Origin: an uncultured Gammaproteobacteria bacterium
Lineage (GTDB): Bacteria > Patescibacteriota > Microgenomatia > UBA10105 > UBA927
DNA length: 64,000 bases
Assembly (NCBI GenBank): GCA_964397755.1
Contig: CAYNJY010000003.1
Location: 5,923-69,922, forward strand
Direction of reading: 5' to 3'
The notes under the pieces: generated by a model
Seen by the model: only the letters and a program-made list of their open reading frames with translations
Told to the model about the DNA's origin: nothing
Databases searched by the model: none
Part shown: piece by piece, positions 1 to 64,000 of the stretch
How the letters are laid out: the number at the start of each line of letters is the position of its first letter
Position numbering within the stretch: position 1 is the first letter of the stretch
Program-made: the position numbers and the translations under genes

Positions 1-169
1 AGACAGTGGACAAGGGTGATATACTAGCGACACTCTATAGTAGCGACCGCTGGCGGCTCAAAGAGGGGATCGAAACATTGAAAAACATACCGGTGTACAC
101 AGTAGAGTAACGGTAAAAGGAAAACGGCAAACGGTAAAAGTTTTCTGTTCACAGTTTACAGTTCATCGT

Positions 170-361
170 ATGTTTAAAAATATCGTTGCACCAGTGCAAG
201 CGTGGCTCCTTTCACAAGGGCGATGTGTTGGGTGTGGCAAGAACCTTCCGTCAAAAGAGGGAAAAGGATTCGTACGGACAGACTGTCAGTGCGGCCGCAT
301 CTACATGTACGATCCCGCGGACAAGACGTACCGTCGGGCTACTCTTCATGAAATCAGGTAA
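170..361 (+). CDS. possible small C4 zinc-ribbon protein (63 aa), overlaps the mltG start in another frame
   Basis: ORF with CxxC...CxC spacing (CVGCG...CQCG); no SD; no recognisable family. Confidence 0.3.
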   Translation: MFKNIVAPVQAWLLSQGRCVGCGKNLPSKEGKGFVRTDCQCGRIYMYDPADKTYRRATLHEIR

Positions 362-1331
362 ACATACGCCGTTTATTCGACGGGTTCTCGTTTTGGCAAT
401 CGTTGTTGCTCTTCTCGCGCTCGTCGGCCTCCTCTGGTGGGCTGATGCTGTTTCGCCTGTTGATTCCTCTGATCTCTCGCCGGTCGTCTTCACCGTCGGT
501 CGCGGTGAGAGTGGGAGAAGTATCGCAACCCGGCTTACCCGTGAAGGGCTCATCCGGAGTCCCACCGGGTTTTTCGTCATGGTGAAAATACTTGGCATAG
601 AGAAGAATCTTCAGGCTGGTCTGTTTCGACTGAACAGGTCAATGAACAGTCGGCAGGTTGCTGAGGAGCTCACCCACGGCTCCCTTGACGTCTGGGTAAC
701 GATTCTCGAGGGCTGGCGCGTTGAAGAAATCGCAACCAAACTCGCCCGTGAGCTGGATGTTCCCGAAGCGGAGTTTCTGAAACACGCAGAAGAAGGCTCT
801 CTGTTTCCCGACACCTACCTGATACCGAAAGACTCGACACCAGAAGCTATTGCGGCGATGCTGCGCGAGAATTTCGACCGGAGAATAACAGGGCAGATGC
901 GGGAGGATGCGAAAAAGTCCAGGCTTCGGTTTGACGAGGTCATTACCCTCGCTTCCATTGTTGAGCGCGAAGGGAGAACCGATGAGGATCGACCCGTAAT
1001 AGCTGGAATCCTCCTCAAGCGGCTTAAAGCCGGTATGGCCCTCCAGGCAGACGCCACACTCCAGTACGCGCTCGGCTACCAACCAGAGGAAAAAAGCTGG
1101 TGGAAAAAGTTCCTCACGAGCGACGATAAAGCGATCCGCTCGCCCTACAATACCTACCGAAATCCGGGGCTCCCGCCTGGGCCGATTGCCAATCCGGGTC
1201 TGGCTTCGATCAAAGCGGTTATCTACCCCACAGAGAGCGAATACTGGTATTACCTCCACGACAAAGCAGGTGGTGTGCACTACGGCCGGACCCTTGAGGA
1301 GCACAACGCAAACGTCGCCCGCTACCTCTAA
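348..1331 (+). CDS. mltG: endolytic murein transglycosylase MltG/YceG
   Basis: N-terminal TM helix then YceG-like domain; ATG at 348 chosen inside longer ORF 186..1331. Confidence 0.85.
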   Translation: MKSGKHTPFIRRVLVLAIVVALLALVGLLWWADAVSPVDSSDLSPVVFTVGRGESGRSIATRLTREGLIRSPTGFFVMVKILGIEKNLQAGLFRLNRSMNSRQVAEELTHGSLDVWVTILEGWRVEEIATKLARELDVPEAEFLKHAEEGSLFPDTYLIPKDSTPEAIAAMLRENFDRRITGQMREDAKKSRLRFDEVITLASIVEREGRTDEDRPVIAGILLKRLKAGMALQADATLQYALGYQPEEKSWWKKFLTSDDKAIRSPYNTYRNPGLPPGPIANPGLASIKAVIYPTESEYWYYLHDKAGGVHYGRTLEEHNANVARYL

Positions 1332-1385
1332 TAGAGCTACACATCTTGGTTTATTCTGACGGCCTTTTACGATACACTCCAACCG

Positions 1386-1823
1386 ATGATTTCGCCAGAG
1401 ACGTTGGTGAGTATTCGGGAGCTGATGCTGGTAGCTCCAATGACCGGCGCAGCGATACTTGTATCGGGTAAAGACCATGTTCTTAACCACATTAAAACCC
1501 AAGCTACTGGCTTGAAGCATAGGGGACACATGAATAGAGATATGCCAAGCGGTGAAACAGCAATACTTATTCCCACAGGAGCAAGCGTAAGAATGGTCAT
1601 TAACCGTATAAAAGTTCTGCTAATGGACTTTCGTGAAAGATCAGGAGGACGCGAAGCTGGTCTGAGAGTCGTAGTTGGTGGTACCCCACAAACAGTAAGC
1701 GAAGTTAACCAATCAGTCGCTGTAAAAGGAGTACCTGGCGTTACCGTTGTGTACCTGGGGTCAGTTGATAATGAAAAAACAGAGAGAGAATTTGACAGCC
1801 GCTACCCCAGACAATCAGGATAA
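1386..1823 (+). CDS. hypothetical protein (145 aa), coding status uncertain
   Basis: ORF fills most of the 660-nt mltG-rpoB gap; no recognisable motifs. Confidence 0.3.
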   Translation: MISPETLVSIRELMLVAPMTGAAILVSGKDHVLNHIKTQATGLKHRGHMNRDMPSGETAILIPTGASVRMVINRIKVLLMDFRERSGGREAGLRVVVGGTPQTVSEVNQSVAVKGVPGVTVVYLGSVDNEKTEREFDSRYPRQSG

Positions 1824-1935
1824 CCTCTCTCCGGTTTTACATCCACACCGCGAGGATCGCGTCCATGAGGGCTGGAGTCGCCCCTTGACAAGAGGGGAAA
1901 AGGAGATATAATTGGTCTTAATTCAATAGCCAAAA

Positions 1936-1966
1936 GAGGCGAACGTTCATTGTTCGCTTCTTTTTG
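1936..1966 (+). terminator. hairpin GAGGCGAAC/GTTCGCTTC followed by TTTTT immediately upstream of rpoB (possible attenuator)
   Basis: 9-bp stem (one GU), 7-nt loop, T5 tract; overlaps the alternative TTG start at 1950. Confidence 0.5.
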
Positions 1967-1991
1967 TCGTTCACTAAAGAACTTATTCGCG

Positions 1992-4900
1992 ATGGCGGCT
2001 GCAACTCCCACCCAAAGGCTTTACTGGGGAAAAGAGTATACCGACCTTCCCCAACTCGATCTGACGCTGGTGCAGCGCGAGAGCTACCAGTGGTTTCTCG
2101 AACACGCAATCCGTGAACTCCTTTCTGAGATTACCCCCGTCACAGACTTTACCGGAAAAAACTGGGAGCTCATCTTCGGCGATTACTACTTCGGCAGACC
2201 ACGGCTCACGCCAGCGCTGGCTCAGGAGAAAGGGCTCACGTTCGACATGTCGCTCAAGGTGAAAGCAACGCTCACGAACAAACAATCCGGCCACCAAATC
2301 ACCCAAGGGGTCTTCCTCGGAGACATCCCAGCGATGACCCAGTACGGCACCTTTATTATTAATGGCATAGAGCGTTGTGTCGTCAACCAGCTTGTCCGCT
2401 CACCAGGGATCTACTTTACCGCAGAAGTAGACCCGTCAACCGGTCGGACGCTTTTTAGCGCGGAAATTCGCCCGCTCCACGGCAGCTGGCTTGAGGTTTT
2501 CTCCACCCGCAGCGACGTGCTCATGGTTCGTATCGACCGGAGACGAAAGTTCATCGCGACGACATTTTTGCGTGCGATCGGCCTGTCGACCAACGATGAG
2601 ATCACCGTGGCACTCGGCGATGCCGATAAAAACCCGGACCACCGGTACCTTGAGGCGACGTTTGCTAAAGATACAACGACGAATCAGACAGAGGCGGTTC
2701 TTGAGTTGTATCGAAAGCTTCGACCCGGAGAGCCAATTGTTCTTGAAAACGCGCAGGAACTCCTCCGGAGCATGTTTTTTGATTACCGTAGATATTCGCT
2801 GGAGCGAGTCGGGCGTTACAAGATGAACAAGAAACTCGGCATCACCGTGCCCAACGACAAGAGCCACTGGACACTCACACGCGAGGACATTATCGGCGGC
2901 CTTCGGTACCTTATGAAGCTTACGAGTGGCGTTGGTGACGTTGATGATATCGATCATCTGGGGAATCGAAGAGTACGGCGTGTGGGGGAGCTCGTTGCGA
3001 CTAACGCCTTTCGTGTTGGGGTACTAAGGCTCGAGCGCAGCATCCGGGAAAAAATGAGTATTGCCGGTCCGACTGCTGAAGATCTGACGCCGACGCATCT
3101 TGTCAATGCGCGTCCTATCATTGCGGCGATCAACGACTTTTTCCGGACAAGCCAGCTCTCAACCATTCTTGACCAAACGAATCCCCTTGCAGAAATCGAT
3201 AACCTCCGCAGACTTACCGTCATGGGAACAGGCGGGATAAGCCGCGAGCGTGCAAGCTTCAGTATCCGAGACATCAACGCGTCCCAGTACGGCAGAATTG
3301 ATCCGGTCCGTTCGCCAGAAGGCCCCAACATTGGCCTTGTTACATATATGTCACTTTACACACGGATTAACGAGTATGGGTTTCTCGAATCTCCGTACCG
3401 AAAGGTGGAGAAAGTGACGCGGGGTGAGAGCGTTCGTATGCGCGTCACCAACGAGATTGTGTATCTGGATGCAAGCGATGAAATGTATCACTACATTACG
3501 CACGCAGGAGTCACCATAGGCGCAGACGGCTACATTAAAGATAAGCGGGTTCCCGTGCGCTTTAAAGGCGATTTTTTAGAGGCGGATGCGACGGTTGTTG
3601 ACTACGTTGATGTGGTCCCGCGGGAAGTTGTTGGAGGCCCGGCATCGCTCATTCCGTTCCTTGCACATGATGAAGCAAACCGGGCGCTCATGGGCACGCA
3701 CATGCAGTGTCAGGCAGTTCCGCTCCTTCGCCCTGCAAGTCCAATTGTCGGAACCGGGATGGAAGAAGCAATCGCAGGAGCGATGGGACGGGTCATCCGC
3801 GCGCCGTCCGACGGAGTCGTCACGTACGCAGATGCGGGAACGGTGGTTTTTGATGGGAAAGACGGGACGCAGACGTGGAATCTTGAGAAATTTAAACGCT
3901 CCGCACAGTCTACATGCTACAACCAACGCGTCCTGGTCAAGACTGGTGATCGCGTGAAGGAGGGCGATGTGATCGTTGAAGGCCCGGCGATGGAAGGATC
4001 AGAACTTGCACTTGGATCAAACGTCGTAATTGCGTACATGAGTTACGAAGGACTGGGGTATGAAGACGCGATCGTCATCTCAGACCGACTCGTACGAGAA
4101 GATGTTCTCACATCAGTTCACATCGAGGAGTACGAGTGCAGCGTGGTGGATACCAAGCTCGGGCCGGAGGAGACGACACGCGACATCCCCAATGTCGGTG
4201 AGGAAGCGCTTCGTAATCTCGATGAGAACGGCATCGTTGTCGTTGGTGCTGAGGTTGACCCGAATGATATTTTGGTCGGGAAGATCGCACCCAAAGGGGA
4301 AACAGAGCTGACTGCTGAGGAGCGACTCCTACGCGCGATATTTGGCGAGAAAGCCCGTGAAGTACGAGATACGTCGCTTCGCGTTTCGCACGGCGAGCGG
4401 GGGACGGTGACTGAGGTCAAGATTCTGGATAAAGAGAAGGGGGATGAACTCGAGCCGGGAACGAACCGCAAGATTGTTGTAAAGGTTGCGCAGATGCGCA
4501 AGATTGTTGTTGGAGACAAGCTGGCTGGTCGCCACGGCAACAAGGGGGTAATTAGCAAAATCGTGCCTGTCTCAGACATGCCGCACCTTCCAGATGGCAC
4601 AGTCGTTGATGTCATTATTTCACCGTTGTCGGTTCTTTCGCGTATGAACTTGGGGCAGCTCCTTGAGGCGCATTTAGGGCTTGCAATGGAAAAGCTCAAT
4701 GCCAAAGTGGCACTGCCGGTTTTTGAACATGTGCCCGAAGATCACATAATTGAAAATATGCGAAGAGCAGGCGTCCCGGTCTCCGGAAAAACACGGCTCT
4801 ACGACGGTCGAACAGGCGAACCATTTGCTGAGGAGGTCGCAGTCGGTGTCGGCTACATTATGAAGCTCATTCACATGGTCGAGGACAAAACCCACGCGCG

Positions 4901-5366
4901 TTCAACCGGGCCGTACTCGCTCGTTACACAGCAACCGCTCGGTGGAAAAGCACAAATGGGAGGCCAACGGCTGGGAGAGATGGAAGTGTGGGCTCTTGAG
5001 GCTCATCGAGCGGCACACGTACTTCAGGAGATGCTGACGATAAAGTCAGACGACGTGGTAGGGCGCGCAAAAGCCTTTGAGGCAATCGTGAAAGGCACAG
5101 ATATTCCGGCATCAACGGTGCCAGAGTCATTCAAGGTGCTCGTGAAGGAACTCCAGGCGTTGTGCATACACGTTACCCCCACGGGTGTTGTGACCGGAAG
5201 GTCATTCGTTATCTCTGGTACCGTCAAGGAAGAGGAAACACAGAAAGAAGCGGTTGAGCTTGCCTCGGTAAGCGGACAGACTGTTACCGACGACACAACG
5301 CTCGTTTCATCTCAAGGTGCGACTCCCCCAAGGGAGGAGAGCTCAAAGGTTTCTGTGAAAGTGTAA
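1992..5366 (+). CDS. rpoB: DNA-directed RNA polymerase subunit beta
   Basis: Full-length RpoB homology; ATG 1992 preferred over TTG 1950, which sits inside the hairpin. Confidence 0.95.
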   Translation: MAAATPTQRLYWGKEYTDLPQLDLTLVQRESYQWFLEHAIRELLSEITPVTDFTGKNWELIFGDYYFGRPRLTPALAQEKGLTFDMSLKVKATLTNKQSGHQITQGVFLGDIPAMTQYGTFIINGIERCVVNQLVRSPGIYFTAEVDPSTGRTLFSAEIRPLHGSWLEVFSTRSDVLMVRIDRRRKFIATTFLRAIGLSTNDEITVALGDADKNPDHRYLEATFAKDTTTNQTEAVLELYRKLRPGEPIVLENAQELLRSMFFDYRRYSLERVGRYKMNKKLGITVPNDKSHWTLTREDIIGGLRYLMKLTSGVGDVDDIDHLGNRRVRRVGELVATNAFRVGVLRLERSIREKMSIAGPTAEDLTPTHLVNARPIIAAINDFFRTSQLSTILDQTNPLAEIDNLRRLTVMGTGGISRERASFSIRDINASQYGRIDPVRSPEGPNIGLVTYMSLYTRINEYGFLESPYRKVEKVTRGESVRMRVTNEIVYLDASDEMYHYITHAGVTIGADGYIKDKRVPVRFKGDFLEADATVVDYVDVVPREVVGGPASLIPFLAHDEANRALMGTHMQCQAVPLLRPASPIVGTGMEEAIAGAMGRVIRAPSDGVVTYADAGTVVFDGKDGTQTWNLEKFKRSAQSTCYNQRVLVKTGDRVKEGDVIVEGPAMEGSELALGSNVVIAYMSYEGLGYEDAIVISDRLVREDVLTSVHIEEYECSVVDTKLGPEETTRDIPNVGEEALRNLDENGIVVVGAEVDPNDILVGKIAPKGETELTAEERLLRAIFGEKAREVRDTSLRVSHGERGTVTEVKILDKEKGDELEPGTNRKIVVKVAQMRKIVVGDKLAGRHGNKGVISKIVPVSDMPHLPDGTVVDVIISPLSVLSRMNLGQLLEAHLGLAMEKLNAKVALPVFEHVPEDHIIENMRRAGVPVSGKTRLYDGRTGEPFAEEVAVGVGYIMKLIHMVEDKTHARSTGPYSLVTQQPLGGKAQMGGQRLGEMEVWALEAHRAAHVLQEMLTIKSDDVVGRAKAFEAIVKGTDIPASTVPESFKVLVKELQALCIHVTPTGVVTGRSFVISGTVKEEETQKEAVELASVSGQTVTDDTTLVSSQGATPPREESSKVSVKV

Positions 5367-5369
5367 GTT

Positions 5370-8300
5370 ATGGATAGGAAAGGGAATTTTGTCAACATCG
5401 TAGACTTTTCAGGTTTGAAAGTGACCCTTGCTTCCCCGGAGGAAGTCAGAGGGTGGTCGTACGGTGAGGTTACGAAACCTGAAACCGTAAACTACCGCAC
5501 GCTGAGACCCGAGAAAGACGGCTTGTTTGACGAACGTATTTTTGGGCCAACCAAGGACTGGGAGTGTTACTGCGGTAAATACAAGCGAATCCGCTACCGT
5601 GGCATTATCTGCGATAAATGTGGCGTTGAGGTAACCCAGAGCAAAGTTCGTCGGGAACGTATGGCGCACATTTCTCTTGCCGCGCCGATCGCGCACGTGT
5701 GGTTCTTCAAAGGTGCACCGAGCAAGTTGTCACTCCTTCTTGATATGAGCCCTCGCGCTCTGGAGGGTGTTGTTTATTTTGCACAGTATCTCGTCACGGC
5801 AGTGAACGAAGAAGAAAAGAAAGCGGTTCTAAGAAGGCTCGGGAAAGATCACGAAGAGCGCATGGAGGAGGTTGAGAAGCGCTATGCTCTGGAGCGGGAA
5901 AAGAAGAAGAAAGAGCTCAGGCGGGGAAAAGAAGACGTGGAAAAGCGCATTACTGGATCCGAAGCACAGGAGCTTGCAGTCTCTGAGCTTACCCTCCGGG
6001 AAAGGCAGGAGCTCGCTGTCCTTGACGAGCAGTTCGCGAAGGAGAAAGAGAAAGTCGGTGAGATTATTAATCAACTTTTGACCATTGTTCGCAGTATCAA
6101 ATCACTCACGTCGATTTCCGAAGATGAATATTTGCGGCTTTTAGAGTACAACGCAGCATCGTGTTTTGAGGTCGGTATGGGAGCCGAGGCAATTCTTCGG
6201 GTGATAAAGACGCTTGATCTTGATAAGCTCGCCGCAAAACTTCGCGAAGAGATTCAGAATTCGTCAGGGCAGCGCCACATAAAGGCGACGAAGCGCCTTC
6301 GGGTGGTTGACGGCATGCGCAAAGCTGCTATACGGCCCGAGTGGACTATACTCTCCATGCTCCCCGTCATCCCCCCAGATCTGCGCCCGATGGTACAGCT
6401 CACCGGTGGTCGATTTGCAACCAGCGACCTGAATGATTTGTATCGCCGGGCGATCAACAGGAATAACAGACTCAAGCACCTCATGGATCTTGGAGCGCCA
6501 GAGATTATCCTTCGCAACGAGAAACGAATGCTCCAAGAGGCTGTTGACTCGCTCATAGACGCGACGCAGCGACCGAGTTCCCGTACGGTTATTCAGCCTC
6601 TTCGCTCGCTTTCGGACATGCTTCGCGGCAAACAAGGCCGGTTCCGACAGAATTTACTGGGGAAGCGCGTCGATTACTCTGGTCGCTCCGTCATTGTGGT
6701 TGGTCCAGAACTGAAGCTTACTCAGTGTGGCCTACCGAAGGAAATGGCGCTTGAGATGTTTAAGCCGTTTGTGCTGCGCGAACTTATCGTTCGAGGTATC
6801 GCTCCAAACGTGAAGAATGCAAAGAACGTCCTTGAACGAAGAACGCCGGAGGTCTTTGATATTCTCGAGGAAATTACGAAGAACCACCCTGTGCTTCTCA
6901 ATCGTGCGCCGACCTTGCACCGGCTCGGTATCCAGGCGTTTTACCCGGTGCTTATAGAAGGATCGGCCATCCGGATCCATCCGTGCGTGTGCGCAGGGTA
7001 CAACGCTGATTTTGATGGAGATCAGATGGCGGTCCATATTCCGCTGTCCAAAGAAGGACAGCGGGAAGCAGAAACTCTCATGACTCCCACACACAACCTT
7101 CTCAAGCCTGCGGACGGATCGCCGATTACCGTGCCGAATAAGGAGATGGTGGTTGGCTGCTATTATCTAACGACCATCGATCCAGCCAGCGAAAATATTC
7201 CCGAGAAGGATCTGTCTGTGTACGGAGATCCCAGCGATGCGGTGTATGCGCATCAGACAGGGGCGTTACCGCTCAGGCATCCAATTCGTCTTCGGAGGGA
7301 GGGAGGATTCCTTACGACTTCGGTCGGGAGGATTCTCTTTAATGAAATCCTGCCAGAAGAGCTTCGCTACATGAATATACCGGTGAAAGCAGCAACAGTC
7401 AAAAATATCGTGACACAGGCGCTTTCAGTTTTGAGTAAAGAAGCGGTCGTGCGCCTTATTGACGCGATTAAAGATATCGGGTTTTGGGGAGCAACACAGT
7501 GTGGCGGGCTTTCCGTATCGGTATTTGACTGTCAATCAGTTGCAGAGAAAGATGAGATGATTGCCCAGGCGGAGAAAAAAGTTGCAGAGATTGACCAGAA
7601 TTATCAGCAAGGACTCATCACACTTGAAGAGAAAAAGCGACTTTCAAACGAAATCTGGATTGAGGTGACGGAGCGAGTTGCAGACCTGACGTGGCAAAGA
7701 CTCGCGCAAAACAATCCAGTGAAAATGATCATCGACTCGGGTGGCGCCCGTGCAAGCAAGGATCAACTCAAGCAGCTATGTGCTATTAAAGGACTCGTGG
7801 TTGATCCGCTTGGGAAGATTGTTGAGCTTCCAACGAAGAGCAATTATCGGGAAGGCTTATCGATATTTGAGTATGTCACGAGTACGAGAGGATCGAGAAA
7901 AGGCTTAACAGACTCAGCCTTGAAGACAGCAGATGCAGGGTACCTGACGCGCCGGCTTGTTGATGTCTCCCATGACTCTATTATTCGAACCGAAGATTGC
8001 GGGACAGAAGAAGGATGGGAAGTACGGAGAGATGAAGACCGACAAACTCCATTTGCTACGCGTGTCGTCGGTAGGCACCTCGCCGCAGACGTCGTTCTGC
8101 CAGGTAGTAAAAAGGCACGCATTCTGAAGGGTGAGCTATTGACCGAAGCTCACGGTACGCTTTTTGACGAACATAATGTCGAATCGCTGACCGTACGCTC
8201 ACCCATCACCTGCCAGGCAAAGATTGGGTTGTGCGTAACCTGTTATGGCCGTGATTTCACAACGAGCCAGCTTGTTGAGATGGGAACGCCAGTAGGTGTC

Positions 8301-9095
8301 ATTGCTGCGCAATCAATCGGAGAACCAGGGACACAGCTCACCATGCGGGTAAAGCACGCGGGAGGTATCGTCGGGCTTGACGTGACGCAAGGATTGCCCC
8401 GCGTCGAAGAGCTTTTTGAGGCGCGGACCCCGCGGACGCTCTCTCCAATCACCGAAATTGCTGGAAACATTGAAGTTGCTGAGACAGAAGAAGGGTATAA
8501 GGTGCGCGTACGGAACACGACGCTCAAGCCGCCAGAGGAGCGAGAGTACCTAGTCCCGGTCACCAGCGAACTCCGGGTCAAAGATGGCGATTTAGTAGGC
8601 GCTGGTGACCAGCTTGCCAACGGCTATTTGGATCTCAAAGAGGTCCTCCGGGTCCGTGGGCTTCGTGGCACACAAAAATATCTTATTAACGAAATTCAAA
8701 AAGTCTATGAGTCGCAGGGGATCGGGATTGGCGACAAACACTTTGAAGTGATCGTTCGCAAGATGAGCGACAAAGTGCGGGCCGACACGAGCGGAGATAC
8801 CATGCTTCTGCCTGGCGAGCTCGTCGATCGTATACGTTTCCAAGAGGAGAATAGTAGGGTGCTTTCTGAGGGAGGGGAACCAGCGACCGCACAGATTATC
8901 ATGCTCGGTATCACTCGCGCGTCGCTCTACACGGAGTCTTGGTTATCAGCGGCATCGTTCCAGGAGACCACCAATATCCTCACCGACGCCGCGCTTGCAG
9001 GGAAAGAGGATAAGTTGCTGGGGCTCAAGGAAAACGTTATAATCGGTCGGCTCATTCCCGTGACGCCGGAACGGGCACAGGAACAGAATCAATAA
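5370..9095 (+). CDS. rpoC: DNA-directed RNA polymerase subunit beta prime
   Basis: [12 protein letters not shown] catalytic motif, zinc-binding CxxC near N-terminus, 1241 aa. Confidence 0.96.
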
Positions 9096-9103
9096 ACAAG
9101 GGT

Positions 9104-9538
9104 ATGCCAACAATTAATCAACTTATCAGATACGGACGGCGTCGAAAATCTAAAAAGGTGAAAGCAACCGCACTTCGGAAGTTTTTTAACGCCAAGAATC
9201 AGGTCACCAAGCAGATACCGGCGCCGTTCAAGCGCGGCGTTGTTACCTTGGTAAAAACGATGACTCCCAAAAAGCCAAACTCTGCGCTTCGAAAAGTAGC
9301 ACGCGTTCGGCTCTCGAATAAACAGGAAGTTACCGCCTACATTCCGGGTATCGGCCATGAACTAACAGAACACGCAATTGTCCTCATACGCGGGGGTCGC
9401 GTGCCGGACCTTCCAGGCGTCAAGTACCATATCGTCCGCGGGAAATACGACATGACCGGTGTCGCAAACCGCAAGAAGGGCCGGAGCCGCTACGGCGCGA
9501 AAAGAAGCGGCGGCCCAGCGGTGGCAGCCCCGAGTTAA
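9104..9538 (+). CDS. rpsL: 30S ribosomal protein S12 (C-terminal ~20 aa extension)
   Basis: PTINQLIR...PNSALRK motif. Confidence 0.95.
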
Positions 9539-9545
9539 GTTTTTT

Positions 9546-10019
9546 ATGCGAGGAAAGCGAGTAACTAAGCGTCTCCTTCCGCCGGATCCCGTCTATGGGA
9601 ACCGGCTTCTTACCCGGTTTATGAACCGGGTTATGGTAAGCGGCAAGAAGCGAATTGCGGAAGCACTGGTCTACCGAGCGCTTGATCTTGTGAAGGACAA
9701 GGGGCATGACCCGATGAAGGTATTTGAAACTGCCATTGCCAACGTTGGGCCGAAGATGGAAGTGCGACCGCGAAGAGTCGGCGGCGCGTCCTACCAAGTA
9801 CCCGTCGAAGTTCGCGGAGACCGCAGGACGGCACTTGCGATTCGGTGGATCGTAGCGTTTGCAAAACGGCGGTCAAACCGGGAGTATAAAACCTACGCAG
9901 ACAAGCTTGCCGCGGAGTTTTTGGACGCTGCGGGAGGTCAGGGAGAGGCGATCAAAAAGCGCGACACCGCCCACCGCATGGCCGAGGCAAATAGAGCTTT
10001 TGCGCACTTTAAATGGTAA
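9546..10019 (+). CDS. rpsG: 30S ribosomal protein S7
   Basis: S7 homology from MRGKRVTKR; ATG 9546 within longer ORF 9459. Confidence 0.93.
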   Translation: MRGKRVTKRLLPPDPVYGNRLLTRFMNRVMVSGKKRIAEALVYRALDLVKDKGHDPMKVFETAIANVGPKMEVRPRRVGGASYQVPVEVRGDRRTALAIRWIVAFAKRRSNREYKTYADKLAAEFLDAAGGQGEAIKKRDTAHRMAEANRAFAHFKW

Positions 10020-10615
10020 GGAAATACGTTGTCTCACACTTCAAACGCGTTGACCCCGTTCTCCACCGAGTGCTGACGAAGATGCCTCCGTTTACTGTAA
10101 CGTCAGCGAGGGATCCGTTTTCGGACCTTATCGAATCAGTTATCTGTCAGCAACTGTCGGAGAAGGCGGGAGCGACGATATGTGGAAGGTTGAAGGCACT
10201 ATTTCCAAGGGGAAAGATTACAGCAAAAAGTCTCCTTGCGATGCCAGATAAAAGAATCAGGGAGGTTGGACCTTCGTGGTCGAAAGTCTCCTATATCAAA
10301 AACATAGCCCGCGCAGTGAACTCAGGGAATCTTGATTTAATAAGACTTGACAGGCTTTCCGATGAGGAAGTCATCGAGGAGCTAGTGATAATTAAAGGCA
10401 TCGGCCGTTGGACAGCGGAGATGTTCCTCATGTTCTCTCTGGGGCGCGAAGACGTGTTCTCGTATGGAGACTTGGGACTCCGACGGGCGATCCAGAAACT
10501 CTATACGTTTCGGAAAGAACCAACAACGAAACAGATGGAGAAACTAGCTAATCGCTGGAAACCCTACCGGACCTGGGCCGCGCGTATTCTCTGGCAGAGT
10601 TTGGATCTTGAGTAA
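10013..10615 (+). CDS. HhH-GPD superfamily DNA glycosylase (AlkA/3-methyladenine glycosylase II-like)
   Basis: IKGIGRWTAEMFLMF...GDLGLRRA helix-hairpin-helix with catalytic Asp; start overlaps rpsG stop. Confidence 0.8.
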   Translation: MVRKYVVSHFKRVDPVLHRVLTKMPPFTVTSARDPFSDLIESVICQQLSEKAGATICGRLKALFPRGKITAKSLLAMPDKRIREVGPSWSKVSYIKNIARAVNSGNLDLIRLDRLSDEEVIEELVIIKGIGRWTAEMFLMFSLGREDVFSYGDLGLRRAIQKLYTFRKEPTTKQMEKLANRWKPYRTWAARILWQSLDLE

Positions 10616-10662
10616 ACTTCCTCCTACTTGACCCAGGCTGGTCCGTCGGGCATTATTGGGGT

Positions 10663-11943
10663 ATGCGAAAGCGTCTCCTCTGGATTGGTCTTCTCCTCGT
10701 TCTCATCGGTGCAGTAAGGGTTCGATCACTCGTCATGCGTCCGGTTCTTCTTCCACCGATGCAGCCGACCCTCGGGCCATCGTATCAGGCGGTAAGCCCG
10801 TACGTGGCCATAGTACATGTGTTTGACGACAGTATGTCTCAGGTATCGCACATTGAGATAACACCGGACGGGCAGTACATGCTGGTTGGGACTTTGCCGG
10901 GGACCGTCTGGATCTACCATAAGGTTGATGGCATGTTTCGTCGCCAGAATGATCCGTTCTTTGTGGTAAAAACGTCTCAGCCCGGCTGGCCGCCGCAGGA
11001 AGCTGGGCTCACCGGTATAGCACTCGGCGCGGATTTTGAGAAAAGCGCTGACGTATTTCTCCTCTACTCCTTTGCCAAAGAGAAACGAAGTTTCCGAAAC
11101 CGAGTGCTGCGCGTGACGTTCACCAAGCGCGGCAAGAAAGTCGTCGGCAGGAACCCGGTTGAGATTTTTGAGGCAAATACTCCCGGGACAGGCTCGCATC
11201 AGATACAAAAAGGGGTCGGGGTGATGGTCGCTGGTAAGCCGCACCTCCTTTTTAATCTTGGCGAAGGGTTTGTGGCTGAACGCGCACTTAATCCCAAAGA
11301 AGAAGCGGGCAAAGTTATGCTTATACAACGAGACGGAAGTACTCCGGTTGGTACGCGGCCGTTTCCGGAGTCTCCCAAGGTGCAGGCCATCGGAGTTCGG
11401 AATCCGCCGGCGATTGCGAGGAATCCGGTGAACGGAAAAATCACGATCGGCGATACCGGTCCGAGCAACTTCGATCGGTTTCTCTACGGGGCGTTGTTTG
11501 ATGAGAGTGGCCAGAACGATCAAAAGATTTCGTTTAACTGGAATGGAACAGAAGAGAGCCTCAAGCTCGCTGCGCCAGATTTGTATGACAGCGCAAACGC
11601 CGACATGGTGCTCTATCGGTGGGCTCCCACAGAAATGGTGGTCAACATCGCCTTCTACGAAAACGAGAAACTACCGAAGTTGCCGGAAAGTCAACAGTAC
11701 GTTCTCATCGCGCTGTTTGGAAAAACGGGTGAGCCCGGGAACGAACCGGGGAAAAAGATCATGCTCGGCATCCTCACCCACGGTCGGAACACGACGCTTG
11801 CCCTTACCCCGCTTATCGTGCGCTCGCCGGATGTGGAAGGGAAGCTCGGCCATCCCCTCGGTCTTGCCGTCGATCCGACGACAAAAGAGATGTACTTTGG
11901 AGACATTCTGGAGGGAAGGATATACAGGGTGGTTGTTCAATGA
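10663..11943 (+). CDS. secreted beta-propeller protein, divergent glucose/sorbosone dehydrogenase (GSDH) family
   Basis: Signal peptide/TM at N-terminus; GSDH-like blocks (GVRNPP...DTGP, HGRN, GHPLGLAVDP...GRIYRV). Confidence 0.65.
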   Translation: MRKRLLWIGLLLVLIGAVRVRSLVMRPVLLPPMQPTLGPSYQAVSPYVAIVHVFDDSMSQVSHIEITPDGQYMLVGTLPGTVWIYHKVDGMFRRQNDPFFVVKTSQPGWPPQEAGLTGIALGADFEKSADVFLLYSFAKEKRSFRNRVLRVTFTKRGKKVVGRNPVEIFEANTPGTGSHQIQKGVGVMVAGKPHLLFNLGEGFVAERALNPKEEAGKVMLIQRDGSTPVGTRPFPESPKVQAIGVRNPPAIARNPVNGKITIGDTGPSNFDRFLYGALFDESGQNDQKISFNWNGTEESLKLAAPDLYDSANADMVLYRWAPTEMVVNIAFYENEKLPKLPESQQYVLIALFGKTGEPGNEPGKKIMLGILTHGRNTTLALTPLIVRSPDVEGKLGHPLGLAVDPTTKEMYFGDILEGRIYRVVVQ

Positions 11944-11997
11944 GTATCCGCCATTAGGCGTATCGAAAACTGTTTCTAGCAAAGGAGGTGAGAGAGG

Positions 11998-12384
11998 ATG
12001 AAAAATACAAAGTGGCTTGTCATTGCAATACTTGTCATCGTTGGATACCTCTGGTGGGTTGGCGCGACGCCGTTTAACCAGCCGGCGGCACCGGCGAAAA
12101 CGGAGAAGGCAGAAGAAGAGGCGGTGGTGGCAAAAAACGCCGTTGAGATGAAAGATTTCTCGTTTCGCCCGGCAACCCTTACCGTAAAAGTCGGTGACAC
12201 AGTGACGTGGACCAACCGCGATATCGCGGGTCACAGTGCAACCGCCGATGACGGTACGAGTTTTAATACCGGGGTGCTTGCCCAGGGAGAAAACGGGACC
12301 GTGACGTTTAGTAAAGCCGGGACGTTTACCTATTACTGCACGTTGCATCCGAGCATGAAGGCTACGGTTGTCGTGACCGAATAA
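11998..12384 (+). CDS. membrane-anchored cupredoxin (plastocyanin/amicyanin-like blue copper protein)
   Basis: N-terminal TM helix; type-1 Cu ligands H...C-x2-H-x4-M (YYCTLHPSMKATVVV); strong SD AAAGGAGGTG. Confidence 0.85.
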   Translation: MKNTKWLVIAILVIVGYLWWVGATPFNQPAAPAKTEKAEEEAVVAKNAVEMKDFSFRPATLTVKVGDTVTWTNRDIAGHSATADDGTSFNTGVLAQGENGTVTFSKAGTFTYYCTLHPSMKATVVVTE

Positions 12385-12410
12385 CTTGCTTGAAACGACA
12401 GGGGACTTCG

Positions 12411-12442
12411 CCACCCAAGGGCTGAGAGGGCCCTGTGGGTGG
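12411..12442 (+). terminator. GC-rich hairpin after the cupredoxin gene (weak U tract)
   Basis: CCACCCAAGGGC...GCCCTGTGGGTGG imperfect 12-bp stem then TTATTGG. Confidence 0.4.
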
Positions 12443-12491
12443 TTATTGGGGTGTGCGGTAAATTTAAAGCATTAGCCGATGGGTTTATTAT

Positions 12492-12509
12492 AGATGAATC
12501 GATTCATCT
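12492..12509. promoter_or_regulatory. 18-bp perfect palindrome AGATGAATCGATTCATCT about 30 bp upstream of the VOC gene (candidate operator)
   Basis: Exact reverse-complement symmetry read from the sequence. Confidence 0.5.
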
Positions 12510-12539
12510 GTAGTAGTTTATAGCGAATGGAGGGTACAG

Positions 12540-12926
12540 GTGAATACCATGATTTTTGGATATGTGATGCTGGTAGTGGCTCACATGGATAAATCAATTG
12601 GCTTTTACAAAACGCTCCTTGAAAAAGAGCCCGATTTTGTGGGACCCCGCTGGGCACAGTTTTCATTCGGAAAAATACTGATCGGCTTGCATGCGCTGGA
12701 TTCGTGGAGCGATCCGGACGATCCGCTGCGGAAGTTTGGTGTTGGTCAGAAAGGCGGCTCCTTTGGCTTGTATGTTGACAACGTTGAGAAAGTCTTTGAG
12801 GAGCTTACCAAGAACAGCATTCCGGTCGTTCACGGTCCACGACAGACAGGCCTTGGTAAAACTATCTACATCACCGATCCGGATGGCTATTACATTCAAA
12901 TCTGTGAGCGAAACACGGATGAATGA
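12540..12926 (+). CDS. VOC/glyoxalase/bleomycin-resistance family protein
   Basis: Glyoxalase-fold motifs (FYKTLL...GP, GFGLYVDNV, IYITDPDGYYIQI). Confidence 0.8.
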   Translation: MNTMIFGYVMLVVAHMDKSIGFYKTLLEKEPDFVGPRWAQFSFGKILIGLHALDSWSDPDDPLRKFGVGQKGGSFGLYVDNVEKVFEELTKNSIPVVHGPRQTGLGKTIYITDPDGYYIQICERNTDE

Positions 12927-13017
12927 GCGAAGATTCAGTGGAAGGAATACTGACAGGCTTGGATAACGCCGGTTGAAATTAGCTACCCCGTTATCATCAT
13001 GGTACCGTGGTAACACG

Positions 13018-14331
13018 ATGAAATTAAAACCGTTTTTACTTTTAGGATTATTGATTGGCGGGATTGCGCTCGGTCTATTTTGGTATGGAAATTTGCGGGG
13101 AATGGGTCCGGCGATACTGCCACCTCCCAGAAGCATCACGAAGTTTTCACCAACTCTCCAGTCAACGAACTCCACCGGTTTCCCTCTCACACTTCCCTCT
13201 GATTATTCAATTTCTATTTTCGCCAAGGATCTTGAGAGTCCTCGCGTACTTCGGTTTGATCCGCAAGGAGTTCTCCTTGCCAGTATCCCGTCACAGGGGC
13301 GTGTGGTCGCTTTGCCAGATAGAAACGCAGATGGCGTCGCCGACGAGACGGTTTCTGTTATCGAGGGGCTCAAGAGGCCGCACGGCGTGGCATTTCGAGA
13401 GGGAAAGCTCTACATCGCCGAGACCGATCAGGTGGCAGTGTACGACTATGATGGGCGCACATTGAAGGCCTCAAGTAAAAAGAAAATCATTGATGTGCCC
13501 GGTGGCGGCAACCACGTGACGAGAACGATCGGCTTCGGCCCGGACGGCAGACTCTACATTTCCATAGGTTCCAGCTGCAATGTGTGTATCGAGGAGGACT
13601 CGCGCCGAGCAAAAATCTTGGTTGCCAGCGTTGAGACATCGGGGTCAGACCTTAAAGATCTTCAAGGTCAGACCCCTCGGCTCTTCGCATCGGGGCTCCG
13701 AAACGCCGTCTTTTTCACTTGGCACCCGGTGACCGGCGAGATGTGGGCGACCGAGATGGGCCGGGATCTTATCGGCGACGACATTCCTCCGGATGAGATT
13801 AACATTGTCAAAGAAGGCCGGTTCTACGGCTGGCCATACTGCTACGGGAAGAATGTTCGCGATGCAACATTTGATGATAAGGGGTCTGGCCTTAGTGGTT
13901 TTCAAGGCCTGACCCCGAGAGAAATCTGTGAGCGCGCGGAACCATCTCACATTGACCTCCCCGCCCACGTCGCACCGCTCGGCCTCGCATTCATTCCCGA
14001 TCCAAGAGAAGTGGTTAAAAGAGATGCTATAGCACACAAAATAACTACGTACCGACAGTGGTCACAAGACTATGGGGGGGATCTTCTGGTGGCGTATCAC
14101 GGCTCGTGGAATCGCTCGGTCCCGATCGGCTACAAAATTGTGCGGATGAAACTTGACGAGAAGGGGAATTATGAAGGTACAGAGGATTTTATTTCCGGAT
14201 GGCTTCCGCCAGCTGGTGGATCAGACGGCGCCCTCGGCCGGCCTGTTGACTTAGTCTTCGATCCTTCCGGAAATCTCTATATTTCCGATGACAAAGCGGG
14301 AGTGATTTATCGGGTGGTTACCCAAAAGTGA
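13018..14331 (+). CDS. secreted PQQ-type sugar dehydrogenase family beta-propeller (glucose/sorbosone dehydrogenase, GSDH)
   Basis: N-terminal TM/signal; GSDH blocks HGVAF, GPDGRLYISIG, EMWATEMGRD, GRFYGWPYCYG, VAYHGSWNRS; ATG 13018 inside ORF 12973. Confidence 0.85.
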   Translation: MKLKPFLLLGLLIGGIALGLFWYGNLRGMGPAILPPPRSITKFSPTLQSTNSTGFPLTLPSDYSISIFAKDLESPRVLRFDPQGVLLASIPSQGRVVALPDRNADGVADETVSVIEGLKRPHGVAFREGKLYIAETDQVAVYDYDGRTLKASSKKKIIDVPGGGNHVTRTIGFGPDGRLYISIGSSCNVCIEEDSRRAKILVASVETSGSDLKDLQGQTPRLFASGLRNAVFFTWHPVTGEMWATEMGRDLIGDDIPPDEINIVKEGRFYGWPYCYGKNVRDATFDDKGSGLSGFQGLTPREICERAEPSHIDLPAHVAPLGLAFIPDPREVVKRDAIAHKITTYRQWSQDYGGDLLVAYHGSWNRSVPIGYKIVRMKLDEKGNYEGTEDFISGWLPPAGGSDGALGRPVDLVFDPSGNLYISDDKAGVIYRVVTQK

Positions 14332-16009
14332 ATGCGTAGAGTTCGACATTGTCGTCGAGGAATTCGAGCTTGAGGATGTGGGAGTTGGGGGTTGGGAGTT
14401 TGATAAGCTCGTAGAGTCTATCTCCGTTTACCGTAATCACTTCTTTTTCAACGCCATCGAGAAGTACCTTCACTTTTGACACTGCGTCAAACGTCTTTGG
14501 CCGCATCACTAAGAATACATCCTTTGCGTCGAAATGAAATTCTAGCGTTGCACCCTTCGTGGGCATTGATCGCTCTCCCCCTATGGTCCAGGCACCATTG
14601 AACGCAAAAGAATTTTTGGAAAGTATCGTTGGTCGGGAATACACTGTTGGTGTATCCTGCTTTATACCTTCCGGTGAAACAAATCCAGACATCCGGAAAT
14701 ATCCTAGGTATGTTTCAGGCGTTCGGCTACTTACTTGATACGTCGGATTGTTAATCGATTCATTAACCACGGAGCCGGTTTCCGCAAGAAGTTCTTGAAT
14801 CACTTTCTCCGTTTCATCATATGCTCCTTCGCCAAAATGGGTATAGCGGATGTTCCCGTCTTTATCGATCAAGTATTTTGCCGGCCAATAACGGTTGTCG
14901 TAGGCGGTCCACGTTGCGTAATCATTGTCTTGCATCACCGGATACTCAAGGCCAAAGTCTTTTATGGCTTTTGCAACATTGTCCGGATTTTTCTCAAACT
15001 CAAACTCCGGCGTGTGGACGCCAATGATGACAAGTCCTTTATCCTTATACTTCTGATGCCAGGATTTAAGGTACGGAAGAGTTCTAATGCAGTTAATGCA
15101 GGTATAGGTCCAAAAGTCGATAAGCACAACCTTGCCGCGAAGCGCTTGCAATGTTAATGGTTTACTATTAAACCACTGTCCGCCGGGGATGAACTCTGGA
15201 GCTTGACGGTAAGAGGTTTTCGAGAGTCCCTCGAGTCTGGACTTTTTTGGTTGCTCCTTGAGTTTTTCAAGTCCCTTCTTTACTGCTGGGTTATCCTCAA
15301 ACCTGGTTAAGCCTACCCCATAGCCCGGAAACTTCTGGAGGATATATGTTTGAAACTTCCGATCGAGGTTGGTGTAGATTGCTAGAGAGGTTACGATCAT
15401 CAGTACCCCAAATGCTTTTTGCAGGCCGGCAGAATGTCGCACAAGCCCTTGGTGTTTCGTGAGAAGTCCTCTTCCGCCGTACGTTACGGCAAGGAGTGGT
15501 ATCGCAGTTCCGGTTGAATAGGCCACGGTGATGACGACCGCACCGAGTCCAACCTTTGAAGTCGCGGCCAGCGTAATAATTGAGGCAAGAATCGGACCGA
15601 CACACGGGGTCCAGACGAGTCCCAAGCTCGCGCCGATGAGGAAGCCGGCGATGAAGTCCGGTCGCTTAGTGTCGTGTCTTTGTGATGGGACGATGCTCGC
15701 AGTCTTCGAAAAGAAACGCTCAAGAGCTAGCTGAAACTTTGGGACGAGAAGACTTATACCAAGTGCCGCAACCACAACAATCGAGACCATCCGGAGTGCG
15801 TCGGGAGATACACCAGTCGCCTTCACAATTGCGGTCAAAAAGAGCGTGAAGAAGGTGAAGCTTACGATAAATCCCGTGACCACCCCGATTGGTCGTTTCT
15901 TGCCTCCGGTCACAGAACCCGAGAGAACAATCGGGAGGATCGGCAAAATGCACGGAGAAAGGATCGTGACTATTCCAGCGAGGAAGGCAAAGACAATAAG
16001 CAAGATCAT
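14318..16009 (-). CDS. DipZ-like fusion: CcdA/DsbD-type thiol-disulfide transporter membrane domain + TlpA-like thioredoxin domain + C-terminal beta-rich domain
   Basis: TM Cys pair (LSPCILP ... WTPCVGP), thioredoxin CxxC (WTYTCINC), ~150-aa C-terminal extension. Confidence 0.85.
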   Translation of the reverse strand: MILLIVFAFLAGIVTILSPCILPILPIVLSGSVTGGKKRPIGVVTGFIVSFTFFTLFLTAIVKATGVSPDALRMVSIVVVAALGISLLVPKFQLALERFFSKTASIVPSQRHDTKRPDFIAGFLIGASLGLVWTPCVGPILASIITLAATSKVGLGAVVITVAYSTGTAIPLLAVTYGGRGLLTKHQGLVRHSAGLQKAFGVLMIVTSLAIYTNLDRKFQTYILQKFPGYGVGLTRFEDNPAVKKGLEKLKEQPKKSRLEGLSKTSYRQAPEFIPGGQWFNSKPLTLQALRGKVVLIDFWTYTCINCIRTLPYLKSWHQKYKDKGLVIIGVHTPEFEFEKNPDNVAKAIKDFGLEYPVMQDNDYATWTAYDNRYWPAKYLIDKDGNIRYTHFGEGAYDETEKVIQELLAETGSVVNESINNPTYQVSSRTPETYLGYFRMSGFVSPEGIKQDTPTVYSRPTILSKNSFAFNGAWTIGGERSMPTKGATLEFHFDAKDVFLVMRPKTFDAVSKVKVLLDGVEKEVITVNGDRLYELIKLPTPNSHILKLEFLDDNVELYAFTFG

Positions 16010-16015
16010 TATTGG

Positions 16016-16471
16016 TTACTTAACGTTTGCAAGAAGATCGGTGGTGCCGCCGCCGTTCCACTTCGTTATTTCGTTACCGTTCTCATCGATTTGGACAAAG
16101 GTGTGCTGGTAGGTGATGGTGTACTTTTTCTTAAGATCAAGTTCGGTGTCGTAGTTTGTCTTGAAGACGATTACGTCGCTAGGAATTTTATCACTCATGG
16201 TGGAAAACTCCTGGTCGACAACTTTACAGGTCGGGCACCAGGCGGCCCAAAAGTAGTACACGCGCTTCTTGCCGCGTGCGGCCTCAAACGCTTCTTTGCT
16301 GTAGGCTACGTAGCGGCCACTGGTGACGTGTGGGGCAGACGACGCTTCTTGTGTTGTTGATCGAACGGGGAGACTTCCGGGTCGTGAAGAACGAACTGCG
16401 AACACGATTCCTCCGACAGCGACGACAGCTGCGAGGATACAAAGTGTTCTTCCTGCCATACGCTTCCTCAT
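16016..16471 (-). CDS. membrane-anchored thioredoxin-family protein
   Basis: N-terminal TM helix, WCPTC active site. Confidence 0.85.
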   Translation of the reverse strand: MRKRMAGRTLCILAAVVAVGGIVFAVRSSRPGSLPVRSTTQEASSAPHVTSGRYVAYSKEAFEAARGKKRVYYFWAAWCPTCKVVDQEFSTMSDKIPSDVIVFKTNYDTELDLKKKYTITYQHTFVQIDENGNEITKWNGGGTTDLLANVK

Positions 16472-16511
16472 CCTACCGCGTTTGTGTGTTGTACGTCAAT
16501 CGTGCTCAATG

Positions 16512-16540
16512 TAGACAACTGACGTGATCTTTTATACAAT
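16512..16540 (+). promoter_or_regulatory. sigma70-like promoter for fusA: TAGACA-17 nt-TACAAT
   Basis: Hexamers at 16512-16517 and 16535-16540 in the divergent intergenic region. Confidence 0.45.
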
Positions 16541-16553
16541 GACATATCATAAG

Positions 16554-16581
16554 CTGTTCCCCCAGCGGAACAGTTTTTTTT
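16554..16581 (+). terminator. terminator-like hairpin CTGTTCC-cccagc-GGAACAG + T8 inside the short fusA leader, 11 nt before the start codon
   Basis: Perfect 7-bp stem plus 8 consecutive T read from the sequence. Confidence 0.5.
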
Positions 16582-16591
16582 GATAGTCACT

Positions 16592-18697
16592 ATGGCAAGT
16601 CCGAGCATATCACTCACACTCGATCGCGACGTGCCGCTTGAGCGGGTTCGCAACATCGGGATTATCGCGCACATCGACGCCGGCAAAACCACAACCACCG
16701 AGCGGATCCTTTTCTATACCGGCCGCACCTACAAGCTTGGCGACATCGACGAAGGGACGACGCAGATGGACTGGATGGAGCAGGAAAAAGAGCGTGGCAT
16801 TACCATTGTCTCTGCGGCAACCACGACATTTTGGAAAGAGTATCGGTTGAACATCATTGACACCCCGGGACACGTGGACTTTACTGCAGAAGTTGAGCGA
16901 AGTCTCCGGGTTTTGGACGGCGGTATTACCGTTCTTGACGCAGAAGAGGGTGTGCAGTCTCAATCTGAAACCGTCTGGCACCAGGCAGACAAGTACAAAG
17001 TGCCGCGCATTTGTTTTATTAATAAGATGGATAAAGTCGGCGCCGACTTTCGCGCGACAATCACGTCTATAGAAGAGCGCCTCGGGGCACAGACTGCCGT
17101 CATGGTGATTCCGATCGGGAAGGAACAGCAGTTTCGTGGGATTGTCGATCTTCTGACGCGGAAAACAATGACCTGGGGGAGCGATGAGCTCGGTGCCCAG
17201 TTTGATGTCTCTGACGAAATCCCCACCCAGCTGAAAGACGAAGTCGAAAAAAGCAGACACGCGCTTATCGAACAGATTGCCGAAACTGACGACGCTCTCC
17301 TTGAGAAGTATGTAAGCGGCTTTGAGCCGACGGTCGACGAGCTCAAAGCTGCATTTCGGAAGGCCGTGATTGCGTATACACTTGTTCCCATCTACTGTGG
17401 GTCATCCCTTCGCAACAAAGGAGTCCAGCCCCTTCTTGACGCAGTTGTTGATTACCTCCCGTCTCCGCTTGACCTTCCTCCAGTTGAAGGATTACATCCC
17501 AAGACTGGCGAGAAAATTTTGCGAAAGCGCGTGAAGGAGGAGAAGTTTTCTGGTCTGGCATTCAAAATTCAGGTCGATCCCCACGTGGGCAAGCTTACGT
17601 ATGTGCGGATTTACTCGGGGAAGCTTGTGTCCGGCTCCTATACGTACAATTCTACCAAGGGGATGCAGGAGCGCGTAGGAAGGCTCCTTCTCATGCACGC
17701 CAATCAGCGCGAGGAGATTAAAGAGGCCTTCGCCGGGGAGATAGTCGCGGTGGTAGGCTTCAAAGATACCATTACCGGCGACACTGTCTGTGACCCGGAA
17801 CACCCGGTTATCCTTGAGAAAATTTCTTTCCCCGAGCCGGTGATCTCGCTTGCGATTGAACCCAAGACCAAGAACGATCAGGAGAAAATGTCTTATAGCC
17901 TCCAGAGGCTTGCTGAGGAGGATCCGACTTTCAAGATAAAATCGAATCTTGAAACCAACCAGACGATCATCTGGGGCATGGGGGAACTGCATTTAGAGAT
18001 TATCGTCGATCGGATGCGCCGAGAATTTAAGGTTGAGGCGAACGTCGGAGCGCCCCAAGTTGCGTATAAAGAAACGGTGACGAAGCTTGCTCTGGGTGAA
18101 GGGAAATACATACGCCAAACCGGAGGCCGGGGTCAGTATGGTCACTGTTTTGTGCGGATTGAACCGAAGCCCCGCGGGGAAGGTTACGAATTTGTCGACG
18201 CGATTAGGGGAGCCGCGATCCCCAACGAATTTATTCCGGCGGTTGAAAAAGGAGTCAGAGAAGCGATGGAAAATGGCGTTTTGTCAGGCTATCCTTTGGT
18301 AGATATGAAAGTCACGCTCTATGACGGAACCTATCATGACGTTGATAGTTCGGAAATAGCCTTCAAGATCGCTGGTAGCATGGCCCTCCAGCACGCCGTA
18401 AAACAAGCCTCACCGACACTGCTTGAGCCCATTATGAAGGTCGAGGTGACCACACCAGATGAGTACATGGGCGATGTGATCGGAGATCTGTCTGCCAAGC
18501 GCGCGCAGATACTAGGAACTCAAAAGCGGGGAACGGTGACGGTCATCACGGCGCTCGTGCCCCTTGCGGAGCTTTCAGGCTACGCGACCACGCTTCGGAG
18601 TCTCACCAAAGGTCGCGCAACGTACTACATGGAGCCGAGTCACTACGAAGAAGTACCCAAAAACATTGCCGAAAAGCTTCTTGCAAAGAAAGCATAA
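16592..18697 (+). CDS. fusA: elongation factor G
   Basis: [19 protein letters not shown]-domain and full EF-G homology; ATG 16592 (ORF track TTG 16580). Confidence 0.96.
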
Positions 18698-18816
18698 CGT
18701 GTGATAAAATATAGTCATAACTAGAAATTAGTTAAGACTCTTGTTTATAAAAACGGCAGCCCGCCTTGGTTTAGTGCCCGTGCTGCACCTGATTGGCGGG
18801 TTCAAGAAAGGACTCT

Positions 18817-20004
18817 ATGGCAGACCAGAAAAAATTTGTTCGAAACAAACCGCATCTGAATATCGGAACCATTGGTCACGTTGACCATGGGAAGACCACC
18901 CTCACCTCTGCGATCACCCACGTCCTCGCAAAGAAAAACTTAGCTAAAGCCCTCAAGTACGAAGAAATTGATAACGCGCCGGAAGAGAAGGCCCGCGGGG
19001 TTACCATAAACATCCACCACTCCGAATACGAAACAGAAAAGCGCCACTACGCGCACATCGACGCGCCGGGCCACGCCGACTACATCAAGAACATGATTAC
19101 CGGTGCGGCGCAGATGGATGGCGCGATTCTGGTGGTTTCCGCTCCCGACGGCCCTATGCCCCAGACGCGAGAACACATCCTTTTGGCCAAGCAAGTGAAT
19201 GTTCCCGCCATCGTTGTTTTCATGAACAAGGTCGACATGGTGGCTGACAAAGAACTTTTGGATCTGGTTGAGATGGAGGTCCGAGAGCTCCTTACGAAGT
19301 ATGGGTATCCTGGGGACAAGATTCCGGTTATTCGGGGGTCGGCTCTCAAGGCTCTCCAGGGCGATGCGGACGGAGAAAAGTCGGTCGAGGAGCTCATGAA
19401 GACGGTTGATGAGTACGTACCGGAGCCAGCCCGCGAGCTCGATAAGCCGTTCCTCATGCCGATAGAAGACGTATTTTCTATTAAGGGTCGGGGAACCGTG
19501 GTTACCGGCCGCGTCGAGCGGGGCCGCGTGAAGGTCAACGAAACCGCCGAAATCGTAGGAATCAAAGCCACGCAGACTACCGTCGTGACCGGCGTTGAGA
19601 TGTTCCGGAAGATTCTCGACGAGGGCCTTGCCGGCGATAATATCGGGGTGCTTCTCCGGGGTATCGAGAAGGAGCAAGTCGAGCGCGGACAGGTATTGGC
19701 CGCTCCCGGGTCCGTCAAACCCCATACGGAGTTTGAGGCAGAGGTATACATTCTTGCGAAAGAGGAAGGCGGGAGACATACGCCATTCTTTACCGGCTAC
19801 CGGCCGCAGTTTTATATCCGGACGACCGACGTAACCGGTGAAGCGACGCTTCCACAGGGCGTCGAGATGGTCATGCCCGGCGATAACATCAAAATGACCG
19901 TCAAGCTCATCGTTCCGGTGGCGCTAGAGGAAGGGCTTCGTTTTGCAATCCGGGAAGGCGGTCACACCGTGGGAGCAGGAGTGGTTACCAAGATTATTGC
20001 CTGA
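18817..20004 (+). CDS. tuf: elongation factor Tu
   Basis: [13 protein letters not shown]...DAPGHADY motifs; ATG 18817 with AGAAAGGA SD (track TTG 18793). Confidence 0.97.
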
Positions 20005-20013
20005 CAAGAGATC

Positions 20014-20322
20014 ATGCCGAAAGGTCGCATCCGCGTACGTTTAAAAGCATACGACAGTAGGATCCTGGACGATTGCTGTCAGAAAATCCTCGACACCGCA
20101 GTGCGTACGGGTGCTCGCGTCGCGGGGCCGGTACCGTTGCCAACGGACCACCAGCATTTTAATGTGGCGCGAGCCCCGTTCATTGACCGCAATAGCCGCG
20201 AAGATTTTATGATAAAAACACATAAGCGGCTGATAGACATCGTGGAGCCTACGGATAAAACGATTGATCAACTGATGCATTTGGATCTACCGGCAGGGGT
20301 AGATGTGGAAGTAAAGATGTAA
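20014..20322 (+). CDS. rpsJ: 30S ribosomal protein S10
   Basis: [10 protein letters not shown]... S10 homology. Confidence 0.95.
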
Positions 20323-20446
20323 CCGCGATACCAATAGACGAATGCATGCGAATGATACGAATATTCGTACCATTGGGATAAAAATTCACGAATGTAGCGA
20401 TCGTGGGTTTGGCTCTTTTTGGAATAAATTTGTATATCAGCATCGA

Positions 20447-20476
20447 TTTGCGAAGATAGAGATACTTTGGTATACT
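20447..20476 (+). promoter_or_regulatory. strong sigma70-like promoter between rpsJ and rplC: TTGCGA-18 nt-TGG-TATACT (extended -10)
   Basis: Hexamers at 20447-20452 and 20471-20476 with TG at -15/-14. Confidence 0.5.
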
Positions 20477-20553
20477 CAAAAATGCCAATATGAGGCTTAA
20501 AGCCGACAATACTGGCTAAGTTTATATCAAAAGTCTCGGATGAGTCAAAACAA

Positions 20554-20580
20554 CGACCTCAACCGAGGTCGCTTTTTTGT
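20554..20580 (+). terminator. intrinsic terminator/attenuator CGACCTC-aacc-GAGGTCG + CTTTTTTGT in the rplC leader
   Basis: Perfect 7-bp stem, 4-nt loop, T-rich tail; ends 11 nt before rplC ATG. Confidence 0.6.
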
Positions 20581-20590
20581 GAAAAACAGT

Positions 20591-21220
20591 ATGATCAGCG
20601 CAATTCTTGGAACAAAGATCGGACAAACCCAAACGTTTACTGACGACGGTCGGCGAATTCCTGTGACGATCATTCAGGCCGGTCCATGTTGGATTACCCA
20701 TATTGATACGCAGTCTGGATATACCAACATCCAGCTTGCGTTTGGAAGTATGAAAAATGTATCTAAACCAATGGTGGGACATTTAAAAAAAGCGGGGTTG
20801 GACACAAAGCCCCGCTTTTTGCGGTCTGTTCGGGTCGCTGATGCCGCGGCTGTGGGAGATCTTGCGCTCGGAGCTGAAATAAAAGCCGGCGATGTGTTTG
20901 CTGAGGGAGATCAGATTCGCGTGACGGGCACGTCTAAAGGTAAAGGTTTTGCCGGAGTGGTCAAGCGCCATGGATTTGCCGGCGGTCCGCGAACCCACGG
21001 TCAATCTGATAGAGAAAGAGCACCGGGCTCAATAGGCCAAACCACCACCCCGGGACGGGTATATCGCGGCAAGCGGATGGCCGGCCGCATGGGAGGAAAA
21101 ACGGTGACCGTGCGAAACCTTACTGTTGTTGCGATTGATAGGGAAAAGAACGTATTAACAGTGAAGGGACTCGTACCAGGAACAAGGCAGGGGCTCCTGG
21201 TTATTTCAAAAGAGGGATAA
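20591..21220 (+). CDS. rplC: 50S ribosomal protein L3
   Basis: L3 homology from MISAILGTKIGQTQ; ORF 20540 start lies upstream of the terminator, so ATG 20591 preferred. Confidence 0.93.
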   Translation: MISAILGTKIGQTQTFTDDGRRIPVTIIQAGPCWITHIDTQSGYTNIQLAFGSMKNVSKPMVGHLKKAGLDTKPRFLRSVRVADAAAVGDLALGAEIKAGDVFAEGDQIRVTGTSKGKGFAGVVKRHGFAGGPRTHGQSDRERAPGSIGQTTTPGRVYRGKRMAGRMGGKTVTVRNLTVVAIDREKNVLTVKGLVPGTRQGLLVISKEG

Positions 21221-21224
21221 GTGT

Positions 21225-22040
21225 ATGGCGCGACTAATAAAAAAACAACCAAAACGAACGAAAAAGACGAAGAAGACACCGAACGTCAGAAAAGGCGTGA
21301 AGAAGACGGTGTCGATGGTACACAGAGTATCGTCTTCAGAGGTTGCAAAAGAACCTTCAGGATCAGAGAAAGGCCCGAAGGTACCCGTCGTTCATGTTGA
21401 TGGAAAAGTCGTGGGACGGACCACGCTACCGACGAAACTTTTTGCCGCAAAGATAAATGCGCCACTCCTTGCACAGGCAGTGCGTGTACGCCTTGCAAAT
21501 CAGAGGATGGGGAACGCGTCGACAAAGACTCGCGGAGAGGTAGAAGGGTCGACACGGAAAATCTACCGACAAAAAGGAACGGGACGGGCACGACATGGAG
21601 CAATCCGTGCCCCGATATTTGTCGGGGGTGGCGTCGTTTTTGGACCAAAGCCCAGGGATTATTCCCTGAAACTTTCAAAAGGTATGCGTCGAAGTGCGCT
21701 TGCTTCCGCATTGACGAGTAAACTCGCAGAAGGAGGTATAACCATTGTCAGTGGTTTGGCAGTTCTTCCACCAAAGACGAGAGTATTTGCAAAAATGTTG
21801 TCTCTATTGGGCGTCCCGCGGCCGGTTTTACTCATTACGTCCCCTGTGGTTGATACGATGGTGCGGGCGTGTCGCAATATTCCCCAGGTTGACCTTCTGC
21901 CGATACAGCAACTAGCCGCGTACGACGTGCTGTCGCATAGAAGTATTGTGTTTATGAAGGAAGCGGTAGACGAATCAAGAAGGCTGCTTCTAAAAAAAAC
22001 CAGCCACCATGAAGGCGGTACACCGAATGCGCACGTATGA
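21225..22040 (+). CDS. rplD: 50S ribosomal protein L4 with ~50-aa lysine-rich N-terminal and ~25-aa C-terminal extensions
   Basis: Core L4 block [26 protein letters not shown]. Confidence 0.9.
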
Positions 22041-22336
22041 AACACATTGTGAAGCGACCACTCCTGACTGAGAAGACGCTCGCACTCGCGAGCCGCGGGT
22101 GGTATACATTTGAGGTTGATAAAGATGCAACGAAGGAGCGTATCAAGCGTGCAGTAGACGCGCTTTTTAACGTGAAGGTTATCGACGTTCGGACGATTTC
22201 TACCTCCGGAAAGACCAGGCGCGTCGGGAGACTCATGCGAACTGTGGCGACATCAGGATACAAAAAAGCACTCGTGCGACTTGCGAGTGGGCATCGCATT
22301 GATGCGTTCGAAGCGACGTCGGTAGAGAAGAAATAA
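22037..22336 (+). CDS. rplW: 50S ribosomal protein L23
   Basis: L23 homology. Confidence 0.93.
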
Positions 22337-22344
22337 CTACGTCT

Positions 22345-23103
22345 ATGAAAACTGTTATGCTACGAAGACTCCACGCGATTCTCCCCAAGAAATCAGGGAG
22401 AGACATGCATGGACACGTGACGGTCCGCCATCAAGGCGGAAGGGAAAAGCGATACTATCGCGTAGTGGACTGGCGTCGTGACAAGACCGGTGTTCCAGCA
22501 CGAGTCATTAGTATAGAATACGATCCGAATCGATCCGCACAGATTGCGCTTCTAGCCTATAGAGATGGTGAGAAGCGTTATATTTTATCGCCAGAAGGAC
22601 TGAGAGTTGGTCAAACGGTTCTGGCTGGGGAGACCGCTGATATCAAACTAGGGAACACGCTGAAAATGCGGTATATGCCGGTGGGAACAGCGGTTCACAA
22701 CGTTGAAATGAAAAAAGGGAGAGGCGGTCAAATGGTTCGGAGTGCAGGTGCTGCTGCGACGGTACTTGCCAAGGATGGCAATACGGTACAGCTGAAGCTT
22801 CCTTCAGGAGAAGTTCGGGTATTCGATGCAGAGTGTATAGCAACAGTGGGACGCGTTGGCAATATTGAATGGAAGAATCGAGTTCTCGGAAAGGCAGGGC
22901 GTGCACGCCACATGGGACGACGGCCGTCTGTACGGGGAGTAGCGCAAAACCCCAGGTCGCATCCACACGGTGGCGGCGAGGGCAGAAGCGGTATAGGGAT
23001 GAGCTCACCGAAGAGTCCATGGGGTAAGCCAACGTTAGGCAAGAGAACAAGAAAGCGGAGAAAGTATAGTGATCGATTTATCCTAGAGCGGAGGAAAACC
23101 TAG
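22345..23103 (+). CDS. rplB: 50S ribosomal protein L2 (N-terminus ~20 aa shorter than E. coli L2)
   Basis: [13 protein letters not shown]..., [14 protein letters not shown] motifs. Confidence 0.93.
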
Positions 23104-23117
23104 CTACCCCGCGATTC

Positions 23118-23408
23118 GTGTCTATGGGAAGATCATCAAAAAAAGGACCACATATTGATCAGAAGCTTCATGCGAAAGTCATGAAGCAGAAAGCGGGCGG
23201 AGACAGGAGCCCGATTAAGACGTGGAGTCGGGGGTCAACTATTCCGCCTGAGTTCGTCGGTCACCGGTTCGCAGTCCATAACGGCAGGATATTTATTGAG
23301 GTATCTATTACAGAAACGATGGTTGGACACCGATTGGGGGAGTTTTCGCCGACACGACTGTTTCGGGGACATGGCCAAGTAACAAAAAGAACGCTTGAAA
23401 AAACGTAG
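23118..23408 (+). CDS. rpsS: 30S ribosomal protein S19
   Basis: S19 homology; ends with TAG stop. Confidence 0.94.
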
Positions 23409-23494
23409 TAATTTGGGTACTCGTAACGAGGCATGAGTGGACGTACATGAACTTTCTTACCAAGTAACGAAGTGAGCACGTAACTAAAAAATCT

Positions 23495-23878
23495 ATGGAA
23501 TATACGGCGACAGCAAAATACGTACGAATCAGTCCGCGCAAGATGCGGCTTGTTGCTCGCGCCTTCCGGATGCTTCCAGCTGAAAAAGCGCTTGCCAAGC
23601 TTCGTGCCCTACAGAAGCGAGCTTCTCATCTTCTCGCTCCGGTCGTCGCGTCTGCACTCGCGAATGCGAAGCAGAAAAACGCTGATACAGCAACACTTTA
23701 CCTTGCGCGACTTGAGATCATGGGAGGACCGACGATGAAACGGTGGCGGTCGGTGTCTCGAGGGATGGCACATGGCTACAAAAAGCGAATGACGCACATA
23801 CGGGTTGTGTTGTCAGACGAGATTACTATACAAGAGTCCGACAAATCCGGACATATAAACAAACTCGACAACTTGTAG
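23495..23878 (+). CDS. rplV: 50S ribosomal protein L22
   Basis: L22 homology; TAG stop. Confidence 0.93.
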   Translation: MEYTATAKYVRISPRKMRLVARAFRMLPAEKALAKLRALQKRASHLLAPVVASALANAKQKNADTATLYLARLEIMGGPTMKRWRSVSRGMAHGYKKRMTHIRVVLSDEITIQESDKSGHINKLDNL

Positions 23879-23899
23879 TAGTTGTTTATTTTTCGACGT

Positions 23900-24574
23900 A
23901 TGGGTCAAAAGATTCATCCGCATGCATTCCGATTGGGTCCCATGTTCACATGGTCGTCCCGGTGGTACGCGGATAATAAACGGTACAGTGAGCTCTTGCG
24001 ACACGATCTTATGCTTCGCAAAGAGTTGTTTGGGCGGCTCAAATCTGCAGGACTCGCTCAAGTTGAGATTGAGCGGTCCATCAATAAAGTAAAAGTGATG
24101 CTCCACGTTGCCCGTCCTGGAGTCGTGATTGGTCGGGGCGGGACCGGACTTGAGGAAGTGAAGAAATTTATAGAGAAAATACTCAGAGCCGCAGAGAAGA
24201 GAAAGCCAGAAGAAGCAGGGAAAGTAAAAGTTGAAGTAGTGGTGGAACCAGTCAAAGAGCCAAGTTTGTCAGCATTATTAGTTGCGACAATGATCTGCGA
24301 CCAGCTCATAAAGCGTTTTCCGTACAAGCGCGCCTGTAATCAAGCGATGGATCGAGTGATGAGTGCAGGAGCTCAGGGCGTTCGGATCAAACTAGCGGGT
24401 CGAATCGCCGGAGCTGAAATTTCCCGGCGTGTGATCTTTAAAGCAGGGTCAATACCACTCTCGTCAATCCGAGCAGAGGTGGACTTTGCGGAAGTACCGG
24501 CACTTACGAAGTCTGGTTACATTGGGGTAAAGGTATGGATAAGTAAAAAAGGGTTAGACTATGTTGGCGCCTAA
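23900..24574 (+). CDS. rpsC: 30S ribosomal protein S3
   Basis: MGQKIHP...KH domain; ATG 23900 within TTG-start ORF 23882. Confidence 0.94.
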
Positions 24575-24968
24575 ACGAGCAAAACATAGAAAAGCATTCC
24601 GCGGAAAACGGCGGGGACTGTCAGAACGTGGTTCGGAACTTGTTTTTGGAGACATTGGCCTCAAAGCAGTATCGCCTGGATGGGTTGGGAGCCGGCAGAT
24701 TGAGTCTGCCAGACGCGCTCTTACCCATGCAATCCGTCGCGGCGGTCGCGTGTGGATACGGATTTTTCCCGATAAACCGATCACCAAAAAGCCGCCGGAA
24801 ACGCGAATGGGCAGCGGGAAAGGCGACGTTTTTGAGTATGTCGCGGTTGTCCGGCCAGGACGAGTGCTGTACGAAATGGGAGGAGTCACACTCGAGCTTG
24901 CGAAAGAAGCGATGCGCCTTGCCGCGGCAAAACTTTCTGTCAGAACGAAGATTATCACAAAGGAGTGA
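24561..24968 (+). CDS. rplP: 50S ribosomal protein L16
   Basis: [11 protein letters not shown]... L16 homology. Confidence 0.94.
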
Positions 24969-25189
24969 TCATGAAGAAATCCGAAAAAAAACAGTTCCAT
25001 GGCTTGAAGATCGAGGAGCTTCAGTTGAAGGTACGTGAGTTTCAAAGCATGCTTGCCAAAGAGCGTTTGAGTTTGGTCCAGAAAAAATCAAAAAATACTC
25101 GTTCGGTCAGAATGCTTCGCCGTACGCTCGCAGTCATACAGACGATTCTCCGAGACATAGAGCTCAGAAAAGGAGCGTCAAAGGAGTAA
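24965..25189 (+). CDS. rpmC: 50S ribosomal protein L29
   Basis: L29 homology, overlaps rplP stop. Confidence 0.9.
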
Positions 25190-25192
25190 CGT

Positions 25193-25456
25193 ATGGAAAA
25201 GAAAGCAGGTATCAGAGGAACGCAGCGCAGAACAATGGTTGGAACTATCGTTTCAGCAACAATGGTCAGTACCGTCGTTGTCGCTGTCGAACGTTTTTCG
25301 AAACACCCGCGTTACAAAAAGATTGTTCGCAGAACAAAAAAATTCCCTGCTCATAACACAGCGTTCAATCTGACTGCCGGAGACAAGGTTAAAATTGCCG
25401 AAACGAAGCCGTTGAGTAAAACGAAACACTTTGAGGTGATAGAGAAGCTCTCATAG
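25193..25456 (+). CDS. rpsQ: 30S ribosomal protein S17
   Basis: S17 homology. Confidence 0.92.
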   Translation: MEKKAGIRGTQRRTMVGTIVSATMVSTVVVAVERFSKHPRYKKIVRRTKKFPAHNTAFNLTAGDKVKIAETKPLSKTKHFEVIEKLS

Positions 25457-25476
25457 AGAGGAGCAAAACACACGCT

Positions 25477-25851
25477 ATGATTCAGAGAAGAACATCGCTC
25501 ACTGCCGCTGACAATAGCGGCGTGCAGAAGATGGTGGTTATCCATCTGTACGGCGCATCGAAGCGTACGTGGGCGTACGTGGGCGATACCGTTCAGTGTG
25601 TGATCAAAAAAGCAGATCCCGGAGGTATAGTTAAAGAAGACGAGCTTGTGCCAGTCGTGATCGTTCGTACGAGAAAGGAATATCGACGAGCTGACGGCTC
25701 CTATATTCGGTTTGACAATAACGCAGGAGTTGTTATCGACAATGCAAAAGACAAAAATCCACGGGGGACACGCGTCTTTGGGCCAGTAGCGCGCGAGCTC
25801 AAAGATCGAGGATTTGATAAAATTGTCAGTCTCGCGGAGGAAGTGTATTGA
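25477..25851 (+). CDS. rplN: 50S ribosomal protein L14
   Basis: L14 homology. Confidence 0.95.
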   Translation: MIQRRTSLTAADNSGVQKMVVIHLYGASKRTWAYVGDTVQCVIKKADPGGIVKEDELVPVVIVRTRKEYRRADGSYIRFDNNAGVVIDNAKDKNPRGTRVFGPVARELKDRGFDKIVSLAEEVY

Positions 25852-25888
25852 TATGACGATCTAAAGAAACATACGACCTTGAATATAT

Positions 25889-26194
25889 ATGAAACTAAGA
25901 AAGGGAGACACAATTATCGTAACCGTCGGAAAAGATAAAGGCCGTAAGGGAAAAGTAGAGGCAGTCTACCGAAGAAATGGCGCGGTGCTCGTGCCAGAGG
26001 TCAACGTCTTTAAGCGGCATATGAAAAAAAAGGACGAGAAACAGCAGGGTGGTATTATTGCGATCCCGAGAGCTATCGACGCCTCGAAAGTATCGCTCGT
26101 GTGTCCATCGTGCGGGAAACCAACGCGCGTAGGCTATCTTCTGTTAAAGTCTGAGAAAATTCGCATCTGCAAAAAATGTGGGAAGAAAGTATGA
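25889..26194 (+). CDS. rplX: 50S ribosomal protein L24 (KOW) with C-terminal C4 zinc-ribbon extension
   Basis: KOW motif GDTIIVTVGKDKGRKGKV; C-terminus CPSCGKP...CKKCGKK. Confidence 0.9.
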   Translation: MKLRKGDTIIVTVGKDKGRKGKVEAVYRRNGAVLVPEVNVFKRHMKKKDEKQQGGIIAIPRAIDASKVSLVCPSCGKPTRVGYLLLKSEKIRICKKCGKKV

Positions 26195-26751
26195 ATAGAC
26201 TACAAGACCGGTATCGCACAGAGATCGTTCCGGCCCTTATGAAAGAGTTTGAGATTACCAATCCTCTCGCTGTGCCAAAACTCTCAAAGATTGTTGTAAA
26301 CTGCGGTTTGGGAGAGGCACTCCGAGATCAGAAGGTCATTGAGAAAATGGCAGCACAACTTGGCGTAATAACAGGGCAAAAGCCAAAAGTTACCAGAGCA
26401 AAACGGGCAATTTCGACATTCAAGCTGAGGGCGGGTGATGTAGTTGGACTCAAGGTTACACTACGCGGGAAGCGCATGTATGATTTTATAACCAAGTTCG
26501 TTGGCATTGCGTTGCCGCGCGTACGCGATTTTCGGGGTGTGGCCAGAAGAGGATTTGACGGTAGGGGCAACTATACCATTGGGATATCCGAGCAAACAAT
26601 ATTCCCGGAGCTCGAGTACAGTCTGATCGATAAATCACGAGGTTTTGAGGTAACATGTGTGACAACGGCAAAAACCGACGAACAAGCAGAAAAACTTTTG
26701 GTACTCCTCGGTTTACCCTTTGAGAAAGGACACTATGGCAAAAACATCTGA
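26191..26751 (+). CDS. rplE: 50S ribosomal protein L5
   Basis: L5 homology; ATGA overlap with rplX. Confidence 0.93.
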
Positions 26752-26920
26752 CATCGTGAAATTTGCCAAACCGCAAAAGTATCGCGTGCGCAATCGCAAT
26801 CGATGCGCACTCTGTGGGAGGTCACGCGCATACATGCGTATGTTTGGGATGTGCCGGATCTGTTTTCGGAAGTTTGCTCATAAAGGAGAGCTCCCGGGAG
26901 TGATCAAGGCATCGTGGTAA
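26735..26920 (+). CDS. rpsN: 30S ribosomal protein S14 type Z (zinc-binding)
   Basis: 61 aa, C-x2-C-x12-C-x2-C; SD GAAAGGA before ATG 26735. Confidence 0.93.
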
Positions 26921-26924
26921 CGTT

Positions 26925-27317
26925 ATGGTATCTGATCCAATCGGTGACATGCTTGCACAACTAAAGAACGCGGCGCGTGCGGGTTTAAAAGTCATTGAGA
27001 TACCACATTCAAAAATGAGAGTAGCAGTAGCGAAGATTCTCCAAGAGGAGAGGTATGTAACGGATACAAAAATAGTGGATGGGCGTCCGGCTCCAAAACT
27101 TCGTTTGACGATTGCGTATAATGGTCGGCGTCCGGTCCTTACGGATCTGCGCCGTGTCAGTAAACCAGGGCTTCGGTTGTATGTAAAAAAGTCAGACATC
27201 GCACCGGTCATGGGAGGTATGGGAGTTGCAATCCTTTCAACTCCACAAGGAGTCATGACCGGTAAGGAAGCGCGTGCAAAAGGTATAGGTGGCGAGCTCC
27301 TGTGCGAAGTGTGGTAA
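26925..27317 (+). CDS. rpsH: 30S ribosomal protein S8
   Basis: S8 homology. Confidence 0.94.
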   Translation: MVSDPIGDMLAQLKNAARAGLKVIEIPHSKMRVAVAKILQEERYVTDTKIVDGRPAPKLRLTIAYNGRRPVLTDLRRVSKPGLRLYVKKSDIAPVMGGMGVAILSTPQGVMTGKEARAKGIGGELLCEVW

Positions 27318-27325
27318 AGAAATCT

Positions 27326-27889
27326 ATGTCTCGTATCGGATGTACCCCTATTGCTGTTCCAGAGGGAATTGACGTTTCTCTTGAGCGTCATACGGTTGTG
27401 ATAAAAGGACCAAAAGGGGAACTACGGCGCTCCGTTCCTGAAAGTTTATCTGTAACACTCAAGGAGGGGTACGTTCGAATATCGCGTATCGTTGATGATA
27501 AATCTGTGCGAGCTCTGCACGGTGCGTATCGAGCGCATCTTGCAAACGATATTGTCGGCGTTCGGATGGGATGGAGTAAAACCTTAGAGCTCTCAGGCGT
27601 CGGGTACCGCGCGGCGATGGTCGGGTCGAATCTTGAACTTACCATTGGTTTCTCCCATCCTGTTACGATCGCCCCGCCGCCGGGCATTACCCTTGCCATT
27701 GTTGAGGGTGCAATAATCGTTTCAGGTATAGATAAGACCGTTGTCGGTCAAGCCGCATCAAACATTCGTGCAGTGAAAAAACCAGAGCCCTACAAAGGGA
27801 AAGGAATCAGGTACAAAGGAGAACATATTCGAAGGAAGGCAGGGAAATCCGCCAAAGCAGTCGGCGGGGCACCAGGAGGAAAACCATGA
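27326..27889 (+). CDS. rplF: 50S ribosomal protein L6
   Basis: L6 homology; ATG 27326 within ORF 27302. Confidence 0.92.
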   Translation: MSRIGCTPIAVPEGIDVSLERHTVVIKGPKGELRRSVPESLSVTLKEGYVRISRIVDDKSVRALHGAYRAHLANDIVGVRMGWSKTLELSGVGYRAAMVGSNLELTIGFSHPVTIAPPPGITLAIVEGAIIVSGIDKTVVGQAASNIRAVKKPEPYKGKGIRYKGEHIRRKAGKSAKAVGGAPGGKP

Positions 27890-28215
27890 GTACACGCCGT
27901 GAGGGACGGTTGCGGAGAAAATCGCGCATTCGGGCAGTAGTCCGGGGGACCGGGGACCGGCCTCGTTTTTCGGTGTTTCGGTCGAACGAAGCTCTGAGTG
28001 CGCAGCTTATTGATGACGCCGCCAGGGTGACCCTCGCCGCGTGTACGGTCAAGGGGAAGGGAGTTTCTAGTGGTAAAGAGCTTGGTCGTCGGATCGCAGA
28101 AGCGGCCAAGAAGAAAAAGATATCTCGGGTAGTTTTTGACCGGAGCGGCTACCGGTACCACGGGGTAGTACAAGAGATCGCCGACGCCGCTCGGGAAGGA
28201 GGGCTTGTCCTATGA
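27886..28215 (+). CDS. rplR: 50S ribosomal protein L18
   Basis: L18 homology. Confidence 0.93.
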   Translation: MSTRREGRLRRKSRIRAVVRGTGDRPRFSVFRSNEALSAQLIDDAARVTLAACTVKGKGVSSGKELGRRIAEAAKKKKISRVVFDRSGYRYHGVVQEIADAAREGGLVL

Positions 28216-28661
28216 GGAGGGAAGGAACCGGAGAGTTTGAAGAAAAAGTGGTTCAGGTAAACCGCGTTTCCAAAAAAACCAAAGGAGGGAATAAAATCGG
28301 TTTCTCTGTCCTCACCGTAGTGGGTGACAGGAAGGGGAGGGTCGGTGTCGGTTTAGGGAAAGCACCGGATGTCTCTTCCGCTGTACGGAAAGCGGTTTCC
28401 TACGCAAAAAAGCACCTTCTTACGGTTCCCATGAGAGGAATGACAATCCCTCACCAGGTCCAGGTGAAGCTTGGCGCCGCGAGGGTGCTCCTGCGGCCGG
28501 CTCCTGCCGGAACAGGTGTTATCGCCGGCGGCGCGGTGCGGGCGGTTGTGGAAGCCGCTGGGATTAGAGATATCGTCTCAAAAATTTTAGGAACGAAGAA
28601 TCAGGCATCGAACGTATACGCGACGATGGAAGCACTGAAAAAATTCAAAATTCAAAATTAA
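28212..28661 (+). CDS. rpsE: 30S ribosomal protein S5
   Basis: S5 homology. Confidence 0.95.
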   Translation: MRREGTGEFEEKVVQVNRVSKKTKGGNKIGFSVLTVVGDRKGRVGVGLGKAPDVSSAVRKAVSYAKKHLLTVPMRGMTIPHQVQVKLGAARVLLRPAPAGTGVIAGGAVRAVVEAAGIRDIVSKILGTKNQASNVYATMEALKKFKIQN

Positions 28662-28690
28662 AAAGTCAAACTTTTAAACTTCTAACGTCT

Positions 28691-29122
28691 ATGAATCTCT
28701 CACAGTTACCAAGAATCGTTGGGAGAAGGAAGAAGCGAGTGGGGCAGGGCCATGGCTCCGGCAGGGGGAAAACTGCCGGACGCGGAACGAAGGGGCAGAA
28801 AGCGCGCGGGACCATTCGGCTCGGCTTTGAGGGCGGGCAGCTGCCGCTTATTAAGCGACTGCCTCTTCTTCGCGGGAAAGGGAAGGAGAAGCCACGCGCT
28901 CTCAAAGCGGTTGCGGTTCGCATAGGGAGACTGAGCGTTCTTCCGAAGGGATCCGACGTCACCACCGAAACACTCCGCACATATAAGATAATCAGTACAT
29001 CGGAAGCGCGGGTAAAGCTTGTCTCGGGCGGAAGTCTCTCTGTCCCGCTCACGGTGAAGCTTCCCTGTTCAAAAGGAGCAAAAGAGGCTGTTGAGAAAGT
29101 TGGTGGAATGGTGGTAGGATAG
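28691..29122 (+). CDS. rplO: 50S ribosomal protein L15
   Basis: L15 homology; no rpmD (L30) between rpsE and rplO. Confidence 0.94.
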
Positions 29123-29135
29123 TGATTGTTTTTCT

Positions 29136-30428
29136 ATGAACTCGATTCTGTCTCCTCTGGTACATAGCTGGCAAACGCCGGAGCTCCGCCGCAAGATCGT
29201 TCTTACCCTAATACTTTTCGTTATCTTTCGACTCTTTGCCCACATTCCGATTCCTGGCGTTGACGGAGCGAAACTCCGAGGACTCTTTGCGCAGAACCAG
29301 TTTCTAGGGCTTCTTGACATATTCTCCGGCGGAACACTGGTGAATTTTTCGGTCATGGCGCTCGGGCTCAACCCGTATATCAACGCCTCGATCATTTTGC
29401 AGCTTTTGACCATTGTGTTTCCGAAGCTTGAAGAGTTGTCCAAGGAAGGCGAGTACGGTCGGGAAAAAATTAACCAGTATACGAGGTTTCTCACGGTGCC
29501 GCTTGCGGCGATTCAGTCGATCGGGATGTACGCTATTTTAAAAAATGCGGGCATTATGGGCGCCATTTCCCCGGTTACCCTCCTTTCCCTTATTGTTACC
29601 ATGACGGCCGGAACGCTACTCGTCATGTGTCTCGGAGAGCTCATCACTTAGTATGGTATAGCTATCGGCGTCTCACTTCTTATTTTTGCAGGGATTGTCG
29701 GGCGCCTTCCGGTGGTACTCGGACAAACGGTAAGTGTCGTTACAGCGGAGTCATTCACCAACTTCCTTCTTTTTGGAGTCCTCGCGGCGATTATGATCGG
29801 AGCGACTGTGTTTGTCAACGAAGCGGTTCGTCGGATTACTGTCCACTACGCCCGTCGCATCCGTGGGAACAAAGTGTACGGCGGCAACGTATCGTACTTA
29901 CCCCTTCGGGTGAACCAAGCGGGCGTTATCCCGATCATATTCGCGGTTTCGCTGGTTCTGTTGCCGTCTCTCGTCGGAGGATTCCTTGAACAGCTCGGTT
30001 CCCCGGTTTTCCTGAATATCGGCAGACTTCTGACGCGCGTTTTTAATCCCCAGAGCATCTCGTATAACCTTATCTATTTTTTTCTGGTCATTGGGTTCAC
30101 CTACTTTTATACGGCAATAACGTTTAATCCCAAGAAGATCGCGGAAGAAATACAAAAGTACGGCGGCTTTATTCCCGGCATTCGCCCGGGAACACCAACT
30201 GCGAGCTACCTCAACTACATACTCACAAGAATCACGCTTGCTGGCGCGCTCTTTCTCGGATTCATCGCAACTTTCCCGTCCTTTGCTCGTGGCATATCTG
30301 GGGTCACGACACTTCTTGTTGGCGGAACAGGAGTTCTCATTGTGGTTTCAGTGGTTCTGGAGACAGTCAAAACACTTGAAGCGCAACTGGTGATGAGAAA
30401 TTATGACGGATTCCTGAAGGAGGGATAA
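29136..30428 (+). CDS. secY: preprotein translocase SecY, interrupted by an in-frame TAG at 29649-29651 (ORFs 29136-29651 and 29712-30428 share one frame)
   Basis: Continuous SecY homology across the stop ([21 protein letters not shown] versus E. coli [22 protein letters not shown]). Confidence 0.85.
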
Positions 30429-30508
30429 ATCACTTTAACCTTTAAACGTTAAAAATAAAACTCGTTTTTGAAACGTTTGAAGTTTACAGTTTGAATTGTA
30501 CCGTTCTT

Positions 30509-31102
30509 ATGCATATTGTCTTCTATGGTCCCGAAGGTTCCGGTAAAGGGACACAGGCCAAATTGTTGGCCGAAAAGTTAGGGCTGCCGATTTTGACGTC
30601 GGGAGATCTGGTGCGCGACGCTGCAGCACATGACAAGGGAATTATCGGTGACGTTTGCAGGCTCGCGCTCGCCGAGGGCAAGTATGTGGCAGACAGCGAG
30701 ATGTTTGTCCTGTGGAAATGGCGCCTCAAAGAGGACGATGCAAAAGATAATTGGATCATGGACGGATTCCCGAGGAACGTCGAGCAGGCCAAGTTTTTGG
30801 ACGATAAGCTCGATAAGTACGGGTATAACGTCGATAAGGTTTTCTATCTCAACTTGAGCGAAGAAGAGTCATACCGGAGGCTCATTAAGCGCGGTCGGCC
30901 GCTTCACAAAGGGAGTAGCGAACTCCATGATTCGCCAGAAAGAATTAAGCAAAGGCTGGAAATATATAAAGAAGGGGAGAGGGACGTGCTGGATTATTAC
31001 AGAAAAAAAGGGGTGCTCATCGAGATCAACGCCGACCAGACGATTGAAGATGTTCATCGCGACATCGTGAACACCATGCAACAAAATTCAGAAATACCGT
31101 GA
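30509..31102 (+). CDS. adk: adenylate kinase
   Basis: P-loop GPEGSGKGTQA, LID and NMP-binding regions; ATG 30509 within TTG ORF 30491. Confidence 0.93.
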   Translation: MHIVFYGPEGSGKGTQAKLLAEKLGLPILTSGDLVRDAAAHDKGIIGDVCRLALAEGKYVADSEMFVLWKWRLKEDDAKDNWIMDGFPRNVEQAKFLDDKLDKYGYNVDKVFYLNLSEEESYRRLIKRGRPLHKGSSELHDSPERIKQRLEIYKEGERDVLDYYRKKGVLIEINADQTIEDVHRDIVNTMQQNSEIP

Positions 31103-31803
31103 TGGATGCCTCCGTAGGAAAGCAACTCCAAATCGCCATCGACGGACCAGTCGGCGCGGGGAAAAGTGATATCTCAAAACGACTCGCAAGAAAATTGGGA
31201 CTCGTTTATCTCCACACCGGCGCTATGTACAGGGCACTTGCGCTTGTGTGTTTCAGACAGAACATTCCCTACAAAGATGTCGGTCGGGTGGTGCCACTTC
31301 TTGCAAAATACTTTATTGACCTCGTAGAGCCACAAGAGGGAAGTAATCGAGAGTATAGAGTGCTCCTGAGTGGTGAGGATATCACCGAGTTACTTTTTTC
31401 TCCAGCAATAGATACAGGTGCATCGGACGTAAGCACGATTCCACAGGTGCGACAGTTTATGGTAAAACGACAGCAAGAGATGGCAACGGGCAAGCGAGTG
31501 GTCATGGAGGGACGAGACATAGGACTTCGGGTACTGCCCCAAGCTGACATAAAAATTTATTTGACGGCAAGCGTAGAAGAGCGGGCAAAACGACGCTGGC
31601 TCCAGTACAGGGAGAAAGGCAAGCCTACATCTTATGAGGAGACACTGAAGGACACCAAAGCTAGGGATCTGCAGGATACCACCCGCGCAGTTGATCCACT
31701 TCAGAAACTCTCTGATGCGTGGGAGTTGAACACGACGGGAATGACCCAGGATGAGGTCATTGCCGCAATACAAAAGGAACTCACAGATCGAGGGATTGTA
31801 TGA
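31099..31803 (+). CDS. cmk: cytidylate kinase
   Basis: IAIDGPVGAGKSD P-loop and Cmk homology. Confidence 0.9.
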   Translation: MMDASVGKQLQIAIDGPVGAGKSDISKRLARKLGLVYLHTGAMYRALALVCFRQNIPYKDVGRVVPLLAKYFIDLVEPQEGSNREYRVLLSGEDITELLFSPAIDTGASDVSTIPQVRQFMVKRQQEMATGKRVVMEGRDIGLRVLPQADIKIYLTASVEERAKRRWLQYREKGKPTSYEETLKDTKARDLQDTTRAVDPLQKLSDAWELNTTGMTQDEVIAAIQKELTDRGIV

Positions 31804-32579
31804 ATGAGGATGTCCAAGAGAAAATCCGCACGATGCAAGAGGGTGGTGCAAAACTAGGAGAAATTTTGCGCGAGCTCCTTGAGGCAGCCCAGCCAGGAGT
31901 GTCCCTTCTGAGCCTTGAAGAGCTTACTACTAACCGCATTCGCGCGGCAGGAGGGACCCCTTCATTTCAGACTGTGGAAGGCTATAGGTGGGCGACGTGC
32001 CTCTGCGTCAACGAGGTGGTTGTGCACGGTATTCCAACGGCGTACGCGCTTACGGAGGGGGATCTTCTTACGATAGACGTCGGCATGCTCTACAAAGGTT
32101 TTCATACCGACACCGCATGGACGAAAATAGTACACAGTGAAAAGCTGGAAACCAAAGATGTGGAGGAATCAAAGAAAGAACGATTTCTGAACATAGGTCA
32201 AGATGCCCTTTGGCAAGCTATCGCCCAAGCCCGACCCGGTAACCGCGTCGGGCATATCTCTCAAGCGATTCAGAAAATTATTGAAAAAGCGGGCTATAGC
32301 ATCGTCCCATCGCTTGTGGGCCACGGCGTAGGGAAAAAACTCCATGAGCCACCGCAAATTCCGGGGTTTCTTAAGAAACGACGTGAGGACACCGAGTCGC
32401 TTCGCTCAGGTATGACCCTCGCCATAGAGGTAATTTACGCCTTGGGAGCTGGGACAACTACGTACGAGAGTGACGGTTGGTCGATAGCCACCCGCGACCG
32501 TTCACTCTCTGCGGTATTCGAGCACACTGTGGCAATTACTGATGCGGAGCCTGTTGTATTGACCCACACCAGGAAATAA
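31800..32579 (+). CDS. map: methionine aminopeptidase type I
   Basis: MAP homology with metal-ligand residues. Confidence 0.93.
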   Translation: MNEDVQEKIRTMQEGGAKLGEILRELLEAAQPGVSLLSLEELTTNRIRAAGGTPSFQTVEGYRWATCLCVNEVVVHGIPTAYALTEGDLLTIDVGMLYKGFHTDTAWTKIVHSEKLETKDVEESKKERFLNIGQDALWQAIAQARPGNRVGHISQAIQKIIEKAGYSIVPSLVGHGVGKKLHEPPQIPGFLKKRREDTESLRSGMTLAIEVIYALGAGTTTYESDGWSIATRDRSLSAVFEHTVAITDAEPVVLTHTRK

Positions 32580-32639
32580 GGTAGAATCAAGAGTATTCGT
32601 CGGGGTTATCCCCGTCGTTTTTTACTGCGTTTTTCAGGT

Positions 32640-32858
32640 ATGGTACATCAGGGAAATATTGAAGTTGAGGGAGAAGTGGTTGAGTGTTTACCCAATACAC
32701 TGTTTCGGGTGAAGCTACCAAACGGTAGAATTGTACTGAGTCATTTGTCTGGGAAGATGCGACTCCATTTTATCCGTATCATGCCCGGTGATCGAGTGAA
32801 GCTTGAAATGACGCCCTACGACGCGACAAAAGGCAGGATAACGTATAGATTAAAATAA
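32640..32858 (+). CDS. infA: translation initiation factor IF-1
   Basis: S1-like IF-1 homology. Confidence 0.95.
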
Positions 32859-32939
32859 CTCAAAAATTCAAACTTGAAACTTTAAAATTGAAATTTCAAA
32901 AAAGTTTAAAGTTTACAGTTTTAAGTTTTAATTAGTTTT

Positions 32940-33053
32940 ATGAAGGTTCGAGCAAGCGTGAAGCCAATGTGTAGAAAGTGCACAGTTGTTCGCCGGCGTG
33001 GCCGGGTCTATATCACGTGCGACAACCAGAAACATAAACAAAGGCAAGGGTGA
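32940..33053 (+). CDS. rpmJ: 50S ribosomal protein L36 (37 aa; below the ORF-track length cutoff)
   Basis: Translates to [37 protein letters not shown], zinc-ribbon C-x2-C...C-x?-H pattern. Confidence 0.9.
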
Positions 33054-33073
33054 GATAGTTTACGTAAGTTTTT

Positions 33074-33487
33074 ATGGCTCGTATTGCTGGAGTAGAAATA
33101 CCGACTGAAAAACGACTGGATATCGCCCTCACCTACGTGTACGGAATTGGGCGATCAAACGTCGTTGGCCTTCTTCACTCCGCCAATCTTGAAACAAACC
33201 GGCGAGTGAAAACGCTCACCGATGAGGAGATCAGTAGAATTAATAAGGCGCTTGAGAAATACGTCGTCGAAGGAGATCTGCGAAGGCAGGTCTCCGATAG
33301 TGTTAAGCGACTCATCGAGATTAAATCGTATCGCGGCGCGCGCCACGTTCGGAAACTCCCCGTTCGAGGTCAGCGCACGAGGACCAATGCACGAACCAAG
33401 CGAGGAAAAAGAGTGACCGTTGGGGCGCTCAAGAAAGAAGATCGGGTGAAACTTGGGTCGAAAGCGCCGGAAGAAGAAAAGAAATAA
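33074..33487 (+). CDS. rpsM: 30S ribosomal protein S13 (C-terminal basic extension)
   Basis: S13 homology. Confidence 0.95.
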   Translation: MARIAGVEIPTEKRLDIALTYVYGIGRSNVVGLLHSANLETNRRVKTLTDEEISRINKALEKYVVEGDLRRQVSDSVKRLIEIKSYRGARHVRKLPVRGQRTRTNARTKRGKRVTVGALKKEDRVKLGSKAPEEEKK

Positions 33488-33502
33488 TACGCTACATTCT
33501 CT

Positions 33503-33874
33503 ATGGCTGTACAGAAACAAAATCGGAGCGTTGCGAAGGGTAAAGTGTTCATCACCGCGACCTTCAATAACACACTCGTGACCATTACCGACATGGAAGG
33601 GAATACGCTGTTTTGTGGCTCATCGGGACTCGTTGGGTTTAAGGGGGCGAGAAAAGCCACACCGTATGCAGCAACCACCGCTGTTGAAGCCGTTGCTCGC
33701 AAAGCGCAGGATAACGGCCTCAGAGATGTGGAGGTATATATCAAAGGTCCAGGAGCAGGGAGGGATGCGGCGCTACGGGCGCTACGCGCTGTTGGACTTG
33801 CGATAACGCTGATTGCTGATATAACACCGATTCCGCATAACGGGGTTAGGCCGAAGAAGAAACGAAGAGTATAG
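33503..33874 (+). CDS. rpsK: 30S ribosomal protein S11
   Basis: S11 homology. Confidence 0.95.
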   Translation: MAVQKQNRSVAKGKVFITATFNNTLVTITDMEGNTLFCGSSGLVGFKGARKATPYAATTAVEAVARKAQDNGLRDVEVYIKGPGAGRDAALRALRAVGLAITLIADITPIPHNGVRPKKKRRV

Positions 33875-33879
33875 TTTCT

Positions 33880-34500
33880 ATGTCACGATACACCGGTCCG
33901 AAAAATAGACTTGCACGGCGGGAAGGAGCAGATCTTGGGCTCAAGACCGTTGGTTCACACGCCCACGCCCAACTCCTCCGGCGGCTCAATGTGCCGCCAG
34001 GGCAGCATGGTAGCAAACGAAAGAGAAAAACCTCCGAGTACGCAATGCAGCTTAGAGAGAAGCAAAAAGCGCGTCGAACGTATGGACTCAGTGAGCGTCA
34101 ATTTCGACGGTATTTTGAAATGGCAAAAAAATGGCGAGGGAATACCGGAGATATGCTTCTACAGTTTCTCGAGCGTCGCCTTGACAACACGCTCTACCGT
34201 CTCAGTTTCGCTCCAACACGAGCAGCAGCCCGCCAGCTTGTTTCCCACCGTCATGTCGTGGTTGACGGAAAGCGCGTTGGCATCCCCTCATATTCCGTGC
34301 ATGCGGATCAGGTAATAACCTTATCTTCCAAAGCGCTGGAGATCCCGGCAATCAGACGGTTGCTCGATGAGAAGACCGTGGTTTTGCCAGAATGGCTTGA
34401 CCGGAAGGCAGGAGCGGGAAAGGTTCTTCGTTTACCCGAGAGAGCAGACGTAAAAGAAGACATAAGCGAACAAGTGGTTATCGAGTTCTATTCTCGATAG
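33880..34500 (+). CDS. rpsD: 30S ribosomal protein S4
   Basis: S4 homology. Confidence 0.95.
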   Translation: MSRYTGPKNRLARREGADLGLKTVGSHAHAQLLRRLNVPPGQHGSKRKRKTSEYAMQLREKQKARRTYGLSERQFRRYFEMAKKWRGNTGDMLLQFLERRLDNTLYRLSFAPTRAAARQLVSHRHVVVDGKRVGIPSYSVHADQVITLSSKALEIPAIRRLLDEKTVVLPEWLDRKAGAGKVLRLPERADVKEDISEQVVIEFYSR

Positions 34501-34516
34501 AAAGGAGCACGAGAGC

Positions 34517-35458
34517 TTGCGCTTCCGTGACGTATGTATGAATGAGCCTAATTTCAATATCAAACAGGAGGAAGAGAAGCCGGACTACGGCGAGTTCGTT
34601 ATCGAGCCTCTCGAACAAGGCTACGGGCATACCCTTGGAAACAGCCTCCGTAGGGTTCTGTTATCGTCTCTTTCGGGCGTTTCCTTAACATCGGTGAAAG
34701 TGAGCGGCGTCACGCATCAATACTCAACTGTTCCGGGCCTGAAGGAAGACGTCGTTGAGCTCATCCTCAACTTGAAAAAGGTCAGACTCATCCTCGAGGG
34801 CGTCGAGAGTGCGACACTGACGTTATCAAAAAAGGGCCCCGGAGAAGTCCGCGCAGGTGACATAGAGGCTCCGGCGGGTGTTCGCATCGTCAATCAAGAC
34901 TTGGTCTTAGGGACGCTTGCAGATAAGAAGGCGAGTCTCGAGCTTGAGTTAATGGCCGAACGTGGATTTGGCTTCGTTCCCGCTGAAGAGAAGACGGTTG
35001 ATGAGCTCGGGAGAATAGCCATGGACGCGCTCTTTTCTCCTGTGACGCGCGTCAACTATCGTGTCGAGGCGACTCGCGTCGGGCGCATGACGAACTTAGA
35101 CAAGCTTGTGATCGCGATTTGGACTGACGGAACAGTCGCGCCAGCAGATGCGCTCAGACAAGCTGCAAAGATTCTTATCTCGTACTTGGTTCAGGTAGTG
35201 GAGCCCAAGGCGAAAGTTGCAGAAGAGACAGTTGCTGTCACGCCGACTGTTTCTGACGAGGTTTTAAAAATGCGCGTCGAGGAGCTTGATATCCCAACGC
35301 GTATCGTCAACGCCCTCGCACGGGGAGGGATAGAAACCATCGGTCAACTTCTCGGAACTCTGCGAACAGAGCTTCTCAAGATTAAAAATCTTGGGAACAA
35401 ATCGCTCGCCGTTGTTGAAGAGAAGCTCCGGGAGAAGGGTGTGGCCCTGACCGTATAA
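34517..35458 (+). CDS. rpoA: DNA-directed RNA polymerase subunit alpha
   Basis: EPLEQGYGHTLGNSLRRVLLSS motif; TTG 34517 lies 8 nt after AAGGAG, alternative ATG at 34538. Confidence 0.93.
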   Translation: MRFRDVCMNEPNFNIKQEEEKPDYGEFVIEPLEQGYGHTLGNSLRRVLLSSLSGVSLTSVKVSGVTHQYSTVPGLKEDVVELILNLKKVRLILEGVESATLTLSKKGPGEVRAGDIEAPAGVRIVNQDLVLGTLADKKASLELELMAERGFGFVPAEEKTVDELGRIAMDALFSPVTRVNYRVEATRVGRMTNLDKLVIAIWTDGTVAPADALRQAAKILISYLVQVVEPKAKVAEETVAVTPTVSDEVLKMRVEELDIPTRIVNALARGGIETIGQLLGTLRTELLKIKNLGNKSLAVVEEKLREKGVALTV

Positions 35459-35487
35459 AATCAATCTACAAGTGTGTAGATTTCTTT

Positions 35488-35943
35488 ATGCGTCATAGGT
35501 ATTTCGGCAAAAAACTTTCACGAACCACCAACGAGCGGAGAAGACTCCTCATGGTGTTAGCGCGCGAGCTTCTGACACACGGACGAATAAAAACAACGTT
35601 TGCAAAAGCCAAGGTGGTGCAAGCGTTGGTTGAGCGCTTGGTTACGAAAGCAAAGAAGGGAACACGTGCGTCGGTTCGGCAGGTAGAGAAAGTTTTGAGC
35701 GATGCCACGAGGGTGAAAATCCTTTTGGGTTGGGCAAAAACGCGCTTCGGGAACCGCATAAGCGGATATACGCGGATCGTAAAACTTGGTCAGCGGACAG
35801 GAGATAGCAGTGAAGAAGTTATTCTCTCGTTTGTTGACGACGTGCCTGCAGTACCGGAGCCCAAAGGGAATGAGACCGAAAAAAAAGTAGTTCCCAAGGT
35901 CCGACCTAAGAAACGCGTCAAAAAAAAGAAATCAGCGAAATAA
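35488..35943 (+). CDS. rplQ: 50S ribosomal protein L17 (C-terminal lysine-rich extension)
   Basis: L17 homology. Confidence 0.93.
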   Translation: MRHRYFGKKLSRTTNERRRLLMVLARELLTHGRIKTTFAKAKVVQALVERLVTKAKKGTRASVRQVEKVLSDATRVKILLGWAKTRFGNRISGYTRIVKLGQRTGDSSEEVILSFVDDVPAVPEPKGNETEKKVVPKVRPKKRVKKKKSAK

Positions 35944-35946
35944 CGT

Positions 35947-36381
35947 ATGTGTATGCAGGCACTGACTACACCGACAAAAGCAAGCGATATTAAGCGTTCA
36001 TGGCATCTCGTCGACGCGAAAGACAAGGTGCTTGGGCGCGTAGCAGTCACGATTGCCCAAAAGCTTACGGGAAAGGGAAAACCGTATTTTGTCCGAAACC
36101 TTGATTGCGGAGATTTCGTCGTTGTCACAAATGCGAAATATGTTGCTGTTACCGGCCATAAAGAAAAGGAGAAACTGTATAGTCGCTACTCTGGATACCC
36201 AGGAGGGCTCAAACAAAAGCCTCTCTGGAAGGTTCGGGAAGAGAGACCAACTGAGATAATCCGCCATGCTGTCTGGGGGATGCTGCCAAAGAACAAGCTA
36301 CGAGACAGGGTCGTTACGAGGCTCTACATATTCCCAGAGGCTGACCATCCCTATCAAAGCAAGTTCAATAGTACATACTAA
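35947..36381 (+). CDS. rplM: 50S ribosomal protein L13
   Basis: L13 homology. Confidence 0.93.
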   Translation: MCMQALTTPTKASDIKRSWHLVDAKDKVLGRVAVTIAQKLTGKGKPYFVRNLDCGDFVVVTNAKYVAVTGHKEKEKLYSRYSGYPGGLKQKPLWKVREERPTEIIRHAVWGMLPKNKLRDRVVTRLYIFPEADHPYQSKFNSTY

Positions 36382-36384
36382 CAC

Positions 36385-36873
36385 ATGTCAGATAAAGTAA
36401 AAACAAAGGACCAAGAGTCAACAAAATTTGAGACAGAGCGGCCGCAATACTATGAGGCAGTTGGTCGTCGTAAGGAGGCAACCGCTCGGGCGCGACTGTA
36501 TGTGGTGAAGAACGACGCAGTTACCGCGGCGGGAGCGTCGCTTTCGAAAGGAGACATGCTCGTCAACGGAAAACCGATTGAGACACACTTTTCGGGAGAA
36601 GTGTACAAAAAAATGTACGTGGAGCCATTCCGCACAACGAACACCATTGGTCGGTTTGCCACCACCATTACCGTCACCGGCGGCGGGCTTTCCGGACAGT
36701 TGGGAGCCGTGATTCTGGCGTTAAGTCGAGCGCTCTTGAACGTTGACAAAGAAAAATTCCGGCCCATCCTCAAAAAACGCGGGTTTCTCACCCGCGACAG
36801 CCGCATCAAAGAACGCCGCAAAGCCGGCCGTGCAGGGAAAGCAAGGGCAAGGAAGCAGTCTCCCAAGAGATAA
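36385..36873 (+). CDS. rpsI: 30S ribosomal protein S9
   Basis: S9 homology ending with basic RKxxKR tail. Confidence 0.94.
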   Translation: MSDKVKTKDQESTKFETERPQYYEAVGRRKEATARARLYVVKNDAVTAAGASLSKGDMLVNGKPIETHFSGEVYKKMYVEPFRTTNTIGRFATTITVTGGGLSGQLGAVILALSRALLNVDKEKFRPILKKRGFLTRDSRIKERRKAGRAGKARARKQSPKR

Positions 36874-36930
36874 CAATACTGGTAGCTTTCTTGACCGAAG
36901 CCCCGTCGCGGTAGCCCGCAAACCCTAAGT

Positions 36931-36959
36931 TTCAACTCCCGCCGCTGATGCTATATGAT
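36931..36959 (+). promoter_or_regulatory. candidate promoter for the ATPase gene: TTCAAC-17 nt-TATGAT
   Basis: Hexamers at 36931-36936 and 36954-36959. Confidence 0.35.
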
Positions 36960-36976
36960 AAAAGAATGAAGCCCAT

Positions 36977-39523
36977 ATGAAAAACAACGGCGGTAAGACG
37001 GGGTTGACTGCTGTCCAAGCAGAACAGCTCCTTGCGCGCTACGGCCCTAATGAGATTCCCGAGAAGAAAAAGTGGGGCATCGTCCCCGCGTTTCTCTCGC
37101 AGTTTGATAATTTCCTTACCCTCCTCCTTCTTTTTGCCGCGGCGGTTTCGTTTTTTTTGGGGGAGAGTGTCGATGCCCTGTTTATTTCCGCGATCGTTGT
37201 TCTTAATGCACTCCTTGGGCTCTACCAAGAGTTTAAGGCCGAGCGCGCCCTTTCCAGCCTGAAAAAGTTAACCGTCACTTCCGTCCGGGTTATCCGTGAC
37301 GGCCGGGAACAGGAGCTTGACAGTCGGAACCTCGTCCCGGGGGACATTATCTACCTTGAAGAAGGCGCGAAAATTCCGGCAGATGCAACACTCGTCTCCT
37401 CCATTCACTTTGAGGTGAATGAGGCAGCCCTTACAGGAGAGTCGTTGCCGGTTGAGAAACGGCAAAATGATAATGAGGCAGATAAGCTTTTCATGGGGAC
37501 GATTGTCGCCAAGGGCAGAGGGTATGCCCGGGTGACCGATACCGGAGTCAGGACTCGCTTTGGACAGATCGCGAGAACCTTGGCAACGATGGAGAAAGTA
37601 AAAACTCCTCTCCAGCGCAAGCTTGAGACCTTTACCAAACAGGTGGGCATCGTGGGCATGATGGCCGCTGTCACGGTTTTTTTCCTGTCCTTCGTCCGCG
37701 AAAAGTCAATCCTTGAAAGCTTCATCTTTGCGGTGAGTTTGGCGGTAGCCGCGGTTCCCGAAGGTTTGCCCGCGGTGATGACCATCACCATGGCCTTGGG
37801 TGTCGAACGCATGGCGAAGAGGGGAGCGATTGTCAGGAAGCTCAATGCCATAGAGGCGCTTGGTTCGGTCACGGTGGTGGCGACCGACAAAACCGGGACG
37901 CTGACCACTAACACCATGCGGGTAAAAAAGATTTGGCTTGATGGGAAAGTCTCTGATGCGAGTAACCCGCCATCGCTTAGGAGCCTCCCTTTTCGTACAC
38001 TCGTTCTCAACGGAGTCTTGTGTTCGACAGCCACGTTGACAATTTCCTCCGGCGGCCAAGACCCGGAAGTGATCGGTGACCCGACAGAAGGAGCAATACT
38101 TCACTTGGCTCAGAAACTAGGACTGGCACCTTTGTCAGTTCGGCAAGAGTGGACAATAACCGATGAGATTCCCTTTCATCCGGAAACCAAACGAATGACG
38201 GTAATGGTAGATCGTGGTAAGGAAGCGTTTGTTTTTAGCAAGGGGGCTCCAGAGTCTATTCTTTCTATTTCCAAGAGAGTTCTTGCCGGGAAGCGCGTTC
38301 TTCCTCTCACCGAGGAGCGCAGGAGCAGTATTGAACGCGGGTTTCAGCTATTCGCTAAAAAAGGACTGCGGATACTGGCGTTTTCCTATAAAAAGGGGAA
38401 AGGAAAAGAGACAGAAGATAATCAAATCTTTATCGGATTTGTTGGCATCGCGGATCCGGTCCGGCCGGAAGTGCTTGAGGCTGTTATGAAAGCCAGAAGT
38501 GCAGGAATACGCGTGGTCATGATTACCGGAGACAACGAACTCACTGCCGAGGCAGTCGGAGTAGAATCGGGAATTATTCGCAGGGGCGAGGAGGTGCTCT
38601 CAGGAAAACAGCTCGACATAGTTTCCGACGCACAGCTTCTTGCGCTCCTGCCTCGGGTGAAAATCTTTGCCCGGACCACACCTCCCCACAAGTATCGGCT
38701 GGTGAAGCTTTACCAGAGCCAAGGTGAGGTTGTGGTGGTGACCGGTGATGGGGTTAATGATGCTTTGGCGCTCAAGCAGGCAGACGTGGGTGTCGCGATG
38801 GGGGTGACCGGTACCGACGTTGCCAAAGAAACCGCTGATATGATTATCACCGACGACAACTTTGCTTCTTTGGTAAACGCGGTTGAGGAGGGACGCAATA
38901 TCTTTCATCAAATTAAAAACACCGTACAGTATCTTCTTTCGTGTAACCTGGGAGAGATTATCTATATCCTTTCTGCGGTTTTTTTCCGTTTGCCGGTGCT
39001 CACACCTTTACAGATCCTTTACATGAATATAGTGACCGACGGTTTGCCCGCGATATCGCTGGCCTTTTCTCCCCGCGATCGGCATATCATGCAGGGTAAA
39101 CCGCGTACTTCCACACGTATTCTCGAACGAAGAGATTTTCGGTATCTTTTTCTGGTGGGTTTGGCGACTGCGCTTCTGGGTTACCTGTCAATTGTGCCGA
39201 TCGGTTTCCTCTCTCCAAATTTTGCCGACCAGACAACCATGGTTTTTACGACCATCATGCTGGTGCAGCATTTCGTGCTTGTCGATCTCTGGATATCGCA
39301 TACATCAGTTCTCCGAAACCTCCAACTGATTGGCCGACCAATATTTCTCCTCGCGTTCTTTCTGCCAGTTTTGTTTCATCCGTTCCTTCTCTATCATCCG
39401 TTTCTCCAGTCGGTTTTTAGTACGACGCCATTAACAGGCCCGCAGTTAGCCTACTCAGCAGGTATCGCGAGCCTCATGCTCGTCGGGATGGAAGTGGTAA
39501 AGTTTCGGGGGAAGGGGAAGTAG
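36977..39523 (+). CDS. P2-type cation-transporting ATPase (Ca2+/Mg2+-ATPase-like)
   Basis: DKTGTLT phosphorylation motif, TGDGVNDALALKQADVGVAMG hinge, 8-10 TM helices. Confidence 0.9.
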   Translation: MKNNGGKTGLTAVQAEQLLARYGPNEIPEKKKWGIVPAFLSQFDNFLTLLLLFAAAVSFFLGESVDALFISAIVVLNALLGLYQEFKAERALSSLKKLTVTSVRVIRDGREQELDSRNLVPGDIIYLEEGAKIPADATLVSSIHFEVNEAALTGESLPVEKRQNDNEADKLFMGTIVAKGRGYARVTDTGVRTRFGQIARTLATMEKVKTPLQRKLETFTKQVGIVGMMAAVTVFFLSFVREKSILESFIFAVSLAVAAVPEGLPAVMTITMALGVERMAKRGAIVRKLNAIEALGSVTVVATDKTGTLTTNTMRVKKIWLDGKVSDASNPPSLRSLPFRTLVLNGVLCSTATLTISSGGQDPEVIGDPTEGAILHLAQKLGLAPLSVRQEWTITDEIPFHPETKRMTVMVDRGKEAFVFSKGAPESILSISKRVLAGKRVLPLTEERRSSIERGFQLFAKKGLRILAFSYKKGKGKETEDNQIFIGFVGIADPVRPEVLEAVMKARSAGIRVVMITGDNELTAEAVGVESGIIRRGEEVLSGKQLDIVSDAQLLALLPRVKIFARTTPPHKYRLVKLYQSQGEVVVVTGDGVNDALALKQADVGVAMGVTGTDVAKETADMIITDDNFASLVNAVEEGRNIFHQIKNTVQYLLSCNLGEIIYILSAVFFRLPVLTPLQILYMNIVTDGLPAISLAFSPRDRHIMQGKPRTSTRILERRDFRYLFLVGLATALLGYLSIVPIGFLSPNFADQTTMVFTTIMLVQHFVLVDLWISHTSVLRNLQLIGRPIFLLAFFLPVLFHPFLLYHPFLQSVFSTTPLTGPQLAYSAGIASLMLVGMEVVKFRGKGK

Positions 39524-39670
39524 ATTACCCCATTAATTTTGAGCTACGGCAGGTCACAGTCGCTTCGCTCCCCTTCGACTTCACTCAGGGCAAGCGCTCG
39601 GCTCGCTCTGGTAGAGCGCTGCCTTTACACTGAGCAGTTCGATACACGGACTGTAAATTTGCCGAAGGGT

Positions 39671-39742
39671 CGGGGATACCTGACTCGAACAGGTGACCTC
39701 ACGCACCCCATGCGTGCGTTCTACCAACTGAACTAATCCCCG
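39671..39742 (-). tRNA. tRNA-Pro (anticodon GGG)
   Basis: Manual fold of minus strand: acceptor CGGGGAT/ATCCCCG, D-arm GTTC-AGTTGGTA-GAAC, anticodon arm CACGC-ATGGGGT-GCGTG, T-arm ACCTG-TTCGAGT-CAGGT; no encoded CCA. Confidence 0.85.
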
Positions 39743-39874
39743 GTTACTGGTTCACATTTTTCTATAGGAGATCAACCACGAACGATAAACTTGTAACGCT
39801 TGTATTCTATCATTTTTTGTGCAAGAATGGGATAAACTTCAACGCTTGCCTCAATCGTTCGAAAGGAGCTATGT

Positions 39875-40912
39875 ATGCCAGTTGATGCGAAACTCCAAGC
39901 CATCCAGCTTGCCATGGACCAGATCGAGAAGCAGTACGGCCGCGGCTCGATCATGAAGCTTGGGAAAAAAGTCGGCGTCAGGGACGCGGTTGATTTCGTC
40001 TCGACCGGCATCATGCCGCTTGATTTGGCGCTCGGCGTCGGTGGGCTACCCCGTGGCCGGGTGATCGAGATCTACGGGCCGGAAGCTTCCGGAAAAACCA
40101 CTGTATGTTTGTCTGTCATTGCCGAAGCGCAGAAAAACGGTGGCGTTGCCGCATTTATCGATGCGGAACATGCGCTGGACCCACAGTGGGCTGAAATATT
40201 GGGTGTCAAACTCGATGATCTTCTTATTTCTCAGCCGGATACCGGAGAGCAAGCACTTGAAATCGCAGAAACACTCATACGAAGCGGTGGGATCGATGTC
40301 ATCGTTATTGACTCGGTCGCAGCGCTCGTTCCCCGCGCGGAGATTGAAGGAGAAATGGGTGACAGTATGATGGGTGTACATGCACGACTCATGTCGCAGG
40401 CCCTCAGAAAATTAACAGCGGTCATTTCCAAGTCAAGAACTATCGTTATTTTTACCAATCAATTGCGTCAAAAAATAGGCGTCATGTTCGGCAATCCGGA
40501 GACAACGACGGGGGGGATGGCGCTGAAGTTTTATGCGAGCATCCGCATGGATTCCCGAAAAATTGAAAGTCTCAAAGACGGTGACAAAGTTATCGGCAGT
40601 AGACATCGTGTCCGTGTCGTCAAAAATAAAGTGTCGCCGCCGTTTCGTCTGGCTGAATTTGATGTGATGCACGATGGTATCTCGCGTGAGGGCGGTATTC
40701 TCGACGTCGGGCTCGAGCTTGGGCTCGTTACCAAAACCGGCGCATTCTTGAAGCTCGGCCAGCAGATGCTCGGCCAAGGCAAGGAGGCAGCAAAGGTCTT
40801 CCTCAAAGAAAACGCAAAACTCGTCAAAGACCTCACCGAGGCGATCTGGAAGGCGGTAAAATCAGGACACGCGCAGGTCAAGGTAGCGCCGACTGTGGCC
40901 TCCGAGGAATAA
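39875..40912 (+). CDS. recA: recombinase RecA
   Basis: GPEASGKTT Walker A and full RecA homology; SD AAAGGAG. Confidence 0.97.
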
Positions 40913-40919
40913 CCCATGC

Positions 40920-41414
40920 ATGGAGGACGAACTTTACCAAAAGCTCCTCTCCGCTTCCTTTCGGTTCGTTTCGTTTCGGCCGCGAAGCAGCAAAGAACTC
41001 CGCGACTTTCTAACGAAAAAAATCAAACGATACAAGGTTTTTTCCGGAACGCTTGTTACGAACGTGCTTCATCGACTGGCCGAACTTGGTTACCTCGATG
41101 ATGAGAAGTTCGCTGTCTGGTGGGTCGAGCAGCGGACAGGAAGAAAACCCAAAGGGAAACGCGCTATAGAGTTTGAACTCCGGCAGAAAGGAATATCGAA
41201 GTCGGTTATCGAGTCGGCCATTCGAACACGCGGGGTAGACGAGGGAGAGCTTGCGCGAAAGCTCCTCTTTAAAAAGAGTCAGATGTGGCGGAAGCTTCCC
41301 ACGTTAGATCGTAAGCGAAAGATGTTTGCATACCTTTTCCGCCGGGGGTTTTTTTCGGAGACGATAGAGACCATCGTTGACGAGGCAACGGAAAAAGAGT
41401 ACAATGAACATTGA
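40920..41414 (+). CDS. recX: regulatory protein RecX
   Basis: RecX-like repeat architecture immediately downstream of recA. Confidence 0.8.
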   Translation: MEDELYQKLLSASFRFVSFRPRSSKELRDFLTKKIKRYKVFSGTLVTNVLHRLAELGYLDDEKFAVWWVEQRTGRKPKGKRAIEFELRQKGISKSVIESAIRTRGVDEGELARKLLFKKSQMWRKLPTLDRKRKMFAYLFRRGFFSETIETIVDEATEKEYNEH

Positions 41415-41589
41415 TTGTGGCTTAGCTTGGAGATTGGTTGAGAGACTGCGTAGGACTATGACAGCCATACCTTTAGACAAGATACTTCCTACGTTTCTTT
41501 CCGCGTAATGACCGCGGCAGTTTTTGCTGCCTTTCTCCCGACGAGCCTCTTGATTTCGTAACGTTCGCGAGTAAATCCGGAGGTACAAC

Positions 41590-43119
41590 ATGTTTGATGT
41601 TCTCAAAACACTATCTGGACTTGTGAAGGCAAGACCAACGGCTTCAGTGCAACCTAGTTTTCCCAAAAAATCCCAGGCAACTAGGGTGGTACTCGAAAAA
41701 CCGGCTAAGCAGAAAGCGCCTTCCGGCGCCGATATGAGCGGGCAGCTCGCTCTCGCACAGGTGCAGGCTCGGGAGGTTATTCTTGAAGCAAAAGACGAAG
41801 CACTCCGGATTCGGCGTGAGGCAGAAGCTGAAAGTCAGAAAGAAAAGCAGGATCTTCGAGAGAAACTCCTTTCCCTTGAGCGAAGAGAAGCAGCTACCGA
41901 TGTCCGGGAGCGGATAGTCGGCGAGGAGCACGCGTCGTTTGAGAAGAGACGTACGGAGATAGAAGCGCTCAAGCGTGACGCTCTTGAAAAACTTCAAAAG
42001 CTTGCGCACCTCACGCGAGAAGAAGCCCGACAGATGCTTCTCGCGAACCTTCGGGATCTCCTCCGCGAGGAGATGGCGCGCGAGATTAGAGAAGCCGAAT
42101 CAAGGGCGCGCGAAGAGGCAGAAACGAAAGCGCGCGAGATTCTGGTTGACGCCATGCGCCACGGCGCGACTGACTACGTAGCAGAATATACCGTCTCGGT
42201 TATCAAGGTCCAAGATGAGGAAGTGAAGGGCCGCATCATCGGCAAAGAAGGCAGGAACATCCGAGCGTTTGAAACAGCAACAGGTGTGGATGTGGACCTG
42301 GACGAAGAGGGCGTCATCCGGCTGTCAAGCTTCGATCCGGTGCGGCGAGAGATTGCACGGGTCGCCCTCGAGCGGCTCCTGCGAGACGGACGGGTTCAGC
42401 CGGGCAGAATTGAGGAAATTATTGAGCAGGTCAAAAAAGAAATCGAGCGGATTATGTTTGAAGAAGGGCAGAAACTTTGCCACACGGTGGGCGTCTATAA
42501 TCTGCCGCCGCCGCTTATCGCGCTTCTTGGACGGTTCAAGTATCGTTACTCCTACGGGCAAAACATGATTGCCCACACACTTGAGGAAACAAAGATTGGC
42601 GTTGCGATCTCACAAGAAATCGGCGCCGATAGTAACGTCGTCCGGCTCGGGTGTCTCCTTCACGACATTGGAAAGGTCGTGATGGACACAGAGGGAAGTC
42701 ATATCCAGCTCGGCGTTGAGCTTCTCAAAAAGTACGGCATGCCGGAAAAAGTGACTGACTGTGTCGCCCAGCACCATGAGGATGTAGCGTTTACGAGTAT
42801 CGAGTCGATGATCGTATACATCGCTGATGCAATTTCTGGGAGCCGCCCTGGGGCACGCTATGAAAATTATGATGAGTACGTGAAGCGGCTGAAGGATCTC
42901 GAGGAGGTTGCAAAGTCGCACAAAGGCGTCACCGAAGCGTACGCATTTCAGGCCGGACGAGAAATCCGGGTCATCGTGGACCCCGGACAGGTTGATGATG
43001 CGACGGCGATCGCCATGGCACGAGAAATTCGCGACGAGATAGGGAAGAAAGTCATCGTACCGGGTCAAGTGAAAGTCACGGTTATTCGTGAACTGCGGGC
43101 AACGGAAGTCGTTAAATAG
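41590..43119 (+). CDS. rny: ribonuclease Y
   Basis: Coiled-coil, KH domain (IIGKEGRNIR) and HD domain (LLHDIGK...HH); SD GGAGG. Confidence 0.92.
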   Translation: MFDVLKTLSGLVKARPTASVQPSFPKKSQATRVVLEKPAKQKAPSGADMSGQLALAQVQAREVILEAKDEALRIRREAEAESQKEKQDLREKLLSLERREAATDVRERIVGEEHASFEKRRTEIEALKRDALEKLQKLAHLTREEARQMLLANLRDLLREEMAREIREAESRAREEAETKAREILVDAMRHGATDYVAEYTVSVIKVQDEEVKGRIIGKEGRNIRAFETATGVDVDLDEEGVIRLSSFDPVRREIARVALERLLRDGRVQPGRIEEIIEQVKKEIERIMFEEGQKLCHTVGVYNLPPPLIALLGRFKYRYSYGQNMIAHTLEETKIGVAISQEIGADSNVVRLGCLLHDIGKVVMDTEGSHIQLGVELLKKYGMPEKVTDCVAQHHEDVAFTSIESMIVYIADAISGSRPGARYENYDEYVKRLKDLEEVAKSHKGVTEAYAFQAGREIRVIVDPGQVDDATAIAMAREIRDEIGKKVIVPGQVKVTVIRELRATEVVK

Positions 43120-43159
43120 CATCGATGTTACTTTAGGCTGATTTGGCAGTATGTTAAAA

Positions 43160-43196
43160 TTGACATCTTGACAGAACCTTCTAAATTGTCTACAGT
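43160..43196 (+). promoter_or_regulatory. tandem/overlapping promoters for hup: TTGACA-16 nt-TAAATT and TTGACA-17 nt-TACAGT
   Basis: Two consensus TTGACA boxes at 43160 and 43168. Confidence 0.5.
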
Positions 43197-43278
43197 GCTT
43201 TGTGGAGATTGATGTAGTAGTCCCCTAAAAATTTTTTCTTGTTCTATCCCGCTGCCCGGAAGGAGGTGACAATTCCTC

Positions 43279-43551
43279 ATGACAAAAGCAGACCTCGTAG
43301 AAGTGGTCGCGAAAAAGGCCAATCTCACTGCCAAGGCCGCCCGTGAATCAGTCGCAGCGGTGTTTGGTGCCGTTACCGATGCACTGAAAAAGGGTGACAA
43401 GGTGGTGGTGACTGGATTCGGTACCTTTATGGTTCGATCCAGAAAGGCCCGAACCGGTCGCAATCCGCAGACGGGAGCGACGATCAATATCCCAGCGCGG
43501 AAAACTCCGGGCTTTACTGCCGGAAAAGCACTCAAGAAAGTCGTGCGGTAA
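43279..43551 (+). CDS. hup: DNA-binding protein HU
   Basis: HU/IHF family motifs (GFGTF, RNPQTG); strong SD GGAAGGAGGTG. Confidence 0.95.
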   Translation: MTKADLVEVVAKKANLTAKAARESVAAVFGAVTDALKKGDKVVVTGFGTFMVRSRKARTGRNPQTGATINIPARKTPGFTAGKALKKVVR

Positions 43552-43573
43552 GTACTCGTGGCTTCTTGGGCAT

Positions 43574-43608
43574 GAGAGACTCCCTCCAACTGGGGAGAGT
43601 CTCTTTTG
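43574..43608 (+). terminator. intrinsic terminator after hup
   Basis: Imperfect 11-bp stem GAGAGACTCCC...GGGAGAGTCTC followed by TTTTGG. Confidence 0.55.
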
Positions 43609-43642
43609 GTATACTAGTAAGTACATCACAAACCCCAATTCA

Positions 43643-43705
43643 CAATGACCAACGTGGTAAGGGAATGTATATACATCTTCATACCTAGTTGGGATTTGGT
43701 CATTG
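43643..43705. promoter_or_regulatory. inverted repeat CAATGACCAA(CG)...(CTAG)TTGGTCATTG, 10-bp perfect arms extended by CCAAC/GTTGG, 43-nt spacer, in the ABC operon leader
   Basis: Arms at 43643-43652 and 43696-43705 are exact reverse complements; inner GTATATAC palindrome. Confidence 0.5.
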
Positions 43706-43724
43706 AGATTTGAGAATTGCATAT

Positions 43725-44702
43725 ATGGTTATCTCTCTTTCTCACCTGAAGAAGTACTACCAGATCCACAAAAAAGAGCCGGGGTTTGTGGGATCCGTAA
43801 CATCTCTTTTTGCGAGAACGTACGAGACGGTCAAGGCAGTTGACGGAATATCATTTGACATTTCCGAAGGAGAACTTGTCGGGTTTATCGGTCCGAACGG
43901 CGCGGGGAAAACCACGACGCTCAAATGCCTTTCCGGACTTCTCTTTCCCACGAGCGGCAAGGTGTCGGTGTTAGGATTCACACCGTTTGAAAGAAAAAAC
44001 GCGTACCTTAGGCAAATCGCCCTCGTCATGGGCCAGAAAAACCAGCTCTGGTGGGACCTACCGGCGCAGGAAACATTCTTGCTCAACAAAGAAATCTACG
44101 AGATCGACGATAGTGATTACAAAAAAACGCTCCACAAGCTGGTCGAACTTCTGGATGTAGAAGCACTTCTCAAAGTCCAAGTAAGGAAGCTCTCTCTCGG
44201 TGAGCGAATGAAAATGGAGCTCATCGCCGCCCTCATCCACGCACCGAGAGTATTATTTCTTGACGAACCAACAATCGGGCTTGACGTGGTTATGCAGAAG
44301 AAAATGCGGGATTTCATTAAAGCCTATAACGAACGATATCAATCGACGATCCTTCTCACCTCTCACTACATGGAGGACGTCCGGCAGCTTGCCAAGCGGA
44401 TCATTATCATTGATCGTGGAAAAATCATTTACGATGGCAAACTAGATAGTCTGGTCAAGAGATTTGCCAAACACAAAGTTCTTTCTGTTGTCCTTGACGA
44501 ATATGTGACGCCGGATAAGCTCTCTGAGATCGGGGACCTTGTCGAGTATTCTTTTCCACGAGCAGTCATTAAGGTATCTCGGAGCGCCTCAAACGTTGCC
44601 GCGGCACAGCTCCTTCAGAAGTTCCCCGTCGATGACTTAAACATCGAAGAGCCGGACATCGAAGACATTATTAGAGATGTCTTTACGAAAAACAAACCAT
44701 GA
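43725..44702 (+). CDS. ABC transporter ATP-binding protein with ~100-aa C-terminal extension
   Basis: Walker A GPNGAGKTT, signature LSLGERM, Walker B LFLDEPT. Confidence 0.93.
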   Translation: MVISLSHLKKYYQIHKKEPGFVGSVTSLFARTYETVKAVDGISFDISEGELVGFIGPNGAGKTTTLKCLSGLLFPTSGKVSVLGFTPFERKNAYLRQIALVMGQKNQLWWDLPAQETFLLNKEIYEIDDSDYKKTLHKLVELLDVEALLKVQVRKLSLGERMKMELIAALIHAPRVLFLDEPTIGLDVVMQKKMRDFIKAYNERYQSTILLTSHYMEDVRQLAKRIIIIDRGKIIYDGKLDSLVKRFAKHKVLSVVLDEYVTPDKLSEIGDLVEYSFPRAVIKVSRSASNVAAAQLLQKFPVDDLNIEEPDIEDIIRDVFTKNKP

Positions 44703-44708
44703 CATTCT

Positions 44709-45506
44709 ATGAAGTATGTTAAGATTCTCTTCCTCCACTTCCAAGACGCGCTTGAGGATCGTTCCCGGTCTTTTGTCTGGTTTCTCCTAGCTCTCATCGA
44801 TCCACTTCTGCTTCTTCTTTTCTGGCGGGGAGCGCTCGCCGCCAGCGGTGGCGACATTGGAGGATGGCAGCTTTCCTCGATTACCGCATACTACTTGCTC
44901 TTGACGATTGCCTCTTCGCTTCTGGTAGTTCATATTGAAGAAGTCGTCGCGTACTATGATATTTACCAGGGCTGGCTCGCCAATTACCTTCTTCGGCCTG
45001 TTTCGTATTTCTGGTATAAGCTTCTCCAAGAGTTGCCCTACAGGCTTCTACAAGGAACGATGGGGATTGGCGTATTCCTCATGATGTGGCTCGCGCTGGG
45101 AAATCTGCTCAATGTAGATGTTAGCACGGGTAATCTTGTGAGGAGTCTCATTATTGCTCTTCTTGCGTTTGGCATATCGTTTCTTCTCAAAATGGTGTTG
45201 GGGTTGTCGGCGCTTTGGACAACAGATTTTACCGGACTTGCACAACTTCTTGAGGTCACCTTTCTTCTTTTCGGTGGTTTTATTGTTCCACTTTCGTTGT
45301 TTCCAACTTGGTTAGAGAGGCTCGCATATTCTTTGCCGTTCCCGTACATTGTGTATTTTCCTGTCGTCAGTTTTCAAGGAAGACTAACGACCGTTGATTT
45401 CTATCGTGTTCTATGGGCACAACTTTTGTGGGCAGTAGTCCTGTTTTTGCTCTCTATGATTCTTTGGCGACGTGGGGTCCAGAAATTTACAGGAGTAGGT
45501 CTATGA
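44709..45506 (+). CDS. ABC-2 family (DUF990/ABC2_membrane_6-like) permease, paralog type A
   Basis: 6 TM helices; LLRPVSYFW motif shared with 46306..47100. Confidence 0.8.
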   Translation: MKYVKILFLHFQDALEDRSRSFVWFLLALIDPLLLLLFWRGALAASGGDIGGWQLSSITAYYLLLTIASSLLVVHIEEVVAYYDIYQGWLANYLLRPVSYFWYKLLQELPYRLLQGTMGIGVFLMMWLALGNLLNVDVSTGNLVRSLIIALLAFGISFLLKMVLGLSALWTTDFTGLAQLLEVTFLLFGGFIVPLSLFPTWLERLAYSLPFPYIVYFPVVSFQGRLTTVDFYRVLWAQLLWAVVLFLLSMILWRRGVQKFTGVGL

Positions 45507-46294
45507 TACGAACATACGTCGTTGTTTACCTGACGCTCCTGAAGTTGAATTTTTCTGCGCTCGTGGCCTATCGATCAAATTTTGTTAATAACATTCTGTC
45601 AAGTGTGGCGTGGACAGCGTTCTCCCTCCTCTCCATTCTACTTCTGGTAGCACGGACACCGACAATTTACGGATGGAGACGCGAAGAAGTCTTACTACTT
45701 ACGGCTGGCTACAGTATCCTCATTGGCATATTTCATACTCTTTTTTCTCGCAACTTCGAGAGACTTTCTAAACTTGTTCATTTTGGACAGCTCGATAGCG
45801 TACTGGTGAAGCCCATAGATTCACAATTTTTGGTTAGCGTGTGGAACGTGAACTACACAACGCTCGTTCGCGTTCCGATAGGCGTTATCTTTCTCGGCGT
45901 GTTGCTCAGCCGACTGGGCATAAACCCACACAATATGCATGTTCTCCTGTTTGCTTTCTACCTCACTGTCGGGCTGGTTTGCTTATATAGCTTATGGTTC
46001 TCTGTTCTGACAATAACCATTTGGTTTCCGAGGCTCAGTAACATTGTTGATTTTATGTACAGCGTATCATCTATTTCGCGTTTTCCCCGCGAAATGTTCC
46101 GGGAGTTCTCGGCGTACCTGTTTTATTTTCTGTTTCCACTCATGTTTATCATCGTTACGCCGGTGAAAAGCCTTCTCGGCCGGGTATCGGTTTTCGACGT
46201 TGCGGGACTGGTTGGATCAGCAGTCCTTCTTTTTAGTTTTTCGCGGTGGTTCTGGAAATTTGCCTTGCGCTATTACACGAGTACGAGCAGCTGA
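45503..46294 (+). CDS. ABC-2 family (DUF990-like) permease, paralog type B
   Basis: 6 TM; GQLDSVLVKPID motif shared with 47118..47909; ATGA overlap. Confidence 0.8.
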   Translation: MIRTYVVVYLTLLKLNFSALVAYRSNFVNNILSSVAWTAFSLLSILLLVARTPTIYGWRREEVLLLTAGYSILIGIFHTLFSRNFERLSKLVHFGQLDSVLVKPIDSQFLVSVWNVNYTTLVRVPIGVIFLGVLLSRLGINPHNMHVLLFAFYLTVGLVCLYSLWFSVLTITIWFPRLSNIVDFMYSVSSISRFPREMFREFSAYLFYFLFPLMFIIVTPVKSLLGRVSVFDVAGLVGSAVLLFSFSRWFWKFALRYYTSTSS

Positions 46295-46305
46295 CCCCGA
46301 TCAGT

Positions 46306-47100
46306 ATGAAACTTTATCTAAGGATCATGAAGAACACCATCTCCGAATACATGACCTATCGCCTCAATTTCGTCCTGTGGCGGGCGCGGATGGTGATGCA
46401 ACTTCTGGTCACGTACTTTCTCTGGTGGGCGATCTTTACTGACCGACAGGAGTTATTCGGCTACAGTCAATCGAGGATGTTGACGTATGTATTGTTGAGT
46501 TCAGTGGTGCGGACTGTTGTTCTGGGCACCACGACGATGGAAATCGGCGGGCTTATCAACCGCGGTAATCTTTCAAACTTCCTCATTCGGCCACTGCGTT
46601 TTTTCCGTTACTATATGGCGCGCGATGCCGCAGACAAAGCCTTAAACGTTGTATGTTCTTTTGGGGAGATTACCGTGATGATCGTTTTGCTTCGTCCCCA
46701 GGTATTTGTGCAGACCAACCCATCGGCTATCGCACTGAGCGCCATCGCATTGATGATTGGTACGGTTTTGTATTTTTATTTCAGCCTGCTTTTAGAATTT
46801 TTAGGGTTTTGGACGCCGGATAACTGGGCGCCGCGGTTTCTTTCCTTCGTCATCATGGATTTCTTTGCCGGGGGTCTGTTTCCGCTGGACATTCTGCCCC
46901 AACCGCTCTTTCTCCTTAGCCAGACTCTTCCCTTCGCGTACTTCATCTACTTCCCGATCAAGGTGTATTTAGGGCAGTTGTCGTACGCTTTCGTGATTCA
47001 AGGTTTGCTGGTCGGCTTGCTGTGGGTGGTAGGCCTTTGGTATCTGGCGCAGGTGGTGTGGAAGAAGGGACTACGCGTGTACACCGCTGAAGGCCGTTAG
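46306..47100 (+). CDS. ABC-2 family (DUF990-like) permease, paralog type A'
   Basis: NFLIRPLRFF motif; ATG 46306 within ORF 46246. Confidence 0.78.
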   Translation: MKLYLRIMKNTISEYMTYRLNFVLWRARMVMQLLVTYFLWWAIFTDRQELFGYSQSRMLTYVLLSSVVRTVVLGTTTMEIGGLINRGNLSNFLIRPLRFFRYYMARDAADKALNVVCSFGEITVMIVLLRPQVFVQTNPSAIALSAIALMIGTVLYFYFSLLLEFLGFWTPDNWAPRFLSFVIMDFFAGGLFPLDILPQPLFLLSQTLPFAYFIYFPIKVYLGQLSYAFVIQGLLVGLLWVVGLWYLAQVVWKKGLRVYTAEGR

Positions 47101-47117
47101 AAAGTCCTGTCTTATCT

Positions 47118-47909
47118 ATGAAAGTTCTGCGACGATATTTTGGGCTCTGGCTCAAGTTGACGATCAATTCGTTTTTGACGACGCTCACCTCTCGTTTGAG
47201 CGCCGGGATTTTCCTTACTGGGAAGCTCCTCCGCTTTGTTTTTTTCGTTGTGTTTCTGTTGGCTCTTTTTACCAAAACACCAAGCCTTGCTAACTACACG
47301 ATCACTCAGGCGCTCTTCTTTTTCCTCACCTTCAACCTGATTGATACCATTACTCAGTTGTTTTTCCGCGAGGCCTACCGCTTTCGCCAGCTAGTGGTTT
47401 CGGGTGATTTTGATCTGGTGCTGGTCAAGCCGATGAATCCGTTGTTTCGCGCCCTTGCCGGTGGAGCCGACCCACTGGATTTGCTGATGTTGGTGCCGTT
47501 TGTAGGATTGCTGGGGTATCTCACCAGCACCTTGAATAGCTTGAGCATCGTACGTATCACGCTCTACCTGTTGCTGGTGTTCAATGGACTCCTGATTGCC
47601 ACCGGGTTCCACATTCTGGTGTTGGCCTTGGCGGTGGTGACCACCGAGATTGACCACGCCATTATGATCTACCGCGACCTGACCAGCATGGGCAGAGTTC
47701 CCGTGGATATCTACCGAGAGCCGCTGAAGAGCCTCATCACATTCGTCATACCCGTTGGCATCATGATGACGTTTCCCGCTAAAGCGCTGATGGGCTTACT
47801 GACGCCGTTTTATCAAGGCGTTGCACTACTTTTCGGTGTATTCTTTTTTACCATCTGCCTTCGTGTGTGGCGAAGGGCAATTCGTTCGTACGCGTCTGCC
47901 TCGTCCTAG
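47118..47909 (+). CDS. ABC-2 family (DUF990-like) permease, paralog type B'
   Basis: SGDFDLVLVKPMN motif. Confidence 0.8.
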   Translation: MKVLRRYFGLWLKLTINSFLTTLTSRLSAGIFLTGKLLRFVFFVVFLLALFTKTPSLANYTITQALFFFLTFNLIDTITQLFFREAYRFRQLVVSGDFDLVLVKPMNPLFRALAGGADPLDLLMLVPFVGLLGYLTSTLNSLSIVRITLYLLLVFNGLLIATGFHILVLALAVVTTEIDHAIMIYRDLTSMGRVPVDIYREPLKSLITFVIPVGIMMTFPAKALMGLLTPFYQGVALLFGVFFFTICLRVWRRAIRSYASASS

Positions 47910-47953
47910 GGCGCTTGCCAATCTTTTCTCCCTGTGATATTGTTTAGGAGCAC

Positions 47954-48799
47954 ATGGCAACAAAGCGTTCGTCAAAGAAAAAAGTCGATGCGTCTATAAC
48001 CGCGGTTGCGGATGCTTCAGGCCCGGGAGATTCAAGCGAGGCAGTTCGACAGGTTGTCGAGGTTGTTAGTGAAGGAGAGCTTTCTACCGCAGCAGAAGAT
48101 ACCATCGAAACGATTAAAAAAGATGCGAAGGAGATTGAAGAGGCAGCAGAACAGCTCGAAGAAGAAGTTCTGAAGGGGAGTGAAGGGGAGCAGGTTGCCT
48201 CAAAGGGAGCTGAACCATTTCGAGATGAAAATGACGTATCGCTGCCTCCGGCTGAGGGGCAAGAGGATCGTAAGAAGGAGATGGTGGAAGAGCTGTTTCA
48301 GAAGAAGCCACAGGTCGGCCCGGACATATCTATGCACCGGGCGGAGAATGCGCTTCCTTTGTGGCTCTGGGCAGTCATAGTACTGGGTATTGCGCTCCTT
48401 GTGGGAAGTGTCCTCGTTGGAACGTTTCGTGGCGGGCTCAAGGTGTCGCTTTTTGCAAAGCCGACTCCCACGCCTACACCTGCTTCGATACCCACACCCG
48501 CGCCGGTTGCGGTCAACCGTGAAGACCTCACCCTCGAGGTCACTAACGGTGGCGGCACTCCCGGCGCTGCGTCAAAGATGAAAAAGTTTCTTGAGGGCAA
48601 AGGGTACAACGTCGGTGCGTTAGGAAACGCAGACGAGTACACGTTTGAAAAGACAGAGATTCACGTCAAAACAAGTAAAGCCGGAGCGCTGTCTCTCCTT
48701 GAGGAAGACCTCAAGGATTCGTATACCCTCGGGAGTGGTAGCGCTGACCTCTCCGAAGATTCCTCCTACGACGGCCGCGTGATTGTGGGGAAAGAGTAA
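47954..48799 (+). CDS. membrane-anchored LytR_C (LytR/CpsA/Psr C-terminal) domain protein with acidic N-terminal region and Pro/Thr linker
   Basis: Single TM; C-terminal LTLEVTNGGGTPGAASK...GRVIVG resembles LytR_C. Confidence 0.7.
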   Translation: MATKRSSKKKVDASITAVADASGPGDSSEAVRQVVEVVSEGELSTAAEDTIETIKKDAKEIEEAAEQLEEEVLKGSEGEQVASKGAEPFRDENDVSLPPAEGQEDRKKEMVEELFQKKPQVGPDISMHRAENALPLWLWAVIVLGIALLVGSVLVGTFRGGLKVSLFAKPTPTPTPASIPTPAPVAVNREDLTLEVTNGGGTPGAASKMKKFLEGKGYNVGALGNADEYTFEKTEIHVKTSKAGALSLLEEDLKDSYTLGSGSADLSEDSSYDGRVIVGKE

Positions 48800-48806
48800 T
48801 CCGTGC

Positions 48807-49556
48807 ATGAAGTATAAGGTCTTATTTCTTGACCTTGATGGCACCACGATTCCAAATCGGCCAGACGGCATGCCCAGCGCTCGAGTCGCTGAGGCTATCC
48901 ACAAAGCCAAAACGCGCATTTTGGTATGCGTGGCCTCGAGCCGACCACTGTGTATCGCCAAACACATCTTGGATCAGTTAGATATTCGTGGGCTCTGCGT
49001 TCTTAACGATGCTACCCAGATTTATGATCCGGTGCGAAAGAAAATTCTCCAAACTATTTTTATTGATGCCGACAAGATCTCTCGGATTGTGGCAGTGGTT
49101 GAGAAACTTAGGCTCAAACCGATGGTGAATAATGGCCGCGCTGAATGGCAATACAAAACCAGTCTAAAGCTAGACCGAGTGTGTTCGATGTACGTAGGTT
49201 CAGTGAAGCCGCCTCTTGCCGAAAGACTCGTCGAAGAGCTTACGAAAATACCCAATATCGCCGTTCATAAAATGCCATCATGGACAGCCGGGGAGCTGAG
49301 TGTCAGTGTAAGTCACGCCAGTGCGACCAAGCTTCACGGGGTCATGACGGTGGCAGAAAAGCTCAACGTAGATCCTAAAGAGATGATCGGCGTCGGTGAC
49401 GGATACAATGACTTTCCGCTCCTTATGGCCTGCGGGCTCAAAATCGCCATGGGCAACGCCGTGCCGGAGCTCAAAGCAGTCGCCGACTTTATCGCGCCAA
49501 CGGTTGAAGAAGATGGGGTAGCCACGGTTATTGAAAAATTCATCCTGAACTATTGA
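48807..49556 (+). CDS. HAD-superfamily Cof-like hydrolase (HAD-IIB)
   Basis: DLDGT motif I, GDGYNDFPLL motif III; ATG 48807 within ORF 48783. Confidence 0.85.
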   Translation: MKYKVLFLDLDGTTIPNRPDGMPSARVAEAIHKAKTRILVCVASSRPLCIAKHILDQLDIRGLCVLNDATQIYDPVRKKILQTIFIDADKISRIVAVVEKLRLKPMVNNGRAEWQYKTSLKLDRVCSMYVGSVKPPLAERLVEELTKIPNIAVHKMPSWTAGELSVSVSHASATKLHGVMTVAEKLNVDPKEMIGVGDGYNDFPLLMACGLKIAMGNAVPELKAVADFIAPTVEEDGVATVIEKFILNY

Positions 49557-49577
49557 CAGAGATTCACGTGCTACGAT

Positions 49578-49603
49578 GGTATCATGTTCTAGAACACGAT
49601 ACC
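49578..49603. promoter_or_regulatory. 26-bp near-perfect palindrome GGTATCATGTTCTAGAACACGATACC (one mismatch) downstream of the HAD gene, upstream of miaB
   Basis: Read directly; inner 12-bp TGTTCTAGAACA perfect. Confidence 0.45.
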
Positions 49604-49809
49604 ACGACCCTGATACTATCGACACTCTTCTTATTCGTTTCTACTCCTGCTAAAATATAGCCCGTCATGAAATACTTCATTAAAACATTCGGCCGCGCCC
49701 TCCTCCGCTCGAATTCGCCTCGAGGGTTACGTCCTCGCAGTCGAACGCTCGTTCCGGCGGACTCCGCTATACAATTATTAGTAAAGTTTTCTTGTTTGAA
49801 ATATAGGCT

Positions 49810-51027
49810 ATGAGATACCACATTGTTACTTTCGGCTGCGCGGCCAATGAAGCCGATAGCGAGCGCGTTGCCTCGTACTATCAAGCTCGCGGCTACACGC
49901 CGGCGCGGACCATGAGGGAGGCAGATGACATAGTTATCAATACCTGTATGATCCGGCAGTCGGCCGAGCATCGGGTCTACGGCCTAGTCCACAATCTGAG
50001 CGAAGAGAAACGGAAAGGCAGGCGAGTCAAGATTGTTGTCACCGGCTGCATGGTCGGGATGGCGCTGCGCGAAAAAAGCGGCAGAATGCTCACTCTCCTT
50101 AAAAAGCGCATGCCGGCTGTTGACGAGTTTCTGCCGATTGAGGAGGTAGGCTTTGATTTTGCGCCTGTCCGGACCAAACCACATCACGCTTGGGTTCCGA
50201 TCACCAATGGCTGTAATAATTTTTGTACGTTTTGTGTCGTGCCGTTTACACGCGGAAGAGAGGTGAGCCGGCCATTTGAAGACATTCTCCTTGAGTGCCA
50301 CCAGCTTGTGCAGCAGGGCTATACGCATGTCACCTTGGTCGGTCAGAACGTGAACTCCTACGGCGCGGATGTATTGCTTGGGGAGAAAAACGTTCATGTG
50401 CTGCGAGATCTCGATGATAAAACGTATTTCAGTAAACCCAAACGAGAAGACGGAGTCACATTTACCTATAACGGCAAGACCATACTACCGACGTATGTCA
50501 AACATTTGGGAAGACTCCGGATACCGACGTTGTTTCCGTATGTACTCGAAGAGATCTGTAAGATTGACGGGTTGGAACTCGTCGATTTTATCTCCAGCAA
50601 TCCATGGGACTTTTCTGATGAGCTTATAGACGCGATCGCGAACAACTCCAAAATTTCCCGACACCTCCATTTGCCGGTACAGTCGGGGGATAACGAGGTC
50701 TTGCGGCGGATGAACCGATGGTATACGCGAGAGGAATACCTTGCGCTCATTGGTAAGATTCGAGCTCGGATTCCGGGAATAACCATATCAACCGATATCA
50801 TTGTCGGGTTTTGCGGTGAGACCGACGCGCAATTTAGAAATACCGTAGATTTAGCCAAACACGTCGGCTTCACGAAAGCCTACATCGCCATGTACTCCGA
50901 CCGCCCCATGACCGCGGCCCACAAAGTTTACACCGATGACGTGCCGCACGCAGAGAAAAAACGCCGTTGGTGTTTTCTTGAAAACTTTATCAATAAAACA
51001 AATCTTCAGAAAGGCACATACCGCTAA
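49810..51027 (+). CDS. miaB: tRNA-i6A37 methylthiotransferase MiaB (radical SAM MTTase) with a ~70-aa insertion
   Basis: N-terminal UPF0004 Cys triad, radical SAM CNNFCTFC, TRAM C-terminus. Confidence 0.9.
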   Translation: MRYHIVTFGCAANEADSERVASYYQARGYTPARTMREADDIVINTCMIRQSAEHRVYGLVHNLSEEKRKGRRVKIVVTGCMVGMALREKSGRMLTLLKKRMPAVDEFLPIEEVGFDFAPVRTKPHHAWVPITNGCNNFCTFCVVPFTRGREVSRPFEDILLECHQLVQQGYTHVTLVGQNVNSYGADVLLGEKNVHVLRDLDDKTYFSKPKREDGVTFTYNGKTILPTYVKHLGRLRIPTLFPYVLEEICKIDGLELVDFISSNPWDFSDELIDAIANNSKISRHLHLPVQSGDNEVLRRMNRWYTREEYLALIGKIRARIPGITISTDIIVGFCGETDAQFRNTVDLAKHVGFTKAYIAMYSDRPMTAAHKVYTDDVPHAEKKRRWCFLENFINKTNLQKGTYR

Positions 51028-51064
51028 GGAGACGCGCACATCATGTGAAGTGTTGACGAAGAGT

Positions 51065-52045
51065 ATGGAGAAGCTTCTTATCATCTGCGGTCTGACTGCG
51101 ACCGGCAAAACCAGCCTCGGGATAGCGCTTGCGAAACGGTTCAACGGAGAGATTGTCAGCGCCGACTCACGGCAAGTATACCGCACGCTTGACATTATAA
51201 GCGGAAAAGAGCTTCCGAAGGGCAGTAGGGGGCAGGTATCAGGTATTACGCTCACGATACGGAAGAAAGAATATCGATTAGGTATCCATACCATTGATAC
51301 GGTTCCTGTTTGGCTCTACGATGTGGTTGAACCTCATGAGTCTTTTAGCGTCGCGCAGTATAAGAAACTTGCCGCTCGGGCAATTGCGGACATTCGTACG
51401 CGGGGAAAGCTTCCAATTGTTGTGGGCGGAACGGGGCTGTACATCCGCGGTATCGCCGCACCGTTTGATACGATTGACATTCCGCAAAACGAAAAGTTGA
51501 GAAGACGGCTTTCTTCTGTGCGTACCCCCGGACTTCAACGGGAACTTCAGAGAACTGACACCCGAAAGTGGGAGTCGATGAAGGTATCCGACCGGGCAAA
51601 TCCGCGCAGGCTGATTCGCGCGATAGAAGTTGGCCTCTGGCGGCAGGAACACACCGGCGAACAAAAACGGCAACAGCAACCACTGGTGGACGTCCTGTGG
51701 GTTGGCCTTCGGGAGCCGATGGCCATGCTCACTCTAAAGATCAGCGCACGCGTTCGTTCGCGGTGGCATAGCGGAGCAGTCGAGGAGGCGAGAAGCATTC
51801 TTCGCCACGTGGGATCCCCCCTGCTTCAGTCTGCGACAGCGCTTGGGATCGACCCTCTCAGAAAGTATCTCGCCGGTCAACTCACCGAGGAACAAGCGAG
51901 TGAAGCATGGGTAAAGGAGGAAGTGAGGTACGCGAAGCGGCAAATGACATGGTTTCGGAAAGAGGAGAGGATCCGCTGGTATGATACGAGGGAGAAGGAC
52001 TTTGTGAAGGGTATCGAACAAGTTGTAAGAGAATGGTATACTTAG
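51065..52045 (+). CDS. miaA: tRNA dimethylallyltransferase
   Basis: P-loop GLTATGKTS and MiaA homology; ATG 51065 within ORF 50936. Confidence 0.9.
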   Translation: MEKLLIICGLTATGKTSLGIALAKRFNGEIVSADSRQVYRTLDIISGKELPKGSRGQVSGITLTIRKKEYRLGIHTIDTVPVWLYDVVEPHESFSVAQYKKLAARAIADIRTRGKLPIVVGGTGLYIRGIAAPFDTIDIPQNEKLRRRLSSVRTPGLQRELQRTDTRKWESMKVSDRANPRRLIRAIEVGLWRQEHTGEQKRQQQPLVDVLWVGLREPMAMLTLKISARVRSRWHSGAVEEARSILRHVGSPLLQSATALGIDPLRKYLAGQLTEEQASEAWVKEEVRYAKRQMTWFRKEERIRWYDTREKDFVKGIEQVVREWYT

Positions 52046-52051
52046 TCTACC

Positions 52052-53029
52052 ATGGTATCGAAAGTCGAGATTTCTCATAAAACAATCGTCTTCACGCTGG
52101 TGCTCCTTGCGGCCTTATGGCTGGTTATTCAAATCCGCGATATTTTGTTCCTCCTTTTCATCGCGTTTATCCTCATGTCTGCGCTGCGGCCGGTGGCCGA
52201 TTGGTTGACGAAATTGAGGCTGCCACGGATTCTCGCTATACTTTTTATTTACATTCTCCTCTTCGGTGTCGTCGGGGCGTCTCTTGCTGGCACTATACCA
52301 TCACTCGTTGCGCAGTCATCAAAATTACTCCAGGTACTACCGGCACTCTTGGGGCGCGTGTCCCCCTTCTGGAGTATTGATGCAGAGTCTATGGTCTCAC
52401 AGATTGCGCCAATTAGCGATAATATTTTGAAGGTTACGGTTGGTATATTTTCCAACATCATCACGACATTTACGGTACTCGTATTCACCTTCTACTTCCT
52501 CCTTGAGTACCGCCACACGGAGATGGTACTCACTGATTTTATGGGAGAGGCAGCGGCGAGACGTGTTTTAGAACTCATTAAGTCTATCGAAAAACGTCTC
52601 GGCGCATGGCTCAGGGGAGAAATCTTCCTCATGTTTCTGATTGGGCTCCTCGTGTACATAGGGCTGTCGTTTCTTCGGATAGACTTTGCCCTTCCGCTTG
52701 CAATCCTTGCGGGAATCCTTGAGATCGTTCCTACCATTGGGCCAGTCATTTCCGGAATCCCTGCGGTGCTTGTGGCGCTTGCGACATCTCCATTTCTTGC
52801 GCTGACCGTTGTTGCGCTCTATTTCATTATTCAGCAGGTTGAAAATACAATCGTTGTTCCGTGGGTGATGAAGCGAAGTGTCGGTCTCCCACCGCTTGTC
52901 ACTATCCTTGCTCTTCTGGTCGGCGGGAGACTCGCAGGACTCACCGGTGCAGTCCTTGCTGTTCCGATGGTGTTAGTCCTTCAAGCGTTCTTCGGATTCT
53001 ACTTTTGGGGAAGCGGGAAGAAAAAATAG
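52052..53029 (+). CDS. AI-2E family transporter (PerM/YdiK-like)
   Basis: 8 TM, AI-2E family pattern. Confidence 0.85.
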   Translation: MVSKVEISHKTIVFTLVLLAALWLVIQIRDILFLLFIAFILMSALRPVADWLTKLRLPRILAILFIYILLFGVVGASLAGTIPSLVAQSSKLLQVLPALLGRVSPFWSIDAESMVSQIAPISDNILKVTVGIFSNIITTFTVLVFTFYFLLEYRHTEMVLTDFMGEAAARRVLELIKSIEKRLGAWLRGEIFLMFLIGLLVYIGLSFLRIDFALPLAILAGILEIVPTIGPVISGIPAVLVALATSPFLALTVVALYFIIQQVENTIVVPWVMKRSVGLPPLVTILALLVGGRLAGLTGAVLAVPMVLVLQAFFGFYFWGSGKKK

Positions 53030-53039
53030 ACGAAGATTC

Positions 53040-53512
53040 TTTTGCACCTTGGAACCTCGTAAGCCAGATTCTGTTTTCCCAGTCATCATCCGGCTCAGCC
53101 GGACCGACCGGGTAGACTCTCATTTCTCTGATGCCCGTACACTTCTGCTCGTGCCAGGTACCGACTGGTATCTGGTCTCCCGAACGCGTGGTAACCCTTC
53201 GCTATGCTCAGGGTAAACGAGCAATTCGCCGGTTGCAGCGGGTGGGATTGTCATGCCGCAAACCACGTTGGGTTCACGGCTTCGTTTCACCCGTTTCCCA
53301 TAGCCGTCGGGCTCATAGGGAAACGATCGTCTCTGTGACTCTCTCAGCCTGTCGTTTCAGGCATCGTCCCCGACTCCTTTCGGCGCCGGGGCACCCGATC
53401 CGCCAGCTGGCGGACGTCCCGCTTACGCGGAATCCCCTGCGTTCTGCTGTCTGGACTTTCCTGGGGGTGCCGTATGGTACCCCCCGAGAGTCCGGATTCC
53501 AAGGTGCAACGC
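53040..53512 (-). ncRNA. rnpB: RNase P RNA (bacterial type A-like), about 470 nt
   Basis: Minus strand contains P4 halves CAGGAAAGTCCAGAC and ACAGAATCTGGCTTA; P1 GCACCTTGGAA pairs with TTCCAAGGTGC near the 3' end; no protein ORF with family signal. Confidence 0.8.
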
Positions 53513-53567
53513 AGAGTATAGCTGTTATGGGGGTTGTTTGTCCAATGGAGAAGAGGGGCTGGCGTGA

Positions 53568-53747
53568 TCACTCTTCTTGCAAGAGCTTGTTCATCATAAA
53601 CTCGAGCATGTCACTCCTTGTGATAAGGTAGACTTTCCCGGCAATTTTCTCGGCGGGGAGCTTCTTTTCACCAATCCAGCGCCGAACCGTGGTCGGGTGT
53701 TTTTTGAAGTGTTTCGCTACTTCCCTGACCGTCAAGTGGTCTTTCAC
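53568..53747 (-). CDS. small helix-turn-helix DNA-binding protein, excisionase/AlpA/MerR-N family (59 aa, GTG start; absent from ORF track)
   Basis: Manual translation (M)KDHLTVREVAKHFKKHPTTVRRWIGEKKLPAEKIAGKVYLITRSDMLEFMMNKLLQEE matches excisionase-family HTH consensus. Confidence 0.7.
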   Translation of the reverse strand: MKDHLTVREVAKHFKKHPTTVRRWIGEKKLPAEKIAGKVYLITRSDMLEFMMNKLLQEE

Positions 53748-53840
53748 ATGAACCTAGTATAACACACTATATCGTTTTTCCTCAAGGCGAAAGCAAACCC
53801 CCTATCGAACAATTTGTTTGAAGTGGTATATAGTAAACTA

Positions 53841-55367
53841 ATGCTGGCAAAGATTTTATCCGGGGCGGTGGTGGGGCTGGAGGCGGTGCCGGTGACAGTG
53901 GAGGTTGACATTGCTTCGCAAGGGTTGCCCTCCTTCACCATCGTTGGTTTGCCGGATAAAGCTGTTGAAGAGAGCCGCGAACGGGTGCGCGCGGCGATTA
54001 AAAACAGTGGCGCTGAGTTTCCTTCCAAGCGGATTACCGTGAACCTTGCCCCCGCCGACCTTCCCAAAGTGGGGCCAGCCTACGACCTTCCGATTGCCTT
54101 GGGCATCCTTACTGCTTCCGGCCAAGTTGGGCCACCGCGGGATGAGGCAATGTATCTGGGTGAGCTGTCTCTCGACGGGTCACTGCGCCATACAAACGGT
54201 GTACTGTCTCTTGCCATTCTTGCCAAAGAGCAAAAAGTCTCAGTTGTGTACTTGCCTTTGGTTGACGCGAAAGAAGCAGCGATTGTCGAGGGCATTTCCG
54301 TTTATCCTGTGCCGTCGCTCCTTGCTCTTTTTCAACACATTTCGGGAAACGAGTCGATTGAGGCTCACCCCTTTGTTTCGTTTTCGTCGCTTCTCACAAC
54401 TCAAATATTTGAATTTGATATGGCTGACGTCCACGGGCAGGAACACGTGAAACGAGCGCTGGAGATCGCCGCAGCAGGCAGCCACAACCTCTTCATGCAC
54501 GGTCCGCCAGGAGCTGGAAAAACGCTCCTTGCGCGAACACTGCCGTCAATCCTTCCAGCCCTGACTGAAGAAGAAGCACTCGAGGTGACAAAAATATATT
54601 CAGTAACCGGTAACCTCCCAGCCGGTGAGTCGGTGATAAAATACCGCCCTTTCCGGGCGCCGCATCACACCACCTCGCGGATTGGCCTGATCGGCGGGGG
54701 CACACACCCCATGCCCGGAGAGATATCTCTTGCACACCGGGGCGTGTTGTTTCTGGATGAGTTCCCGGAGTTTCCGCGGCATGTTCTCGAGGCCTTACGC
54801 CAGCCCATGGAGGACGGCATAGTTTCAATCTCCCGTGCGAGTGGAACGATGACGTACCCAGCGAAATTTAGTCTTATTTCTGCTTCCAACCCCTGTCCGT
54901 GTGGTAATTTTGGGTCTGCGACGAAACGCTGTACGTGTCTGCCGGGATCGATTTCCCGATACCAGAAGCGGTTATCGGGTCCGATTATGGATCGGGTAGA
55001 CCTGCATGTTCCGGTTCCTGCGGTTGCGGTTGAAAAGCTTACGGCTGGGGTAGCCAAGTCAGAATCATCAAAGACGATTCAAGCGCGGGTACAGGATGCC
55101 AGGGAAAGGCAGCGTAGGCGCCTTCGACCGTACCGCTTGTCCGCCAACTCTGAGATGAGCACAAAGATTGTGAAAGAACGCTGCCCGCTCTCAGAAGATG
55201 TTGTAGTGTTTCTGCGGCAGGCGACCGCCGCTATGGGTCTGTCTGCCCGATCCTACTACCGGGTCATTAAAGTTGCCCGGACTATCGCCGATTTAGCTCC
55301 CGAAAAAGAGATCGCCCTCCCACATCTGGCTGAGGCTCTCCAGTACCGCCCCAAAGAGCACGTATAA
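53841..55367 (+). CDS. comM: YifB/ComM family Mg-chelatase-like AAA+ ATPase
   Basis: Lon-like N domain, Walker A GPPGAGKT, ChlI-type AAA; ATG 53841 (ORF track 53814). Confidence 0.9.
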   Translation: MLAKILSGAVVGLEAVPVTVEVDIASQGLPSFTIVGLPDKAVEESRERVRAAIKNSGAEFPSKRITVNLAPADLPKVGPAYDLPIALGILTASGQVGPPRDEAMYLGELSLDGSLRHTNGVLSLAILAKEQKVSVVYLPLVDAKEAAIVEGISVYPVPSLLALFQHISGNESIEAHPFVSFSSLLTTQIFEFDMADVHGQEHVKRALEIAAAGSHNLFMHGPPGAGKTLLARTLPSILPALTEEEALEVTKIYSVTGNLPAGESVIKYRPFRAPHHTTSRIGLIGGGTHPMPGEISLAHRGVLFLDEFPEFPRHVLEALRQPMEDGIVSISRASGTMTYPAKFSLISASNPCPCGNFGSATKRCTCLPGSISRYQKRLSGPIMDRVDLHVPVPAVAVEKLTAGVAKSESSKTIQARVQDARERQRRRLRPYRLSANSEMSTKIVKERCPLSEDVVVFLRQATAAMGLSARSYYRVIKVARTIADLAPEKEIALPHLAEALQYRPKEHV

Positions 55368-55376
55368 AGGAGAAGT

Positions 55377-55404
55377 AAAACCCCTCGCCTGGCGAGGGGT
55401 TTTG
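55377..55404. terminator. bidirectional intrinsic terminator AAAA-CCCCTCGC-ctg-GCGAGGGG-TTTT between convergent comM and zinc-ribbon genes
   Basis: Perfect 8-bp GC stem flanked by A4 and T4. Confidence 0.8.
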
Positions 55405-55427
55405 TGAGCAGGAAAGAGATTGTGCGT

Positions 55428-55568
55428 TTAACCACCGATCTTGTACATACCGGTGCCGCAGACTGGGCACTTGCCTTTCATCGCCGGTTTGCCGTTTTTC
55501 ATAGTGACCCGAATGGCCTTAGGGTCATCCCTTTTTGCTCGGCACTTGACGCAGTACATCGTAGCCAT
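55428..55568 (-). CDS. small C4 zinc-ribbon protein (46 aa; absent from ORF track)
   Basis: Manual translation MATMYCVKCRAKRDDPKAIRVTMKNGKPAMKGKCPVCGTGMYKIGG with SD GGAGGTG 8 nt upstream. Confidence 0.65.
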   Translation of the reverse strand: MATMYCVKCRAKRDDPKAIRVTMKNGKPAMKGKCPVCGTGMYKIGG

Positions 55569-56042
55569 AGATTTCGTTCACCTCCTTCCTGGAGCAGGAG
55601 AATTATTTTTCTACCGTGAGAGTATTCGACCGAGCCACACCTCACCCACAAGAATAACTCCCGAGAGCACGATTGTTTTTACAAGATCTGACCCTATAGC
55701 ACCGAACTCGGAGTCTCTCTGGTGTTGAGATTCGAGTTTGGTTCCATGAGAGGAGAACGAATACGATACGACGGGGGACGATTGTGTTTGGCGGGAAGTA
55801 GGGAAACTTGGAACTACCGTATGAGCCTCGGCGGAAAATCGCCTACGCTCCGCTCCTTGTTTTTGTTTCTTTGTTTTTTTCGGCACAGTGAGGCTGAGCG
55901 TAGCACAGCCAGCCTCGGCTTGTCAACCCTGCATCAAGCTCAGGGCAAGCCCTTCGACTTCGCAAGAGGATACTTAGACACATTTTTTCAGTGATGAAGG
56001 ATTGACAACCACCGTTTTTGAATCGTAAGATGGTGGATACGA

Positions 56043-56510
56043 ATGGTGTTCAATAGCGTATCGGCTGCGATATTGGGAGGACTTTGGCTTTGGCTTGTTA
56101 TTGTAACCTATTTGTTTATTAGGCTACAGCGCCATTACCGTCGGCTTGCCAGCTCGCATGGGAAGAATTTACAGGAGCTCCTTGAGGAGATTCTCACATC
56201 GCAGCAGGTTGGGAAGAGGGCTGTCCAAGAGATACAAGGGCAGATAGAGAAGATAGAGAGAGAAGGAGCATTTCACGTCCAGCGAATTGGGCTGGTTCGC
56301 TTTAATCCGTTTGCCGATACCGGAGGCGCACAAAGTTTTACCTTGGCACTTCTTGACAAACACGCGAGCGGCGTCGTGATGACGTCTCTGTATGGCCGCA
56401 CGGTAAATCGTTGGTACGCCAAGGAGGTTGTCGAAGGGAAGGGAAAGGACGTAGAATTGTCAAAGGAGGAGGTAGCGGCGATCAAAAATGCGGAAGGAAG
56501 GAAGCGCTAG
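56043..56510 (+). CDS. membrane-anchored hypothetical protein, DUF4446-like (family assignment tentative)
   Basis: N-terminal TM, coiled region, conserved-looking RFNPFADTGGAQSF block. Confidence 0.6.
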   Translation: MVFNSVSAAILGGLWLWLVIVTYLFIRLQRHYRRLASSHGKNLQELLEEILTSQQVGKRAVQEIQGQIEKIEREGAFHVQRIGLVRFNPFADTGGAQSFTLALLDKHASGVVMTSLYGRTVNRWYAKEVVEGKGKDVELSKEEVAAIKNAEGRKR

Positions 56511-56514
56511 TACC

Positions 56515-57693
56515 ATGCAGAAACAACAATCTATTGTTACCGGACTTATCGGTCTGGCGCTGTATTGTATTGCAGCGGGTTTGTCGTTTGCAAGTTTCTA
56601 TAGCATGGCAACCCGGAAGACCTCGAAGGTAACTGCTCCGGCACCTCCAAAAGGGCCGCAAAAACATTTTGTTATAGACCCCTCGATCCCACGAAACGAG
56701 CCGTGTCCGATTAATGGGAAAAACTTTACCAAGCAGGAGCGGGATGTCTGGGGAAAACGCAGGCCGCTTGCGATCATGCTTGAAAATCACGCGGAGTCGC
56801 GGCCGCAATCTGGTGTATTGTACGCAGACGTCGTGTACGAGGCAGTTGCGGAGGGTGGGATTACGCGTTTTATGGGAGTATTCTACTGCGGCATTGCGGC
56901 GGAGTCCGTAAGTGTCGCGCCGGTGCGGAGTGCCCGCACGTACTACCTGCCGTGGGTTTTGGAGTACGACGCGCTCTATAACCACGTCGGCGGGGCTGGG
57001 AGGTGTCCGGATGAAACAGTTGATGATCGGGCGAAGGCTCTCTGTCAGATAGACCAGTACAAGATCAAGGACATGGATCAATTTGGTATTTCATTCCCGA
57101 CCTGCTACCGCAACTATGACCGGCTCGATCACCCGGTGGCAACGGAGCATACGATGGTGTGCGTGACAGACAAACTCTACAAACTCGCTGCCGAGCGCGG
57201 CTGGACGAATGTGGATGCCAAAGGTGTTTCCTGGGACAAGAACTTTGAGCCATGGAAATTTAAAGACGACATTGCCGAAGGAGAGCGACCGGCGTCAGCG
57301 TCAGCCAGTTTTGTCGCATGGAAGGGTTATGAGGCAGACTACGGTGTCCGCTGGGAGTACGATCGGATACACAATAGCTACCTCCGGTTTAACGGCGGTA
57401 AACCCCACACTGACCTTGAAACCAAAGAGCAGTTGACAGCGAAGGTTGTGGTTGTTATCTTTGCCAAGGAGACTGGTCCGGTCGACGAGCACGCCCACCT
57501 TCTCTATCAAAACGTAGGGAGCGGTGATGGACTACTGTTCCAAGACGGGAAAGCGACCAAGATCACATGGCGGAAAGACACGAGAAATGCCAGAACGAAG
57601 TTCTTCGACGCACGTTCAGGAAAAGAAGTATCGCTCAACCGCGGACAGATTTGGATTGAGATGCTGCCCACAGGAACACCGGTAACATACTAA
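56515..57693 (+). CDS. DUF3048 (YerB-like) domain protein, membrane-anchored/extracytoplasmic
   Basis: RPLAIMLENHAESRPQSGVLYADVVYEAVAEGGITRFMGVF matches DUF3048 N-terminal signature; ATG 56515 within ORF 56488. Confidence 0.7.
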   Translation: MQKQQSIVTGLIGLALYCIAAGLSFASFYSMATRKTSKVTAPAPPKGPQKHFVIDPSIPRNEPCPINGKNFTKQERDVWGKRRPLAIMLENHAESRPQSGVLYADVVYEAVAEGGITRFMGVFYCGIAAESVSVAPVRSARTYYLPWVLEYDALYNHVGGAGRCPDETVDDRAKALCQIDQYKIKDMDQFGISFPTCYRNYDRLDHPVATEHTMVCVTDKLYKLAAERGWTNVDAKGVSWDKNFEPWKFKDDIAEGERPASASASFVAWKGYEADYGVRWEYDRIHNSYLRFNGGKPHTDLETKEQLTAKVVVVIFAKETGPVDEHAHLLYQNVGSGDGLLFQDGKATKITWRKDTRNARTKFFDARSGKEVSLNRGQIWIEMLPTGTPVTY

Positions 57694-57761
57694 ATTCGAA
57701 ACGTGTCACATTGTGCACTTCGAAATTGGAGAATCGACGCCTGCCCCCCGGAAGGTGAATT

Positions 57762-58346
57762 ATGCAGCTTGAAGACATCATTATTTCCAGAGTACGGGTG
57801 AAGCTACTCTCGCTTTTCCTTTCAAACCCCGGCTCGATGTACCATGTTCGAGATATCGTGCGCAAAGTAGGAGAGGAAATAAACGCCGTCCGCAGGGAAC
57901 TCGCGCACATGGAGAAAGGGGGCATGGTAACGAAAGAGCAGCGGGCCAACCGCCTCTTTTATACCTTTCGCAAGGACTACCCGCTTTACTTTGAGCTCAT
58001 GGAGGTTATCGGCAAAACGACCGGGCTGGGGTGGAACATCGTCAAACACAAGGCAAAGCTCGGGAAGATCAAGTTTGCCATGCTCTCGGGAAGGTTACTC
58101 CGTTCCCTTCCTCGCAAATCGCAGTCAGACGTTGACCTTCTCGTTGTCGGCACGGTCGTGCTTCCGGAGCTCGCGCAGCTTATCAAGGCCGAGGAGGTGC
58201 GGCGGGAGAGGGAACTGAACTACACCGTCATGACCGAGGAGGAATTTCAGTTCAGAAAACGACGGCGAGATCCGTTTGTGCTCTCGATTCTTGAAGGATC
58301 GCGCCTGATGCTCGTCGGAGACGAAGAAGAGTTGGTCGCCCCTTGA
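57762..58346 (+). CDS. winged-HTH + minimal nucleotidyltransferase (Pol-beta superfamily) domain protein
   Basis: N-terminal wHTH; GRL...SDVDLLVVG fits the hG[GS]x9-13DhD NTase motif. Confidence 0.6.
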   Translation: MQLEDIIISRVRVKLLSLFLSNPGSMYHVRDIVRKVGEEINAVRRELAHMEKGGMVTKEQRANRLFYTFRKDYPLYFELMEVIGKTTGLGWNIVKHKAKLGKIKFAMLSGRLLRSLPRKSQSDVDLLVVGTVVLPELAQLIKAEEVRRERELNYTVMTEEEFQFRKRRRDPFVLSILEGSRLMLVGDEEELVAP

Positions 58347-58378
58347 ACTTACTACCTTCTCACACTACAATGTGATGC

Positions 58379-59749
58379 ATGTTCCGAAGTCCGCGTCGAG
58401 TTTTTTTTGTTCTGTGCGTGCTGACCATCCTCCTCGGTGTCGTTAATCTTCCAGAAAATTACCATCTGAAATTTTCGCTGGGAAAATTCAGAATCGACCG
58501 CAGGATCAACCCCCCGACTCTAGAGTTCAACCTTTTCGGCCTTCGCTGGCAGAAGAAACTGACAACCCACCTCGGTCTAGATCTTTCCGGCGGGAGCCAC
58601 CTCGTTCTTGACGCAGACATGACGGCTGTCGCGCAGGCTGAGAAAAGGGAGGCGCTCGAATCGGCGAAGCAAGTCATCGAACGGCGGGTCAACTTTTTTG
58701 GCGTCTCCGAACCGATCGTTCAGACTGCAATCGGGGAAGGATCGTATCGGATCATTGTCGAGCTTCCGGGCGTTACTGATATCTCACAGGCGGTGGCGAC
58801 CATTGGGCAAACAGCCCGTTTAGAGTTTCGGGAGTTTACCGACCCGGCGGCCGCAACCGGTGCCGCATTCGTCATTCCCACGCTTGCTACCACGACATCG
58901 GTGAACCTTTCCGGCAAAGACCTTGCGCGCGCATCGCTTACGTTTAGCTCGCAAACCGGCGAGCCGGAGGTGGCGCTTGAATTTACCGGAGAAGGAGGGA
59001 AAAAGTTTGCAGAGATAACCCGGAGACTCGAAGCGAAGCTCCTCGCGATATTTCTTGACGAGCTTCCCCTGACCTGGCCGCGGGTAGAAAAGGAGATTAC
59101 CGGCGGACACGCGGTGATTAGCGGCAGCTTCTCCCGCGAAAGCGCGCGTAGACTCGCTCTCCAACTCAACGCCGGCGCCTTGCCCATTCCGGTTCATGTC
59201 GTTGAGAAGCGGACTGTCGAGGCAACGCTTGGGAGAGAGTCGGTCGTTCAAAGCGTACGGGCCGGATTTATCGGCCTCGGCATCGTTGTCGTGTTTATGG
59301 TGCTCCAGTACGGAAGACTTGGGGTGCTCGCGGACATGGCCCTGGTTCTCTACGGGCTTTTAATGTTTGCGCTCATCCGGCTTTTCTCCATCACCCTCAC
59401 GCTTCCCGGCATTGCCGGATTTCTCCTCTCTGTCGGTATGGCGGTAGACAGTAACATTCTCATTTTCGAGCGTTATAAGGAAGAGCTTAGAAGCGGAAAA
59501 CCCTGGCAGATAGCTATCGAGCAGGCGTTTGGAAAAGCATGGGACAGCATCCGAGACGCCAACGTTACGACGATTCTTACCGCGCTTATTCTCTACAACC
59601 CCGGCAACTGGCAGTTTCTTCCCAGCTCCGGCATGGTGCGTGGTTTTGCGGCGACTCTCCTTATCGGGGTCATCACAAGCCTGTTTACCGGGATTGTCGC
59701 GACCCGGACGTTTATACGGGTGCTATATAAAGAGAAGAGGCAGACATGA
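58379..59749 (+). CDS. secD: protein translocase subunit SecD
   Basis: SecD periplasmic and TM domain homology. Confidence 0.9.
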   Translation: MFRSPRRVFFVLCVLTILLGVVNLPENYHLKFSLGKFRIDRRINPPTLEFNLFGLRWQKKLTTHLGLDLSGGSHLVLDADMTAVAQAEKREALESAKQVIERRVNFFGVSEPIVQTAIGEGSYRIIVELPGVTDISQAVATIGQTARLEFREFTDPAAATGAAFVIPTLATTTSVNLSGKDLARASLTFSSQTGEPEVALEFTGEGGKKFAEITRRLEAKLLAIFLDELPLTWPRVEKEITGGHAVISGSFSRESARRLALQLNAGALPIPVHVVEKRTVEATLGRESVVQSVRAGFIGLGIVVVFMVLQYGRLGVLADMALVLYGLLMFALIRLFSITLTLPGIAGFLLSVGMAVDSNILIFERYKEELRSGKPWQIAIEQAFGKAWDSIRDANVTTILTALILYNPGNWQFLPSSGMVRGFAATLLIGVITSLFTGIVATRTFIRVLYKEKRQT

Positions 59750-60639
59750 TTCGATTCAGTAAATATATCTGGTTATATACTATTGTATCTGGAATGGTCT
59801 TGGTACCGGGCATCTACTCCCTCATCCGTTTTGGCCTGCGTCCGTCGATTGACTTTACCGGCGGGACGCTCGTTGAGATACGCTTCGATAAAGCTGTGAC
59901 GCAGTCATCGATCGAGGAAGCCGCAGGAACACAGGGACTTGAACTCGCGTCTCTACAGCGTTCGGCTGATAGAACGTACCTTCTTCGCATGAAACCGGAG
60001 ACCGATGAAACACTCGCGAAATTCCACATAGCACTCGAGGAGATAACAGCGTCGAAACCCCAGCTTGTCCGCAACGAAACCGTCGGTCCGGTGCTCGGGG
60101 GTGAGCTTCTTCAAAAATCGTTCATCGCATCCATTGTTGCGATATCCGGAATACTTCTCTATATCGCGTGGGCGTTTAAGAGTTTGCGTTACGGACTCTC
60201 CGCGGTCGTCGCGCTTTTCCATGATCTTTTGGTTGTCGTCGGCGCCTTTTCTGTCATGGGGAAACTGTATGGTGTGGAGGTTGATACGTTATTTATTACG
60301 GCGGTTCTCACCACCATGAGTTTCTCTGTCCACGATACGATCGTGGTATTCGACCGAATCAGGGAATATCGACGGCGAAACAGAAACGATTCGCTCGCAG
60401 TACTTTCCGATCAGGCGCTAACGGAGACAATGAACAGGAGCATTACCAATTCTATGACCATCGTCTTTACGCTCCTCGCGCTTCTCCTCATGGGAGGAGC
60501 GTCCGTCAAGTGGTTTGTCGTGGCGCTTCTTATCGGCACTGTTTCGGGCACGTACTCCTCACCCTTTGTGGCTACACCCGTTCTGATACTTTTGGATCGA
60601 TGGGAAAGAGGGGGAGACGGTACGACAGGAAGGCGGTAA
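59746..60639 (+). CDS. secF: protein translocase subunit SecF
   Basis: SecF homology, overlaps secD stop. Confidence 0.9.
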   Translation: MIRFSKYIWLYTIVSGMVLVPGIYSLIRFGLRPSIDFTGGTLVEIRFDKAVTQSSIEEAAGTQGLELASLQRSADRTYLLRMKPETDETLAKFHIALEEITASKPQLVRNETVGPVLGGELLQKSFIASIVAISGILLYIAWAFKSLRYGLSAVVALFHDLLVVVGAFSVMGKLYGVEVDTLFITAVLTTMSFSVHDTIVVFDRIREYRRRNRNDSLAVLSDQALTETMNRSITNSMTIVFTLLALLLMGGASVKWFVVALLIGTVSGTYSSPFVATPVLILLDRWERGGDGTTGRR

Positions 60640-60641
60640 GA

Positions 60642-62036
60642 TCAGGAGGTTTGATTGCGCAGTTCTTTGAGCCGGGTCAGGAGCTTCCCCCGTTCGTTAT
60701 GGAGTGAGCCTGATTCCACTTCTGAAAAAAGTTGACTCAGGATCTTGCCCACCAACGGTCCGGGCTTTACGTTGAACTCCTTCATCACGTCGTACCCGTC
60801 AACGTTGAGGTCCGAGACGACAAAGGGTTGCTTCTGTACGTCCTCGAGCCGCTTTTTAAAAAGCTCCAGTCTCCACGAAGTTTCCCTGGCGCCTCCACCG
60901 AGGCGATCGCCGATGCGAAGGGCGAGCATATCATCGAGGTTTTCGCGGCCGACCCTTCGAATAAATCTTCTCAGGGCGCTGTCTGTCTGCCGTTCATCTA
61001 CTGTGAACTGGTGCCAGCGAACGAGAATGAAAAGCTTCTCTGCGTGTTTGTTTGATAGTCTGAGTCTGTGAGCGATATCCCGCGCCATGCGGGAGCCGAC
61101 AACCTCATGATTGTAAAAGGTGATCACCCCGTCTGATGCGTGCTGAAATGTTTTTGGTTTGCCGATATCGTGGAGGAGTGTGGCGAGTCGAACGAGCGGA
61201 TCGGTTGAAGGGCAGTGTTTGAGGGCCATGACTGAGTGGGTGCCGACGTCGTAGACGTGGTGGCGCTTCGGGCTTTTTTGCGGGGTCGCAAAAGAGGAGT
61301 CAAGCTCTGGCAGAACCTCTCCCAGAAGCCCCGCGTTCTTCATGAGAAGGATGCCGTCAGCGGGATGAGGACTCGCAAGGAGTTTGAGAAGTTCGTCGCG
61401 AACGCGCTCCGCCGAGATCTTCTGGATGAGGGGTGCATGCATGTTAATTGAGGCAAGCGTCGGCGGATCAATGAGGAAACCGAGTTCCGCGGCAATCCGA
61501 ATGGCCCGCATCATGCGGAGAGAATCTTCGGAAAAGCGCTGGTTCGGATCTCCAACAGCTCGAATGAGTTTTTTTTTGATATCGGCGTGACCATCGTGCG
61601 GATCGACAACGGTTTTTCCATCGAATGCTATAGCATTGATGGTGAAATCCCGGCGGGCCAGATCTTCCTCTATCGTTTTTCCCCACACGACGTTGTCCGG
61701 ATGCCGATGGTCGATATACCCCCGTTCTTTCCGATATGTGGTAACCTCATAGATGTCTTCTATTTCTCTTTCCTGATCTTGCCCGTTTTGTTTCTTTGTA
61801 GATTTGCCATTTGCAGATGTGTAGATTTTCACCCCGACGGTGCCGAATTGGTTATCGTAGAAACTGTCGGGGAAGAGTTTGAGGATCTCCTCAGGGGCGG
61901 CATTGGTGGTGAAGTCCCATCCAGTCGTCTTCCTTCCTACGATGAGATCCCGCACCGACCCGCCCACGGCATACGCCTCAAAGCCGGCTTTTTTGAGCGT
62001 TTTGATAATTCTTTGGGCCTGTTGTGGGAGTTTCAT
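60642..62036 (-). CDS. cca: CCA-adding tRNA nucleotidyltransferase with HD domain
   Basis: PolyA-pol head GGSVRDLIVGRKTTGWDFTT, HD motif LLHDIGK. Confidence 0.9.
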   Translation of the reverse strand: MKLPQQAQRIIKTLKKAGFEAYAVGGSVRDLIVGRKTTGWDFTTNAAPEEILKLFPDSFYDNQFGTVGVKIYTSANGKSTKKQNGQDQEREIEDIYEVTTYRKERGYIDHRHPDNVVWGKTIEEDLARRDFTINAIAFDGKTVVDPHDGHADIKKKLIRAVGDPNQRFSEDSLRMMRAIRIAAELGFLIDPPTLASINMHAPLIQKISAERVRDELLKLLASPHPADGILLMKNAGLLGEVLPELDSSFATPQKSPKRHHVYDVGTHSVMALKHCPSTDPLVRLATLLHDIGKPKTFQHASDGVITFYNHEVVGSRMARDIAHRLRLSNKHAEKLFILVRWHQFTVDERQTDSALRRFIRRVGRENLDDMLALRIGDRLGGGARETSWRLELFKKRLEDVQKQPFVVSDLNVDGYDVMKEFNVKPGPLVGKILSQLFSEVESGSLHNERGKLLTRLKELRNQTS

Positions 62037-62060
62037 GGTACTGGTATTATACCTTTTACG

Positions 62061-63803
62061 ATGAAGAAGTGGCAGACAAAAAGAACTACCAACTATGCGG
62101 ATATTCCCGCTTTATTACTTAAAAATCGAGGACTCAAGACGAAGAAAGAAGTCCAAGATTTCCTCAAGCCCCCTAGCCCCTATACCCTAAGCCCTCTTGA
62201 CGTTGGGATAGAGAAACGACAACTTGCCAAGGCCCTCAGCCGGCTTAAGAAAGCCCTCAAGGACAAAGAGTCTATCGTCGTGTACGCTGACTACGACGCA
62301 GACGGCATCACCGCCGGCGCGATCATGTGGGAGACGCTGCACTGGTTGGGAGCCAACGTCATGCCCTACATTCCCCACAGGGTAGAGGAAGGGTATGGGT
62401 TGTCAATCAAAGGCATCGATCGAGTGAGAGAAGAGTACGATCCAAGCCTCATTATCACGGTTGATCATGGGGTGACGGCCAAAGAAAAAGTTGCTTATGC
62501 GAAAAAACTGGGCATTGAGGTTATCGTCACTGACCACCACGTTATGTCCAAGGTAGTCCCTGATTGCACAACGGTCCACACGACTCAGCTCTCTGGAGCA
62601 GGTGTTGCCTGGTTTCTGACAAAAGAAGTTCTTGGGGAGGTGACAGGGTCTCGCCCTGTCAAGACCCTGTCTGCTTTCGATAGGGAACTTCTTGCCCTTG
62701 CTGCCATTGGCTCGATTGCAGACATGGTGCCGCTTGTTGGTGCTAACCGGTCAATCGTCAAGTACGGACTTGAGGCGCTGAACCAAACCAAGCGTGTCGG
62801 GCTCGAGGCTTTGATGACCAACGCAGGCTTGGCCAAGGGTGGACTTGGCACGTACGATGTTTCCCATATGCTTGCACCCCGGCTTAACGCCATGGGGAGG
62901 CTTGAGCACGCGCTCGACGCGCTACGACTTTTGTGTACGAAAAAAGAAGAGCGGGCGATATTGCTTGCGCAAAAATTGGGACTCACCAACCGCGAACGCC
63001 AGCAGCTGACCGAAGAAACGGTGTTGCACGCCCGGGAGCTCTATCAGGGTCAGACCTTGAAAGAAAAAGGTCTGACCTTATCAAAGTCAAAGCTCATTTT
63101 CATTGCCCATGAATCATACAACCAAGGAGTCATCGGCTTGGTGGCCGGAAAACTCGTTGAGGAGTTTTACCTTCCGGCTGTTGTGGTTGCCAAGGGAGAG
63201 GAGTATTCGAAGGCATCAGCTCGGTCGATCAATGGCTTCGATGTCATTGAAGCCATTCGCTCTTGCAGTGACATGCTGGTTGATGTCGGCGGCCACCCCA
63301 TGGCCGCGGGGTTTACGGTAGAGACAAGGCACCTTGATGAGCTACGAAAGAGACTTGAAAAGATAGCTGACAATGAGCTTGACGAAGAGAAGCTGACGCG
63401 CGTTCTCAAAATCGATCTCGAATTGCCGCTTGCGGCAGTGACTGAAGAACTCTGGAAAGCTATTCAAGACTTTGCGCCCTTCGGCTTCGGCAACCCGGAG
63501 CCGGTGTTTGCTACACGAAATGTTCAGATTGTTGAGTCCAGATTGGTTGGCACCGACGGCAAGCACCTCAAATTAAAAGTAACAAATAACCCCACCATTC
63601 CTCCCCTTACTGTAAGGGGAGGCCAGGAGGTGTTAGCCATCGACGCCATCGCCTTCAACCAAGGAAACCTCTACAGAAAGCTTCGTTCCGATGTTCTCGT
63701 TGACATCGCCTACACTATCGACATGGACACGTGGAATGGGAAGAAGAAGCTCCAGCTTAAAATTAAAGATATACACTCTCTTAAGTTAAATTTCAAAGAT
63801 TGA
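62061..63803 (+). CDS. recJ: single-stranded-DNA-specific exonuclease RecJ
   Basis: DHH motifs (YADYDADGITAG, VTDHH) and DHHA1; ATG 62061 within ORF 61587 that otherwise runs antisense through cca. Confidence 0.9.
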   Translation: MKKWQTKRTTNYADIPALLLKNRGLKTKKEVQDFLKPPSPYTLSPLDVGIEKRQLAKALSRLKKALKDKESIVVYADYDADGITAGAIMWETLHWLGANVMPYIPHRVEEGYGLSIKGIDRVREEYDPSLIITVDHGVTAKEKVAYAKKLGIEVIVTDHHVMSKVVPDCTTVHTTQLSGAGVAWFLTKEVLGEVTGSRPVKTLSAFDRELLALAAIGSIADMVPLVGANRSIVKYGLEALNQTKRVGLEALMTNAGLAKGGLGTYDVSHMLAPRLNAMGRLEHALDALRLLCTKKEERAILLAQKLGLTNRERQQLTEETVLHARELYQGQTLKEKGLTLSKSKLIFIAHESYNQGVIGLVAGKLVEEFYLPAVVVAKGEEYSKASARSINGFDVIEAIRSCSDMLVDVGGHPMAAGFTVETRHLDELRKRLEKIADNELDEEKLTRVLKIDLELPLAAVTEELWKAIQDFAPFGFGNPEPVFATRNVQIVESRLVGTDGKHLKLKVTNNPTIPPLTVRGGQEVLAIDAIAFNQGNLYRKLRSDVLVDIAYTIDMDTWNGKKKLQLKIKDIHSLKLNFKD

Positions 63804-63909
63804 TTATGTACGTTCTTTTGAGCCTGTACCGCGGGTCGTTCCACCTTCTGGCTTAGAGGGTGAGAAGCAAATGAACAAGTTGTTCGAATAATTCTGGCCA
63901 CACACTCGA

Positions 63910-64000
63910 TCAGAAGGTTATCGCTCTCTTCAACCGTTCATCTTCAGATAGAGGCTCACCACCTCCACCCGTGCCCTCACCTCCTTCTGGTCTTAAATCA
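63910..64000 (-). CDS. 3' end of a minus-strand gene running off the window (C-terminus ...GGEGTGGGGEPLSEDERLKRAITF)
   Basis: Open frame to window edge with stop at 63910-63912; identity unknown. Confidence 0.3.
   Translation of the reverse strand, partial: DLRPEGGEGTGGGGEPLSEDERLKRAITF

What the first reader, a model, noticed from the sequence alone, without database searches (positions are those of the whole stretch)
29640..29660. In-frame amber (TAG) codon inside essential secY at a conserved position
The two secY ORFs (29136-29651, 29712-30428) are in the same frame. Translating through the TAG at 29649-29651 gives ...[22 protein letters not shown]..., which aligns with the conserved GEQITE(R)[14 protein letters not shown] block of SecY. 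There is no frameshift and nothing is missing. TAG is used as a genuine stop for rpsS and rplV in this same window, so global reassignment is unlikely. The remaining options are a sequencing or assembly error, a recent inactivating mutation in an essential gene, strain heterogeneity, or programmed readthrough/suppression.
Basis: seen in the sequence. Interest (0 to 1): 0.7.

Follow-up and report, generated by a model that had tools for sequence, protein, structure and literature searches.

The report
Local sequence error splitting secY
The stop codon inside the essential secY gene is really in this sequence. It sits in a 60-base patch of eight odd base changes that a second assembly of the same organism lacks, so it is almost certainly an assembly or sequencing error, not biology.

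Summary
secY (29136-30428, +) carries one in-frame TAG at 29649-29651, with no frameshift, at SecY profile position 92.

The TAG is not an isolated change. An independent public assembly of the same Candidatus Gottesmanbacteria population (Logan contigs of run ERR3478686) matches 41.6 kb of the window without gaps. Eight of the 21 mismatches fall within 60 bases (29606-29665) around the TAG.

That assembly reads GAG (Glu) and encodes an intact 430-aa SecY. In the window the patch also changes W165C, G176A and N177I, residues invariant in 120 of 120 closest SecYs. The patch has 7 transversions and 1 transition. The 13 scattered differences elsewhere have 11 transitions and 2 transversions and are mostly synonymous.

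TAG ends 15 of 70 genes in the window, and no other gene has an internal stop. The split SecY fragments are on record from only one NCBI contig of 79,063 bp.

Best reading: a local assembly or read error in the deposited metagenome-assembled genome; the true codon is GAG. A real defective minority allele is possible but unlikely. Recoding or suppression is not supported. Read mapping would settle it.

The parts
29136..30428 (+). secY gene, 430 codons, interrupted by one in-frame TAG. It lies between rplO (28691-29122) and adk (30509-31102) in the ribosomal-protein cluster.
   Evidence: Pfam SecY 8.3e-101 over profile 1-306 when read through. It is 99% identical to the intact 430-aa P0001. It aligns end to end with solved SecY structures 2zjs_Y and 5eul_Y.
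29649..29651 (+). In-frame TAG, codon 172. The same-species Logan contig L001 has GAG (Glu) here.
   Evidence: This column is E in 106 of the 120 closest SecYs, with S, A or T in the rest, and never a stop.
29606..29665 (+). 60-base patch holding 8 of the 9 mismatches between the window and L001. Given as window/L001: 29606 G/A (synonymous), 29618 A/C (synonymous), 29630 T/G (W165C), 29649 T/G (E172 to stop), 29657 T/G (synonymous), 29660 A/T (synonymous), 29662 C/G (G176A), 29665 T/A (N177I).
   Evidence: Ungapped 19,459-base alignment and codon effects. W165, G176 and N177 are invariant in 120 of 120 relatives. The chance of 8 of 21 mismatches falling within 60 bases of 41.6 kb is about 2e-14.
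29136..29651 (+). N-terminal SecY fragment ORF, 171 aa, as it would be called from the window.
   Evidence: This exact product is on record only from NCBI, on one contig of 79,063 bp.
29712..30428 (+). C-terminal SecY fragment ORF, 238 aa. It starts at the first in-frame GTG, 20 codons after the TAG, and would lack the conserved [20 protein letters not shown] segment.
   Evidence: This exact product is on record only from NCBI, on the same 79,063-bp contig. By eye, no purine-rich ribosome-binding site precedes it.

Best explanation
The TAG is a local error in the consensus of a deposited metagenome-assembled genome of a Candidatus Gottesmanbacteria (CPR) bacterium. About 60 bases of consensus (29606-29665) were taken from poorly supported sequence, most plausibly the low-quality 3' tail of a read or an unsupported assembler path. 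This introduced eight substitutions, one of which turns GAG (Glu172) into TAG. The organism's real secY is the intact 430-codon gene seen in the independent assembly: TGG at codon 165, GAG at 172, GGT-AAC at 176-177. Shown here: the patch, its statistics, its effects on the protein, the intact allele in a second assembly, and normal TAG usage. Inferred: that the patch lacks read support.
For: (1) Logan contig L001 from run ERR3478686 aligns without gaps to window 19789-39247 with 9 mismatches, 8 of them in 29606-29665. It encodes an intact SecY, P0001.
(2) Logan contigs L002 and L003 cover another 22 kb with 12 scattered mismatches and no cluster.
(3) Background differences are 11 transitions and 2 transversions: 8 synonymous, 3 conservative missense and 2 intergenic. 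That is natural polymorphism under purifying selection. The patch has 1 transition and 7 transversions (Fisher p = 0.002) and includes a nonsense change plus three changes at residues invariant in 120 of 120 relatives.
(4) The gaps between successive mismatches are 12, 12, 19, 8, 3, 2 and 3 bases, so they get denser towards the 3' end and then stop abruptly. This is the pattern of a decaying read tail (the link to read quality is inference).
(5) The rest of secY differs by one synonymous transition, so the gene shows no general decay.
(6) secY is the only one of 70 genes with an internal stop. Stop usage is TAA 33, TGA 22, TAG 15. TAG-ended ribosomal genes end at complete Pfam profiles.
(7) The split products exist in the 15-billion-protein collection only from one NCBI contig of 79,063 bp, whereas the neighbouring L15, RpoC and MiaB-like proteins are shared by NCBI and Logan.
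(8) Such 'local assembly errors' are a documented class in metagenome-assembled genomes. One curated 1.13-Mb CPR genome had 13, about one per 87 kb (PMC7111523).
Against: No reads could be inspected, so lack of read support is inferred and not shown. Four of the 8 changes are synonymous and 5 of 8 are at third codon positions, slightly more than random error predicts (p = 0.11 and 0.09). That could hint at some real divergence. The window and the Logan contigs are not identical elsewhere (13 SNPs), so they represent different consensus choices or different samples of a polymorphic population, and a real minority haplotype cannot be excluded. Modern assemblers usually reject single-read errors at good coverage.
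Confidence: 0.8

Rival explanations
1. The patch is a real but non-functional minority allele (strain heterogeneity). A subpopulation, or relic DNA from dead cells, carries a secY hit by a burst of clustered mutations, and the assembler followed that haplotype through a bubble.
For: The population is polymorphic: 13 natural-looking SNPs separate the window from the Logan contigs over 41.6 kb, so assemblers do choose between alleles here. There is a slight excess of synonymous and third-position changes in the patch.
Against: The allele has a stop codon plus W165C, G176A and N177I at positions invariant in 120 of 120 relatives. secY is single-copy in the window and essential by established knowledge, so such a lineage could not persist. 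The 7:1 transversion to transition ratio is unlike the background. 13% divergence confined to 60 bases inside 19 kb that otherwise has one mismatch has no ordinary mutational explanation. The split products are seen on only one contig anywhere.
Confidence: 0.12
2. The patch is a chimeric or recombinant tract from a divergent relative: either an assembler chimera between co-occurring Gottesmanbacteria or a short gene-conversion tract.
For: About 13% divergence in the patch is of the order of between-species divergence in this group. Several changes are at third codon positions.
Against: Every relative encodes W, G and N, and a sense codon, at the affected positions. The DNA of the two relatives fetched (L004 and L005, 82-84% identical proteins) has G, G, G, A where the window has T, T, C, T, and neither matches the window's patch as a whole. 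No donor sequence exists elsewhere in the window on either strand.
Confidence: 0.04
3. The TAG is decoded: programmed readthrough, a suppressor tRNA-CUA, pyrrolysine-type insertion, or a functional SecY split into two polypeptides.
For: The reading frame is preserved and the downstream sequence is intact. Only the window could be searched for tRNAs, so a suppressor elsewhere in the genome is not excluded.
Against: The same species has GAG here, and none of the 120 closest SecYs, all full-length proteins, has a stop at this column. TAG ends 15 of 70 genes at complete domain models, and no other gene has an in-frame TAG. The window holds no tRNA-CUA and no pyl genes. Even if read through, the protein would carry three substitutions at invariant residues. 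The first restart codon is 20 codons downstream without an evident ribosome-binding site, which would delete a conserved segment.
Confidence: 0.02

Closest known systems
Local assembly errors in metagenome-assembled genomes (Chen, Anantharaman, Shaiber, Eren and Banfield 2020, Genome Res 30:315, PMC7111523)
   Same: A short stretch of consensus differs from the true sequence while the flanks are perfect, and it yields an incorrect or truncated protein in a public record. The reported frequency (13 in a 1.13-Mb CPR genome) makes about one per 64-kb window unsurprising.
   Different: The defining criterion, that no read perfectly supports the consensus, could not be tested here. The errors illustrated in that paper often involve repeats or gaps, whereas this one is a pure substitution patch.
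Nonsense pseudogene in a reduced symbiont genome
   Same: An in-frame stop truncates a conserved gene.
   Different: The rest of the gene is identical to the intact allele (one synonymous difference). The lesion is eight clustered, mostly transversion changes. The gene is essential and single-copy in the window.
Amber suppression, pyrrolysine decoding and stop-codon reassignment (for example code 25, UGA = Gly, in Gracilibacteria/Absconditabacteria; the example is from my own knowledge)
   Same: An in-frame stop codon in a gene that otherwise looks functional.
   Different: The TAG is not conserved in orthologues. TAG is a frequent genuine terminator here. The window has no suppressor tRNA or pyl genes. 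The CPR recoding I know of concerns UGA, not UAG, and other lineages.
Diversity-generating retroelement or other targeted hypermutation
   Same: A dense cluster of substitutions in a short tract.
   Different: The changes are not adenine-specific in either direction. No template repeat or donor exists in the window. No reverse transcriptase was found among the 42 ORFs I scanned with Pfam or in the Pfam families on record for the L001 gene calls; rpoB, rpoC and tuf were named from other evidence. The target is an invariant core motif of an essential protein.

Membership tests
SecY translocon subunit (Pfam PF00344) | Full-length collinear match to the SecY profile | tested here: met
   E = 8.3e-101 over profile 1-306 when read through. 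The two halves match profile positions 1-91 and 93-306. It also aligns end to end with solved SecY chains.
SecY translocon subunit (Pfam PF00344) | Conserved gene position between rplO and adk at the end of the ribosomal-protein cluster | tested here: met
   rplO 28691-29122, secY 29136-30428, adk 30509-31102.
SecY translocon subunit (Pfam PF00344) | Intact conserved MWLGExITEYGIGNG motif, as required for a functional member | tested here: not met
   The window encodes [16 protein letters not shown] and N are invariant in 120 of 120 relatives. The same-species Logan allele meets this feature.
Programmed stop-codon readthrough or suppression (including pyrrolysine) | The in-frame stop recurs at the same position in orthologues or close relatives | tested here: not met
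   The same-species contig has GAG. The 120 closest SecYs are all full-length proteins with E, S, A or T at this column.
Programmed stop-codon readthrough or suppression (including pyrrolysine) | A suppressor tRNA (anticodon CUA), or pylT/pylS, is present | tested here: inconclusive
   The only tRNA in the window is tRNA-Pro(GGG). No pyl genes appear among the annotated ORFs. The rest of the genome is not available.
Stop-codon reassignment (alternative genetic code) | The codon is absent or rare as a terminator and frequent in-frame at conserved sense positions | tested here: not met
   TAG ends 15 of 70 genes, several exactly at the end of complete Pfam profiles. secY is the only gene with any internal stop.
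Local assembly error in a metagenome-assembled genome (PMC7111523) | The consensus in the region lacks perfect support by any read | not testable with these tools
   There is no access to reads. The criterion is quoted.
Local assembly error in a metagenome-assembled genome (PMC7111523) | The discrepancy is confined to a short patch with perfectly matching flanks when compared with an independent assembly of the same population. This is my own operational criterion, not one from the paper. | tested here: met
   There are 8 mismatches in 60 bases, against 1 in the other 19,399 bases of L001 and 12 in a further 22 kb. P is about 2e-14.
Natural pseudogene or natural allele | The mutation spectrum and selective footprint resemble the background polymorphism of the population | tested here: not met
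   The patch has 1 transition and 7 transversions and hits invariant residues. The background has 11 transitions and 2 transversions and is mostly synonymous. Fisher p = 0.002.
Diversity-generating retroelement target | Adenine-specific substitutions relative to a nearby template repeat, with a reverse transcriptase nearby | tested here: not met
   The substitutions involve all four bases. No repeat or donor exists in the window. No reverse-transcriptase domain was found among the 42 ORFs I scanned with Pfam or in the families on record for the L001 gene calls.

The most novel reading that the evidence does not exclude
The eight-change haplotype, including TAG, is real in living cells, and this Gottesmanbacteria lineage either reads through UAG in secY using a suppressor tRNA encoded outside the window or survives with a crippled Sec translocon as an obligate episymbiont.
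Probability: 0.02. Interest if true: 0.6.

Novelty: not a real feature. Interest (0 to 1): 0.07.

Why it matters
As biology it matters little: the organism almost certainly has a normal secY. As data quality it is a useful caution. A public genome record carries a falsely split essential gene, and the two fragments are already in protein collections as separate entries. That can depress completeness estimates and seed false 'pseudogene' or 'recoding' calls. It also shows that an in-frame stop in a core gene should be judged together with its neighbouring codons and, where possible, against an independent assembly. If the haplotype were real, it would be an unprecedented case of UAG decoding or Sec loss in a CPR bacterium, but nothing here supports that.

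Tried and rejected
- Collection scans for the patch with N at the eight variable positions, and for a nearby exact 60-mer, found nothing in genome contigs or metagenome contigs. No further independent copies of this species could be obtained that way.
- Exact-product look-ups of the 171-aa fragment, L15 and RNase Y returned 'not on record', although L15 is encoded on L001. That index is incomplete, so the absences are not informative.
- The NCBI 79,063-bp contig itself could not be fetched; only Logan contigs were returned.
- A paper search for the run accession ERR3478686 found nothing.
- Template switching or a quasi-palindrome origin is rejected. There is no donor on either strand in the window, and the window version folds less stably than the intact version (-23.8 against -32.3 kcal/mol).
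- A chimera with a related species is rejected: the patch matches neither relative's DNA and breaks invariant codons.
- DGR-type mutagenesis is rejected because the changes are not A-specific.
- A long-read error profile is unlikely, because there are no indels in 41.6 kb of comparison.
- Illumina A/C and G/T channel cross-talk (mechanism from my own knowledge) is inconclusive: by my hand count, 4 of the 8 changes are of that class, against about 2.7 expected by chance.
- A second secY copy was not found in the window. The rest of the genome cannot be tested.
- An Rfam scan of the window at gathering thresholds returned no family.

Full report
**1. What is in the sequence**

Window 29136-30428 (+) is a secY gene. 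It lies between rplO and adk at the end of a complete ribosomal-protein cluster.
- Translation gives 430 codons with a single internal stop, TAG at 29649-29651 (codon 172)...[28 protein letters not shown]....
- The part before the stop matches Pfam SecY profile positions 1-91 and the part after it matches 93-306. The TAG therefore occupies exactly one profile position, with no insertion, deletion or frameshift.
- The first-stage observation is confirmed as written.

**2. Which organism and which record**

- The closest SecY proteins are all Candidatus Gottesmanbacteria (CPR/Patescibacteria), at about 80% identity.
- One 430-aa protein, P0001, is 99% identical and intact.
- The gap of only 29 bases between rpsE and rplO leaves no room for L30, which fits a CPR genome (that CPR bacteria lack L30 is from my own knowledge).
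- The two SecY fragments that a gene caller would make from the window (171 aa and 238 aa) are on record in the 15-billion-protein collection, from NCBI only, on a single contig of 79,063 bp.
- The neighbouring L15, RpoC and a MiaB-like protein are recorded from both NCBI and Logan.
- So the window is a faithful copy of a deposited NCBI assembly, and the TAG exists in that one record.

**3. The decisive comparison**

P0001 is encoded on Logan contig L001 (run ERR3478686, 19,459 bases). L001 aligns to window 19789-39247 without a single gap and with 9 mismatches. Eight of the nine lie in 29606-29665:

| Window position | Window / L001 | Effect in window |
|---|---|---|
| 29606 | G / A | Thr, synonymous |
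| 29618 | A / C | Leu, synonymous |
| 29630 | T / G | TGG to TGT, W165C |
| 29649 | T / G | GAG to TAG, E172 to stop |
| 29657 | T / G | Gly, synonymous |
| 29660 | A / T | Ile, synonymous |
| 29662 | C / G | G176A |
| 29665 | T / A | N177I |

The ninth mismatch (29960) is a synonymous transition.

Two further Logan contigs from the same run give the background:
- L002 covers window 1947-14885 and has 6 mismatches.
- L003 covers window 44072-53313 and has 6 mismatches.
- In both, the mismatches are scattered and there are no gaps.

Outside the patch there are therefore 13 differences in about 41.6 kb:
- 11 are transitions and 2 are transversions.
- 8 are synonymous, 3 are conservative missense (I/T, S/N, L/S) and 2 are intergenic.
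- This is what natural polymorphism under purifying selection looks like.

The patch is different in kind:
- It has 8 differences in 60 bases (13%), with 1 transition and 7 transversions. Fisher p = 0.002 against the background.
- The chance of 8 of the 21 mismatches falling within 60 bases is about 2e-14.

**4. Effect on the protein**

In an alignment with the 120 closest SecYs:
- W165, G176 and N177 are invariant (120 of 120).
- Column 172 is E in 106, and S, A or T in the rest.
- Thermus and Geobacillus SecY structures show the same W...GE.IT.(Y/K)G(I/V)GNG motif.

So the window allele carries a stop and also three substitutions at invariant residues within 13 codons, while the remaining 400-odd codons are identical to the intact allele. 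This is neither an isolated nonsense mutation nor a decaying pseudogene.

**5. Tests of the alternatives**

*Code reassignment or suppression*
- Of 70 genes annotated in the window, 33 end in TAA, 22 in TGA and 15 in TAG. secY is the only one with an internal stop.
- TAG-ended rpsS, rplV, rplO and rpsK stop at the end of complete Pfam profiles.
- The only tRNA in the window is tRNA-Pro(GGG).
- No pyl genes or other recoding genes appear among the annotated ORFs.

*Split SecY*
- The first in-frame restart codon is a GTG 20 codons downstream, with no obvious ribosome-binding site.
- Using it would delete the conserved [20 protein letters not shown] stretch.

*Template switching or gene conversion*
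- No donor exists anywhere in the window on either strand.
- The window version folds less well than the intact version.

*Chimera with a related species*
- The DNA of two relatives (L004, L005) does not carry the patch.
- It agrees with L001 at all four amino-acid-changing positions.

*DGR-type mutagenesis*
- The changes involve all four bases.

*Second secY*
- There is none in the window.

**6. Most likely mechanism**

- The gaps between successive mismatches are 12, 12, 19, 8, 3, 2 and 3 bases. They become denser in the 3' direction and then stop abruptly.
- This pattern, the excess of transversions and the disregard for coding constraints are what the low-quality tail of a short read looks like. 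They also fit an unsupported assembler path that has been written into the consensus (inference).
- Chen et al. 2020 (PMC7111523) describe exactly this class of artefact. [quoted passage not shown] - They found 13 such errors in one 1.13-Mb CPR genome. One in a 64-kb window is therefore within expectation.
- I put this explanation at about 0.8.

**7. What remains open**

- I could not inspect reads. The window and the Logan contigs differ at 13 natural-looking sites, so they are not the same consensus.
- A real minority haplotype that an assembler happened to follow cannot be formally excluded (about 0.12).
- The mild excess of synonymous and third-position changes in the patch (p about 0.1) is the only observation that leans that way.
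- Such an allele would be non-functional in an essential, apparently single-copy gene, and it is seen on only one contig anywhere.
- I rate a chimera or conversion tract at about 0.04 and decoded TAG at about 0.02.

**8. Verdict**

- The correct sequence is that of L001: TGG at codon 165, GAG at 172, GGT AAC at 176-177.
- Interest is low.
- Read mapping over 29500-29800 would settle the matter in minutes.

Noticed in passing
window 9104-20004: The usual rpsL-rpsG-fusA-tuf operon is interrupted by about 6.5 kb of unrelated genes between rpsG (ends 10019) and fusA (starts 16580). These are an HhH-GPD glycosylase, two glucose/sorbosone-dehydrogenase-like proteins, a cupredoxin and a glyoxalase. 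On the opposite strand there are a DsbD-redoxin-thioredoxin fusion (563 aa) and a thioredoxin.
   Followed up: partly
window 1947-14885, 19789-39247, 44072-53313: Outside the secY patch, the window differs from Logan contigs of run ERR3478686 at 13 scattered sites with no indels. They are 11 transitions and 2 transversions: 8 synonymous, 3 conservative missense and 2 intergenic. This indicates genuine strain-level polymorphism of about 0.03% in this population.
   Followed up: yes
window 26738-26920 and 32940-33053: Small ribosomal genes rpsN (zinc-type S14, 61 aa) and rpmJ (L36, 37 aa) are present and match Pfam. They were not among the genes called on the Logan contig L001.
   Followed up: yes
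window 28662-28690: Only 29 bases separate rpsE and rplO, so there is no rpmD (L30) gene. This is consistent with the CPR affiliation (that CPR bacteria lack L30 is from my own knowledge).
   Followed up: no
window 43710-47909: An ABC-transporter ATPase is followed by four tandem paralogous ABC-2 membrane genes (PF06182), two of them with overlapping ORFs.
   Followed up: no
window 20342-20500: A 52-codon ORF sits between rpsJ and rplC. It is also called on the Logan contig and has no Pfam match. It is an unusual insertion at the start of the S10 operon.
   Followed up: no
window 61587-62036: The longest recJ ORF (738 aa, GTG start) overlaps the 5' end of the divergently oriented cca gene by 450 bases, and its DHH domain only begins at residue 230. 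The true recJ start is probably further downstream, or RecJ carries an unannotated N-terminal extension.
   Followed up: no
window 39668-39742: ARAGORN finds tRNA-Pro(GGG) on the minus strand, but the Rfam scan at gathering thresholds reported no family at all in the window, not even this tRNA.
   Followed up: no
window 1-64000: GC skew is positive in nearly every 2-kb bin and the cumulative skew rises steadily. 67 of the 70 annotated genes are on the + strand, so the whole window appears to lie on one replichore with genes co-oriented with replication.
   Followed up: no
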